DNA from: Octopus sinensis
Taxonomy: Eukaryota
DNA: 64,000 nucleotides
Assembly (NCBI RefSeq): GCF_006345805.1
Contig: NC_043006.1
Coordinates: forward strand, 34,348,001-34,412,000
Reading direction: 5' to 3'
Shown here: positions 1 through 64,000 of the stretch, piece after piece
Layout of the letters: the number at the start of each line of letters is the position of its first letter
Numbering within the stretch: the first letter of the stretch is position 1
The notes under the pieces: generated by a model
The model's input: the letters and a program-made list of their open reading frames with translations, nothing else
Database searches by the model: none
What the model was told of the DNA's origin: nothing
Program-made: the position numbers and the translations under genes

Positions 1-72
1 TATGCATGTGTGTATGTCATAAGAATTTTATAAATTTTTGAAAGAACGTGAACTAATTCTTTTCTGAGATAG

Positions 73-177
73 TTGGAATATCTCAAAGCACGCACATAAC
101 ATAAATAATAACATATGAATTGTGGGGTTTTCAACCCATTATTTATAGTTTTAAGTGTGCACTTTGAGATATTCCAA
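73..177. repeat. Small inverted-repeat element (possible tiny MITE)
   Basis: TTGGAATATCTCAAAG (73-88) is the exact reverse complement of CTTTGAGATATTCCAA (162-177). Confidence 0.5.
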
Positions 178-1114
178 TACATGTGTGTGTGTGTGTGTGT
201 GCTATCAAACTAAGAATGGAACCTGAAGCAGTAATACTGTTACACAAAAATGTTTGGCTCATTGCAACTGGTAGAGGTTAAAAGAATGAAGGCATGCAAG
301 ATATGAATACATACATATATACATACATACATAGATATAGATATATATAGAAAATCCTGGAGGGTTTAGCATCAAATTTTGAGAGTGAAAGCTGTACCAA
401 TCCACTAAGAAAATGTCATCGCAGAATATCACAGGTCCCACCCACCCCATCAAGAATCAGATATGAATAATGTAACAGTTTAGGGCTCAATGACCTACAT
501 TTCTTCAATGCCTAGCTAAAAATCTTAAGAAAGCTACACAGAGTAGATGTACGAGTTTTTAAGAAACCCTTGTGCATCTCTTTATATGAGTTCCCAGTTG
601 GACCAACACCGTGGCAAGAAACAAAACTAAGGGCAGCAATTATGTGATGTCAAGATAGGGAGACATAAACATACACACCACCCATATGTGTGTGTGCCAC
701 ACAGTAGGACTGAATCTGAAACCAAGTGGTTGGGAAGCAAACTTCTTAACCAACAGCCACATCGGCACTAATATATATATATACATATTATCCACACATG
801 TGGCACTATAAAATACAGCCAGTACAAACTGTTTAGTTGTTGATGATATGAAAAACATCCAGTGATATAAAAAAATTTTAAAAACCATTCCACATGAAAG
901 AACAGAAGTGAGAGAGGAGAATCCTTGGTTTCGTTACACCAATCCTTCTATGCAGATGGTCCAAGCTGTGAAATAGTGTTGGGTGTAAAACAAAGATGGT
1001 TATATCAAATATGAAGCTGAAGGCAATAATCCAGACGGAACATGACCAAATCCTCTTGAAGAACCTCAACTACAGAACAAACATAGAAAATAACAATGGC
1101 TGAAGTGAATCATT

Positions 1115-1270
1115 ATCATCATCGTTTAATGTCTGCTTTCCATGCTAGCATAGGTTGGACGATTTGACTGAGGACTGGTGAACCAGATGGCTGCACCAGG
1201 CTCCAATCTGATCTGGCACAGTTTCTACAGCTTGATGCCCTTCCAAATGCCAACCACTCCAAGAGTGGTG
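1115..1270 (-). mobile_element. Ceph-type SINE (family C), 3' part
   Basis: Reverse complement of the AGGAAGGGCATC...GCATGGAAAGCAGACATTAAACGATGATG motif that recurs many times in the window. The tail resembles an RTE LINE 3' end. Confidence 0.75.
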
Positions 1271-3754
1271 GAAGAGGGAAAGGCCAGCAATGTGGCTCAG
1301 AAGGCACCATTCTGTATTGACGACAGTCCAATTCTATCATGTTATACTACCTATATCTATGTGCCAAAGATGGTGGTCTTGAAACCAAAGCGAGAGTCAC
1401 TCTGGTATTTCTTCCTGTTAATAGTTCTTCAACAGGGAAAAATGGAAATTCTCAGACATGAGAAACAACCTCAGCTGCCATTGATAATATCAAACAAACT
1501 AGAGGCTATCTCTATTGATCTAGCTAACTACAGAGCTAAACTGGTACTTAGTTAAATCTGTCCTACTGAAAGATGCCATCTGGAGAGTCATCAAGCATTA
1601 GTGGGTGGGGGTGAGGGAGAGAAATAAAAGACAATGCCAATAATAACAAATTAAATTTTGTCAATATGTCAAGGGACGAAAGACAAAAAAACAAAACAAA
1701 ACTCGATGTTATAAGGTAAAACTCCCCCCTCCCCCATGCCCCTGGGTTAACAATAATAAATACATGTCACTGAGTACATTGTTAAAAAAGCAATTACATA
1801 ATATAAACATATACAGATGTCAGCTGACCATGTTGAAGTTGTACTTATTTACCTGTCTTTGGAGTTTGTCTCTGTTTATTGGTTGTTAGTCATACATGAA
1901 GCCTCAAGTCAGTTGAAAAGTTGACACAATGTTGTTATAAAGCCACACTCAAGTCCTTGGTGTTATGACTTGAGGTTTTCAAACTCTGAAATGTTGTGTA
2001 GTTCCAGATCTCAAAGGAAGTAACCTGAAAGGTGCCAGCCACTGTGTAATGGATTGTCTTGTAACCTCTGACATGTCAATCCTACCAACTTCAAAGGTGC
2101 CAATCACTGTGTAGTGTGTAGTCAAAAACAAGTTCCACTATTTAGCAATAGAGCTACATGAGCCAATTGTTGAAAATGACCGTTAGCTGTAATAGCAGAG
2201 ACCATTGGTGGTGGTGGTGGGAGTAGTAGTGACCGTGGTGGTGGTGGTGCTGATTGGAGTTGTAGCAGCAGGTCATTCTGAACTGCAGGTAGAACTCCAA
2301 CCAGCATCTACCAAATCCACTCACAAGGCTTTGGTCGGCCCGAGGCTATGCAGTGGGACAGAACCCAGAACCATGTGGTTGGTAAGCAAGCTTGTATATA
2401 TATATATATTATATATATATATATATAGGGAGAGTTTACAAAAAAAACAAAAGACGAAGACAGGTGGTGTACAAAACAAACAGATGTATTAGTATAATGC
2501 TCAGGAATAGAAAAAGTCTTTTATGTTTCGAGCCAACGCTCTTCTACAGAAAGGGACACAGAAAACAAGGAGAGAAAAAAATGTGTGTAGTGGCTAACGA
2601 TCTATCATGGCGTCTGACTATATATATATATATATATATATATGGGATTCTGCATAATTACCATCTACTTCCTTACTTAAAACATCGATTAGTCCAAGGC
2701 TGGCATCGAATATATTTGTCCAAGGACAGGGAGCACAAGAAACCATGCCAACGAATATGTCATCTATTTGTAACATATCATTTCACTTCTTTCTTTTCTT
2801 TCCTTTAATGAAATTCAGCACATGTAGCAGTTTCTGCTCATTTCACCACCATGGATTGAAAGGATTACAAAAAATTTCTCTAAATACCGAATTCTTCACT
2901 ATCAATATATTGTTTACCATCAAACTGGCATTGATTAAGATGAGAAACTTAATTGTTTCGAGGTGGTTTCTCTCTTGGTCAATTTGGCTGTAATTTTACG
3001 ATGGTTCATTAAGAAATATGGCAAGAGACCAGGGCCCTTAGCTAAGCTTGATTAATCTGGAGGAGAGCAGAAAATACAATTTATTTGAGAATTTAACAAC
3101 AAAGATGACGATGACTACCACCTCTCGCTATTATGATGAGGTTGTGTGTGTGTTTATAAGTATAAATGTCTATGTGTAAATATATGTGTCTGTGTGAATG
3201 CATGTATATAAAGCACAAACATGTACGTGACTTGAGATATAGTTAAATGAATTAAGTGTTAAAGATCTGAAACTTTTTTTCTTTGTTGGGGGTTAATAGA
3301 TGTGGTTAGTTCATCATGTAAAGACACTGACAAACAAGAATCTGTCCAAATCAATATGTCATTCGTTTGATGAAAATATCTTCTGCTTCACAAGTATCTT
3401 CTTTTGATTATAGGCCAAACGCTCCCTGCCCCACTGGTAGTACTGTTTGCCTTGGCAGACAACAAGTCGGCTCACACAAACAGCTATTTTCTATTCTATT
3501 CTTTTGTCTGTTTATTACTCCTTCTACACATATCCCTGCCACCGTTCTCTCATTGCCCTGCCAGAGGGCATGCTAGATGCCAATGTAAGTTTTCATTTTC
3601 ATTCTCTTCCTTCCTTTTAAATATCTTTCCTTTGCCCTCTTCCACTAGTCTTCACTTGGAGACAATTTGAACTCAGATCCATAACCTTCACTGTTACCCA
3701 CCGTAATACCACCTGTCTCTTAAGTCCATTCTGCTTCCATTTCCTTGTTAATCA

Positions 3755-4168
3755 TGGCTGTACTGGTGTGTTAAGTAGCTTGCTTACCAACCACCCGGTT
3801 CCGGGTTCAGTCCCACTGTGTGGCACGTTGGGCAAGTGTCTTCTATGATAGCCTCGGACCGACCAAAGCCTTGTGAGTGGATTTGGTAGACAGAAACTGA
3901 AAGAAACCCATCATATATATGTATATATACATGTGTGTGTGTGTTTGTGTGTCTGTATTTTCCCCCACCCCACCAACATCGCTTGACATGCAATGCTGGT
4001 GTGTTTACATCCCCGTAACTTGGCGATTTGGCAAAAAGAGACTGATAGAATAAGTACTAGGCTTACAAAGAATAAGTCCTGGGGTCGATTTGCTCAACTA
4101 AAAGGTGGTGCTCCAGCATGGCCGCAGTCAAATGACTGAAACAAGTAAAAAAAATAAAAGAATAAAGA
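3755..4168 (+). mobile_element. tRNA-derived composite SINE (family A, Meta-domain-like)
   Basis: B-box-like GGTTCAGTCCC, conserved AAAGCCTTGTGAGTGGATTTGGTAGACAGAAACTGAAAGAA block, internal (TA)/(TG)n, and second half ending AAATGACTGAAACAAGTAAAA. More than 10 copies in the window. Confidence 0.85.
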
Positions 4169-4428
4169 GTGCTGTACACTTTCTCCACCGATTAGGCCAT
4201 ACAAATAAAGCACCCTAGCAACCAATTTGCTGCTTCATCTTCAAGGCTGGCCTTGTTTCCTAAGATTCAAATTTAACTAAACAACAATGGTAACTAAACA
4301 TTGTCTTCAAATTCTATTGATAATATTTAGCCTACTTTAAATTTTATTTCCTCTTCTAATATCAACAGATACCCTTTGCAATTCCTTCCTTAGCCCCACT
4401 GCAGCAACACAACTGAATTGATCTTACA

Positions 4429-5302
4429 CAGTTGTTCTCAACCATTTTTTACCCATGGGCACCTCTGATTCCTGTTTTATTCTGTTGGACCTCCATAGCC
4501 ATTTGATCATTATCATCATCATTTAATGTCGTGTTCCATGCTAGCATGGGTGGGACGGTACCACAAAAGCCGGCCAGGCCGAAGCCTGCACCAGATTTCT
4601 GTGACTGTTTTGGCAGGATTTTTACGGCTGGATGCCCTTCCTAACACCAACCACTCAGCAGAGTGGACGATTATTTATTTTTAGAATGACAATGTTGGTT
4701 AGGTATGAGAGGCTAGATATGGATAGTTTGAATATAAAACATGTAGAGTATTTGGGGGCAGATATGACCGGTCTAAACATGAACGGGTTAAAAAGGAGAA
4801 CAAGGCATCAATTAATCAAGGAGTAAATGTTAATTGTATAAAAGAATTAAAATATTTTGTTTACTTAGTTTTTTATTTGTTTCAGTAATTTGACTGCGGC
4901 CATGCTAGAGCACTTCGTTTAGTCGAACAAATCCACCCCAGGACTTATTCTTGGCAAGCCTAGTACTTATTCTATTGGTCTTTTATGCTGAACCGCTAAG
5001 TTACAGGGATGTAAACACACCTACATTGGTTAAGCGATGGTGGTGGAGGGCAAACACAGGCACACAAACATATATATATATATATATGACAGGCTTCTTT
5101 CAGTTTCTATCTACTAAATCTACTCAGAAGGCTTTGGTCAGCCTGAACCCGGAACCATGTGGTTGTGAAGCAAGCTTCTTACAACATAGCCACACCTGCG
5201 CCTATTTTGTAGAAATATAAGCAATTTATTGCAGATAAATTTTAACGATAAAATCTTATAGGGACCCCTAAGGGTCATATGGGGCCTTGTTGAGAATTCC
5301 TG
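4429..5302. mobile_element. hAT-type MITE carrying nested SINE and MITE insertions
   Basis: Starts CAGTTGTTCTCAAC and ends GTTGAGAATTCCTG. Flanks ATCTTACA/ATCTAATG form a degenerate 8-bp TSD. The 5' part matches the MITE at 16781-17084. Confidence 0.6.
4870..5203 (-). mobile_element. Family A SINE
   Basis: Reverse complement of the family A consensus seen at 3755 and 6423. Confidence 0.8.
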
Positions 5303-5725
5303 ATCTAATGGTTCTCAAAAGGACTGCAAATGTTAAGAACACCCCATCCTACCAATTGAAAAAACAATATTCAGCACTCCCAAATGTCTGTCTTTCATAA
5401 ACTGATTACCAACAGGAAAAAGAAAAAGAAAAAAAAACCAAAGAATTAAGTGGGGGGGAAGACCAAGATTTGTGCGTGTGTGCACGCGTGTGTGTGCTGT
5501 TGCTTAACTCCAAGTCTGCACTGAACAAGCTGACCAACAATCTAAAGTCATGACCATTTAATTTTTTTTTTTTGGGGGGGGGAGGTGATGGTGGTGAGTA
5601 TGTGGGACCACATTGATGACTGTCCATTTCGAGAATGGTAAAGTGTGGTTTGAGGGTGATTTGGTTGCTGTTTCTAGCAGGTCATGTGACTGTGAAGAGA
5701 ATTTCTTTATATATATATATATATA

Positions 5726-6098
5726 TTTTTTCAGTCATTTGATTGCGGCCATGCTAGAGCATCGCCTTTAGTCGAACAAATCGACTGCGGACTTATTCTT
5801 TGTAAGCCTAGTACTTATTCTATCAGTGTCTTTTACTAAACTGTTAAATTACAGGACGTAAACACACCAACATCGGTTGTCAAGCGATGGTGGGGGGACA
5901 AACACAGACACACAAAATATACATTTATATATATGATGGGCTTCTTTCGGGTTCCGTCAACCAAATCCATTCACAAGGCTTCGGTCGGCCTGAAGCTGTA
6001 GTAGAAGACACTTGCCCAGAGTGCCATGCAGTGGGACTGAACCCGGAACCATGTGGTTGGTTAGCAAGTTACTTACCACACAGCCACTCCAGCGTCTA
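5726..6098 (-). mobile_element. Family A SINE
   Basis: Near-full-length reverse-complement copy with many CpG-to-TpG/CpA changes. Confidence 0.85.
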
Positions 6099-6422
6099 TA
6101 ATTTTATATATGCGTGTGTGTGCGTGTTATTTATGTATTTGTTTATATACTTGAATATATTACATATGGGACTATGTTTGGATGTACAAATGAGATGAAA
6201 TGCTGCAGAGATGACTTACTCAAAAGTAATGAGTCATTACATCCCTGCTCGGAATTGGTCTTGTTTTGTTTATACATGTGCACACATACCAGTTCTACTG
6301 GTGTATAAACTGCATACCTAATTTAGAGTTAAATCACGATGCAAAATTTCTTCACTTCCAAGTTTTAGCTTTGCCCCATGTATAAGTCACACCTAGTTTT
6401 TAGTTAAAATTCAAATATAATA

Positions 6423-6780
6423 TAGGCGCAGGAGTGGCTGTGTGGTAAGTAGCTTGCTTACTAACCACATGGTTCTGGGTTCAGTCCCACTGCGTGGCAG
6501 CTTGGGCAAGTGTCTTCTATTATAGCCTCGGGCCGACCAAAGCCTTGTGGGTAGATTTGGTTGATGGAAACTGAAAAGAAGCCCACTGTATATATATATG
6601 TGTGTGTGTGTGTCTGTGTTTGTCCCCCCAACATCGTCCCCGTAACTTAGCGGTTCGGCAAAAGAAACCGATAGAATAAGTACTAGGCTTACAAAGGATA
6701 AGTTCTGGTGTCGATTTGCTCAACTAAAGGCGGCGCTCCAGCATAGCCGCAGTCAAATGACTGAAAAGAGTAAAAGAGTA
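6423..6780 (+). mobile_element. Family A SINE, near full length
   Basis: A-box-like TGGCTGTGTGG, B-box-like GGTTCAGTCCC, Meta-like block, and tail AAAAGAGTAAAAGAG. Confidence 0.85.
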
Positions 6781-7311
6781 TAATGTGACTTATATTCACA
6801 GATAAATATGGTTTAGCACTCTTATTCCAATAGCTTTAACCTAAACCCTGAAGCAAGTTGAAGTTAAATGCCTGGCAAAGAAGCTGAAAGCAGGTAAAGT
6901 ATGTTACCCCAAACTGAAATCGGCTGACATCAAAACAAAAAACAACAACAAAAGCAATAATTAAAGAAGAAGGCTTATAAAAGAAAATCAATGGTCAGGT
7001 AAGTAATTCAAGGGAAGAAACTGTTCTGCATCAAGGACATGTCACTGAAGAGTTACTCTCCTTATACCAACAAAAACTCACGAGCTAATTAGCACGAGGT
7101 AGCCTCTATGTAGTCGTACAACATGCTAGAAATAGCGGTCTAAGTTTCAAGTTTCACCTGATATTCATGAAAAGAGGAGTACAATGGATAATATAGCTTC
7201 ATATATGCATTTGCCTGAGAGAATGTTGTTGGATGGTCATGGATGGAAGATTTTTGATCTTTTGTGTATATATATGTTGAAGGTTGAAAAGGAACACATG
7301 AGTTGATATGC

Positions 7312-7841
<530 letters not shown>

Positions 7842-7854
7842 TTATATATACATT

Positions 7855-8280
7855 ATCATCATCATCGTCATCGTTCTATGTCTGTTTGTTTGCCATGCTA
7901 GCACGGTTTGGACAGTTCGACTGGGGTCTGGGAAGCCAGGAGGCTGCACCAGGCTCCAGTCTGATCTGGCAGTGTTTCTACAGCTGGATGCCCTTCCTAA
8001 CGCCAACCACTCACCCAAGTGGATGCTTTATATGTGCCACCAGCACAGGTATCACAATTACAATTTCCATTTGATTTTCATTTTGATGTTGATACATACA
8101 TACATACATACATATATATATGGTACTGGTTCCATGTAAAAAGCATCCAGTACAACCCAAGTGGTTGGCATTAGGAAGGGCATCCAACTGTAGAACCCAT
8201 GCTGGTGCAGCTCCTGTCAAGACATTCCACCCATGCCAGCATGGAAAACAGACATTAAATGATGATGATGATGATATTGT
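7855..8280. mobile_element. Two family C SINEs in head-to-head orientation
   Basis: Minus copy at about 7855-8090 and plus copy at about 8120-8280 (TTAGGAAGGGCATCCAACTGTAGAA...GACATTAAATGATGATG). Confidence 0.7.
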
Positions 8281-8382
8281 GCACTGAGTCAGTGCACTGA
8301 TTAACATTTTTGTTGTACAATCAATTGAACTGAATACACATTGAATTACAAGTCTACATGGCTGAGTATTCCATAGACTTAC

Positions 8383-8571
8383 ATACTTAACATAAATCTT
8401 AAAGCAAAACCAACATGATACACTGATAGAGGAGAGTCCATCCGACAGACTTCCCGTACAACTTTCCCATACTTGTCCTGGCCTGGAGGTTGTTGGGCTG
8501 GGCTGGTCTGTGAGGTGACAGGATGACTTAAGGAATGAAAATATGTTTCTTGGGCTGCGTTGTAGAAGTAA
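8383..8571 (-). CDS. Candidate internal exon of the host gene (189 nt, two open frames)
   Basis: Non-repetitive, GC-richer island on the minus strand, bounded by GTTGTTCAG| (acceptor, weak pyrimidine tract) and TAT|GTAAGT (donor). Length is divisible by 3. Product not recognised. Confidence 0.3.
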
Positions 8572-8674
8572 CTGAACAACATTTAACAGATTTCGTGAAC
8601 ATTTAACAGATTTCATTATTGCACATAAAGACAAACTACGTTGGTCTTTTACAGACAACAAAAGCAATAATTCC

Positions 8675-8718
<44 letters not shown>

Positions 8719-8873
8719 CTGCTTGGAGTTTATGGCAAGTTATTGATATGTCAATGTGTGGTTTTCCCAACAGAACTAGAAACAATTGAGCTGTATTCAG
8801 GTTGAATAAATAAAACAAACAAAATACATAACCTTAAAAACTCGACCAATCATTTCATAAGGAGACTCTACAG

Positions 8874-9140
8874 CAGTGTTTCTCAAACTATCTGATGTGG
8901 CATACTGGCAGTTTTTTTCCCCAATGTGCCAGGGACAGGTAATATTTCTTAGTAATATTAATTTACACCGGAAACAATATATATAATGAATATAATAAAA
9001 GTTGACAATTTTTTTTTTATCTTATGTTTATTTTGTAAACAAATAATACAATATTACATAAGCATTTTATGTTTCTTTCTTTTCTGGAAACTTGCCGCAT
9101 ACCGGCACCGGTCCACAGAGTACCACTTTGAGTAGCACTG
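8874..9140. mobile_element. hAT (Charlie-like) MITE
   Basis: TIRs CAGTGTTTCTCAAA / TTTGAGTAGCACTG. Flanks CTCTACAG / CTCTACCA resemble an 8-bp TSD of the NTCTAGAN type. Confidence 0.7.
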
Positions 9141-9600
9141 CTCTACCAAACCACTCCCAAAGCAAATTAAAACAATAAATTAATGAACGAAAAACAAAAC
9201 TGTCCCCCAAAATTATAACTTAACCCTATACATGTAAAAGAGGACAATTAAGTCATTTATGCATTTATTTATCGGCACCATCTGTCTGGTTGTCTGGTAG
9301 GTAAAAATGCACACCAAACAGATTTTATAGAGGACCAGAAATCAAATTCTTGAATGTAATATGGTTTTTGTACTTATTTAAAATGAAAGTATGAAAATAA
9401 CCCTTAAGATAAGGAGTTATCGTTTGTTTCTTACTCACATGGCACACACATTCATGCAACCCTTTTTTGCCATTTAAGGATTAATTATTAAAGTAAGTGC
9501 TGACACTTAATGTGACAAACATTGTAACTTTAATTGGTCAAACCTACAATTAATTACAAAAAGACAAAGGTAATGTCGTTCTAAAAAGGTTGTTGTTTAG

Positions 9601-12600
9601 CACCAAAGAGGCCCTGTTGTCCCAGACAATATGCACTGAGGAGGCCCTGTTGTCCCAGACAATATGCACTGAGGAGGCCCTGTTGTCCCAGACAATGTGC
9701 ATCAAGGAGGCCCTGTTGTACCAGACAATATGCACTGAGGAGGCCCTGTTGTACTAGACAATGTGCATCAAGGAGGCCCTGTTGTACCAGACAATATGCA
9801 CTGAGGAGGCCCTGTTGTACCAGACAATGTGCATCAAGGAGGCCCTGTTGTACCAGACAATATGCACTGAGGAGGCCCTGTTGTCCCAGACAATGTGCAT
9901 CAAGGAGGCCCTGTTGTACCAGACAATATGCACTGAGGAGGCCCTGTTGTACCAGACAATGTGCATCAAGGAGGCCCTGTTGTACCAGACAATGTGCATC
10001 AAGGAGGCCCTGTTGTCCCAGACAATGTGCACTGAGGAGGCCCTGTTGTACCAGACAATGTGCATCAAGGAGGCCCTGTTGTACCAGACAATGTGCATCA
10101 AGGAGGCCCTGTTGTACCAGACAATGTGCATCAAGGAGGCCCTGTTGTACCAGACAATGTGCATCAAGGAGGCCCTGTTGTACCAGACAATATGCATCAA
10201 GGAAGCCCTGTTGTCCCAGACAATGTGCACCAAGGAGGCCCTGTTGTCCCAGACAATGTGCATCAAGGAGGCCCTGTTGTACCAGACAATGTGCACCAAG
10301 GAGGCCCTGTTGTACCAGACAATGTGCACCAAGGAGGCCCTGTTGTACCAGACAATGTGCACCAAGGAGGCCCTGTTGTACCAGACAATGTGCATCAAGG
10401 AGGCCCTGTTGTACCAGACAATGTGCACCAAGGAGGCCCTGTTGTACCAGACAATATGCACCGAGGAGGCCCTGTTGTACCAGACAATGTGCATCAAGGA
10501 GGCCCTGTTGTCCCAGACAATGTGCATCAAGGAGGCCCTGTTGTACCAGACAATGTGCACCAAGGAGGCCCTGTTGTACCAGACAATGTGCACCAAGGAG
10601 GCCCTGTTGTACCAGACAATATGCACCAAAGAGGCCCTGTTGTCCCAGACAATGTGCATCAAGGAGGCCCTGTTGTACCAGACAATGTGCACCAAGGAGG
10701 CCCTGTTGTACCAGACAATGTGCATCAAGGAGGCCCTGTTGTACCAGACAATGTGCATCAAGGAGGCCCTGTTGTACCAGACAATGTGCACCAAGGAGGC
10801 CCTGTTGTACCAGACAATGTGCACCAAGGAGGCCCTGTTGTACCAGACAATGTGCATCAAGGAGGCCCTGTTGTACCAGACAATGTGCACCAAGGAGGCC
10901 CTGTTGTACCAGACAATATGCACCGAGGAGGCCCTGTTGTACCAGACAATGTGCATCAAGGAGGCCCTGTTGTACCAGACAATGTGCATCAAGGAGGCCC
11001 TGTTGTCCCAGACAATGTGCACCAAGGAGGCCCTGTTGTACCAGACAATGTGCATCAAGGAGGCCCTGTTGTACCAGACAATGTGCACCAAAGAGGCCCT
11101 GTTGTCCCAGACAATGTGCATCAAGGAGGCCCTGTTGTACCAGACAATATGCACTGAGGAGGCCCTGTTGTACTAGACAATGTGCATCAAGGAGGCCCTG
11201 TTGTACCAGACAATGTGCACCAAAGAGGCCCTGTTGTCCCAGACAATGTGCATCAAGGAGGCCCTGTTGTACCAGACAATGTGCACCAAGGAGGCCCTGT
11301 TGTACCAGACAATGTGCATCAATGAGGCCCTGTTGTACCAGACAATGTGCACCAAGGAGGCCCTGTTGTACCAGACAATGTGCATCAAGGAGGCCCTGTT
11401 GTATCAGACAATGTGCACCAAGGAGGCCCTGTTGTCCCAGACAATGTGCATCAAGGAGGCCCTGTTGTCCCAGACAATGTGCACCAAGGAGGCCCTGTTG
11501 TACCAGACAATGTGCACCAAGGAGGCCCTGTTGTACCAGACAATGTGCACCAAGGAGGCCCTGTTGTACCAGACAATGTGCATCAAGGAGGCCCTGTTGT
11601 ACCAGACAATGTGCACCAAGGAGGCCCTGTTGTACCAGACAATATGCACTGAGGAGGCCCTGTTGTACTAGACAATGTGCATCAAGGAGGCCTGTGTACC
11701 AGACAATGTGCATCAAGGAGGCCCTGTTGTACCAGACAATGTGCACCAAGGAGGCCCTGTTGTACCAGACAATGTGCACCGAGGAGGCCCTGTTGTACCA
11801 GACAATGTGCATCAAGGAGGCCCTGTTGTACCAGACAATGTGCACCAAGGAGGCCCTGTTGTACAAGACAATGTGCACCAAGAAGGCCCTGTTGTATCAG
11901 ACAATGTGCATCAAGGAGGCCCTGTTTTACCAGACAATGTGCACCAAGGAGGCCCTGTTGTACCAGACAATGTGCACCAAGGAGGCCCTGTTGTACCAGA
12001 CAATGTGCATCAAGGAGGCCCTGTTGTATCAGACAATGTGCACCAAGGAGGCCCTGTTGTCCCAGACAATGTGCATCAAGGAGGCCCTGTTGTCCCAGAC
12101 AATGTGCATCAAGGAGGCCCTGTTGTACCAGACAATGTGCACCAAGGAGGCCCTGTTGTCCCAGACAATGTGCATCAAGGAGGCCCTGTTGTACCAGACA
12201 ATGTGCACCAAGGAGGCCCTGTTGTACCAGACAATGTGCATCAAGGAGGCCCTGTTGTCCCAGACAATGTACACCAAGGAGGCCCTGTTGTCCCAGACAA
12301 TGTGCATCAAGGAGGCCCTGTTGTCCCAGACAATGTGCATCAAGGAGGCCCTGTTGTATCAGACAATGTGCACCAAGGAGGCCCTGTTGTACCAGACAAT
12401 GTGCACCAGACAATATGCACTGAGGAGGCCCTGTTGTACTAGACAATGTGCATCAAGGAGGCCCTGTTGTACCAGACAATGTGCATCAAGGAGGCCCTGT
12501 TGTACCAGACAATGTGCACCAAGGAGGCCCTGTTGTACCAGACAATGTGCATCAAGGAGGCCCTGTTGTACCAGACAATGTGCACCAAAGAGGCCCTGTT

Positions 12601-15600
12601 GTCCCAGACAATGTGCATCAAGGAGGCCCTGTTGTACCAGACAATATGCACTGAGGAGGCCCTGTTGTACTAGACAATGTGCATCAAGGAGGCCCTGTTG
12701 TCCGACAATGTGCATCAAGGAGGCCCTGTTGTACCAGACAATGTGCACCAAGGAGCCCTGTTGTACCAGACAATGTGCACCAAGGAGGCCCTGTTGTACC
12801 AGACAATATGCACCAAAGAGGCCCTGTTGTCCCAGACAATGTGCATCAAGGAGGCCCTGTTGTACCAGACAATGTGCACCAAGGAGGCCCTGTTGTACCA
12901 GACAATGTGCATCAAGGAGGCCCTGTTGTACCAGACAATGTGCACCAAGGAGGCCCTGTTGTACCAGACAATGTGCATCAAGGAGGCCCTGTTGTACCAG
13001 ACAATGTGCACCAAGGAGGCCCTGTTGTACCAGACAATGTGCACCAAGGAGGCCCTGTTGTACCAGACAATATGCACCAAAGAGGCCCTGTTGTCCCAGA
13101 CAATGTGCATCAAGGAGGCCCTGTTGTACCAGACAATGTGCACCAAGGAGGCCCTGTTGTACCAGACAATGTGCATCAAGGAGGCCCTGTTGTACCAGAC
13201 AATGTGCACCAAGGAGGCCCTGTTGTACCAGACAATGTGCGCCAAGGAGGCCCTGTTGTCCCAGACAATGTGCATCAAGGAGGCCCTGTTGTCCTAGACA
13301 ATGTGCACCAAGGAGGCCCTGTTGTACCAGACAATGTGCACCAAGGAGGCCCTGTTGTACCAGACAATGTGCACCAAGGAGGCCCTGTTGTACCAGACAA
13401 TGTGCATCAAGGAGGCCCTGTTGTACCAGACAATGTGCACCAAGGAGGCCCTGTTGTACCAGACAATGTGCACCAAGGAGGCCCTGTTGTACCAGACAAT
13501 ATGCACTGAGGAGGCCCTGTTGTACTAGACAATGTGCATCAAGGAGGCCCTGTTGTACCAGACAATGTGCATCAAGGAGGCCCTGTTGTACCAGACAATG
13601 TGCACCAAGGAGGCCCTGTTGTACCAGACAATGTGCACCAAGGAGGCCCTGTTGTACCAGACAATATGCACCAAAGAGGCCCTGTTGTCCCAGACAATGT
13701 GCATCAAGGAGGCCCTGTTGTATCAGACAATGTGCACCAAGGAGGCCCTGTTGTCCCAGACAATGTGCATCAAGGAGGCCCTGTTGTCCCAGACAATGTG
13801 CATCAAGGAGGCCCTGTTGTCCCAGACAATGTGCATCAAGGAGGCCCTGTTGTCCCAGACAATGTGCATCAAGGAGGCCTGTTGTACCAGACAATGTGCA
13901 CCAAGGAGGCCCTGTTGTCCCAGACAATGTGCATCAATGAGGCCCTGTTGTACCAGACAATGTGCACCAAGGAGGCCCTGTTGTCCCAGACAATGTGCAT
14001 CAAGGAGGCCCTGTTGTACCAGACAATATGCACCAAGGAGGCCCTGTTGTACCAGATAATGTGCATCAAGGAGGCCCTGTTGTACCAGACAATGTGCACC
14101 AAGGAGGCCCTGTTGTCCCAGACAATGTGCACCAAGGAGGCCCTGTTGTACCAGACAATGTGCACCAAGGAGGCCCTGTTGTACCAGACAATGTGCATCA
14201 AGGAGGCCCTGTTGTACCAGACAATGTGCACCAAGGAGGCCTGTTGTACCAGACAATGTGCACCAAGGAGGCCCTGTGTACCAGACAATGTGCACCAAGG
14301 AGGCCCTGTTGTACCAGACAATGTGCATCAAGGAGGCCCTGTTGTACCAGACAATGTGCACCAAAGAGGCCCTGTTGTCCCAGACAATGTGCATCAAGGA
14401 GGCCCTGTTGTACCAGACAATATGCACTGAGGAGGCCCTGTTGTACTAGACAATGTGCATCAAGGAGGCCCTGTTGTACCAGACAATGTGCATCAAGGAG
14501 GCCCTGTTGTACAGACAATGTGCACCAAGGAGGCCTGTTGTCCCAGACAATGTGCATCAAGGAGGCCCTGTTGTATCAGACAATGTGCACCAAGGAGGCC
14601 CTGTTGTCCCAGACAATGTGCATCAAGGAGGCCCTGTTGTCCCAGACAATGTGCATCAAGGAGGCCCTGTTGTATCAGACAATGTGCACCAAGAGGCCCT
14701 GTTGTCCCAGACAATGTGCATCAAGGAGGCCCTGTTGTATCAGACAATGTGCACCAAGGAGGCCCTGTTGTCCCAGACAATGTGCATCAAGGAGGCCCTG
14801 TTGTCCCAGACAATGTGCATCAAGGAGGCCCTGTTGTCCCAGACAATGTGCATCAAGGAGGCCCTGTTGTCCCAGACAATGTGCATCAAGGAGGCCCTGT
14901 TGTACCAGACAATGTGCACCAAGGAGGCCCTGTTGTCCCAGACAATGTGCATCAATGAGGCCCTGTTGTACCAGACAATGTGCACCAAGGAGCCCTGTTG
15001 TCCCAGACAATGTGCATCAAGGAGGCCCTGTTGTACCAGACAATATGCACCAAGGAGGCCCTGTTGTACCAGATAATGTGCATCAAGGAGGCCCTGTTTT
15101 ACCAGACAATGTGCACCAAGGAGGCCCTGTTGTCCCAGACAATGTGCACCAAGGAGGCCCTGTTGTACCAGACAATGTGCACCAAGGAGGCCCTGTTGTA
15201 CCAGACAATGTGCATCAAGGAGGCCCTGTTGTACCAGACAATGTGCACCAAGGAGGCCCTGTTGTACCAGACAATGTGCACCAAGGAGGCCCTGTTGTAC
15301 CAGACAATGTGCACCAAGGAGGCCCTGTTGTACCAGACAATGTGCATCAAGGAGGCCCTGTTGTACCAGACAATGTGCACCAAAGAGGCCCTGTTGTCCC
15401 AGACAATGTGCATCAAGGAGGCCCTGTTGTACCAGACAATATGCACTGAGGAGGCCCTGTTGTACTAGACAATGTGCATCAAGGAGGCCCTGTTGTACCA
15501 GACAATGTGCATCAAGGAGGCCCTGTTGTACCAGACAATGTGCACCAAGGAGGCCCTGTTGTCCCAGACAATGTGCATCAAGGAGGCCCTGTTGTATCAG

Positions 15601-15874
15601 ACAATGTGCACCAAGGAGGCCCTGTTGTCCCAGACAATGTGCATCAAGGAGGCCCTGTTGTCCCAGACAATGTGCATCAAGGAGGCCCTGTTGTATCAGA
15701 CAATGTGCACCAAGGAGGCCCTGTTGTCCCAGACAATGTGCATCAAGGAGGCCCTGTTGTACCAGACAATGTGCACCAAGGAGGCCCTGTTGTCCCAGAC
15801 AATGTGCACCAAGGAGGCCCTGTTGTCCCAGACAATGTGCATCAAGGAGGCCCTGTTGTATCAGACAATGTGCA
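9601..15874. repeat. 33-bp minisatellite array, about 190 units
   Basis: Unit GGAGGCCCTGTTGT(A/C)CCAGACAATGTGCA(T/C)CAA repeated head to tail with no unique spacers. It generates all the long ORFs listed between 9550 and 15984. Confidence 0.98.
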
Positions 15875-16557
15875 GAATACAGATATGGAATCAAGATACA
15901 AACACTTTGACTCTAACTTCAACTGCTGACTCCTCCATTTATAGTACCACTGGTTCTGACTCCAGCTCCCCTGTTTATTATTAGACTAATCACATGCTTC
16001 TTATACAGACTGAAAGCACACAACATACAAAGCCAATGTGAACCATCAGGCTAGATTTTAGCTGTGTTGTTGTCGCTTTTATTTTATATTATTTTTTAAA
16101 GTTACAAACAATTACACTTGAGATAAAACTTTAAATTTAAAAACAAACTTGATAAAAATCAAAAGACTATAAAGTAAAAAGATAAGGAAATAGACCATAA
16201 AAATACCACAAACAAATAAAAATACCCTCAGAAATGTCTTTGTTTACCAGATCAAGAAGATAAAGTCCATCCAAGCTGAATCTAAAAGCTAGAACACCTA
16301 AAGCAATCTAATAAAAACTATTGTCTGTGAAATTAGTCAAATTAGTATCTGTGAATGAAATTGGAAATGTTTGCGTGGCATATTACATTTTACATTTAGT
16401 CAAAGTTAAGAGTTGATACACGTTTACAGACTCCAATTCCAGTAACCCAATAACTACGACTAACTCTGATTCTACAGACCATCAGGTAGGCTGAGAGTAT
16501 CTTACTTTTTTTGTCAGCGAGAATGAATTTGAAATAATAATATTTAATACAGTGAAG

Positions 16558-16769
16558 GTGGTGAGCTGGCAGAAACGTTAGCACGCTGGGTGAAATGCTT
16601 AGCGGAATTTCATCTGTCTTTACATTCTGAGTTCAAATTTCGCCTAGGTCGACTTTGCCTTTCATCCTTTCAGGGTCGATAAATTAAGTATCAGTTATGT
16701 ACTGGGGTCAATCTAATCGACTGCCCCGCCTCCCCAAAAATTTCGAGCCTTGTGCCTAGAGTAGAAAAG
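16558..16769 (+). mobile_element. tRNA-derived SINE with Nin/Deu-like central domain (family B)
   Basis: GAGCTGGCAGAAACGTTAG head, GAGTTCAAATT B-box-like motif, and GCCTTTCATCCTTTCAGGGTCGATAAATTAAGTA core. Confidence 0.8.
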
Positions 16770-16780
16770 TATATCTAATG

Positions 16781-17084
16781 CAGTGGTTCTGAACCAATTT
16801 TTTTTTTTAATCTATGGACCCCTTTGATTACTATTTTATTCTGTTGGACTTCCATAACTGTTCAATATTTAAAAACTAATTATACAGAGAAATCTTTCAA
16901 AATTCTCATTTTGTTTTTCACACATTAACTTGTGTATGTCAAACGTCAGAGAAAGTAAGCCTGCTGTTTCTGACAATAAATATGATTGAAAGCAAAATTT
17001 TTTCATGGACTCTTAACCAATTAACTATTTTACTTGCATGCCCCCCACCCTCCCACCTAATCTTATATGGATTAAGAACCGCTG
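16781..17084. mobile_element. hAT (Charlie-like) MITE
   Basis: TIRs CAGTGGTTCT / AGAACCGCTG with a perfect 8-bp TSD ATCTAATG at 16773-16780 and 17085-17092. Confidence 0.85.
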
Positions 17085-17399
17085 ATCTAATGTATGTTTC
17101 TATATTTAAGATGGTAGGTATGATTTAAAGCAGACTTCGTTGCTATCTCTAGCAATCTAGAGACTACACAACATTCTGAAGTATACCAACAGTCCAAAAA
17201 GAAAGTAGTGAACTTAGGCTTTGATTTGCTTATAATTCAACCAGCTCTGAGTGTTTTATGAAACTTTTGAAACACTCGTCTTTGTAAGCAATAAAGGGAC
17301 AGTAAGGGACAATAAATGCATTGGTACGGTAGTTTTAGCTTTTGTCTCCGATTTATGATATACACACTTTAATTTATGCTTATTCAGTAAGATACAAAT

Positions 17400-17760
17400 A
17401 TATCATCATCATCAACATTGTTCCATCTCTGTTTTCCATGTGGGCATGGGTTGGACAGTTTGACTGAGGTCTGGCAAGCTAGAAGGCTGCACCAGACTCC
17501 AATCTGATCTGGCACAGTTTCTACAGTTAGATGCCCTTCCTAACGCCAACCACTCTGAGAGTGTAGTGGGTACTTTTTATGTGCCACCAGCACAAGAGCA
17601 AGTCAGGTGGCACTGGCAAAAACCATGCACAAATGGTGTTTTTTACATGCTACTGGCACAGGAGTCCAGTCAGGTGGCACTGGCAATGATTACGCTTGAA
17701 TGATGCTTTTTACATGCCAATCAGGTGATATTGTCATCGGTCACTACGATTTCACTTGCC
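17400..17760 (-). mobile_element. Family C SINE with internal tandem units
   Basis: Same motifs as the copies at 1115, 21903 and 34561. Confidence 0.75.
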
Positions 17761-17889
17761 TCAACAGGTCTTTGCAAGAACAATTTATTGCCTAATGATT
17801 GAAGAGTACTCTTACATGGGGTGGTTATACACTATTAATATCCAGCACAAGTCCACATACTCAAACAAAAGAGGAATTTACATATTTAA

Positions 17890-18109
17890 CACGTTCATTG
17901 CTGTACTTATTTTGAGATGTTCTGTGTTTCTTTCAATTACTTTAAATATAACAGAGAATTTAGTAAAATAACTTGGTTATCATTAAGCTAGTGTTAGGAA
18001 CATAAATTGTGACTAAGGTTTGGTGGAAGATTTTAATTCAAAACTTATGAAAACAAGACATTTATACTCAGAGCCGGAGCCAGTTTCAGCCAGGTTGGTA
18101 ACGAAAGAG
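17890..18109. mobile_element. piggyBac-like (TTAA) MITE, older copy
   Basis: About 220 bp, TTAA on both sides, closely similar to 28906-29124 but with decayed termini. Confidence 0.7.
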
Positions 18110-18538
18110 TTAAGCAAATGAACCAATATATTCACCTGATTAATATTGAATTGAGGTGGTGTAGTGGTCAAGACTGAAAGAGGCCAATAGCTAATCTTAA
18201 TAATGATTTCTAGCATTGACTGACACAACGGTACAGATCCTGAGAAGAGAAAGTCAATTTAAACTGTCCCCAGTATTTGGCAAGTAGTTATTTCATCAAG
18301 CCCAGAGGTATGTAAAAACGAAGTTGGCCAGGATAGAACCAGAAAAGTGGGGAAATAATAATAATAATAATAATAATAATATAATAATAATAATCATCCT
18401 TTCTGGCACAAGGTCTGAAATTTTGGGGAAAAGGATAGCCAATTACATTGAACCAGTGATTCACTGGTACTTATGTTATCTACTGTGAAAGGATGAAAGG
18501 CAAGGTCAATTTCAGTAAATAATAATAATAATAACAAT

Positions 18539-18945
18539 AATAGTGAGATAGAGAATAGGAAGCCAGGGATAGTCTCAATTGAGAAAGAAAACAAACTATG
18601 CTGGATCATAGATATAGCATGCCCAGCTGACAACAAGGTATGTGATAAGGAAGAATGAAAAGTCGAGAGATATGACAGGTTAGCTTGGGAAGTTAAGCAG
18701 TTGTGGTCAATGGAAAAGGTAGCAGTAGTACCAATAATTGTCGGAGCCTTGGGAACAGTGAGCAAAAATCTTGAGAATTTACGTGGAACAAATAGGGGCT
18801 GCAATAAGGGTGGTGTACTTGCAGAAAACAGCACTGCTTGAATATTCCAGAAGGTGCTTTAAAAATAAGAGGTGTTACCTTAACTCACTGGTAGTGAACA
18901 GCTGACACCGTAGTACATCTCCAGCATTAGAAGCTGTGCAAAAGC
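18539..18945 (+). pseudogene. 5'-truncated R4/Dong-clade non-LTR retrotransposon (restriction-like endonuclease C-terminus)
   Basis: Translates as NSEIENRKPGIVSIEKENKLCWIIDIACPADNKVCDKEE*KVERYDRLAWEVKQLWSMEKVAVVPIIVGALGTVSKNLEN, then after a frameshift ...LQKTALL...FQKVL*. This matches the RPD-IID-EK-KY-GALG-LQK pattern of R4/Dong elements. Flanked by (AAT)n on both sides. Confidence 0.8.
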
Positions 18946-18981
18946 AATAATAATAATAATAATGGTTTCAAATTTTTCCAC

Positions 18982-19378
18982 AGGCACAGGAGTGGCTGTG
19001 TGGTAAATAGCTTGCTTGCCAATCACATGGTTCCAGCTTCAGTCCCACTGCGTGGCACCTTGGGCAAGTGTCTTCTGCTATAGCCTCGGGTCGACCAAAG
19101 CCTTGTGAGTAGATTTGATAGATGGAAACTGAAAGAAGCCCATCATATTTATATGTGTGTGTGTGTGCATATGTTTGTGTGTCTGTGTTTGTACCCCCAC
19201 CATCGCTTGACAACCGATGTTGGTGTGTTTACGTCCCCATAACTTAGCGGCTTGGCAAAAGCAACAAATAGAATAAATACTAGGCTTACAAAGAATAAGT
19301 CTAGTGGTCAATTTGTTCGACTAAAGGCAGCGCCCCAGCATGACTGCAGTCAAATGACTGAAACAAGTAAAAGAATAA
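18982..19378 (+). mobile_element. Family A SINE
   Basis: Full head, Meta-like block and tail. Confidence 0.85.
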
Positions 19379-19444
19379 GGGCAGCAATTTTAGGGGAGAG
19401 GATGAGTCAATTACATCGACCCCAGTGTTCAACTGGTGATGATG

Positions 19445-19480
<36 letters not shown>

Positions 19481-19771
19481 GCTCTGATTGGAAGTGTTAA
19501 TATGTTCATGTTTTGTCTTGGTATAAAAGATGGGCTACAGTAAATATTCTGCTCAATACCACTGATTTGTTTGTCAGTTGTTTGACCTTAACCACTGGAG
19601 CATGTTCCTTGGTGGGTGATGATATGTGCATCTTTGGTCACGAGCAGTAGGTTGAGGAGCATCATAGCCATGTGCTTGATCTGACAACATACAACCTCAA
19701 GAAATGCCACTAAGCATTTTCTCTAGTGCAGTAGTGATTCTATCAACTCACAAGACTACCATATCTTACTA

Positions 19772-21080
19772 CAGGGTGGGGCAGAGAGGACGGACGTTTT
19801 TGAAAAATTCACAAGATCATTAATTTTACCTGCAAACATTTTACTGACATCAATGTGTTCGTATCGAATTAGTAATTGTCAAAACCAAATGTGGAAAACA
19901 ACATCCATCATGTGGTGTCCGTTTTCATTGATGCATTTCTGAAAGTGTTCTTGGAAATTGGTCTCCATTCTCTCCAGCATAGCTCTGTCGATTTGGGCAA
20001 CTTCCATGTGAACAGCTTCCTTCACATCATCCAACATATGGCACTTATGCACATACACATTTGCCTTGAGGTTTCCCCTCGAGAAATAACCACACATGGG
20101 CAAATTAGGGGACTGAGGGGGCCAAGGAATGTCAGCAAACCTGGAAATGAGGTGGTCACTAAAGAGAGGGCAAAGAACATCCCTTGATGTTCTGGCTGTG
20201 TGGGCCCCATCCTGATGAAACCACACACGTCGAATAGGCATAAGTTTCTGTCGTAATTCAGGCACAAAGAAGTTGTTTATTATCACGATGTAATGCTCTG
20301 AATTCATAGTAACAGCATTTCCATTATTGTCTTCAAAAAAGTAAGGACCAATGACAGCAGCTTTTCCAACAGTCCACCAGACCATCACTTCTGGGCTGAG
20401 CAGCGGTCCTTCGTGCAGTTCTCTCGGATTTTCAAGAACCCAATAACGACAGTTCTTTTGATTCACCATGCCATTGAGATGAAAATGAGTTTCATCACGC
20501 ATTAACAAAATGAGGTTGTCATCTGCCTCAAAAATTGCTTCCATCTGACCTGTAAAGTTATGCATGGTCTCATGGTTTCAACTGTTACCCAATGGGTGGA
20601 AATGCAGGTCATCATGGCAAAATATGCCTTACAGATTGATTACCAATGACAAGTTCAGTGGAATGGCTCCGAGCAGAGCAATTCGGACTTCGCATCAAAG
20701 CTTGTTTGATCTGACGTGTTCCACATTTTCCAAGATGTGCACCGTCTGTAGTGCCTCCATCAGTCTTTTATTTATTACCTCATGTACAAAGTGCATTCAT
20801 CCAACGTAAGATTGTGTTACAAGTGGGAACAGCCTGATTTCGGTGAATGTTGAAGTGGCGCCTAAACTCACGCTGAATTGCTGTGACAGACTTGTTATTC
20901 TTCATGAAACTGTCATAGGTAAACAAACGATGCTCTATCATACACAGTGTCATGGCTTCACCTGAAAAGAAAAAATGCTAAGACACCACAGACTGAATGG
21001 TACCTCTCAGACATATGTCCCTCCCCCTGGAGCTGAGTAATGGCCATTTCAAAAACGTCCATCGTCTCTTCCCCAACCTG
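19772..21080 (-). mobile_element. Full-length Tc1/mariner transposon of the maT (DD37D) type, 1309 bp
   Basis: About 34-bp TIRs CAGGGTGGGGCAGAGAGGACGGACGTTTTTGAAA / TTTCAAAAACGTCCATCGTCTCTTCCCCAACCTG (4 mismatches), each flanked by TA. Confidence 0.9.
19879..20953 (-). pseudogene. Disrupted maT/mariner transposase
   Basis: N-terminus MTLCMIEHRLFTYDSFMKNNKSVTAIQREFRRHFNIHRNQAVPTCNTILRW* resembles the DUF4817 HTH. Catalytic part contains RDETHFHLNG, NCRYW, IGPYFFE, WFHQDGA, WPPQSPNL and LKANVY. An in-frame stop and frameshift separate the parts, and the third catalytic D appears mutated. Confidence 0.9.
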
Positions 21081-21868
21081 TATATAATATTTCCAAGGTG
21101 CTGAGAGAAACCTTGAAAGTCTGTGTTTAGCTCAGCTTTCATGGTGTTATGCAAATGGGAAAAACTATCATTGGAAAAATAACTAATCTATCACAGGAAA
21201 TATTCTCAGATAAGCAGATACCTATTCTCAAGAGTCAAGTAAACTAGATGTTGCCTGCCTAAAATATAATGAAGAACCTTCAAGGAGGTTTTGAACTTAT
21301 GACCTGTGAGTTTGTAGTCCAATGATTTATCCTCAGGCCCATTCATTCAGACCACAGCAACAATTGATGGAAAATGATGCAGTAATGATAGACATTATAG
21401 TAAATATGTTGTTATATGAAAAGAAAGAGAGAGAGAGAGAGAAAGTGAAGAGAAAGGGAACAAAATGGGGAGAAAAAGCAGAGAAGAAAGAATAAAAAGA
21501 AAAAGAGAGAAATATAGAAAAAATATATGAAAAGAAAATAGAGTAAATAGCCAGTAATTGAATACAATCAATATGCTTTTTATATATATGTATATATATA
21601 ATAAGAGAAGCAACTGTCTAGAGAAATAAGCTGGGCAATGCCTGCTCTCATATATATATATTCTATAAACAAAGTACAAATTGTACCAATTTAGAGAAGC
21701 TATATATAAGCACAGTGTTACATATTCTCTCTTTCCATCTCCGTCTCTCTTTTTTACACACACACACACCTGTTGGTGTGCCTGTCAAGTTTCTAAGCAC
21801 ACACAAAGACAGATATTTTACCACTCATTATCACTATAAAACTGTATATAAATATACATGAATCTAAT

Positions 21869-21902
<34 letters not shown>

Positions 21903-21904
<2 letters not shown>

Positions 21905-22450
21905 TCATCATCGCTTAATGTCCGTTTTCCATGCTGGCATGGGTTGGATGGTTTGACTGGGGTCTGGGAAGCCAGGATGCTGTACCAGGCCCCAATCTAA
22001 TCTGACAGTATTTTTACAGCTGGACGTCCTTCCTAATGCCAACCACTCCGTGAGTGTTGTGGGTGCTTTTTACGTGCCACCAGCACAGGGGCCAGAGGAG
22101 CTGGTATCGACCACAATCAGATAGTGTTTTTTATGTGCCACCATCACAGAAGCCGGTCAAAGCAGCACTGGCATCGGTCATGTTCAGATGGTGCTTTTTA
22201 CGTGCTACCAGCACGGGGCTCACAACTACAATTTCCATTTGATTTGATTTCGATATTGATGTTATGTCAATGTACTTGACTCAATAGGTCTCCTCAAGTA
22301 TGGTATGTCACTCTATGATCTAAAGTACTTTTGAGTGGGCTGGTTATGCAGCACTGGTGTAGGTTACAGCTGTGAACTCACTTTATTTGCCGGGTCTTCT
22401 CAGTTACAGCATACCTCCAGAGGTCTGTCTTTTGTCATTGCCTCTGTGAG
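21903..22450 (-). mobile_element. Long family C element (SINE plus extended body)
   Basis: Family C tail and core, followed by extra sequence partly shared with the copies near 8040 and 17740. Confidence 0.65.
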
Positions 22451-22499
22451 GCCCATATATATATATATATGATGATCGATTCCCTTGCTATGAATGACA

Positions 22500-22925
22500 A
22501 ATGAGAGTTCAGTAAAATAAGCGTTAATTATGTTCTCTGGGCATGAACGTGTTTCTTGAAGTCTGCTGGTGCCTTGCAAACCTTTTGGCAATAGAACAAG
22601 TTGAGGACTCAGTTTGCTGGAGTGCTTGTGGATCATTTGTTAGGTGTTTTCTTTAGTGGACAGCTAGGCCTACTTTGCTTCGTGCCACAAACCCACAATG
22701 ACAGGTAAGGTTTTCATTTAGAGGAGCAATGTTTTGCCAGTGTGCCTTCATACTTGCACAAAGTTGGTCCTGGAGTTGGAATTGACTTTGCTCAAATCTT
22801 TGAACTGAGAAGTAGCAAGACTGGTACCAGGTCCTGCATTCTGATGCTTTGTTTTCCCAGGAAAAAAAGGGAATGTTGCATTGCTTCAGATTGTCTTTGA
22901 AGCACAAGACTGGCCTTCCATTTGA
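22500..22925 (-). pseudogene. RTE-clade LINE 3' fragment with C-terminal zinc-finger motifs
   Basis: GRPVLCFKDNLKQCNIPFFSWENKASECRTW...FEQ...CHCGFVARSKVGLAVH*RKH, then a frameshifted C-x2-C-QKVCK...KKHVH. This is the typical GRP-KRFKD...WE...C-x-C...SRIGL-SH ending of RTE ORFs. Confidence 0.7.
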
Positions 22926-23084
22926 CCTTCCTGTATATATAACAATCTAACACCTGTTTTCCATGCTGACATGGGTTGGACAGGTCAAGTGGAGTTAGTA
23001 AGGCCAAGGGCTGCATTGGCCTCTATTGTCTGTTCTGGTATGGTTTCTATGGTTGAGATGCTCTTCTTCATTCATTCATTCTCT

Positions 23085-23290
23085 TTTACTCTTGGCCAAA
23101 GGGCTGAAATTTTGGGGGAGGGGACAGTCGATTAGATCGATCCCAGCACGCAACAGGTACTTAATTTATCAACCCTGAAAGGATGAAAGGCAAAGTCGAC
23201 CTTGGCAGAATTTGAACTCAGAACGTAAAGACTGATGAAATACCACTAAGCATTTCACCTGGCATGCTAATGATTGTGCCAGTTCACTGC
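23085..23290 (-). mobile_element. Family B SINE
   Basis: Reverse complement of the Nin-like core (AAGGATGAAAGGCAAAGTCGACC...GAATTTGAACTC). Confidence 0.75.
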
Positions 23291-23479
23291 CATTCATAGA
23301 CACACAAACAGAGGCACAGGCATGGCTGTGTGGTAAGAAGTTTGTTTCCCAGCCATATGGCTTCAGGTTCAGTCCCTCAGTGTGTATCTTGCTCAAGTGT
23401 CTTCTACTATAGCTTTATGAATGGATTTGGTAGACAGAAACTGAAAGAAACCCATCATATATATATTCTTTTTTTTTTT

Positions 23480-23678
23480 CATTTATTTGTTTCAGTCATT
23501 TGACAGCGGCCATGCTGGAGCACCGCCTTTAATCAAACAAATTGACTCCAGGACTTATTCTTTGTAAGCCTAGTATTTATCATGTCGGTCTCTTATGCCA
23601 AACTGCTAAGCTACAGGGACGTAAACACACCAGCATCGGTTGTCAAGCAATGGTGGAGGGATAAACACAGACACACAA

Positions 23679-23716
<38 letters not shown>

Positions 23717-24135
23717 GTACAATGGGCTTCCTTCAATTTCCATCAACCAAATCCACTCACAAGGCTTTGGTTGGCCAGAAACTATAGTAGAAGACACTTG
23801 CCCAAGGTGCCATGCAGTGGGGCTGAACCTGGAACCATGTGGTTGGTAAACAAGCTTCTTACCACAGAGCCACTCCTGCGCATATATATATATATATATT
23901 TGTGCATGCCTGTCTTTGTGTTTGTCCCCCCCCCCCACACACACACCACCACCATTGCTAAACAACCAATGTTGGCATGTTTATGTCCCTGCAACTTAGC
24001 AATTCAGCAAAAGAGACTGAAAGAATAATTACCAAACTTAATTAAAAAATAATTTTACTGCAGTTGATTCATTCCACTAAAAAGATCTTTAAGGTGTTGC
24101 CCCAGCATGGCCGCAGTGAAATGACTGAAACAAGA
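23480..24135. mobile_element. Inverted pair of family A SINEs
   Basis: Minus copy at about 23480-23882 adjoins a plus-strand second half at about 23900-24135. Confidence 0.75.
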
Positions 24136-24819
24136 TAAACACACACACACACATTCACTCTGTATATATAAAATGTCAGTGTCCAATTTATACACATGTA
24201 CATACGAAGAGGCATTATGTATATTAAATGTACACATATGCATTGATTTCTGTAAAAAGTATAAACACACACACTGAACAGATTCACAACTATACATACA
24301 TACATACACACAGAGAGGTTTATATAATATGAAAAACAGAATCTAACTGCTCGTAAGATGAATTGATAACACACACACACACACACACCACACACATAGA
24401 TACACACTGTAATACAATATATAGATTGTAAACATGCACATATAAAAGCCGCATCTATAAATATTGGGAAGCTACATACTTACACATAGATGCAATATTT
24501 GATACGCATTATGCACATATGCAAACAAGTGCACACACATCTGCACCTATATTCTCTCTCTTTCACACACACACACAATATATATTCATTCACTTTTTCT
24601 TTCTCTCACACACACAAACGCATACATTTCTACACAGACCAATGCCACACGTGTATGCACATGCCTTACAAATGCATCAGTTTATTGAACAGGAGAAGTT
24701 AGTAAACGTTAACAGATCAGAAGTGAACGACTTTTTGAGATTTAGACAAAAGCAGAGAGGTATTGATTGAATATTACCAGGCATATGATGTTGGAACCGT
24801 TCTCTCAGACATTTTTGCA

Positions 24820-26337
24820 TTCCACCACACCACTACCACCACAATTGCTACCACCACTACCACCACCACAGTTGCTGCCAATACAACTGTGATCACTACC
24901 ACCACCACTACCACTGCCACTACCACCACCACCTTCGTTTCTGTGACCACTATCACCACTGCAGCCATCACTGCCACCACCTTTATTTCTGACATTACTA
25001 CAACTACCACCAATACTATTAGCAATAGAAATACCATCAACCAACCACAAGATTCCAGGTTCAGTCCTACCGTGTGTTACCTTGGGCTTGTGTCTTCTAC
25101 TAGCCTCAGGCCAACAACAGCCCTATGAATGTATTTGGAAAATGGAAACTGAAAGAAGCCCATCATGTAAATATATATATATGTATACATTTATATGTGT
25201 TTGTGTCAGTAATTCTCCTCCCCCCACCCCACTGCTTGACAACTGGTGTTGGTGTGTTTATATCCCCATGACTTAGCAGTTTGGTAAAAGAGGCTAATAG
25301 AATAAGTACAAGGCTTAAAAAAAAGTAAGTCCTTAGGACGAATAGTTCAATTACAAATACTTTGAGGTGGTGCTCTAGCATGGCCACAGTCTAATGACTG
25401 AAGCAAATAAAAATATATGTCACTACCACCACCACCACCACCACCAACCATCAGTTTTATTAACAATACTACGTTTTCATCACCCCTGTATTACTTCTAC
25501 AACCACCATGACCACCACCACTAACAATAGCACAACACTACAACTACCACCACCACCACATCTAGCCATGAACATTATCATAAGTACTACAACACCATGA
25601 CCACCATCACTGTCAGTTACCAACATTATCAACAGCATTACACCACTATACTCCAACTCCTACCACCACCATCTCTAGCCATCAACATCATTACTTTCAT
25701 GCTATCAGTAACATCACCACCGCCGCCGCCACCACCACCACCACCACCACCAGCACAACCACCAGCGCCGCCGCCACTTCAATTAGCCAAAGGTTAGTTG
25801 TGGTGGTAGTAGAGACAATAAGGGTCTTCACATGGTTGTCCAACATGCTAGAAATAACAGCTGAAAAATTTCTCAAAAAATAACCTGCATCTTAAAATAC
25901 AGAAAGAATACACTGGATAATGTAGTCATAATGAAAAGACGAGATGGTTATGGCTGGAGTGCCTCTGATGATAAGTCTACTCAGAGCTGACTCGGGGTTA
26001 AACAACTATATCAGTTGTATTATTACCATCACCTACCATTCACTGCACCATTCCAAGTCAACGAAGGTCTAAATATTCACTTGACCTGCTAGAAATAGCA
26101 ACCAAATGTCCTTCAGATCACATATGTTACCTCAGTAATGGACATGTTGGATTAGGGGTCCTAATTTCCTAGCATGTAGGGGGGGGGGGAAAGACCAGAT
26201 GGTCATGGCTGGAAAGCCTTTGATCATAGATCTGCTTGATCAGTGTTGACCTGGGGCTAAACAACAACTTTGCAACATCCCAACTATTGCCAACACCTTA
26301 AATCCTCATCATCATCATCATTTCAACTCCTGCCATC

Positions 26338-26369
<32 letters not shown>

Positions 26370-26700
26370 CAACAACATCATTACCAATACCGCCATGACC
26401 ACCCCACCAGTATCGCTCCTGCCAAAATTCTTCCCCACACAACTGCTACCCACCCCTATTTGATACCCTCATGCTCATTGCAATTATAATCATAAAGAAC
26501 ACCACATCAATTACTGCCAATTTCTTTACCATTACTGTCCTTCCAGCTACCACAACCACCACCACAGTAATACAGCTGCCAATACTACAACCATTACTAA
26601 TACCATATACCTACCACCACCACCACCACCACCACCACTGCCACCGCCGACAACAACAACAACATGGTAAATAAATATGTAATTTCCACCACTACTAGTG
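24820..26700. repeat. Patches of (ACC/CAC/AAC)n low-complexity sequence interspersed with SINEs
   Basis: Imperfect trinucleotide runs at about 24820-25030, 25410-25790 and 26300-26700. Confidence 0.7.
25820..26270 (+). mobile_element. Two copies of unclassified dispersed repeat (family E)
   Basis: TGCTAGAAATA(A/G)CAG...GATGGTCATGGCTGGA...GCTGACCTGGGGCTAAACAACAAC. Related copies lie near 7100, 27350, 27800, 44360, 47770, 54410, 55670 and 58360. Confidence 0.7.
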
Positions 26701-26884
26701 CTATTAATATTGTAGCCAACACCTTTAACACAGTGCAATGTTGTAGCCAACAACATCAACACCAACATCACAATCATTTCCATAGAGTCGCTATGACAGA
26801 GCCTCAAAGTTGTAGCTTGGTCTACTAGAAACAGTAGCCAAATGTTTGTAAAATCACACCCTGATGTTCTGAAATTGTGCTCTG

Positions 26885-27188
26885 TCGGTCGCAACAATGA
26901 GGGTTCCAGTTGACCCGATTAACGGAACAGCCTGCTCGTGAAATTAATGTGTAAGTGGTTGAGTACTCCACAGACACACCCTTAATGTAGTTCACAAGGA
27001 GATTCAGCATGACACAATGTGTGACAAGGTTGGCCCTTTGAAATACAGATACAATTTTTTTTTTGCAAGTTAATTGGATTGGAGCAATGTGAGATAATTG
27101 TCTTGGTCAAGGACACGATGCATGGCCAGGAATCGAACTCATGACCTTACGATCATGTGCCAAATACCCTAACCACCAAACTACATGC
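26885..27188 (-). mobile_element. tRNA-derived SINE (family D)
   Basis: Minus strand reads GGCATGTAGTTTGGTGGTTAGGGT...GAGTTCGATTCC...GTGTCCTTGACCAAGACA. Related copies at about 30570-30712, 35415-35535 and 38975-39285. Confidence 0.7.
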
Positions 27189-28905
27189 CTTAATGCTCCA
27201 TATAAGGACAAGACACATCAGATGTGTCTTGTCCTGCACAATCTTAAAAAAATGAAAGGTTGACCTGGTGCTAAACAACAATACTATAGCTAACTACCTA
27301 AATACCATGAGCCAATACTTAATAGGTTAGTTCACCTCTATGTAGACACCTGACCCTTCTAAAAGTAGCAGCCAAATTTCCCTTAAGTTACACTAGATAA
27401 TAATGATCCTGGGTTTCCTGTACACAGAAAACAGATGGCAGAGTCAGAGTGAAATGGATTTTTTTCTCATAAAGTCTTCTGCATCAGGGCTGACCTGAGG
27501 TTAACCAACAACAACATAACTATCACTTGAACCAACAAGGAACCAGTGTTGGTTTGTTTACATCCCTGTAACATAGCAGTCTGGCAAATGAGATTGATGG
27601 AATAAGTACTAGGGTTGATTTGTTTGACCAAACCCTGCAAAGGAGACCAAGGTGCCACACAGTGGGATTGAACCTGAAACTATGTGGTTTCTGCCTGCTT
27701 GATGATGAGCCATTGTTCATGTGGTTAACTTCTTGCCTATGTCTCATGCAGAGAGGCATCACAACAATAAAAAAACACACAAAAAAAACAAAGGAGCCTC
27801 AACATAGTCATGCAATCTGCTAGAAGTAGCAGTTAAATCTTGGATAAAGGAAGGATATTTTGGACATGGTAGGCCTAAGTATAAAAACAAAATAAGGTGG
27901 TCATGTCTGGAATGCCTTTCATCAGAATTCACTTGTTAAATAGCAACAGCAACATCACTTACCACCACCACCACCACCACCACCACCAACCACCAGCTGT
28001 AGCAGCAAAGTAATCACCAAGATCTGAATTGCTATTCTCATCTTAATAAAGGTATGGATGTGGTGGCATGTGGGTGGGGTGGGGAGGAGAAAGAGAGACC
28101 TACTCGTATCACACACACACACACACACTCCTGTAATTTGCATACTTGTCTTCATCTCCTTCTTGAGAGGAGGGACAGGTAGGTAGATGGAGAACATTTT
28201 AGGAAATTAACAGGAAGTGGAACAAAAGATAATGAGACACACATACACACACATATATATATATATAAACATATGAGAGAGAGAGAGAGATACACACATT
28301 TCTTTCCCATGTGTGTGTGTGTGTGTGTCAATGCACAAATGCATAAACAGTATCCTTCAGTGCTATACAAGAGACATCAGAAGCTGTTCTGTGATGCATT
28401 TAACAGGAACAAATGCAGGCACTGAGCAGGTGAGTCTGTAGCATAAACAGGTTGCCTTGGTGTATCAGAAGGAGAGGTGGTAGGTTCAATATTCAAGCTG
28501 CCTGATGGAGTACTGATTCGTCTTTACACAGCTTCAGTAATGGAAGTAGGATAATAGTTTTGCCACCATCACCACCATTATCAACAAGCCAAGAGAAGAA
28601 GCATGAAGAAGCAGCCAAGTTTGGATCACCATGCGCTTCCATCAACACTCATTAGATAATGTAGTCCTACATACTTCATAAATGATGCAATGATCACATC
28701 TGGGAAGTATTTAACCACCGGATTGCATAACCATTGCTGACTTTGGGGGGTGGGGGTGCTAACTGACAACAAAAAGACAAGAGGTCAAGGCTGCATGATC
28801 AAAGCTGACCTTGAGCTAAACATTAAGAATAAAACAACTATGGTATCAAAGAGGAGTCTGGTTTTTTTGTTCAGTTAGGCAAACTGGATCAAAAAGTGTC
28901 TTTAA

Positions 28906-29124
28906 CCCTTTCATACTGTATTTATTTTGAGATGCTCTGTGTTTCTTTCAATCACTTTAAATATAACAAAGAATTTAGTAAAATAACTTAGTTATCATTC
29001 AGCTAGTGTTAGGAACATGAATTGTGACTAAGGTTTGGTGGAAGATTTTAATTCAAAACTTATGAAAACAAGACATTTGTAGTCATAGCCGGAGCTGGTT
29101 TCAGCCGGGTTGGTAACGAAAGGG
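28906..29124. mobile_element. piggyBac-like (TTAA) MITE
   Basis: TTAA-CCCTTTC ... GAAAGGG-TTAA termini, 219 bp. A second copy is at 17890-18109. Confidence 0.85.
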
Positions 29125-29619
29125 TTAAAGCATGTTCATCAAACAGAATTCAAACAGACAAAGACCTGAATTGTATGAAAGTATTATCGTCATTTAGCAT
29201 CTGTTTTTCACGCTGGCATGGGTTGGATGGTTTGACTGGAAACTGGTAAGCTGGAGAGCTGCACCAGGTTTCAATCTTATACATATATGAAATGTGGTCT
29301 TGTACAAAGTACTGGAATTGGTGCCATGTAAAAAGCACCCAGCACACTCTGCAAAGTAGTTAGCAATAGGAAAGGGATCAGGGTGTAGAAACCATGCCAA
29401 AACAGACAATGGAATGTGGTGTGGCTCCTGGCCTAGCCAGCCCCTGTCACACCTTCAAACCCAAAACAGTATGGACCCTGCCCCCATTGATAATGATGAT
29501 GATGTAAAAGGCTCACAGCAGTCAAGTAGCTTAACCTTGCAGTCAGTGTTCTTTAAAACAAATATCCAAAATTCTATGTGTGTGGGATGGATGGAAAGAG
29601 AGAGAGCAAGAGCGAGATG

Positions 29620-29660
29620 AATAGACAGACAGACAGACAGATAGAGAGAGAGAGAGAAAA

Positions 29661-29709
<49 letters not shown>

Positions 29710-29710
29710 G

Positions 29711-29776
<66 letters not shown>

Positions 29777-29795
29777 CCAGATAGATAGATAGCCG
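29620..29795. repeat. Compound (GACA)n/(GA)n/(GATA)n microsatellite
   Basis: Directly visible tetranucleotide runs. Confidence 0.95.
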
Positions 29796-30074
29796 GATAT
29801 TGCTTCTGGATTAAGGTATTCCTAAATCAGAGTGACACTGATATTGTGCCAGTAGCCACTTCCTACTCAAATTCAATTCAGAAGCCAGTCATGACATCCC
29901 TTGACACATATTGAGTGACATTGGGGTCAACATGCTGGGTGGTGTTGGTGGGGGGTTGGATTATCAAAATATAAAATTGAAGGTGTTGATATATGAATGT
30001 TGTCATTGTTGCCGCCACCACCACCACCACCACTCTCATGATTATCATTACTACTATCACTGCTGCCACTACTA

Positions 30075-30370
30075 TTTTTATGTCCATTTTCCCATGTTTA
30101 AATAGGTTGGGCAGATCTTGTCCATGTTCTCTAGCACAGCATTTGGCCAGGTTTTGCAGTTCTTTGTAATTTCCATCAGAACACAGCTTGTTGAGATCAG
30201 TCTTCACTATGTCTTCCTACAGTTTCCTTCCACCTGAACTGCCTGGCAATCCTTTACCCAATAACCATATCCATCACCATACCTGTTCAGTTTTCTCTCT
30301 TGCACACTACATGAAGAGCTTACTTTCAAAACCAGATATATGCATTGGAATTGCTTTTGAGTAATTGTTT
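30075..30370 (-). pseudogene. RTE-clade LINE 3' end (second subtype)
   Basis: CSVQERKLNRYG...WVKDCQAVQVEGNCRKT and VKTDL resemble the RTE ending ERRLRWYGH...VEG-GRGRPRKTW-EVVK-DL. It ends CATGGGAAAATGGACATAAAA, similar to the family C SINE tail. Confidence 0.65.
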
Positions 30371-31231
30371 CAAACAGGAGACCCCCTTCGGTCATGAATG
30401 ACCATGGGATTGCACCTAGAAAGTTACCCTCCCAGGCACAAGTCCAGGCAAGGTTGTTTGTGGAAGGCCAGCAGTCGCCCATGCATACCAGCCTCCCCTC
30501 TCCACACCACATGTTATCCAAGAGAAAGGCAAAGGGGCCGATACAGCTTGGCACCAGTGATGTCGCAATTCATTTCTACAGCTAAGTGAACTGGAGCAAC
30601 AAAAAATAAAGTGTCTTGTTCAAGAACACAACATGCAGCCCAGTCCAGGAACTGAACTCACAACCTCATGATCGTAAGCTTGATGCTCTAACCACTGAGC
30701 CATGCACCTTCAAACAACAACTTGAATATATCTGATTTTGATAGGAAGACTAAGATTCGCCTCCTCTCTATATGGCATCTATCCCAGTTTGACAGAAAAA
30801 CATTTCGCGTGCATGAAGCCAGCAGCTTGCAGCAGATTGTATTTTAATGATTATCATGAAATCGACCAAATATGCACTTACACCGCTTTTGAAAGTCAGC
30901 TCTTCACATAAGATTCCAATTGTAACCAGGTATTCTTTCAGCTTATTTGTGTTCCATTGTTTATGCACACATCACACATGTAGCATTACACATGTAATAG
31001 AGCATGTACCCCACCCCATTTCTTTCCACCTGTCATACATCTTCTGCTGCATTCAATGCTTGTATTTCACTCACATGTAGTATAACACTTGATGCACAAG
31101 AATCACAGAGGTAAATACTTCCGATGTGTGTGTGTGAGTAAGTAAGTATAAACATGAATGCGAATGTAGACGCAACACAGACACACATGTGTGTATAAGA
31201 GTGAAAGAGACAGGCCATTATATTTGCTTAC

Positions 31232-31320
31232 CTTCAGTTTTCCATGCAGTTAAGAATTAATCAATGTAATGAACACTTACCTGAAAAATAAAGAGAATAA
31301 CAAATAAAGATTAAGAGAGA
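31232..31320 (-). other. Candidate recursive splice site (AG|GTAAGT) with 49-nt cryptic exon
   Basis: Minus strand TCTCTCTTAATCTTTATTTGTTATTCTCTTTATTTTTCAG|GTAAGT, with a second donor GAAG|GTAAGC 49 nt downstream. All three frames of the 49 nt contain stops. Confidence 0.55.
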
Positions 31321-32321
31321 TTCAAAGATTTATCAAATCATATATAAACATAGGAATTAGGCAGAATTCAACAAATGAATTGAATAATGGTTGTATGTAA
31401 GAAATAGCATAATGTGTTGGGATGGCTGTGTGGTTAAAGAGTTCACTTTGCAATTGGTGTTCTTGTATTTGGTCTGTCTGTGCTGTACCTTCAACATTTG
31501 TCCTCTAGCATAGCTTGGAGTTGACTAAAGCCTCATGATTGAAACACGATAGATAGAAACTGTGCCAGTCAGATGTAGATACACGTCTATCCAATTAGCA
31601 TATTAAAAAAGGCAGCTTTGTTATACATGTTTAAAATACATGTGGTGCTTTGGTGGGAAAAGTGTTTTCTACTATAGCCCTCGGCCAGCTGAAGCTGTCT
31701 GAGTGGATTTGGTAAATGGAAAGTGAAAGATGCCCAATGTGTGTGTATGTGCATATGCATGTGTGATAGTCATAAAACAAATGTCATCATCAGGTAAATG
31801 GTGTTCTTCATTTCCAACTTTTCTTGGAAACAGGTCTGGTCATTGGATGGGGGGGGGGGGATATTACCTTACCTGGAAACAGGTGAGGGTTGGTGACAGG
31901 AAGGGCATCCAGTTGTAGCAAACCCACCCAAGCAAATTCCAGTTGACCCATGCAGTCATGGAAAAGATGTTAAAACGACGATGATAAAGATTGTGATGAT
32001 GATATTAACAGACGAGGTTCTCTGTATGTAGTTATTATGTAAGAGCAGTCAGCAAACATGTTAATCCCTTTGACATCCACAGTAGATGAGCCCTCATTCA
32101 GTTAATAGGAATTGACTTGTAGCCCAAAATGTTGGACAGGGCCATCTCAGACAACAGTCAGTTATTGTCAAGTGAATGAGTGCAGCAGAATTTTTCTCTG
32201 CTGATGCATGTTTTCTAACTGAACTCACACAATAAATAATTTAAACTATGTCTGGAAATGAAAGTTATTTTTTGCCATTCTTTCTCACTAATCCATTTTC
32301 TTTTCTTTTTTTTTTTTTTAT

Positions 32322-32765
32322 TCTTTTATTTGTTCCAGTCATTTGACTGCAGCCATGCTGGAGCACCACCTTTAGTCGAACAAATCAACTCCAGGACTTA
32401 TTCTATTGGTCACTTTTGTTGAACCGCTAAGTGACACGCAACCATCGGATGTCAAGCGATGGTGGGGGACAAACACAGACACACAAACACACATATGTGT
32501 ATATATATATATATGTGTAATAAGATAAAAAAACCAAGGCTGTATAGATATTAGAGCATTTATAGATATCTATAAATGTTCTAATATCTATACAGCCTTG
32601 GTTTTTTTATCTTATTATGCAAAAAATTCTTATATACACACGCTGACGTAGAACCAACATTAAACCTTTTATTCGCAATATTACCGAATCTGGAACTTAA
32701 CTTTGGTCTGTCTATAGCACTTATTCAGCATTACGGGACACCTTTGGGTCTCAATGACACCATTA

Positions 32766-32826
<61 letters not shown>

Positions 32827-32985
32827 CATACACACAATGGGCTTTCAGTTTCCGTTCAAATCCACTCACAAGGCTTTGGTTGGCCTGAGGCTATAGTAGA
32901 AGACACTGGCCCAAGGTCCCACGCAGTGGGACTGAACCCAGAACCATGTGGCTGGTAAACAAGCTACTTACCACACAGCTACTCC
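32322..32985 (-). mobile_element. Family A SINE interrupted at its (TA)n by a palindrome-headed insert
   Basis: The two SINE halves flank an insert at about 32518-32770. Confidence 0.8.
32518..32617. repeat. 100-bp spacerless palindrome
   Basis: Two 50-bp arms centred between 32567 and 32568, with a single G/T mismatch. Confidence 0.95.
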
Positions 32986-33379
32986 ATGTGTATATATATA
33001 TTTGTGTATGAAATACCAGCATTCAAAAATAAATAAATAAATAAGTCAGTGCTTCAATGAAAATACCTTGTATTATCATTTTGATTCCTATCAGTTGCTA
33101 CTCTTTACAGCCAATTGACTTTGTTTTGCATTCTCCTTTGAGATTGATAACATAAGTAGCAGACAAAGAACACAATCAGATTAGTTTGGGAATATTGAGA
33201 ATGTATTGTTGCAACATAAACCACAGTTCATAACGATAAGAGAGAGAGAGGGATTTTTAACTTAGCAACAACAACAGCCACAGATTTTGCAAGAGCATAT
33301 AACTCAACTATCCATTTCTCCTCCCCTTTACACTGTTCTTCAATGGTACTCATTTTATTAACCTTGGAATAAAGAAAGG

Positions 33380-33428
33380 CAATATATATGTGTATATAAA
33401 TACATACATACATACATATATATATATA

Positions 33429-33461
<33 letters not shown>

Positions 33462-33629
33462 ATACATATATATAATATATAATACATACATATATAATAT
33501 ATATATATACATAATATATATATATTATATATATACACATATATATATATATATTATATACATACATATTATATATATATATACATACATATATATATAA
33601 TATATATACATACATATATATATATATAT

Positions 33630-33680
<51 letters not shown>

Positions 33681-33751
33681 ATATATACATACATATATAT
33701 ATATACATACATACATAATATATATATATATATACATACACATACATATAT

Positions 33752-33784
<33 letters not shown>

Positions 33785-34012
33785 CATACATATATATATA
33801 TATATATATACATACATATATATATATATATACCTACATATATATACATACATATACATACATATATATATATATATACATACATATAATATATACATAC
33901 ATATTATATATATATACATATATATATACATATACATATATATATATACATAATATATATATACATACTATATATATACATACATATATATATATATACA
34001 TACATATATAAT

Positions 34013-34043
<31 letters not shown>

Positions 34044-34092
34044 TATACATACATATATATATATCTATATATATATATATCATACATATATA

Positions 34093-34126
<34 letters not shown>

Positions 34127-34142
34127 ATATATATATACATAC

Positions 34143-34173
<31 letters not shown>

Positions 34174-34342
34174 TATATATATATATATATTATATACATA
34201 CATATATATATTATATATACATACATATATATATATATATATCTATATATATATATACTACATAATATATATATATCTACATACATATATATACATATAC
34301 ATATATATATACATACATATATTATATACATACATATATATA

Positions 34343-34384
<42 letters not shown>

Positions 34385-34449
34385 CATATATATATATATA
34401 CATACATATATATATATACATACATAATATATATATATATTATATATAT

Positions 34450-34488
<39 letters not shown>

Positions 34489-34501
34489 TATACATACATA
34501 T

Positions 34502-34560
<59 letters not shown>
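33380..34560. repeat. About 1.2-kb mosaic (TA)n/(TACA)n microsatellite
   Basis: Almost pure T/A/C alternation. It is the source of the IYIY-type ORFs. Confidence 0.97.
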
Positions 34561-34561
<1 letters not shown>

Positions 34562-34995
34562 TATCATCATCATCAACATCGTCATTTAACGTCTGCTTTC
34601 TTTGCCGGCATGGGTTGGACGGTTTGACTGTGGATTGGCAAGCCAGTGGCTTCACCAAGCTCCAATCTGATTTGGCAATGTTTCTACAGCTGGATGCCCT
34701 TCCTAATGCCAACCACTACGAGAGTATAGTGGGTGCTATTTACGTGCCACCGGCATGAGGGCCAGTCAGGTGGTACTGGCATCAAGCACACTTGAATGAT
34801 GTTTTTTATGTGCCACTGGCACGGGAGCCAGTCAGGCAGGACTGGCAATGACCACACTTGAATGATGCTTTTTATGTGCCACTGGCACGGGAGCCAGCCA
34901 GGCAGAACTGGCAATGACCACATTCAAATCGTTACCAGCACAGAAGCCCGTCAGGCAGCACTAGCAATGACCATGCTCGAATGGTGCTTTTTATC
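34561..34995 (-). mobile_element. Family C SINE with about three internal ~65-bp units
   Basis: Tail CATCGTCATTTAACGTC, core GGATGCCCTTCCTAATGCCAACC, and repeated GTGCCACTGGCACGGGAGCCAG units. Confidence 0.8.
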
Positions 34996-35548
34996 CATCT
35001 ATCTATATATGTGTACACTCTCAGCTGCACCTGGACCCGGTATAACCTGAATGTATAGAAAGTATAGCTCAAGACTAGAAACCCTATAATGCTGTCCACA
35101 AAAAGATGTGCTATTATCAAAATTTCAGCCATCCAGGTGCAAAACTGTGAATTACAACTTGAAACATGCATGCTTTCATTTTTATGTATTAAGATATATA
35201 AACAAACATACATATACTCCATAATTCACACACACACACACAATGGCCTCTCCTGTTGTAGATGATAAGTGAAGGTTCTGCGATTTCTTGTTGAACAACC
35301 TGCACAAACAGTTTGTTTTTAGGGGTCAAATGTTTATACTGTGCCTTAGCTCCCTCCCTCCATTGAATCAATATTGCATGTATAAGTGCATGTTTTGCTA
35401 CATGTTCATATGATCAGAGAGCAATGTGGGATGAAGTATTTTGCTCAAGAGCATAATGCATTGCTTGGATCAGGAACCAAAACTATGGTCTTGCAATTGT
35501 AAGTGCAATGCCCTGACCACAATGCCATATGCACTCATTATACATATA

Positions 35549-35840
35549 TATAAAATTAGTGTACATTTAAACACAAGAGAGGCGGCCTTTAACAAGTAGC
35601 CTTACATGCTAGAAGAAGCAGTCAAAATGACCAAAACCACATTTAAGAGCAAATTATTTTATTTGCTAATTAGGGTTTGAAACCTAGGTTGTAAAAAAAA
35701 CAAGGTAAAAGATTTTATTTTTCATTCCCTTCGAAATTGCTCTTAAATGTGGTTTTGGTCATTTTGACTGCTTCTTCTAGTGTGTAAGGCTGCCTATTAA
35801 AGGCCACCTATCTTGTGTTTAAATGTACATCAATTTTATA
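35549..35840. repeat. Foldback with roughly 100-bp arms
   Basis: AAAATTAGTGTACATTTAAACACAAG...CATTTAAGAGCAA pairs with TTGCTCTTAAATG...CTTGTGTTTAAATGTACATCAATTTT. Spacer is about 85 bp. Confidence 0.85.
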
Positions 35841-36231
35841 TGGAGAATATGTTGTCTATTGACTTTTCATACATGCTAGGCCACTGGTAGTAAAATATCT
35901 AAAAAAAACTTGCTACCCTATATATTTTTACGTGTATATATATATATATATCGTTGCTATTATGCAAAAGTGTCGTAAGTCTAAAATGTTGCTTTTTCAG
36001 AAAATAAAAAAATAGTTTCACCATTCCATAGCAAAACTGTTGTATTACACTTTGACAATTTTTTTGATACTTCAGCATCTGAAGCAGCTGGAAATATGAT
36101 AGTTTGATTGAAAGAACCAGCCTATTGCAAGCAAAAATAAATACTGAAAAAAGCGCATTTAGCGAAATTTGAACATACGACAGTTTAACATGATAGCAAC
36201 TATATATATATATATATATATATATATTTCT

Positions 36232-36448
36232 TTACTACCCACAAGGGGCTAAACATAGAGGGGACAAACAAGGACAAAGGGATTAAGTCGATTACATCGA
36301 CCCCAGTGTGAAACTGGTACTTAATTTATCGACCCCGAAAGGATGAAAGGCAAAGTCGACCTCAGCGGAATTTGAACTCAGAACGTACAACAGACGAAAT
36401 ACCACTAAGCATTTCGCCCGGCGCGCCAATGTTTCTGCCAGCTCATTG

Positions 36449-36450
<2 letters not shown>
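36232..36450 (-). mobile_element. Family B SINE
   Basis: Young-looking, CpG-retaining reverse-complement copy. Confidence 0.8.
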
Positions 36451-36485
<35 letters not shown>

Positions 36486-36560
36486 TCATCATTTAACGTC
36501 CGCTTTCCATGCTAGCATGGGTTGGACAATTTGATTGAGGACTGGCAAACGAGATGGCTG

Positions 36561-36594
<34 letters not shown>

Positions 36595-36699
36595 CAACAG
36601 GGCGCTGAAAAGTTCCTGGCTCTAAGGGTATTGCAAAAGGCCTTCCAAATTCTTTTACAGTGTTTAGAAAAACTGAAGAACTACACACACACATCTTGA

Positions 36700-36900
36700 G
36701 CAAAACACATCAGTTCACATTGCTCCAGTCCACTCAACTGTAAAGGAGTGACCCTGCAATGGAATAGCCTTCTGATCAGGGGTAATGTCGGCCTGCTCAC
36801 CTTGCCGGCTGAGTGGCATCACTTGAAAGCTAAAACAAAGCAAAGTGCATTGTGACCAGTGATGTATAACAACATCCGACAGTCTCGTCGATCACGAGAT
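36700..36900 (+). mobile_element. SINE fragment with V-domain-like block
   Basis: TTGCTCCAGTCCACTCAACTG...ACCCTGCAATGGAATAGCCTTCTGATCAGGGG resembles the V-SINE core as I recall it. Confidence 0.45.
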
Positions 36901-37147
36901 ATATATGTGTGTGAGTAAACTGAAAGTTAGTAAGGGTTGGGGAGAGGTGGGCAATCTTTTCCTCAATGGAAATTCGGTAATATATAATATATAACCTCTG
37001 AGCAGACAAAGCATGAATATCACAACTTCCTAATATTACTTTCATATTAATTCATGGCATCAGACATTTAAAGAAACAGATTACTTAGGATTCTATGACA
37101 CAAATCATGGACTTCTATTATTCTATAGCAATGCTTCTGCATCTGTG

Positions 37148-37195
<48 letters not shown>

Positions 37196-38231
37196 TGCAT
37201 ATATAAACATATACATGAGTAAACAAACACACATATATAAACATATACACACACACAAATCCATATGCACATATATGCATACACACAGACAAATATATAG
37301 GTATATACAAATATATACGCAGATGTATAAATATATAAATACCTACAGTTATACATACATGAAGAGAACAGTAATAAGATTATTAGAAAATTGCCCAAAT
37401 TGCCAAAATGATGTCTATGACAGAAATTGGTAAAAAAAAAAAAGAAAAAAACTGAAATGGCAATAGTAGTAAATGGAATGGAGTTGGGTTGGCACATAAA
37501 AGGTTATAAATGATATTGGTGATTGATCGGTGATCGGTGATTATTGTATGGGGAAAGGGGGGGAATGAAAAGAAAAAAAAAATGAAACCCACATACACAT
37601 AGGAATATTTTCATTAAAAAGCTAAGAAGAAAAGGACACTGAAGTCATTTATGGAAACAGAATTTGAAGTTGATGGGGTGGGCGGTAGGGGAACTGTTTT
37701 GTAAAGAAAGCTATTTGAGAACCAAGATGATAATGATCATATTAATAATAATAATAATAATAATAATTTCTTTTATTAACCACACGGGCATAGATGAGGA
37801 GAAAAAAATGGAAAAGATGGTGAAGCGTGATAAAAGTAGACATAGTGTACGATGTCTGTGATAACATTAATGATGCAGTCCTCTTGATGTAGCAGAAACT
37901 CCAGCTAGAGCCAATCAAGGAATCCTACAGATCCATGATTACCTTGACCACTAATGGTACAAGCCCTCCCTCTGATCTACAGGCGTATAGAGTAGAGCCA
38001 TTCACTCTATCCATTTTTGCCTCAGTCACCCATCTTTTCATAAATTCACTGGGTGGTAGTACTTCTCTTTAAAAGAGTCATTGGGAGCTTGATTGAAGAG
38101 GTGGGTGTCTTTCTTCAATCCTTTCAGCCTGATCCACCACACAACCTCTTTCGCCATAAAACAGAGGAACATTGCTTACCCTTCCTTGTTAAAGGTAGAG
38201 TAGTTGGGATAGTCAGATAAATAACAACAAC

Positions 38232-38267
<36 letters not shown>

Positions 38268-39743
38268 TCCAAATTTGTACATAAGGCCAGCAATTTTAAA
38301 GGAACAGGGTAAGTCGATTACATTGACCCCAGTCCTCAACTGGTACTTATTTTATTGACCCCAAAAGGATGAAAGGCAAAGCTGACCTTGGCAGAATTTG
38401 AACTCAAAACATAAAGAGTCCGAAGAAGAAATGCTGCTAAGCATTTTACCTGACTTGCTAATGAACTTACAGTAGGCTTACCATCTTTAACTGCTTCAAG
38501 TTGTGATTCAGAAGCAAACTTCTTGCCACAGAGCTACACCTGCAACCCATATAAACACACACACACCTGCCAATACTGCCAAAAGACAGTGCTGCACACA
38601 CTCAGTAACATGCATGTGCACCTGTTGGTATAAGAGAAATCATCATCATTATCATCATCATCATCATGATTTAACGTCTGTTGTCCATGCTGGCATGGGT
38701 TGAACGGTTTGCGCAGAACTGGCAAGCTTGGGAGCTGCACCAGACTCCAGCCTGAAACTAGTATAAAATTACAATGAGTATGATAATGTTTCCTGACTTA
38801 GACACAAGGCCATCAATTTTGAAGGGCATAGATTAGCTAATACTGTCAACTTTGGTACTTGATTGGTACTGTATTTTAAAAACCCTGGAGGCATGACAAG
38901 CTAAGTTGACCTTGGTGTGAGTTGAACACAGAATACAAAGAGTCATATTAAAAACTACAAGGCATTCTGTATGGCAGTCTGGCACTCCGTTGGTTATAAT
39001 AATGAGCGCTCCAGTCACTCTAGTCAACAGAACAGCCTGCTTGTGAAATTAACATGCAAGTGGCTGAGTACTCTACAGACATGCGTACATTTAATGTAGT
39101 TTTCAAGGAGGTTTAGCATGACACAGAATGAAATAAAGCTGGCCCTACTCATTTTTGCCAGCCGAGTGGACTGGCGCAATGTGAAATAAAGTGTCTTGCT
39201 CAAGGACAGAACATGCTGGCAGGTAAACTCAAGACCTTACAACCATGTGCCAAATACCTGAACAATCAAGCCATGCACCTTCAACAATGGCACTAACGAT
39301 TCTTCCATTTATCACCACTATCGTCATCAACATCATCATTTAACACCTGCTTTTCATGCTGGTATGGGTTGGATTGCTTGACTGGAGCTGGCAAGCTGGG
39401 AGTAGGGTGGGGTGGCTCCAGTCTGATTTCACCTGGTCTCCACGGATGGATGCCTTTCCTGATGTCAACCACTTTACAGAGTGTGCTGGGTGCTTTTACA
39501 TAACACTGCACAAGCATTTTATGTGGCACCGGCACATTACTCTTGCTAGCCAATCCTCTTCACCAGGGGAAGGGGCCTTAACACTTCTGTTGTGGAGAAC
39601 GGGTTTTCTTGAGTACCCTCAATTCCACAGCAGAAGCATTAAGGGTACAAAAAATAATTTCTAATTTTTGCACGAGACCAGTAATTCGGAGGGAAAAGGT
39701 GAGTTAATTAAATTTATCTGAGTGCTTGACTGGTACTTTATTT

Positions 39744-39972
39744 CAAGGCTGTGGAGTCAAGAGTCAGTAAAACTATACTGACTCTGATTCCGACTCACAA
39801 TATCTTTATTATTTAATATAAACCAGTTATATGCTTTATGAGATATGTTGACCACAATCACTTAATTACATTAAGAGCAGTCAGAGGTGCCAATAGTAGA
39901 GGAGTCGGAGTCAGAGGTGCCAACAGCAGAGGAGTCAAAGTCAAACTTTTTTGCTTCGAGTCCACATCTCTG
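39744..39972. mobile_element. hAT-like MITE inserted into a family B SINE
   Basis: Termini CAAGGCTGTGGAGTC / GAGTCCACATCTCTG, TSD CTTTATTT / CTTTATTC (7 of 8 match), and two internal 30-bp direct repeats. Confidence 0.7.
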
Positions 39973-41118
39973 CTTTATTCCAATGACCTCAGAAGCATGA
40001 GGTGCAAAGCTGACTTCAGTAAGATTCGAACTCACAACGTAAACAGCCAGAAACAAATATTGCAATGCATTTTTCCAACCATTAAAGATTCTGCCCATCC
40101 ACTGCCCTAAACTGATGATAGATATTAACAGCAATAAAAATAACATCTAACTTGGGTACAAAGGGTTATATACTTGGGAGGAGAAGGGAACAGCTGATTA
40201 TGTGAACAGTGATATTAAAATAGTATTCATCTTATCAACAGATCTTGTTAAGCACCAGTTTTAGAGACAAAAAAAATCCTCTGGTGCTTATGCCTAATAT
40301 CTTTAGTGCTGTGCGTGTATGTGTGTGTGTGTATCCCCATGCCTCTTCCTCTTTTCTTGCCCATACTCATCTTTTTGTATTGCTTAAGCAGTTTTTCTTG
40401 CCTTATTTTTTTGTTGTTGTACTCTCTCATTCTCTCTACTACAATATCAACACACACACGTATACTATCAAACTGTTTAACAATTACTTTGACATGAAAC
40501 TCTGGATCCTTAAGTCACATACGGAGCATAACTAACAAACAACACACACACATGTAGGTGTATATATGACTAGGATGAACAGGATCTATCATTCCCCTCT
40601 TTCCCTATGTCAGCATCTCCACTCCCAATTGCACCCCCCGCCACACACACACATTCCCCCCCATCATCTCGTTTTAACTTTATTTGCTTCCCACTCTTAC
40701 TCTCACATAACGATGACTCAATGTTGCAAACCAAAAGATAGATACGACAAGCTAAGAAGCAAGAAACACACAACACTGTGCACAGGAAAAGCACACATGC
40801 ACACACAACTACATGGATGCATACATACATTGACATCTTATCTGTGTGACAAGATTTTCTATATATAGTTTTAAAAAAATATGATACTATCTCAAGGTGG
40901 TTCTCTTTGGAGTTAATTATTCAATGGAGTTTAGTCTTCAGAAAAGGGTAAAAAAAAAAAAAAATCAAAATTCTTCACATTACTATTTCACTTTGTGAAT
41001 CAATGTCTCAGAATAGAAGAGACCACTAAGTACACACAAAACAAGGAGGCTTCATGTGGTAACGCTACAAGCAAGAAATAGCAGCCAAAATCAATAACTC
41101 TGTGCAAGCACAAAGTCT

Positions 41119-42003
41119 GGATCTTTTCGCTTTGACCAGCAGATTTTTAAAATAATTTCTTTGTAACTAAACATTTTAAAACTTCGTATACTGGTAGAAC
41201 GTGTTTATAAAACATCTTTTTCTCTTGGCTTTCTTGAGAAAATTCTGTAGTTTGTAAGCTATTTGTTGTTTAATTTCTTGCATTTCAGCAATTTCAACCA
41301 ATCAATGACGAGGTGAATACAATCTCTCCAAATCTTTGTCAACATCAATTATTTGCAGTGTCATATGAATTTGTCACTGTTATTTATAACATATTTCATA
41401 TCAGTTACGTTCGTATGAGTAAAAGATTATCGTTATAAAACTTTTATTAATAAACACATATTCTAAGTTCACAACATATGCAGTTTTAATTTCCCTCTCT
41501 GTTGCACAGATACACGCATTACATATTATATATTCGTTTAAGAAACAGATTGGGTTTATTTACATTTCTGAAGAAAAAAAGATACCCTCCCCCCACCCAC
41601 CCTAAAACAGATTGAAATGCAATAGATCGATACTAGGGTCATAATTATGGGTGGACACTAAAGAGGGAACGGTTTTGTTATCCAGCTCTGTTTATGAGTG
41701 ACCCCTCAGTTTATGGCCACAGGGTATCTTTTTTCTCATAAATAACAGCGACAAATTCATATGACACCACAAATAATTGTTGTTGACAAAGATTCGGAGA
41801 GATTGTATTCACCTCAATAGACATCACTGATCGGTTGAAATTGCCGAAATGCAAGAAATTAAACAACAAATAGCTTACAAACTACAGAATTTTCTCAAGA
41901 AAGCCAAGAGAAAAAGATGTTTTATAAACAGTATATGAAGTTTTAAAATGTTTTGTTACAAAGAAATTATTTTAAAAATCTGCCGGTCAAAGCAAAAAGA
42001 TCC
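41119..42003. mobile_element. Non-autonomous DNA transposon with ~270-bp TIRs, GG termini and 8-bp TSD (probably Merlin-type)
   Basis: Starts GGATCTTTTCG and ends AAAAGATCC. Perfect TSD CAAAGTCT at 41111-41118 and 42004-42011. Confidence 0.85.
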
Positions 42004-42120
42004 CAAAGTCTTTGATCATACGTTTTAAAATTTGCCTCCGACCCCTTTTCAATGATTCTGATGTTCTTTAGTTAAAAAGGTCTCTGAGAAACAGGCATGA
42101 AATCACAAAGTTTGATTTAA

Positions 42121-42300
42121 CCGTTTAGTATTTAAAATGGCCATATCTGGCCAAAATATTCCACTCATTTTATATTGAAACTGGCCATATCCAGCCTCTT
42201 GCACCTACTCTGCAATGTCAGTGTAAAAAATAATAATCCCATCATTGAGATCTCGAAACCACAATATAATGCATGATTAATTTAAAACAATGTGAACGGG
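42121..42300. mobile_element. Partial TTAA-flanked MITE related in reverse orientation to 4680-4790
   Basis: TTAA-CCGTTTAG start, with shared GGCCATATCTGGCCAAAATATT...CATATCCAGCCTCT sequence. Confidence 0.5.
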
Positions 42301-42399
42301 CATAGCTTGACTCAATCACACTTGGAATATAAATATACATCTGATGTTTGCATTTAAAATGTGATTGAGTTAGGGAAGCATATGGCTATACAGACATCC

Positions 42400-42887
42400 T
42401 ATACAGACTATACAGACATTCATACATTCATAAAAGAGCTTTCTGAAGTTCAAAATGTGAATTTGTTTCTGTTATCTTCATGCCAAAGATGAAGCTTTGT
42501 ATCATTGTTAGAACCCAGCTCCTTCCTTATTTGAGAGTGAATTGTACTCATCTTATATGTCTGTGTCCTCATCTGTTTTTAATTATTTGAAATCTTCTTG
42601 TAATATCATTGCTTGATTGTTCCTTTAAACATGATTCACACGGATGTGGCAACAATGGGCACTTCTTAGAGCAAGTGTTCAGAGAGCTTACTACCCATGA
42701 TGACACATGCTTGCATTTGATCCTGGAATTTTTCATTGAATGTGTTGCCTGTTTTGGTTATAAGTAGAGTTGTTAAAAAAAATCCGAGTGATACTTGTAC
42801 CAGGAGCTTTTTAAGCTTCTTAAAGTGCAGAAAGGCTTTGCAAAGAGCCAATTCCACTGCTCTAAACAAGGCATGCATTTGCCCCAA
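42400..42887 (-). pseudogene. Possible decayed LINE reverse-transcriptase fragment
   Basis: LCKAF...EKFQDQMQACVIMGSKLSE loosely matches RTE RT DLxKAFD...FHDGMQARV...SE. Heavily degraded. Confidence 0.3.
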
Positions 42888-42896
42888 AAGAACTAG

Positions 42897-43200
42897 TCAA
42901 AAAGTAATGCCATTTTGTTTAGGACAGTTATAATTACCAACACAGGAACAGGTATCATACATCAAAATGAAGCTGGTCCTCTGTGGATCACATCTCCACT
43001 TCTCAACATAGTCACCATTTCTCTCAATAGCAATGTTCTGCCTTTGAATGAGAGCATGTATCCTTGCCCCGTAAAATTCTGTTTTCTTCACTACAGTTTT
43101 CACTTCCTCGTCACTGGAATAATGTTTGCCTCTCAAACTGTCTTTCACGGGGCCCGAAGAGATGATAGTCCATTGACGAGGAAGTGAAAACTTCCTAAGG
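42897..43200 (-). pseudogene. Mariner (DD34D-type) transposase C-terminal fragment
   Basis: KDSLRGKHYSSDEEVKTVV...FYGARIHALIQRQNIAIERNGDYVEK matches the mariner ending LRG-F-S-EEVK...FY-GI-L-RW-C-GDYVEK. Confidence 0.8.
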
Positions 43201-43212
43201 TATTTTTCGATG

Positions 43213-43375
43213 TTATTATTATTATTATTATTCAGGTCACTGCCTGGAATCGAACTTGGAATCTTGGTGTTAGTAGCCTGTGCTCTTAACCACAGTGGTT
43301 AAGAGTGTGGGCTACTAACCCCAAGATTCCGAGTTCGAGTCCAGTCAGTAACCTGAATGATAATAATAATAATAA
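43213..43375. repeat. Palindrome made of two head-to-head tRNA-like SINE fragments
   Basis: 81-bp arms centred on 43294. The right arm GTGGTTAAGAG...CTACTAACCCCAAGATTCCGAGTTCGAGTCC has a tRNA-like A-box end and a B-box. Confidence 0.85.
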
Positions 43376-43478
43376 TAATTAATAATACTAATAATTAATA
43401 ATGATGATGATGATGATAATAATAACAACATTGAAAAATACATTAGGAATGAGAACCCAGGTTTGAAATTTCCCCCAA

Positions 43479-43524
43479 GACACCTGATGAAGGCTGGAGG
43501 GTATATCAGTTGAAACATTGCATC
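43479..43524 (+). ncRNA. Degenerate minimal hammerhead-ribozyme-like motif
   Basis: GACAC-CTGATGA-A-GGCTG(GAGGGTATAT)CAGTT-GAAAC-ATT-GCATC. Core boxes are intact and helix II forms with G:U pairs, but helices I and III are decayed. Confidence 0.5.
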
Positions 43525-44270
43525 AAAAACAAACAAGATGCAGACAAATATCCGTCAAATGTAAATAATGTATATAAGCATTCTATTTGATGGAGTAATC
43601 TGAATACTAAAAAGTTAAATATGGATCACACACATATATATACAAATATATATACATATATACACAGATAAATTTGTTTCATCACATATTTAAAGATTTT
43701 ATATCATCACAGAACCTACAGATCCTCCCACTTTCACTGTTAACTATCTTCTCACTTTTTCCCTCTCTTTTCCTTTCTTTCTTGCTTTTCACAATTAACT
43801 CTACCGATATTACATGTTTCACAGGCTACACACACACACACAACTGCTCACAAGTGTCTCCCACACTTATCACATTTAACGCTACTGACATTACACATTT
43901 CAAATAATATATCACAGATCCGATCACACTCCTCATCATATGGCCTCACTACCTCCCACATTGAAGTTTTTAACACTCTATGTCAAATATTTTAATTGCG
44001 TCATTACAGAACGTACAATCACTTCCATCAAACATTTTTTCATTTGATCTGCTCATTAACAGAAGACGGGGGAGTTAGTTATTTCACTCCTTACATCTAC
44101 GTTTCTATCAATAATGATTTGTTGATAGATATTTTCTGCTCCTTCCAGTCTTCCATAAGAAGAGTTGAACTGAACACTGAAAACTAGCAAAACACTTGCG
44201 GCCACAACTTATTATGGTGAATCAATACACAACAAGAAGTACATTGGTAGAATAGTTAAAACAGTTTTTA

Positions 44271-44755
44271 TCTACCAAATACACCCACACGGCTTTGGTC
44301 AACTCAAAGCTATAGAAAAAGACACTTGCCCAACGTGCCACAACACAGATGCGCCAACGAAGAAGCCTCTATGAGGTCACACAATCTGCTAAAGATAGCA
44401 AATAATTTCCTTCAAACCACGACTATCATCTTTAAAAAAAAAACAAAGTGCTGGATAACCTAATCCTTGACACATTGTCAGAAAATAATACAGGATGGTC
44501 AGAATTGGAATAGGTCTTCTTGTTCAGCTGATATGAGATGTGCGCAAGCATCTTTTTTTCTCAATGACATTGTGGATGAGTGACGACATCACATTTTACT
44601 CTCAAGAAACAATCAGACAATAATAATAATAAACCATTGTGGTGTTGCCATGATGGTTTGTTATTACTTCTGACTGATTTTTGTTTGTGTTGAGTTCCAA
44701 AGAGAGAGAGAGAGAAAACCGTCAAAACTAGAGAGAATTGTACAAGGATAGAATT
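44271..44755 (+). repeat. Local ~480-bp duplication, copy 1
   Basis: Colinear with 55585-56045 across a family A/family E junction and following non-SINE sequence. Confidence 0.9.
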
Positions 44756-45021
44756 AATTTTGTAATGATAGCTCTGATTGGGAGAGGTGTTCAGCTGAAC
44801 CACAGCTAGTTGTCTGATACCCAATCACTGTGGCCATCTCTCCTCCCACTCTCTCTTTCATGGGTACATTATATAAGGGTGAGTAGGAGTAGCAGGTGGT
44901 AAAGATGGTAAAGACGAGTTAACTTTCAAAAAATTCAGACCACCTCTTGTTGTAAGATGGTGCCCAAGAAACTTCTTAGTTTTATTTATTTATTTATTTA
45001 TTTTAATATCATTCACCTCTC

Positions 45022-45385
45022 AGGGCAGCAAGCTGGCAGAATCATTAGCACGCCGGGTGAAATGCATAGCCGCATTTCGTCTGCCGTTACGTTCTGAGTT
45101 CAAATTCCACTGTGGTCGACTTTGCCTTTCATCCTTTCGGGGTCGATATATTAAGTACCAGTTACGCACTGGGGTCGATATAATCGACTTAATCCGTTTG
45201 TCTGTCCTTGTTTGTCTCCTCTGTGTTTAGCCCCTTGTGGGTAGTAAAGAAATAGGTATTTTGTCTGCCATTACGTTCTGAGTTCAAATTCCACCGAGGT
45301 TGACTTTGCCTTTCACTGGAGGTCAATCTAATCAACTGCCCCGCCTCCCCTAGAATTTCAGGCCTTGTGCCTAGACTCGAAAAGA
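45022..45385 (+). mobile_element. Dimeric family B SINE
   Basis: Two tandem GTTCTGAGTTCAAATTCC...GACTTTGCCTTTCA units. Confidence 0.8.
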
Positions 45386-46364
45386 ATATTAATACATAGT
45401 CTACAGAGGCATGCATTTTCTCCAAGACTTCTCCTTCCTATCCACCTCTCTTTAGATTAAAACAATGAATGGCTAACCTTCATGTCAAACTTTCACATGT
45501 AAGAGAGTTAAGCCAGCTGTAGGACGTCTGGTTAAGTTGGCAGCTTAGCAAAGGTAAAGAAACCTTACAGAGAACAGAATGTGTGTGTGTGTGTTTGTGT
45601 GAGGTGGAGGGCAGTGGGCAGGTGAATTACATAGCTACTGACTGACATAATCAGATTAAGAAAGGCTAATATTGACTCATAGCCAGTATGAGGAGGTCAC
45701 TTGACCTTCTACTTTAAGCAATAAGCAAATACTACTACTACTATGACTACTACTTCTACCATCACTACCACTACTACTACTAACAACAACAACAGTGAAA
45801 ATATCCTCATAATTATAGTAATAATTTCTTAGGTTGGCTGAAAGCCAGACATTTGTAAGGGGTGCATCTAACCAATTAAATCAATCCTAGTGAAATACTG
45901 AATGGATTTACACTAGTAAATCCATGGACCCTGAAAGTATGAAAGTGAAATTGACTGTGGCAGGATTTGAACTCAGAACACAACTACATAGATGTTTAAA
46001 TAGGCTGCTGTAACATTTATGCTATCCTCCTCCTCCTCTGCTGCCGCCACCACCACCAGTCTCTTTTTCTACTGGGACATATCCTACTCTTTGGAAATAT
46101 GCTTCAGCCTGTCCCATTCCCAAGAAAGGCTACTCTTATAACCCTTCTCTCACACTCACTTCGAATATCTCAAAGATAATTCAAATAACTACAAACAGCA
46201 ACCTTTGACAACCAGACTATACATCTATGTACATGGGTTTTAGGTATGTATGTATGTATGTATGCATGTATGTGTGTATGTATGTATATATGTATGTATG
46301 TATGCATGTATGTATGTATGTATGTATGCATGTGTGTATGTGCATGTGTATGTATGTATATATT

Positions 46365-46590
46365 TCTTAATTGCCCACAGGGGGCTAAACAGAGGGGACA
46401 AACAAGGACAGACAAAGCAATTAAGTCGATTACATTGACCTCAGTGATTAACTGGTACTTATTTAATCGACCCCAAAAGGATGAAAGGCGAAGTCGACCT
46501 TGGCTGAAATTGAACTCAGAATCTAACAGCAGACAAAATACTGCTAGGCATTTCGCCTGGCATGCTAACGTTTCTGCCAGCTCGCCGCCT
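46365..46590 (-). mobile_element. Family B SINE
   Basis: Reverse-complement copy between (TATG)n tracts. Confidence 0.8.
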
Positions 46591-47254
46591 TGTATGTATG
46601 TATACGTGTGTATGTGAGTGTATGTATGTGATAGACCATTCCTTTCTTTTGCTGGGCTCAAATTTCATTTGCGAACCCATGGAAAACGAACCTCCACCAA
46701 CTATTCTGCCTACATGTCTGTGCACACCTTTGTATGCAGCGTATGCAAATCTAACGGAGGCCTTAAAAGGTATTTTAAGATTCATAAAAATCAGAACTTA
46801 TCTGTAGCACTTGGTGGTCTAAGTTGGATGTGCAATCTATGCGGAGGTGTCTTTCCAGAACATTGCCTGGTTTAAAAAGTCACATCAGATGTCATGATGG
46901 TTCTTGGGTGTAGGTAGAGGAGGTGGTCAAACTCTGCATAAGGAGTAGACAACCACCAGGCATGCATGTATGTATGCATGTGTGTGTGTATGCCCTTTGT
47001 GTATGTATGTAAGTATGTGTATGCCCTTTGTGTGCTTTTAAGCTATCTGTGTAATTTGTTAAATTTTCAAATTAGAAAACAAAATGTGAGGAAACAAATA
47101 ATGCTTGGATCAAAAAAAGAAGAAAAAAAACAAAAAGAAAACCGAAAAAGAAAAAGACAGTTTACTGAATTCATAGAATATGGTTTAAGTTTTTGCAGGC
47201 TAAGTAGAACTGAGGTGTGATAAAACAGGTAGAAACGTCACTTATGACATTATT

Positions 47255-47657
47255 CTCTCTTTACTCTTTTACTTGTTTCAGTCATTTGACTGCGGCCATG
47301 CTGGAGCACCGCCTTTAGTCGAGCAAATCGACCCCGGGATTTATTTTTTGTAAGCCCAGTACTTATTCTATTGGTCTCTTTTGCTGAATCGCTAAGTGAC
47401 GGAGACGTAAACACACCAGCATCGGTTGTCAAGCAATGCTAGGGGGACAAACACACACACAAACACACACATACATATATATACATATATACGACAGGCT
47501 TCTTTCAGTTTCCGTCTACCAAATCCACTCACAAGGCATTGGTCGGCCCGGGGCTATAGCAGAAGACACTTGCCCAAGATGCCATGCAGTGGGACTGAAC
47601 CCGGAACCATGTGGTTAGCTAGCAAGCTACTTAACACACAGCCACTCCTGCGCCTAT
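47255..47657 (-). mobile_element. Family A SINE
   Basis: Full-length, CpG-retaining copy. Confidence 0.85.
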
Positions 47658-48094
47658 ATTGGAGATAATGAAAGTGAAACACTAATTTTTGATTGCGTTC
47701 TCTACTCACTGCGAATGAAGTAATCTTAATGAGTGGATTAACAGCCAATAGTAGAGTTTATAGGGCTGTTCGAAATGCTAGAAAAAATAGCCAAATCTTC
47801 CTCAAGTCATCCTAAAATCTTTAAAAATAAAGACAGAACACACAAACAATGATGTTGTTGATATACGAACAGGATGGAGTGTCTTCGATTACAAGCTTGA
47901 CCCGGAGTTGAACAAATTCAGGTAAAATATCGGGCCAATAGCGCAGCATCTATGCAGTCACGCGACTTTCTAGAAATGGCAGACAAATCTCTCCAAACCT
48001 TACCTTGCCTTCTGAAAAATGAAAGGTACGTTCGAAATTGCAGTGTTGTGTTTGTATGTGCAAATAGGCAAGTATAAATAATCTAGATTTTATT

Positions 48095-48127
<33 letters not shown>

Positions 48128-48428
48128 GTGGCACGTAAAAAGCACCATCTGATCGTGGCCGTTGCCAGCCTCGCCTGGCCCCCGTGCCGGTGGCACGTAA
48201 AAAGCACCATCCGATCGTGGCCGTTTGCCAGCCTTGTCTGGCACCTGTGCCGGTGGCACGTAAAAAGCACCCACTATACTCACGGAGTGGTTGGTGTTAG
48301 GAAGGGCATCCAGCCGTAGAAACATTGCCAGATCAGACTGGGCCTGGTGCAGCCTTCTGGCTTCCCAGACCCCAGTTGAACCGTCCAACCCATGCTAGCA
48401 TGGAAAACGGACGCTAAACGATGATGAT
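48128..48428 (+). mobile_element. Family C SINE with internal ~62-bp tandem units
   Basis: GTGGCACGTAAAAAGCACC occurs three times, followed by GGTGTTAGGAAGGGCATCCAGCCGTAGAAAC and tail GGAAAACGGACGCTAAACGATGATG. Confidence 0.85.
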
Positions 48429-48744
48429 ATATATATATATATATATAGTGAGAGAAGACACAACTCTCTTCGCAACGGCATGTGGACCGTTAAGCGAAAA
48501 TAGTTGACCGAAAAAGAACAGATCAAATACCTGCACGAATTAACAATTGACTGTATTATATGCAAATAGCAAAATAAGCTTATATTGTTGTGCTTAATTG
48601 GAATATTATAATTTGGGTGTGCGCCTGTCTCATGCCTACAATCTAAAAACATTTGTTGGCATTGTATAACACAATTTAATAATGTAAAATTATTTGAATA
48701 AAACCTAACACGATTTTTCTTTGATATAAAAAGGAAAAAAAAAA

Positions 48745-49108
48745 GGCTGTATGGTAAGAAGCTTGCTTACCAACCACATGGTTCCAAGTTCAATCTCACT
48801 GCATGGCACCTTGAGCAAGTGTCTTCTATTATATAGCCTTGGGTTGACCAAAGCCTTGTGAGTGGATTTGGTAGATGGAAACTGAAAGATGCCCGTCTTA
48901 TATATGTGCGTTGCCCCCACCACCACCATCGCTTGACAACCGATGTTGGTGAGTTTACGTCCCCGTAACCTAGCGGTTCGCCAAAAGATAACGATAGAAT
49001 TAAGTACCAGGCTTCCAAAGAATGAGTCCTGGCATCGATTTATTCGACTAAAGGCGGTGCTCCAGCATGGCCGCAGTCAAATGACTGAAACAATTAAAAG
49101 AGTAAAAG
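48745..49108 (+). mobile_element. Family A SINE
   Basis: Head, Meta-like block and tail AAAAGAGTAAAAGAA. Confidence 0.8.
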
Positions 49109-49539
49109 AATATTGCAGAATTGTAAGTTCCTGTGTTTAAGCTAGAAATCCGAAGAAATTTTAGAAAAGAAAAAAAAATTATAAAACAACAAAAAATTAC
49201 GGCTGTGTATGCTTCATTCCGAAACTTTTCCCGCTCAGCCGTCTAACTGGCTGCATATCGGTAAATGCAAAACAGAACCATGTGTGGCAGCAGTGATATG
49301 GTACAGAAATGTTTGGGTTAAAACGTGCTAATTTCCACTTATTCTGTGCGTTTATCTTGGAAATAGATACACCTCCAGATTTGTTGACAATTAGCTCTAA
49401 ACGAACTGCTGCTGCTGTTGTTGTTGTCGTCTAGCCTTGATCGAGTAAACAAACCTATGACCAAAAACATTTCAGCTGAGCAGACAACTACGTAATGTAA
49501 TGTTCTCTTTTTTTTTTTTTAAGGAACAGAAAAAAAAAG

Positions 49540-50030
49540 GGATCTTTTCGGTTTGAACGGCAGTTTTTAACATAATTTCTAGGTAACTAAAAAATATGCC
49601 GTTTCTCTTCTTTACAAAAAGTGGATCTTTTCGGTTTGAACGGCAGTTTTGTAAAATAGTTTCCACGTAACTAAACACTTTTAAACTTCGTATACTGGTA
49701 GAATGTGTTTACAAAACATCTTTTTCTCTTGGCTTTATTGAGAAAATTCTATGGTTTGTAAGATATTTGTTGCTGTTTTTCCTTAAATTTCTGCAATTTC
49801 AACCAATCAATGACGTGTATTGAGGTAAAAAACATTCTGTGCCGTATGAATATGTCCCTCGTTTAAGAAACAGATTGGGTTTATTTACATTTGTGAAGAA
49901 AAAAAGATACACTTCCCCCTAACCCTAAAACAGATTGAAATGCAATAGATCGATACTAGGGTCATAATTATGGGTGACAATTTCATATGACACCGCTAGA
50001 AAGAAACTGCCGTTCAAACCGAAAAGATCC
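49540..50030. mobile_element. Second member of the GG-terminal, 8-bp-TSD family, with a duplicated left end
   Basis: 27-bp TIR GGATCTTTTCGGTTTGAACGGCAGTTT at 49540 and again at 49623, with AAACTGCCGTTCAAACCGAAAAGATCC ending at 50030. TSD AAAAAAAG at 49532-49539 and 50031-50038. Confidence 0.85.
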
Positions 50031-51171
50031 AAAAAAAGAAAAGAAGAGAAGAAACAGGGGGTATGATTAGAGAGTGAGAGAGATTTGGCTGCTCTTTTTA
50101 GCAAGTCGAATGACCACATACAACAGGAGTTCCTAACGTGCTTTGTTCCATTCCAGTCAACGGTTTGAAACTCACTTTACCCTCAACTTGTTTTGTTCCT
50201 TAATTTAAGTCCACATTTATTTCTACACCGTAAAACACACAAACCGAGATTAAAAATTTTAAAATAGTATCTTTTAACATTATTCACTTCAAATAAGTGA
50301 CAATCGCACATAACACTGTTATTTAACTTATTTATGAACAGATGTCAGGAAGGAACACTAAAAAAATTGGCCGAGGAGCTTTGGTTTTCCATAAAATAAG
50401 ACCACATCAAAATCTCAGCAATAAAACGTTTTAACTGAAGAATGGAAATTCCTGACATAGCGGTGAGCTTAGTGGTGATCTTGTAACCATGGGTTGTGGA
50501 ACTGAAACTTGAAAACAGCACCAGCCTCACCATTCCTACGTTAGATAATAGAGCCAATGTTTTGTTATGGGGTGGAGAGAGCTTGTTCGGGAATCTCCCT
50601 CATCTACCACCCTAGCACGATTATTAGTTATCAGTGTTATTTCTGTCATTTGTCAGACACATCGCAAATACCCCCCCCCCATGCCAACAGAAGGCGAAGA
50701 AGTACAGGAGAAGAAAAAAGAAAAGAAGGCGAAGACGACGGCGAGTGCTGTCATCATCACCGCCGCCCCCATCATACAAACAACATCCACCTCTCATATT
50801 TCCCGTCTGAGTCACGACAATATAAACTACCAACGCAAACTTACCAATTCTAGTGACCAATCCTTCTTTATATAAGAGGATGTAGCCAAGTAAAATTATG
50901 TAAGAAATTTTTTTTTACTAACAACGATTATATTTTTTCTTAAATAAATATTATATTTTTTTTTCCAGTATATCTACCAAGCTAAAATATAAAAACAGTA
51001 GCGGGATTAAAAAAAAAAATCTTAATAGTTCCGAAATATTCTTAGCTCCTTGCATCTGGTTGAGATTTGCCAGTTTAAACTTTAGGACTTGAGGTACCGG
51101 CACCTCGAGTGGTCGCTTGGGGCATCACCTCATGTACTTGGCATCTTCCAAATACAGAAGGAAAAGATGTA

Positions 51172-51406
51172 TTGGGTTGGTGCATAATTTTTGCGGCTTT
51201 TTTTTTTCTACAAATTTTATTCAACAAAAAAAAATAACAATATTTAACAAAAAATCATTAAATGACGGTCTGCCAAGCAAATGGGAAGTAGATGGTGAAT
51301 ATGCTTCGGAATAAACATTTAAAGATATTTTTGTTACATGTTATGATAGTTTTTGTTAAATAAAATTTGTTGAAATTAAAGCCGCAATTATTATGCACCA
51401 ACCCAA
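51172..51406 (+). mobile_element. Internally deleted mariner (MITE)
   Basis: TA-TTGGGTTGGTGCATAAT ... ATTATGCACCAACCCAA-TA. Internal DGLPSKWEVDGEYASE* resembles a mariner transposase C-terminus. Confidence 0.85.
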
Positions 51407-52250
51407 TAAAAATAATGAAGTGAAATAAAAAGAAAGTCCCTTCACGGGATTGTTGCGTAGGCGATATAAACGGATGCGATCTCTCGTCTAATCTGGATAT
51501 AGCAAAATAAGTATTTCCAGGAAACGTAATGCTTACGATAGAAAGCCGTCAAGAGCCATCAGTCATACGTTATAGGATGTCGCACTACATCAATGATCTT
51601 CATTTAGAAACAATACTTTCGATACCTTATATGATCGCGAAAGAGTAAAGATTATTACGTAAGCTAAAGTTTATAGAAATCATATCTATGCTCGTTTATG
51701 ACGTAAAGTATTAAATTCTTTGGCAATTTTGTCAATAGAAAATTATATTGTATGAATAAAGGTATGAAAACATTTAAAGTCGAGTAAAATGTTTTAGGAT
51801 AGTGTTATGTTATTTAGCATCTATTCTTTGATTCTTTGGTTAACATTCTTTAATTTATTATTTTAAAAAATCGTTCTCCAGATCAACAGCGAACCATTCG
51901 GACCTTCTCTGACCAACCTATCCTCCACTCAACGTTAATTTGTTGTAAAAACGCACTAAAATCATTGCCTGTCGGTATGGTCTCTCTCTTTGCCTTAGTA
52001 TTTTTCGGGGAGGGTCATATTTTGGCACAAGGTCAGCCTTCCATAGTTATATTAAGGAATTTTAAATGTTTATGCTGTATTTGAACTGTTGACTTTAGAT
52101 TACATATCGTAATAAACACTATTCCAACAGCTGCACTTCATCCACCTTGTGAAATTTTTTTAAAGGTTACACTTAAGGATGGCCAAGTTCTTGAGCTTAT
52201 CGAGAGCGCGGGCTCTGAACTGCTCTTTCTTTTTAAACACGGAAGACATA

Positions 52251-52457
52251 CCTACACAAGTGTGCCCACCCTGTTACAACTTCGTTTCCTCATAACTTTT
52301 AGAAAAATAGGTATTTTTTAATAAAATTTTCTTACAAATACCTTTCAGCTGCCGTAGATTACAATTCTATAAATATCAATTAAAGGAATTTGAAGAAAAT
52401 TTCATTAAAAGCTATGAGGAAACAAAAGTCGCAGGGGTGGGGGAATACTTGTGTAGG
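52251..52457. mobile_element. TA-flanked MITE (Tc1/mariner-like)
   Basis: Imperfect ~55-bp TIRs CCTACACAAGT...GTTTCCTCATAACTTTTA / TAAAAGCTATGAGGAAAC...ACTTGTGTAGG, with TA on both sides. Confidence 0.75.
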
Positions 52458-53732
52458 TATACCAAATAAGTTGTCGTTTTAAAACAGCAAGGATACAGTG
52501 GATATAAGTTCTTGCTAAAAAAAAAAAGACAAAAAGAAAGACTATCCACAGCTTTAATTTCTTTTATAATCAGGGCGGATCTGGCGCTAAACAGCATCAA
52601 CACACAATTGATTCTATTTCATTGCACTTGAAAAGTGCAAGTACCGACGGAGAGTAGACAGACCATTATCTCTACACTGCAGGTCGGACACTATCAATAG
52701 TTATCTCTAGACATTGTAAAGATACCACGGTACACGATAACATTATGTACTCGTACAATTACACGGAATAAAACAAACCTTGAAACTTGAAAATCGCCAA
52801 TTGCTTTAAAAAGATTCTAAAATAGCTTATCAGAAAATATTACAGGTCTTCAGAAAACAGAACGTTCACACACACACTGCAATCGAATGTTTGAACTCTG
52901 ATCAACAGCAGATGTATTACGTATAACTTATGAAATATGCACGTTAAACCTAACTATCGTTCTTATCTTCAAATCTATTCACTCGTGGAGGTGGTGGCGG
53001 TTGCTAATGTTGTCGTGGTTCCTGTTTCCGTTCCGTGCTCTACAACACACCTGTATATCTATCCTATGGCAGTTCCAATAATATAACATTTTCTAAGGAA
53101 AGGTTTCTGGGTCTCGCCCAACCCTTCTCTATGTCTGGTGAGAGAGAGAGAGAGATTTCACTTCTTTACGACCCCGAATGGATGAAAGGCAATTAGCATC
53201 GGAGGGATTTGAATTCAGGAAACTGAAACAAATCCTGCGAGTCATCCTCCGTCAATTTGCCAATTCTGATTCCTGAATAACCAAAAATAAACAACGCTCG
53301 TGTCAACCCACCTTCGTCCTCTGCATGTTTTCTGTATTACCAGTGAGGCACAGAACATACTTCTCAGGCGACCATGCAGAATACATGACACTCATTGCCA
53401 ATTTCTTTTTCCAGCCACCAGATTAACCCGCTACTCAACGTGGTCGTGTAGGAGAAACTTTTGAAAATGCTTCAGACAAGTTGAGGGTTAAAAAAATATG
53501 ATGTAAATATTCTTTTGTTGATGTTTACCTCTACACATGAGCATAACAGTTCCCTGAATTATCCTCTTATTGTACAGGAACCTAACTAAACCTCACAAAG
53601 AATTTAATTTGATGCTATGCCCCACCCATTCCTTTACTTTCAGTTTCCATTTCAATCAAGAAACCTTTGTATAGTTTAATTCGAAGTAAACATCATTCTC
53701 ATGAAATAACCCCGCCTCACCATGGTCTGGGA

Positions 53733-53887
53733 CAGTGCTTCGCAACCTTTTTTTTTCACTTGCGGTGTTCACTTATATTCTTTTCAAAATTCGGCAGCAC
53801 ACCTGAACGAAAAATATAGCTAAAAGTATAGGGGAAAAAATTATATTCAAGTTACACTGTGACACACCAGTGTGCTGTGGAGCACTG
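53733..53887. mobile_element. Short hAT-like MITE
   Basis: CAGTGCTTC ... GGAGCACTG termini, with flanks GTCTGGGA / GTCTAGTA. Confidence 0.6.
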
Positions 53888-54727
53888 GTCTAGTACCACC
53901 TCCACCACAATCTCTCAAAATCTAGTTACAGATTGAACAAACATCTATAAGAGTCATGGGCAAACTGCGGAACTCTCTGGATGGTATACCGAACGAAAAA
54001 TTACCTTGAACTTTTTTTTTTTTAGTAGTACGGCCCTCCAAGATGATGAGCCATGCTTCACGCGACCCGCTTAAAAAAAAGGGCGTTGCCTATGCTTTTG
54101 ATTTATGTAGTCGCTCGATCTGCAAGAAACAGCAGTCAAATTTCCACCGGATTTCACTGGATGAATATATTCGACAATGTACTCAATGTTACTCTCTGCC
54201 GAACTAAAAAATTAAATGAGACACAAGGGAGATTGCCAATGATAAAATGCTTTGATCTGTTGAGAGATAATCTGAGGATTAAAACACCTCACCTTAAAAA
54301 GGATATGGACATAGTCCCATCCTATGAGGACTAAGTAGAATGGAGTGTGAAGTGCGATACTTGGACCACTTCAACTATTTACACACAAAAAAGAGAGAAT
54401 CTCTAAGCAGTCGCTCAACCTGCTAGAAATAACACCCAAAACTCACTCAAATTACACATGAGAAGAAAGAATATATTGGACGATATTGTGGTCTTGTGTC
54501 CAAAAGACCACGCAATAGAATCGAAAGTGGCTGGGCCATAATGGTTGCAAAGTCCCTTTCTCAAATATTCGGTTAGACCTGTGTTTATCAAACAAGTCTC
54601 CCCCGCTCTGTCTCCCTTTCACACACAAGTCAATCTACGTACTGGTGTACAAACGGGACAAAGCTTTGAACGAATTTACTGTGCAAGTTTTTAATGAATT
54701 ACAAATCACTCGATTCATATACCTCGG

Positions 54728-54885
54728 TCTTCGAAAAACTCTGATCGCGAATAAATCGGGCTTTATATAAGGCACAATTTATTCATGATGAGAGGCGTTC
54801 GTAAACCGAGTACTTCTGTATTAAATGAATATGAGAAAGACGGGAGATAAAGTACGATTTATTCGTGATCAAAGTTGTTCGAAAA
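54728..54885. repeat. Small element with 31-bp imperfect inverted ends
   Basis: TCTTCGAAAAACTCTGATCGCGAATAAATCG versus CGATTTATTCGTGATCAAAGTTGTTCGAAAA (4 mismatches). No clear TSD. Confidence 0.55.
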
Positions 54886-55584
54886 TCGAAGTTCTACTGT
54901 ATATTTAATGGTGGTTTCAAAGTTTCGCACAAGACCAACAATTTTTAGCGAGTGGACGGGTTAGTTAATAACATCGATCTCATAATGATGATAGACTAAG
55001 CTGACCTCGGCGGAACCCGAACTCAGATCGTATAAACGGACAAAGGGCGTTTTGTCCAGCGTGCTAATGTTTCTGCCAGCTCGTCGCCTTATTCATACAT
55101 TTAAGATTAAATATAGTTTCGAGGTGACAGGCTCAAGCCGTCGTCTAATTTAACATCACTACAGCTTAGCCGTTGGGTGCTTTTAACGAAGTCCACTCTG
55201 CTGCATGAAATACGAGGCCAGACCGCTGGTTTGCAGATCAGTTCCACCAATTTCGAATAACTCGAAAGTGGGGGTGTCATAGGTGCTGCTTTACTCTGAC
55301 TGAGGCATTAAAAACAAGAACTGCCTACCACGGTACGTCTTTGATCTATCTTTTATCTCTTACCGGTTTCAGTCATTCGACTGCGTCTATGCTGGAGCAT
55401 CACCTGGAAGGGTTTTAGTCGAACAAGGCTTTTTTTTTGTTTTTAAGCCTGGTACATATTCTATCGGTCTCTTTTGCCGAACCGCTATATTCCAGGGATG
55501 CAAACACCAACACCGGTTGTCAAGAGATGGTGACACTCACATACACACACAGAGATACACACGACAGGCTTCTTTCTGTTTTCA

Positions 55585-56045
55585 TCTACCAAATACACCC
55601 ACAAGGCTTTGGTCGGCTCAAGGCTATAGAAGACACTTGCCCAAGGTGCCACAACACAGATGCGCCAACGAGGAAGCCTCTACGTGGTCACACAATCTGC
55701 TAAAGATAGCAAATCATTTCCATCAAACCATGATATTATCATCTTTAAAAAAAAAGTGGTGGATAATCTAATCCTTGACATATTGTCAGAAAATAAAACA
55801 GGATGGTCAGAACTGGAATAGGTCTTCTTGATCAGAGCTGATATGCTCAATGACATTGTGGGTGAATGAAAATATCACATTTTACTCTGAAGAAACAATC
55901 AGACAATAATAATAAAAATAAACCCTTGTGGTGTTGCCTTGATGGTTTGTTATTACTTCTGACTGATTTTCGTTTGTGTTGAGTTCCAAACAAAGAGAGA
56001 GAGAGAAAACCGTCAAAACTAGAGAGAATTGTACAAGGATAGAAT
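55585..56045 (+). repeat. Local ~480-bp duplication, copy 2
   Basis: Colinear with 44271-44755. Confidence 0.9.
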
Positions 56046-56681
56046 TTATTAAAATGATTCAAATGAGAATCGAAATTACATCCCAACGGTTTTCTAGGAG
56101 TCTACAGCCATGCTACACAACAAGGGGTCTCAAGCCAGAGGGGAGCATCTACGCAGTTATTTCCTCAAACTATACCCTACTGTCTAAGAAATGAAAGAAG
56201 CATGAGATAAATACTATATTAGATACTTACAAGCCAGCTATATGTATGTCTTGGTTGCAACTAGTGCGCTTTTTACCAAAGATGTTTTATCAGAGCTGAC
56301 CTTCAATACACACACACACACACGGACACTCCCTCTCTTTTTCGCATATCTACCAATATATTTAGCAGTCTGTCTCTATCTCTTTGTCCGTTCCCAATTG
56401 AACCAAAAATTTCACTGCCTCGGCACCTGAATACCGAGAAGTGTGCGTAACGGGCAGCACTCAGAAGAAGCTGGAAGAAATGCTTAGCAGAATTTCTTCC
56501 GGCTTTGCGTTCTGAGTTCAAATTCTGCCGAGATCGATTTTGTCCTTTATCTTTCGGGGTTGATAAAGTGAGTAGAAGTTGAGCACTGAATTCAGTGTCC
56601 TCGATTAACACAACTCGTAACAAAATTTCAAACGTCTATAGCAGAAAGGATGATGATGATGATGATCGTGATCATCATCAT

Positions 56682-57648
56682 GGCGGCGAGCTGGCAGAAA
56701 CGTTAGCACGCCGGGCGAAATGCTGAGCGGTATTTCGTCTGCCGTTACGTTCGGAGTTCAAATTCCGCCGAGGTCGACTTTGCCTTTCATCCTTTCGGGG
56801 TCGATTAAACAATTACCAGTTACGCACTGGGGTCGATATAATCGACTTAATCCATTTGTCTGTCCTTGTTTGTCCTCTCTGTGTTTAGCCCCTTGTGGGT
56901 AGTAAAGAAATAGAAATAGGTATTTCGATTGCCGCTACGTTCTAAGTTCAAATTCCTTCGAGGTCGGTAAGTACCAGTGAAACACTGGTGTCGATGTAAT
57001 CGACTAGTCCCCTCCCCACAAATTTCAGGCCTTGTGCCTCCAGTAGAACAGACAATAATTATGATGAATACATCTTTAGTCCAATCCTGTTGAGGTCAAC
57101 TTTGCCTTTTTTCTTTCGTGGTCGATAAAATAAAGTACCAATCAATTACTGATCAATGTTATCGATTAACACTCTTTCGCCAAAATTGTTGGCCTTGTAC
57201 CAAAATTCGAAAGAGATATTATTTTCATCATTATCATTGTTGTTATTATTATTATTAAGGCGGCGAGCTGGCAGAGTCGTTAGCACGCCGAGCGAAACGC
57301 TTAACGTTATTTCGTCTGCTGTTACGTTCTGAGTTCAAATTCCGCCGAGGTCGATTTTGCCTTTCATCCTTTCGGAGTCGATTAAATAAGTACCAGTTGC
57401 GCATTGGGGTCGATATAATCGGCTTAATACGTTTGTCTGTCCTTGTTTGTCCCCTCTGTATTTCGCCCCTTGTGGGTAGTAAAGAAATAGGTATTTCGCC
57501 TGCCGCTACGTTCTGAGTTCAAATTCCGCCGAGGTCGACTTTGTCCTTCACCCTTTCGGTATCGATAAAATAAGTCCCAGTAGAGTACTGAGGTCGATGT
57601 AATCGACTTTAACCCCTTCCCTTAAATTGTTGGCCTTGTGCCAAAATT
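56682..57648 (+). mobile_element. Cluster of young dimeric family B SINEs
   Basis: Copies at 56682-57050 and 57259-57648 start GGCGGCGAGCTGGCAG and retain most CpGs. Confidence 0.85.
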
Positions 57649-59835
57649 ATTATTATTAAATGAGAAACGCACTGTATTCAATGTATCCTTTTGTATAAGT
57701 TGCCGCAAATGTAAATTTGAATATCATCGTGGGTTTTCTACGGATGCGCATACATAAACACAAATAGGTTTCACGTGCAAATATTATTAGTCTTTGTAAC
57801 AACCCCACCTTCACACACACATTTTCCGCGCGCAAAATATGGTCATCGGAATATTGATATTAAAATAAATATTAATATTCTTACTTCCAAGAGTATTTTT
57901 GCGTGTATATTTTTTTGTGTTAGTTATATAAACTGCTTTCGCGTATTGAGCACTCAGTATCATCAAAACAGACTTACGATTAAACAACATACAGTGTACA
58001 CACACACACACACACACACATATATACATATGTACATGTAAATACACAAATATTCACAAAAATTACAAATATATACCACATGTACATAAATACTCATATA
58101 TTCACATGTATACATATTTATATATTTACTTTAGTTTACAAACAAGAGAAAAATGAACTCAATAACAAAAGTAGAGTATAACGATAGATAGATAATTACA
58201 CAATTCATTCTGGCAATAAAGACTTCTAGGCGAAACCTAATATGAAGGTAAACATTGCAAGCTGCAAACACACACACACACACGCGCGCAAAATGTCCCT
58301 CACGTGATAGCTTTCTTGCGTTTACGATATGAAATAAAGCACAAGACGCAGTCGTTCAACTTCCTAGAAATAGCAGCCAAATTCCCATTATCTTAAGAAA
58401 AGAAGACCATCTTTAAGAAGATATTGGGATAACGGGGGCCCTAAATGCACTATCTTAACAAAAAAGGAAAACTGAGTGGTCACGGTTGGAACAACTTCGA
58501 TCATACAGCCTCTTCGATCAAGGCCGATATAAAAGCGAAAAATCAATAAAGCACGAGATTGATATTCAATCACGTACGTTTAAACATGCGTATTTAACCA
58601 CACACACACACATACAGGCACACTCACGCAAATGCATTCACAGCCAGTCCTACAGACGCGTAGCTCGCATAACAAACACGTTATGGAGATTGAGATCTTT
58701 CATCGAAGATGTTGAGGCACTTAAAATATCGAGTAAACATTACACACACACACACACACACACACACGCACTGAAAGAGACGTGATGCATACATAGATCA
58801 GAATTCACAGGCACAACAGATATATACACACACACACACACGTACAATAGACGAAGACACCTTCATTCTGAGACGACGACGCTGCACTTAAAATATCAAA
58901 TAAACGTTATGCAGACAAATGCGTGTCCGTCTTCACGCATCTAAACAGAAATTTACACACATACGCACACGCAGATATATAAATGCACATCCTTAGAAAC
59001 ATACACACACAAATTCATGAAAGCTACAAAGTACGTTGTACGAAGTAAACATATTACAAATCGCTATGTGAGACTTAAGTAGGAAAAACCATTATATATA
59101 TATACGAACACGAAATACACACACACACACAAAATGCATCTGTACAAATGAACATACACACAGACCGTAAGTGCACCATGTATGCATGTGTGTATATAAA
59201 AATAAACACTCAAATGAGTTGAAATATTTACATTTTTGTAGATATTCCATACTTTAAATACAGACACACAGATCCGATCGCATTCTAAGTCACAGTAAAT
59301 ACGTACAAAATTTATTTAAATACGGAAGATTCGGCCACCAAAGTTAATATCGCCACTTAAAAATCAGATATTTATCACATTGAGTGTGTATGTGTGTAAC
59401 ATTATACTGTTCATAAAAATATCAATAAACATAGAAGCGTCAGAGAAGACACATTTGACAGGAATTTTACATTCCTTAGCAATACGCATGCATACAGGTA
59501 GCAAAATGCATGCGTGTGTGTGTGTAAATATTTTCCCCATATATATATATATATATTTATGTACGTGTATATACAAACGATTACATTTGAAGAATGTGTG
59601 TTTACATTTAAATAATAAACGCATATTTTAAGCAAGGAATAAGGCGGATAAAAAAACAAGAGAAAGTCGAGAAATGCAGAAAAACTAAGAATGAATGAAA
59701 AGAAGAAAGAGAGAGAAGTAAGAAGGAAAAAAGAAAGATTCTATAAGTCTTGAAGTGAAAATATCCACGTGCTGGGCCAAGTTATTTACTCAAAAGAAAG
59801 TAGTAAAAGTCTATTTTAAGTTCTTCTTTACTCAC

Positions 59836-59874
59836 CCGTGCCCGCGATCTGGAGCTATGCCTTCGACTCGACAT
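59836..59874 (-). CDS. Candidate first coding exon of the host gene (MSSRRHSSRSRAR, phase 0)
   Basis: GGAAACATGTCG start with A at -3, 13 codons, then the strong donor CGG|GTGAGT. It sits in unique, CpG-rich sequence. Protein family not recognised. Confidence 0.45.
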
Positions 59875-60600
59875 GTTTCCAGAATGGTGGCTATAGCAGA
59901 GCTTTAAATGTAAGCTTATAGCATTTGCATCCACCGCAAAGAGAGGGAGAAAAAAAAATAATGGTACAAGAGCCAAAGTCAAAGTAATGCCAGGAACGAA
60001 CGGGAAAAGGAAAATGATTGATACCGATAGAAAGATATATTTATATAGAGATACAATGATAGATAGATATGTTTGATTTTTTTCTGTTTAAAAAATACGA
60101 GGTTTAAATGAGAGAAAACGAATCAGAGTGATGTAGACAGGCATATACGCAGAGAGCGAGAGAGAGAGAGAAATAGAGCGAAGGAGGAGGAGGAGGACAG
60201 AGGAAAAAGTGTGTAAAGGGTGTGGTATGAGTAGAATGTTTGATTGTAACGTAGAGCAAGAACAGCAGAAATGGTTCGCTCATGAGGAGTGAGTTCGCCA
60301 CTCCATTCATCTCTCAAGAGAACTAAACTCTACAGCAGCTTCTCTTTAGATTCGAATTAACTTTTCTCTTCCTCCTCCTCCTTATATACATATATATATC
60401 TATATGTCTCCTCCTCCCCCGCTCGGCCTCATCTCCTTCCCTTTAATATTCCTTTCTCGTCAGCGTTTACACAACCATGCTTTTGCCCACCCCCTATCTT
60501 CTTCCCTTCCTTATTAACCTAATGCTTCTCGCTGCTGCACTCTATCTCTCACTCTCACTCATTGTTAAATTTCAATTACTTTCCATTCATTTCTCTCGGC
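59875..60600 (-). promoter_or_regulatory. Putative 5' UTR/promoter region of the minus-strand gene
   Basis: Unique SINE-free stretch with GA/CT tracts and retained CpGs directly upstream of the candidate first exon. No TSS can be assigned from sequence. Confidence 0.3.
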
Positions 60601-61159
60601 GACTCTTTTTCTTTCTGTTTTTTTTTCTCTAAATAGTTCGTACGCCTAGATATTCAGTCAGTCAGTCTCTCTCTCTCAGACACCCCTAATTATTCCCTTA
60701 TCTTCAACACATACGCAAAATAAGGCACTGTTGTGTGGTTAAGAAGTTTGTTTTTGCAACCACGTGGTTTCAGGTTCATTCCCGTTGCGTGGCACCTGGG
60801 GCATGTGTCTTCTATTGCTTTCGATCGACCAATACTTTGTGAGTGGAATATGGTAAACGGAAACTACATGGAAGCCTGTGATGTGTATGCGCGCGCGCAA
60901 GTATCTTTGACGATGTACGCTTGTTTATGGTTGTAACTTAGCGGTTCGACAAATAATAAACATAAATCCAAAAGAAGAAGCACATTCTAAGATGTAGAGC
61001 AGTATGTATTAAAAATGTGGAAGGCCGGTTTATGTGGATTCCCTGCTCAATTTTTTAAGAGGTCTTTTGGGATCTGACGATATGCCAATAAGCGAAATCC
61101 CTTTATGGACGGGAAACCTAAGGTAATCCCATCAAACGGCCTTCCAAATTTTTCATACA

Positions 61160-61515
61160 TACTCTTTTACTTGTTTCAGTCATTTGACTGTGGTCATGCT
61201 GGAGCACAGCCTTTAGTCGAGCAAATCGACCCCAGGACTTATTCTTTGTAAGCCTAGTACTTATTCTATCGGTCTCTTTTGCCGAACCGCTAAGTTACGG
61301 GGACGTAAACACACCAGCATCAGTTGTCAAGCGATGTTGGGGGAGGGGGACAAACACAGACACACACACACATATATATATACGACGGGCTTCTTTCAGT
61401 TTCCGTCTACCAAATCCACTCACAAGGCTTGCCGAAGGTGCCATGCAGTGTGACTGAACCCAGGACCATGTGATTGGTAAGCAAGCTACGTACCACACAG
61501 CCACTCCTGTGCCTA
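61160..61515 (-). mobile_element. Family A SINE
   Basis: CpG-retaining copy (ATCGGTCTCTTTTGCCGAACCGCTAAGTTACGGGGACG). Confidence 0.85.
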
Positions 61516-61530
61516 TAGGGGTCAGGGGGC

Positions 61531-61599
<69 letters not shown>

Positions 61600-61665
61600 A
61601 AAAAACGTGTAGTTCGCCATGATAGATAGCTAGCCACTATACATTCTTTATTTTCTCTCTTTGTT

Positions 61666-61703
61666 TCTTTCTGTGGAAGAGCGTAGGCTCGAAACGTTAA
61701 AGA
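61666..61703 (+). ncRNA. Minimal hammerhead-like fold with a mutated core
   Basis: TCTTT-CTGTGGA-A-GAGC(GTAG)GCTC-GAAAC-GTT-AAAGA. Helices I and II are perfect, but the CTGANGA box reads CTGTGGA. Confidence 0.5.
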
Positions 61704-61986
61704 CTTTTCCCCTTCCCGAGCGTTTGTTGTCTACACCACCTATCACGACGGGTTTCTTTCAATTTCCGTCTCCGAAATCCACTCACAAGGCTTTGGTTAA
61801 CCCGAGGCTATAGCAAGAGACTCTTGTCCAAGATGTCACGCAGTGGGACTGAGCCCAGAACCATGTGGTTGGGAAGCAAAATACTTCCCAGTCACACCTC
61901 GAAAACAAGAAAGAAAACGCAAGAGGGATAAATTTTAATAAGGGTGCTATTAACTTAACGCACGAAAGTAAATGGAAAAGGTAATT

Positions 61987-62014
61987 AACGTTTCGGACGT
62001 TCGTCCTTCATCAG
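61987..62014 (-). ncRNA. Hammerhead catalytic core motif
   Basis: Minus strand CTGATGA-A-GGAC(GAAC)GTCC-GAAAC-GTT. Core and helix II are intact, with no convincing helix I in cis. Confidence 0.5.
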
Positions 62015-64000
62015 GAAAACGAAAAATAGAAAAAGGCGGTAAGAAGAATATTAGAGGCCGGGTAGCAATGCGGTTCTATGAGAAGAGATCGAATGTTACG
62101 TTCGTGTATAGGAGCGTATCTGCGTGGGGTGATGGGTATAGGGGGAGGTATGTGGGCGATGCGGGTCGTTTATGTTTTGAGTTTTTATATAACATAAATT
62201 TCTATAAGTTATAGTTCTATATGAGTAGAAAATAGGTATTCTTCCTCTGATGAAGGCCTGTAAATACCAGAAGCTAGAGATCAACCTTACTTGGTGCAGA
62301 GATAAAACATAAAGTGCATCCATTCCAAATAGCGCTATTTGTTGCACCATAAACTACAACAAACTCCCATACGTATACATACAAATGCACACACCTTAGG
62401 TCACTTGTCTTGCGTCTTGTTTAATGGTTCGTTATCTAAGTTTTCTATTTTCATTTTTGTTTAACCTAAATAGTCTGGCAGTTCACTTAAGAGAACAGCC
62501 GAAAGCTTCTTCAAGATATCTCTTTCTTAGATCACCAGTTTTCTTCTTTTTCACTCTTTCTTTCTTTCTTCTCTCTCTCTCTATAATCGATAGCCTTTCT
62601 TCTTTATCGCCATTTACATCTCTCAGTTTCCCTCTGAACACTTAGGCCAATAGTTCTTTGCCTCTTTAATTATTATAGATTTTCTTCCTTATAGTTTACA
62701 CACACACACACATCTACCTTTGTTTCCATCTTCAATTTCCTCTTTTTCTTCCTCACACCCGTTCTCTCTCTGCACCCTTGCATACTGCTTCTATCCTGTT
62801 TCAAGGTATGTCTCTAATGTTTCACGCTTCATCTCTCCTCGTCTTTCTCTTTTATTTCCCTGCTTATTATGAGATTTTGTTTGTTTTACTTATAACCGTC
62901 TATCTGCTTACCTATCTCTCTCTCTTTCATTCTAAATTTTTATATCTTTTCTGTCCCTTTTACACACATACACAAAAAGTGAAAGATAAAAATGTCCTAC
63001 ACTACACACACCTCAGTTCATCTAAAAAAAAAAATAGTAAAACAGAAAAGAGAAAAGAAAACGAGATATTATTTTATTGAGCGTGCTCAATAATTTATAA
63101 TTTGATAAGAGCTATGACAATTGTGTGTGTAAATGAAATCAAAAAGAACAATGGAGAAATCTCAAACATACACAGCAATTGTGTCTCCACTCAAACTATA
63201 GGTCGACTTGAAATTACAGGAGATATTAACCCCAGGTTGAACCACCTGTATACACGTAATTGGGTAAAGAACTCCACAATCATACAGACACCTCGGTGTA
63301 TGTGGGCGCCTTCTTACCTGCCTACTGCAATGTCTATCTCATTTCCTCCCTCACCACTGTAAATTATTCTTCTATAAAACCCGTAGTTAACTTTAGACTT
63401 AAAGACAATGACATTCCATACTTCTAGCTCATTCTTAAAATGTATATAATACTGAGCGTTATACTAATACATCTGTTTGTTTTGTACGCCACATGTCTTC
63501 GTCTTTTGTTTTTTTTTTTCGTGAACTCTCCCTATATATAATACAATCAGCCAACACACACTTGCAGGAGTATTTATTCTGTAGTGACTCTTTTACGGTT
63601 AGTTTTTAGTCTTTCTCTGTTTTTCACTTGTTAATTGGTTCAATGAGATCGCGACCTTTCAGTTACGCACTGGCTACGTAAACAAAGAATCAAAGCTATT
63701 CTTTCTCTTTTTAAAAGAACGTTATCTACTCTTGTTTCCGTCTAAATACAAGGTGTGCTTTGGCTGAACGAAATATCAATTTGCCGTATCTCTATTCCAC
63801 TGAGTTTTGTTCCATGTTAATTTTGCACTACTTTTATTTTAACAAAACTTCCCGTTCACACTACACGCATTATACAAAAGAAATTTATTCCCAAAACAAA
63901 AGAACCACACAACAGGTTTTATAAACGTTCCTTAATATAACACTACTTCCAAAAACTATTTTAATTCAAATCTGATTTACGTGAACATCGTTGCTGTAAA

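What the first reader, a model, noticed from the sequence alone, without database searches (positions are those of the whole stretch)
31232..31320. Candidate recursive splice site (ratchet point) with a poison RS-exon in a giant cephalopod intron
Seen: on the minus strand, a ~35-nt pyrimidine-rich tract with a branch-like CTTAAT ends in CAG, immediately followed by a perfect donor GTAAGT. A second donor AAG|GTAAGC follows 49 nt later, and the 49-nt piece has stops in all three frames. Known: this is the architecture of recursive splice sites with cryptic RS-exons in Drosophila and vertebrate long introns. Inference: it lies about 28.5 kb downstream of the candidate first-exon donor (59835), roughly midway to the candidate exon at 8571. 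I am not aware of recursive splicing being described in molluscs.
Basis: partly seen in the sequence, partly recalled or inferred. Interest (0 to 1): 0.8.

Follow-up and report, generated by a model that had tools for sequence, protein, structure and literature searches.

The report
Candidate recursive splice site, untested
A near-perfect "splice acceptor joined to splice donor" signal with a 49-base decoy exon really is in the sequence and is rarer than chance predicts, but nothing available here could show that it is transcribed, used or conserved, so it remains a good, unproven candidate for stepwise removal of a long intron.

Summary
The described sequence is present on the minus strand. 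A 145-nt AG-free, pyrimidine-rich stretch (17 of 20 pyrimidines before the AG, branch-like CTTAAT 30 nt upstream) ends in CAG|GTAAGT at 31281/31280. A second donor, AAG|GTAAGC, follows 49 nt later, and the 49-nt piece has stops in all three frames. AGGTAAGT occurs once per strand in the window. With the pyrimidine tract, about 0.0025-0.005 such sites are expected per 64-kb strand, and roughly ten times fewer with the second donor. The site is not a repeat within the window and matches no Rfam family.

The architecture matches fly ratchet points with cryptic exons of about 50 nt. The intron context is only circumstantial. The minus strand shows T>A and G>C skews that end near 60.3 kb, next to the candidate first exon. 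Weaker acceptor|donor motifs also occur in excess on the minus strand (4 versus 0). No orthologous DNA, RNA evidence or organism identity could be obtained.

I rate a working recursive site at about 0.4 and chance or unused at about 0.38. If real, it is a new member of a known kind.

The parts
31284..31425 (-). AG-free zone ending in the polypyrimidine tract (about 31284-31320). It includes a branch-point-like CTTAAT at 31315-31310, with candidate branch A 30-31 nt upstream of the acceptor.
   Evidence: 17 of 20 pyrimidines before the AG, and a 145-nt gap between successive AG dinucleotides.
31275..31283 (-). Juxtaposed acceptor and donor, CAG|GTAAGT. The junction lies between 31281 and 31280. 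This is the candidate ratchet point.
   Evidence: only AGGTAAGT on this strand; 10 of 11 positions match the U1-complementary consensus CAGGTAAGTAT; after joining to an exon ending in CGG the regenerated donor matches 9 of 11.
31232..31280 (-). 49-nt candidate cryptic RS-exon (GTAAGTG...CTGAAG), with stops in all three frames and a frame-shifting length.
   Evidence: This is the same size class as fly cryptic RS-exons (about 50 nt, generally out of frame; PMC8605326).
31224..31234 (-). Donor of the candidate RS-exon, AAG|GTAAGC (G of GT at 31231). It is weaker than the regenerated donor.
   Evidence: 8 of 11 positions match the consensus, with mismatches at -3 and +6; it is the only GTRAG within 130 nt downstream.
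59836..59874 (-). Unconfirmed.
   Evidence: sequence; the cumulative minus-strand T-A excess peaks at 60337, just upstream; no protein in the database starts this way.
8473..8571 (-). Weak signals and no supporting evidence.
   Evidence: sequence: modest pyrimidine tract, GTATGG donor; no protein or Pfam match.

Best explanation
I think this is most likely a recursive splice site (ratchet point) with a cryptic 49-nt RS-exon inside a long intron of a minus-strand transcript.

Proposed mechanism, all of it inferred:
1. When the polymerase has passed about 31.2 kb, the strong acceptor (branch-like CTTAAT, a long AG-free pyrimidine tract, CAG) and the donor AAG|GTAAGC 49 nt downstream together define a short exon.
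2. The upstream exon is spliced to 31280, removing roughly 28 kb as a first lariat.
3. That ligation recreates a donor, xxG|GTAAGT, at the new junction. It pairs better with U1 than the GTAAGC donor does.
4. The recreated donor is therefore used for the next step, and the 49 nt are discarded with the rest of the intron, leaving no trace in the mRNA.
5. If the recreated donor loses the competition, the 49 nt are included. They carry stops in every frame and shift the frame, giving an NMD-prone or non-productive isoform.

Shown: the sequence anatomy and its rarity. Inferred: transcription of the minus strand, use of the site, and any selective value.
For: Anatomy:
- Complete consensus (Y)nNCAG|GTAAGT, unique on its strand.
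- First AG after 145 AG-free nt, with a branch-like motif at -30.
- Second donor at +49, and the piece has stops in all frames.
- The regenerated donor pairs with U1 better than the RS-exon donor: 9 versus 8 of 11 consensus matches, and an uninterrupted run of 9 positions if the G at -2 is allowed to pair as a G-U wobble versus 7 (the runs are my reading of its match strings). This is the ordering that gives skipping in flies (PMC8605326).

Rarity:
- Expected 0.0025-0.005 per 64-kb strand, and about ten times less with the second donor.
- Not a repeat copy in the window, and no inverted repeats around it.
- No Rfam family, so it is not a U1-like gene read on the opposite strand.

Context:
- After masking repeats, the minus strand has T>A (+3.9%) and G>C (+3.5%). 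The skew is positive in 22 and 21 of 29 2-kb bins (Wilcoxon p = 0.009 and 0.016). Sense strands of mammalian introns show this sign (my knowledge: Touchon 2003, Green 2003).
- The T-A excess accumulates up to 60337 and then reverses, beside the candidate first exon.
- CpG o/e switches at about 48 kb.
- Relaxed acceptor|donor motifs: 4 on the minus strand (0.72 expected, P = 0.013) and 0 on the plus strand.

Literature:
- Fly RS-exons are about 50 nt, out of frame and poorly conserved.
Against: - There is no direct evidence of transcription, of junction or lariat reads, or of conservation. None could be obtained.
- The only proposed flanking exons are unsupported: no protein match and no Pfam match, and exon 2 has weak splice signals.
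- The strand-skew rule has not been validated for this organism, and the reversal beyond 60 kb rests on under 4 kb of sequence.
- In vertebrates such motifs are barely enriched in large introns (ratio 1.0-1.5). A repeat-rich, vertebrate-sized genome might behave that way.
- Genome-wide, chance alone should give tens to hundreds of sites this good.
- One of the four relaxed minus-strand motifs lies in a SINE copy.
- The organism was never confirmed.
Confidence: 0.4

Rival explanations
1. Chance juxtaposition with no role. The motif sits in untranscribed DNA or on the antisense strand of a gene. Alternatively it is transcribed but ignored or used only as splicing noise.
For: A 2-3 Gb genome should hold a few hundred polyY-CAG|GTAAGT sites by chance, and tens with a nearby donor (extrapolated). 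No exon, protein, RNA family or orthologue supports a gene here. The window is mostly satellite, microsatellite, SINE and transposon debris. Vertebrate large introns show almost no enrichment of such motifs.
Against: For this one window the expectation is about 0.005 or less per strand, and about 0.0003-0.0006 for the full architecture. The strand of the motif agrees with the strand favoured by the composition skews and by the weaker motifs. If the site is transcribed, an acceptor and donor this close to consensus and 49 nt apart would be hard for the spliceosome to ignore (inference).
Confidence: 0.38
2. An ordinary, regularly included 49-nt non-coding or poison cassette exon (for example a 5'-UTR exon of a transcript whose true start codon lies further downstream) that merely happens to begin with GTAAGT. 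This would be an expressed RS-exon rather than a silent ratchet point.
For: The 49 nt are flanked by a strong acceptor and a good donor, the normal exon-definition unit. Hundreds of annotated mammalian exons start with a donor-like sequence and are kept in the mRNA (PMC6224609, abstract).
Against: The regenerated donor is the stronger of the two, which predicts skipping. No protein or ORF in the database derives from a transcript containing it, though short non-coding exons would not show up there.
Confidence: 0.14
3. A relic carried in by a mobile element, or by a duplicated exon-intron boundary, present in many copies elsewhere in the genome.
For: The window is rich in interspersed repeats. 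A similar but weaker motif at 31873 lies inside a SINE copy only 600 nt away.
Against: No second copy of 30700-31650 exists in the window even at word size 9. There are no terminal inverted or direct repeats around it. There is no similarity to any protein, transposon-encoded ones included.
Confidence: 0.06

Closest known systems
Drosophila intronic ratchet points with cryptic RS-exons (Ubx, kuz, Bx; Burnette 2005, Duff 2015, Joseph 2018, Joseph & Lai 2021)
   Same: The consensus (Y)nNCAG|GTAAGT. A short cryptic exon of about 50 nt closed by a second donor, with out-of-frame, stop-containing content. The ratchet donor is stronger than the RS-exon donor. The position is tens of kb from either end of a putative intron longer than 40 kb.
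   Different: Fly sites are defined by sawtooth coverage, junction and lariat reads, and deep conservation of the acceptor|donor motif. None of these could be examined here. The host gene is unknown. The genome is repeat-rich, unlike fly introns.
Vertebrate recursive splicing through RS-exons in long neuronal genes (Sibley 2015; Blazquez 2018)
   Same: Exon definition of an RS-exon, regeneration of a 5' splice site, competition between the two donors, and a poison outcome if the RS-exon is retained (PMC6224609 abstract; summary).
   Different: Vertebrate sites are few and are not enriched as motifs (ratio 1.5 or less). Many vertebrate RS-exons are annotated, included exons. Here there is no information on expression.
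Pseudoexons or decoy exons in long introns (for example DMD)
   Same: An intronic segment flanked by good splice signals that is normally absent from the mRNA.
   Different: Ordinary pseudoexons do not begin with a consensus donor, so they cannot be removed by re-splicing.

Membership tests
Recursive splice site / ratchet point with cryptic RS-exon | Juxtaposed acceptor and donor, (Y)nNCAG|GTAAGT | tested here: met
   perfect 9-mer, 17 of 20 pyrimidines, a 145-nt AG-free zone, and the only such site in the window.
Recursive splice site / ratchet point with cryptic RS-exon | Downstream donor delimiting a short cryptic exon (about 50 nt in flies) | tested here: met
   AAG|GTAAGC at +49, the only GTRAG within 130 nt. 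Reference size from PMC8605326.
Recursive splice site / ratchet point with cryptic RS-exon | Regenerated donor stronger than the RS-exon donor, so the exon is skipped | tested here: met
   9 of 11 versus 8 of 11 matches to the U1-complementary consensus. This is a crude measure, there is no species-specific splice-site model, and it assumes the upstream exon ends in CGG.
Recursive splice site / ratchet point with cryptic RS-exon | Cryptic exon content is out of frame or carries premature stops | tested here: met
   stops in all three frames, and a length of 49 nt.
Recursive splice site / ratchet point with cryptic RS-exon | Lies on the sense strand inside a long intron | tested here: inconclusive
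   Composition skews, their turning point, and the motif asymmetry all favour minus-strand transcription from about 60 kb. No exon is confirmed, and no annotation or RNA data are available.
Recursive splice site / ratchet point with cryptic RS-exon | Evolutionary conservation of the acceptor|donor motif | not testable with these tools
   No orthologous DNA was reachable. ORFs around the site are absent from the protein collection, and the 24-mer is absent from the metagenome contigs.
Recursive splice site / ratchet point with cryptic RS-exon | Splicing intermediates: upstream-exon-to-RS junction reads, sawtooth coverage, segment lariats | not testable with these tools
Ordinary cassette or UTR exon | Present in mature transcripts | not testable with these tools
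   No transcript data. Protein-based look-ups cannot detect a 49-nt non-coding exon.
Interspersed repeat copy | Multiple similar copies, or terminal repeats | tested here: not met
   This was tested within the window only; the rest of the genome was not available.

The most novel reading that the evidence does not exclude
That would put recursive splicing in Lophotrochozoa as well as Ecdysozoa and Deuterostomia. It would argue that the mechanism is ancestral to bilaterians rather than a lineage-specific solution.
Probability: 0.3. Interest if true: 0.55.

Novelty: new member of a known kind. Interest (0 to 1): 0.35.

Why it matters
Recursive splicing has been demonstrated in insects and vertebrates, and motif enrichment has been reported for a sea urchin (PMC2773006). 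The held literature has nothing on molluscs. A validated site would extend the mechanism to a third major bilaterian branch, in animals whose genes carry very long introns. It would also give a concrete locus for asking whether such sites are selected for splicing accuracy or are tolerated accidents. On its own, one motif match is a lead and not a discovery. The value here is that the locus and the predicted junction (upstream donor to 31280) are precise enough to test with existing RNA-seq.

Tried and rejected
1. The exon 1 + exon 2 peptide (46 aa) searched against 5.8 billion proteins shared no words with any entry.
2. Orthologous or same-species contigs through spurious ORFs. Ten window ORFs looked up by exact sequence were all absent. 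A 483-aa concatenation of the seven ORFs flanking the site gave no hit at E of 1 or less.
3. A scan of the JGI metagenome contigs for the 24-mer spanning the junction gave 0 matches.
4. A U1-like or other RNA gene on the opposite strand (ACTTACCTG is the 5' end of U1). There were no Rfam matches in the window and no tRNA, so this was rejected.
5. A repeat or MITE origin was rejected within the window.
6. An ordinary donor at the end of a coding exon was rejected, because all frames close within 10-16 codons upstream.
7. SINE orientation as a clue to the transcribed strand. About six copies lie in each orientation, so this is uninformative.
8. Poly(A)-signal and donor-hexamer counts on the two strands show no clear asymmetry.
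9. Organism identification through the Tc1/mariner-like ORF. The best hits are 75% identical or less and come from unnamed metagenome or Logan contigs, so this is uninformative.
10. A Pfam scan of candidate exon ORFs and transposon-like ORFs found only a DUF4817 helix-turn-helix hit, in the transposon N-terminus. A bulk Pfam scan of all six frames was prepared and then dropped as poor value.
11. Sibley 2015 could not be opened under the PMC id I remembered.

Full report
OBSERVATION

The minus strand reads tctctCTTAATctttatttgttattctctttatttttCAG|GTAAGTgttcattacattgattaattcttaactgcatggaaaactgAAG|GTAAGCaaat. In window coordinates:
- the branch-like CTTAAT is 31315-31310
- the acceptor CAG is 31283-31281
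- the first donor GTAAGT is 31280-31275
- the 49-nt piece is 31280-31232
- the second donor GTAAGC is 31231-31226

The 49 nt carry stops in all three frames.

First, the acceptor AG is the first AG after a 145-nt AG-free run, one of only 15 gaps of 140 nt or more among 3440 on that strand, and several of those are microsatellites. Second, all three reading frames upstream close within 10-16 codons of the junction, so this is not simply the donor at the end of a sizeable coding exon.

IS IT MORE THAN CHANCE?

AGGTAAGT occurs once on each strand. The plus-strand copy at 6997 has a purine-rich upstream region. Only 26 of the 3441 AG dinucleotides on the minus strand have 17 or more pyrimidines in the preceding 20 nt, and only this one is followed by a consensus donor.

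Order-3 Markov simulations of the strand give, per 64 kb, 0.53 AGGTAAGT and 0.0025 with the pyrimidine tract. None of 400 simulations also had a GTAAG 25-105 nt downstream. An empirical product from the real sequence gives about 0.005 for motif plus tract. The second donor contributes a factor of about 0.06-0.11.

So the architecture is unexpected for one window. Scaled to a genome of a few gigabases, chance alone would still supply a few hundred motif-plus-tract sites and a few tens with a nearby donor. The statistics make this a good candidate and nothing more.

WHAT IT IS NOT

- It is not a repeat copy within the window. A BLAST search of 30500-32000 against the window at word size 9 finds only SINE-like pieces at 31656-31765 and 31882-31921, and nothing across 30700-31650.
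- No terminal inverted or direct repeats surround it.
- It is not an RNA gene on the other strand. The complement, ACTTACCTG, is the 5' end of U1 snRNA, but there are no Rfam or tRNA hits anywhere in the window.
- Translated ORFs around it match nothing in the protein database, transposon proteins included.

CONTEXT: IS IT IN AN INTRON OF A MINUS-STRAND GENE?

This is the weak point. Both can be read in the sequence. Their joined translation shares no words with any of 5.8 billion proteins, and neither has a Pfam match.

The window otherwise contains:
- a 6.3-kb 33-bp satellite at 9600-15874
- a 1.2-kb (AT)n tract
- many SINE-like copies
- a Tc1/mariner-like transposase remnant at 19768-20953

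No convincing coding exon was seen on either strand.

Three indirect observations all point to the minus strand being transcribed from about 60 kb downwards:
1. After masking tandem and simple repeats, the minus strand has T>A by 3.9% and G>C by 3.5%. The skew is positive in 22 and 21 of 29 2-kb bins (Wilcoxon p = 0.009 and 0.016). The sense strand of mammalian introns shows this sign and size. That comparison comes from my knowledge of Touchon 2003 and Green 2003 and has not been validated for this organism.
2. The cumulative T-minus-A excess rises almost steadily from position 1 to 60337 and then falls. The turning point is just upstream of the candidate first exon, although under 4 kb lies beyond it.
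3. Relaxed acceptor|donor juxtapositions (13 or more of 20 pyrimidines, then AG|GTRAG) number 4 on the minus strand, at 54293, 48004, 31873 and 31281, against 0.72 expected (P = 0.013). The plus strand has 0 against 0.46 expected. The site at 31873 lies in a SINE copy, and only 31281 has a downstream donor.

In addition, CpG observed/expected jumps from 0.14-0.54 (1-48 kb) to 0.73-1.18 (48-64 kb). That pattern would fit a methylated gene body adjoining an unmethylated 5' region, but it has other readings too.

I put the chance that the site lies in a minus-strand intron at roughly 0.6.

HOW IT WOULD WORK

Everything in this section is inferred from the anatomy.

If the site is transcribed, a near-consensus acceptor and a good donor 49 nt apart form a normal exon-definition unit. 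Splicing of the upstream exon to 31280 would remove about 28 kb and recreate a donor, xxG|GTAAGT, at the junction.

If the G at -2 is counted as a G-U wobble, the paired run is an uninterrupted 9 positions. The RS-exon donor AAG|GTAAGC matches 8 of 11, with an uninterrupted run of 7 (the run lengths are my reading of its match strings).

In flies, the stronger of the two donors decides the outcome, and a stronger ratchet donor gives complete skipping of the cryptic exon (PMC8605326). The prediction is therefore silent two-step removal of the intron. Occasional inclusion of a 49-nt frame-shifting, stop-bearing exon would be the failure mode.

COMPARISON WITH WHAT IS KNOWN

Fly ratchet points share the following features (PMC8605326):
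- the consensus (Y)nNCAG|GTAAGT
- location in long introns
- an ultraconserved acceptor|donor motif

Pai et al. found 539 candidate sites in 379 fly introns, common in introns over 40 kb (PMC6110457).

Shepard et al. counted RP-site motifs per 100 kb of large intron against the complementary strand (PMC2773006):

| Species | Sense strand | Complement | Ratio |
|---|---|---|---|
| Fruit fly | 2.2 | 0.10 | 21.7 |
| Beetle | 0.81 | 0.10 | 8.0 |
| Sea urchin | 0.54 | 0.066 | 8.2 |
| Bee | 0.48 | 0.12 | 4.0 |
| Eight vertebrates | - | - | 0.9-1.5 |

No mollusc was included. Searches of the held literature for recursive splicing together with cephalopod or mollusc terms returned only incidental co-mentions.

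Four defining features of the family are met here: the motif, the short RS-exon, the donor hierarchy and the poison content. One is inconclusive (a sense-strand long intron). Two could not be tested (conservation and splicing intermediates).

WEIGHING

If the animal resembles the non-vertebrate species, a motif this strict in a sense-strand large intron is far more likely to be selected than accidental. If it resembles vertebrates, the odds are about even. Independently of selection, signals this strong would probably be used if they are transcribed.

Against that, transcription is unproven, the flanking exons are unsupported, and the organism itself was never confirmed by any tool.

My estimates are:
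- working recursive site with a normally skipped RS-exon: 0.40
- chance or unused: 0.38
- ordinary included exon that happens to start with GTAAGT: 0.14
- repeat-borne relic: 0.06

VERDICT

If real, this is a new member of a known kind, extending the mechanism to a new phylum. It is not a new mechanism.

Interest is moderate (0.35). A specialist would not be greatly surprised. What the candidate offers is a precise prediction that existing RNA-seq, a multi-species alignment and a sense/antisense motif census could each settle quickly.

Noticed in passing
window 9600-15874: A 6.3-kb tandem satellite with a 33-bp unit (GCACCAAGGAGGCCCTGTTGTACCAGACAATGT), about 190 copies at 92-93% identity, and a higher-order 66/99-bp periodicity. 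GC is 0.53 against about 0.38 around it, and it is almost free of CpG (5 CpG across 10001-16000). It produces long spurious ORFs in all six frames.
   Followed up: partly
window about 48000 (boundary); 1-48000 versus 48001-64000: A sharp change in CpG observed/expected: 0.14-0.54 in the lower 48 kb and 0.73-1.18 in the upper 16 kb. This may be a border between historically methylated and unmethylated DNA.
   Followed up: partly
window 1-64000, turning point at about 60337: The minus strand carries a steady T>A and G>C excess after repeat masking. The T-A excess stops accumulating at about 60.3 kb, next to the candidate first exon at 59874-59836.
   Followed up: yes
window 54293, 48004, 31873 (minus strand): Three weaker acceptor|donor juxtapositions, all on the minus strand...cctttttaAG|GTGAGG at 54293...catttttcagAAGGCAAG|GTAAGG at 48004, where an acceptor is followed 8 nt later by a donor; and ...cctgtttccAG|GTAAGG at 31873, inside a SINE copy. 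None has a second donor within 130 nt.
   Followed up: partly
window 19768-20953 (minus strand): A remnant of a Tc1/mariner-like transposase. It has a 228-aa ORF plus an upstream DUF4817 helix-turn-helix piece, and is about 63% identical by tblastn to a 364-aa protein known only from unnamed metagenome and Logan contigs. A second ORF at 42900-43298 (minus strand) looks by eye like a mariner C-terminus, but it has no Pfam hit.
   Followed up: partly
window 33382-34561: An imperfect (AT)n microsatellite of about 1.2 kb. There are further microsatellites at 7727-7850 (TA), 8677-8716 (GA, directly upstream of candidate exon 2), 29621-29792 (ATAG) and 46244-46363 (GTAT).
   Followed up: no
window, for example 31660-31765, 19066-19181, 47466-47571, 3834-3937: A SINE-like interspersed repeat with at least 12 copies at 70-85% identity, in both orientations in about equal numbers. 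It gives recurrent pseudo-peptides such as ...[10 protein letters not shown]....
   Followed up: partly
window 59476-60280 (minus strand): Three of the longest AG-free runs on the minus strand (195, 169 and 210 nt) cluster around the candidate first exon. The region also holds a CT-rich stretch and a TATA-like CTATATAAAT about 170 nt upstream of the ATG.
   Followed up: no
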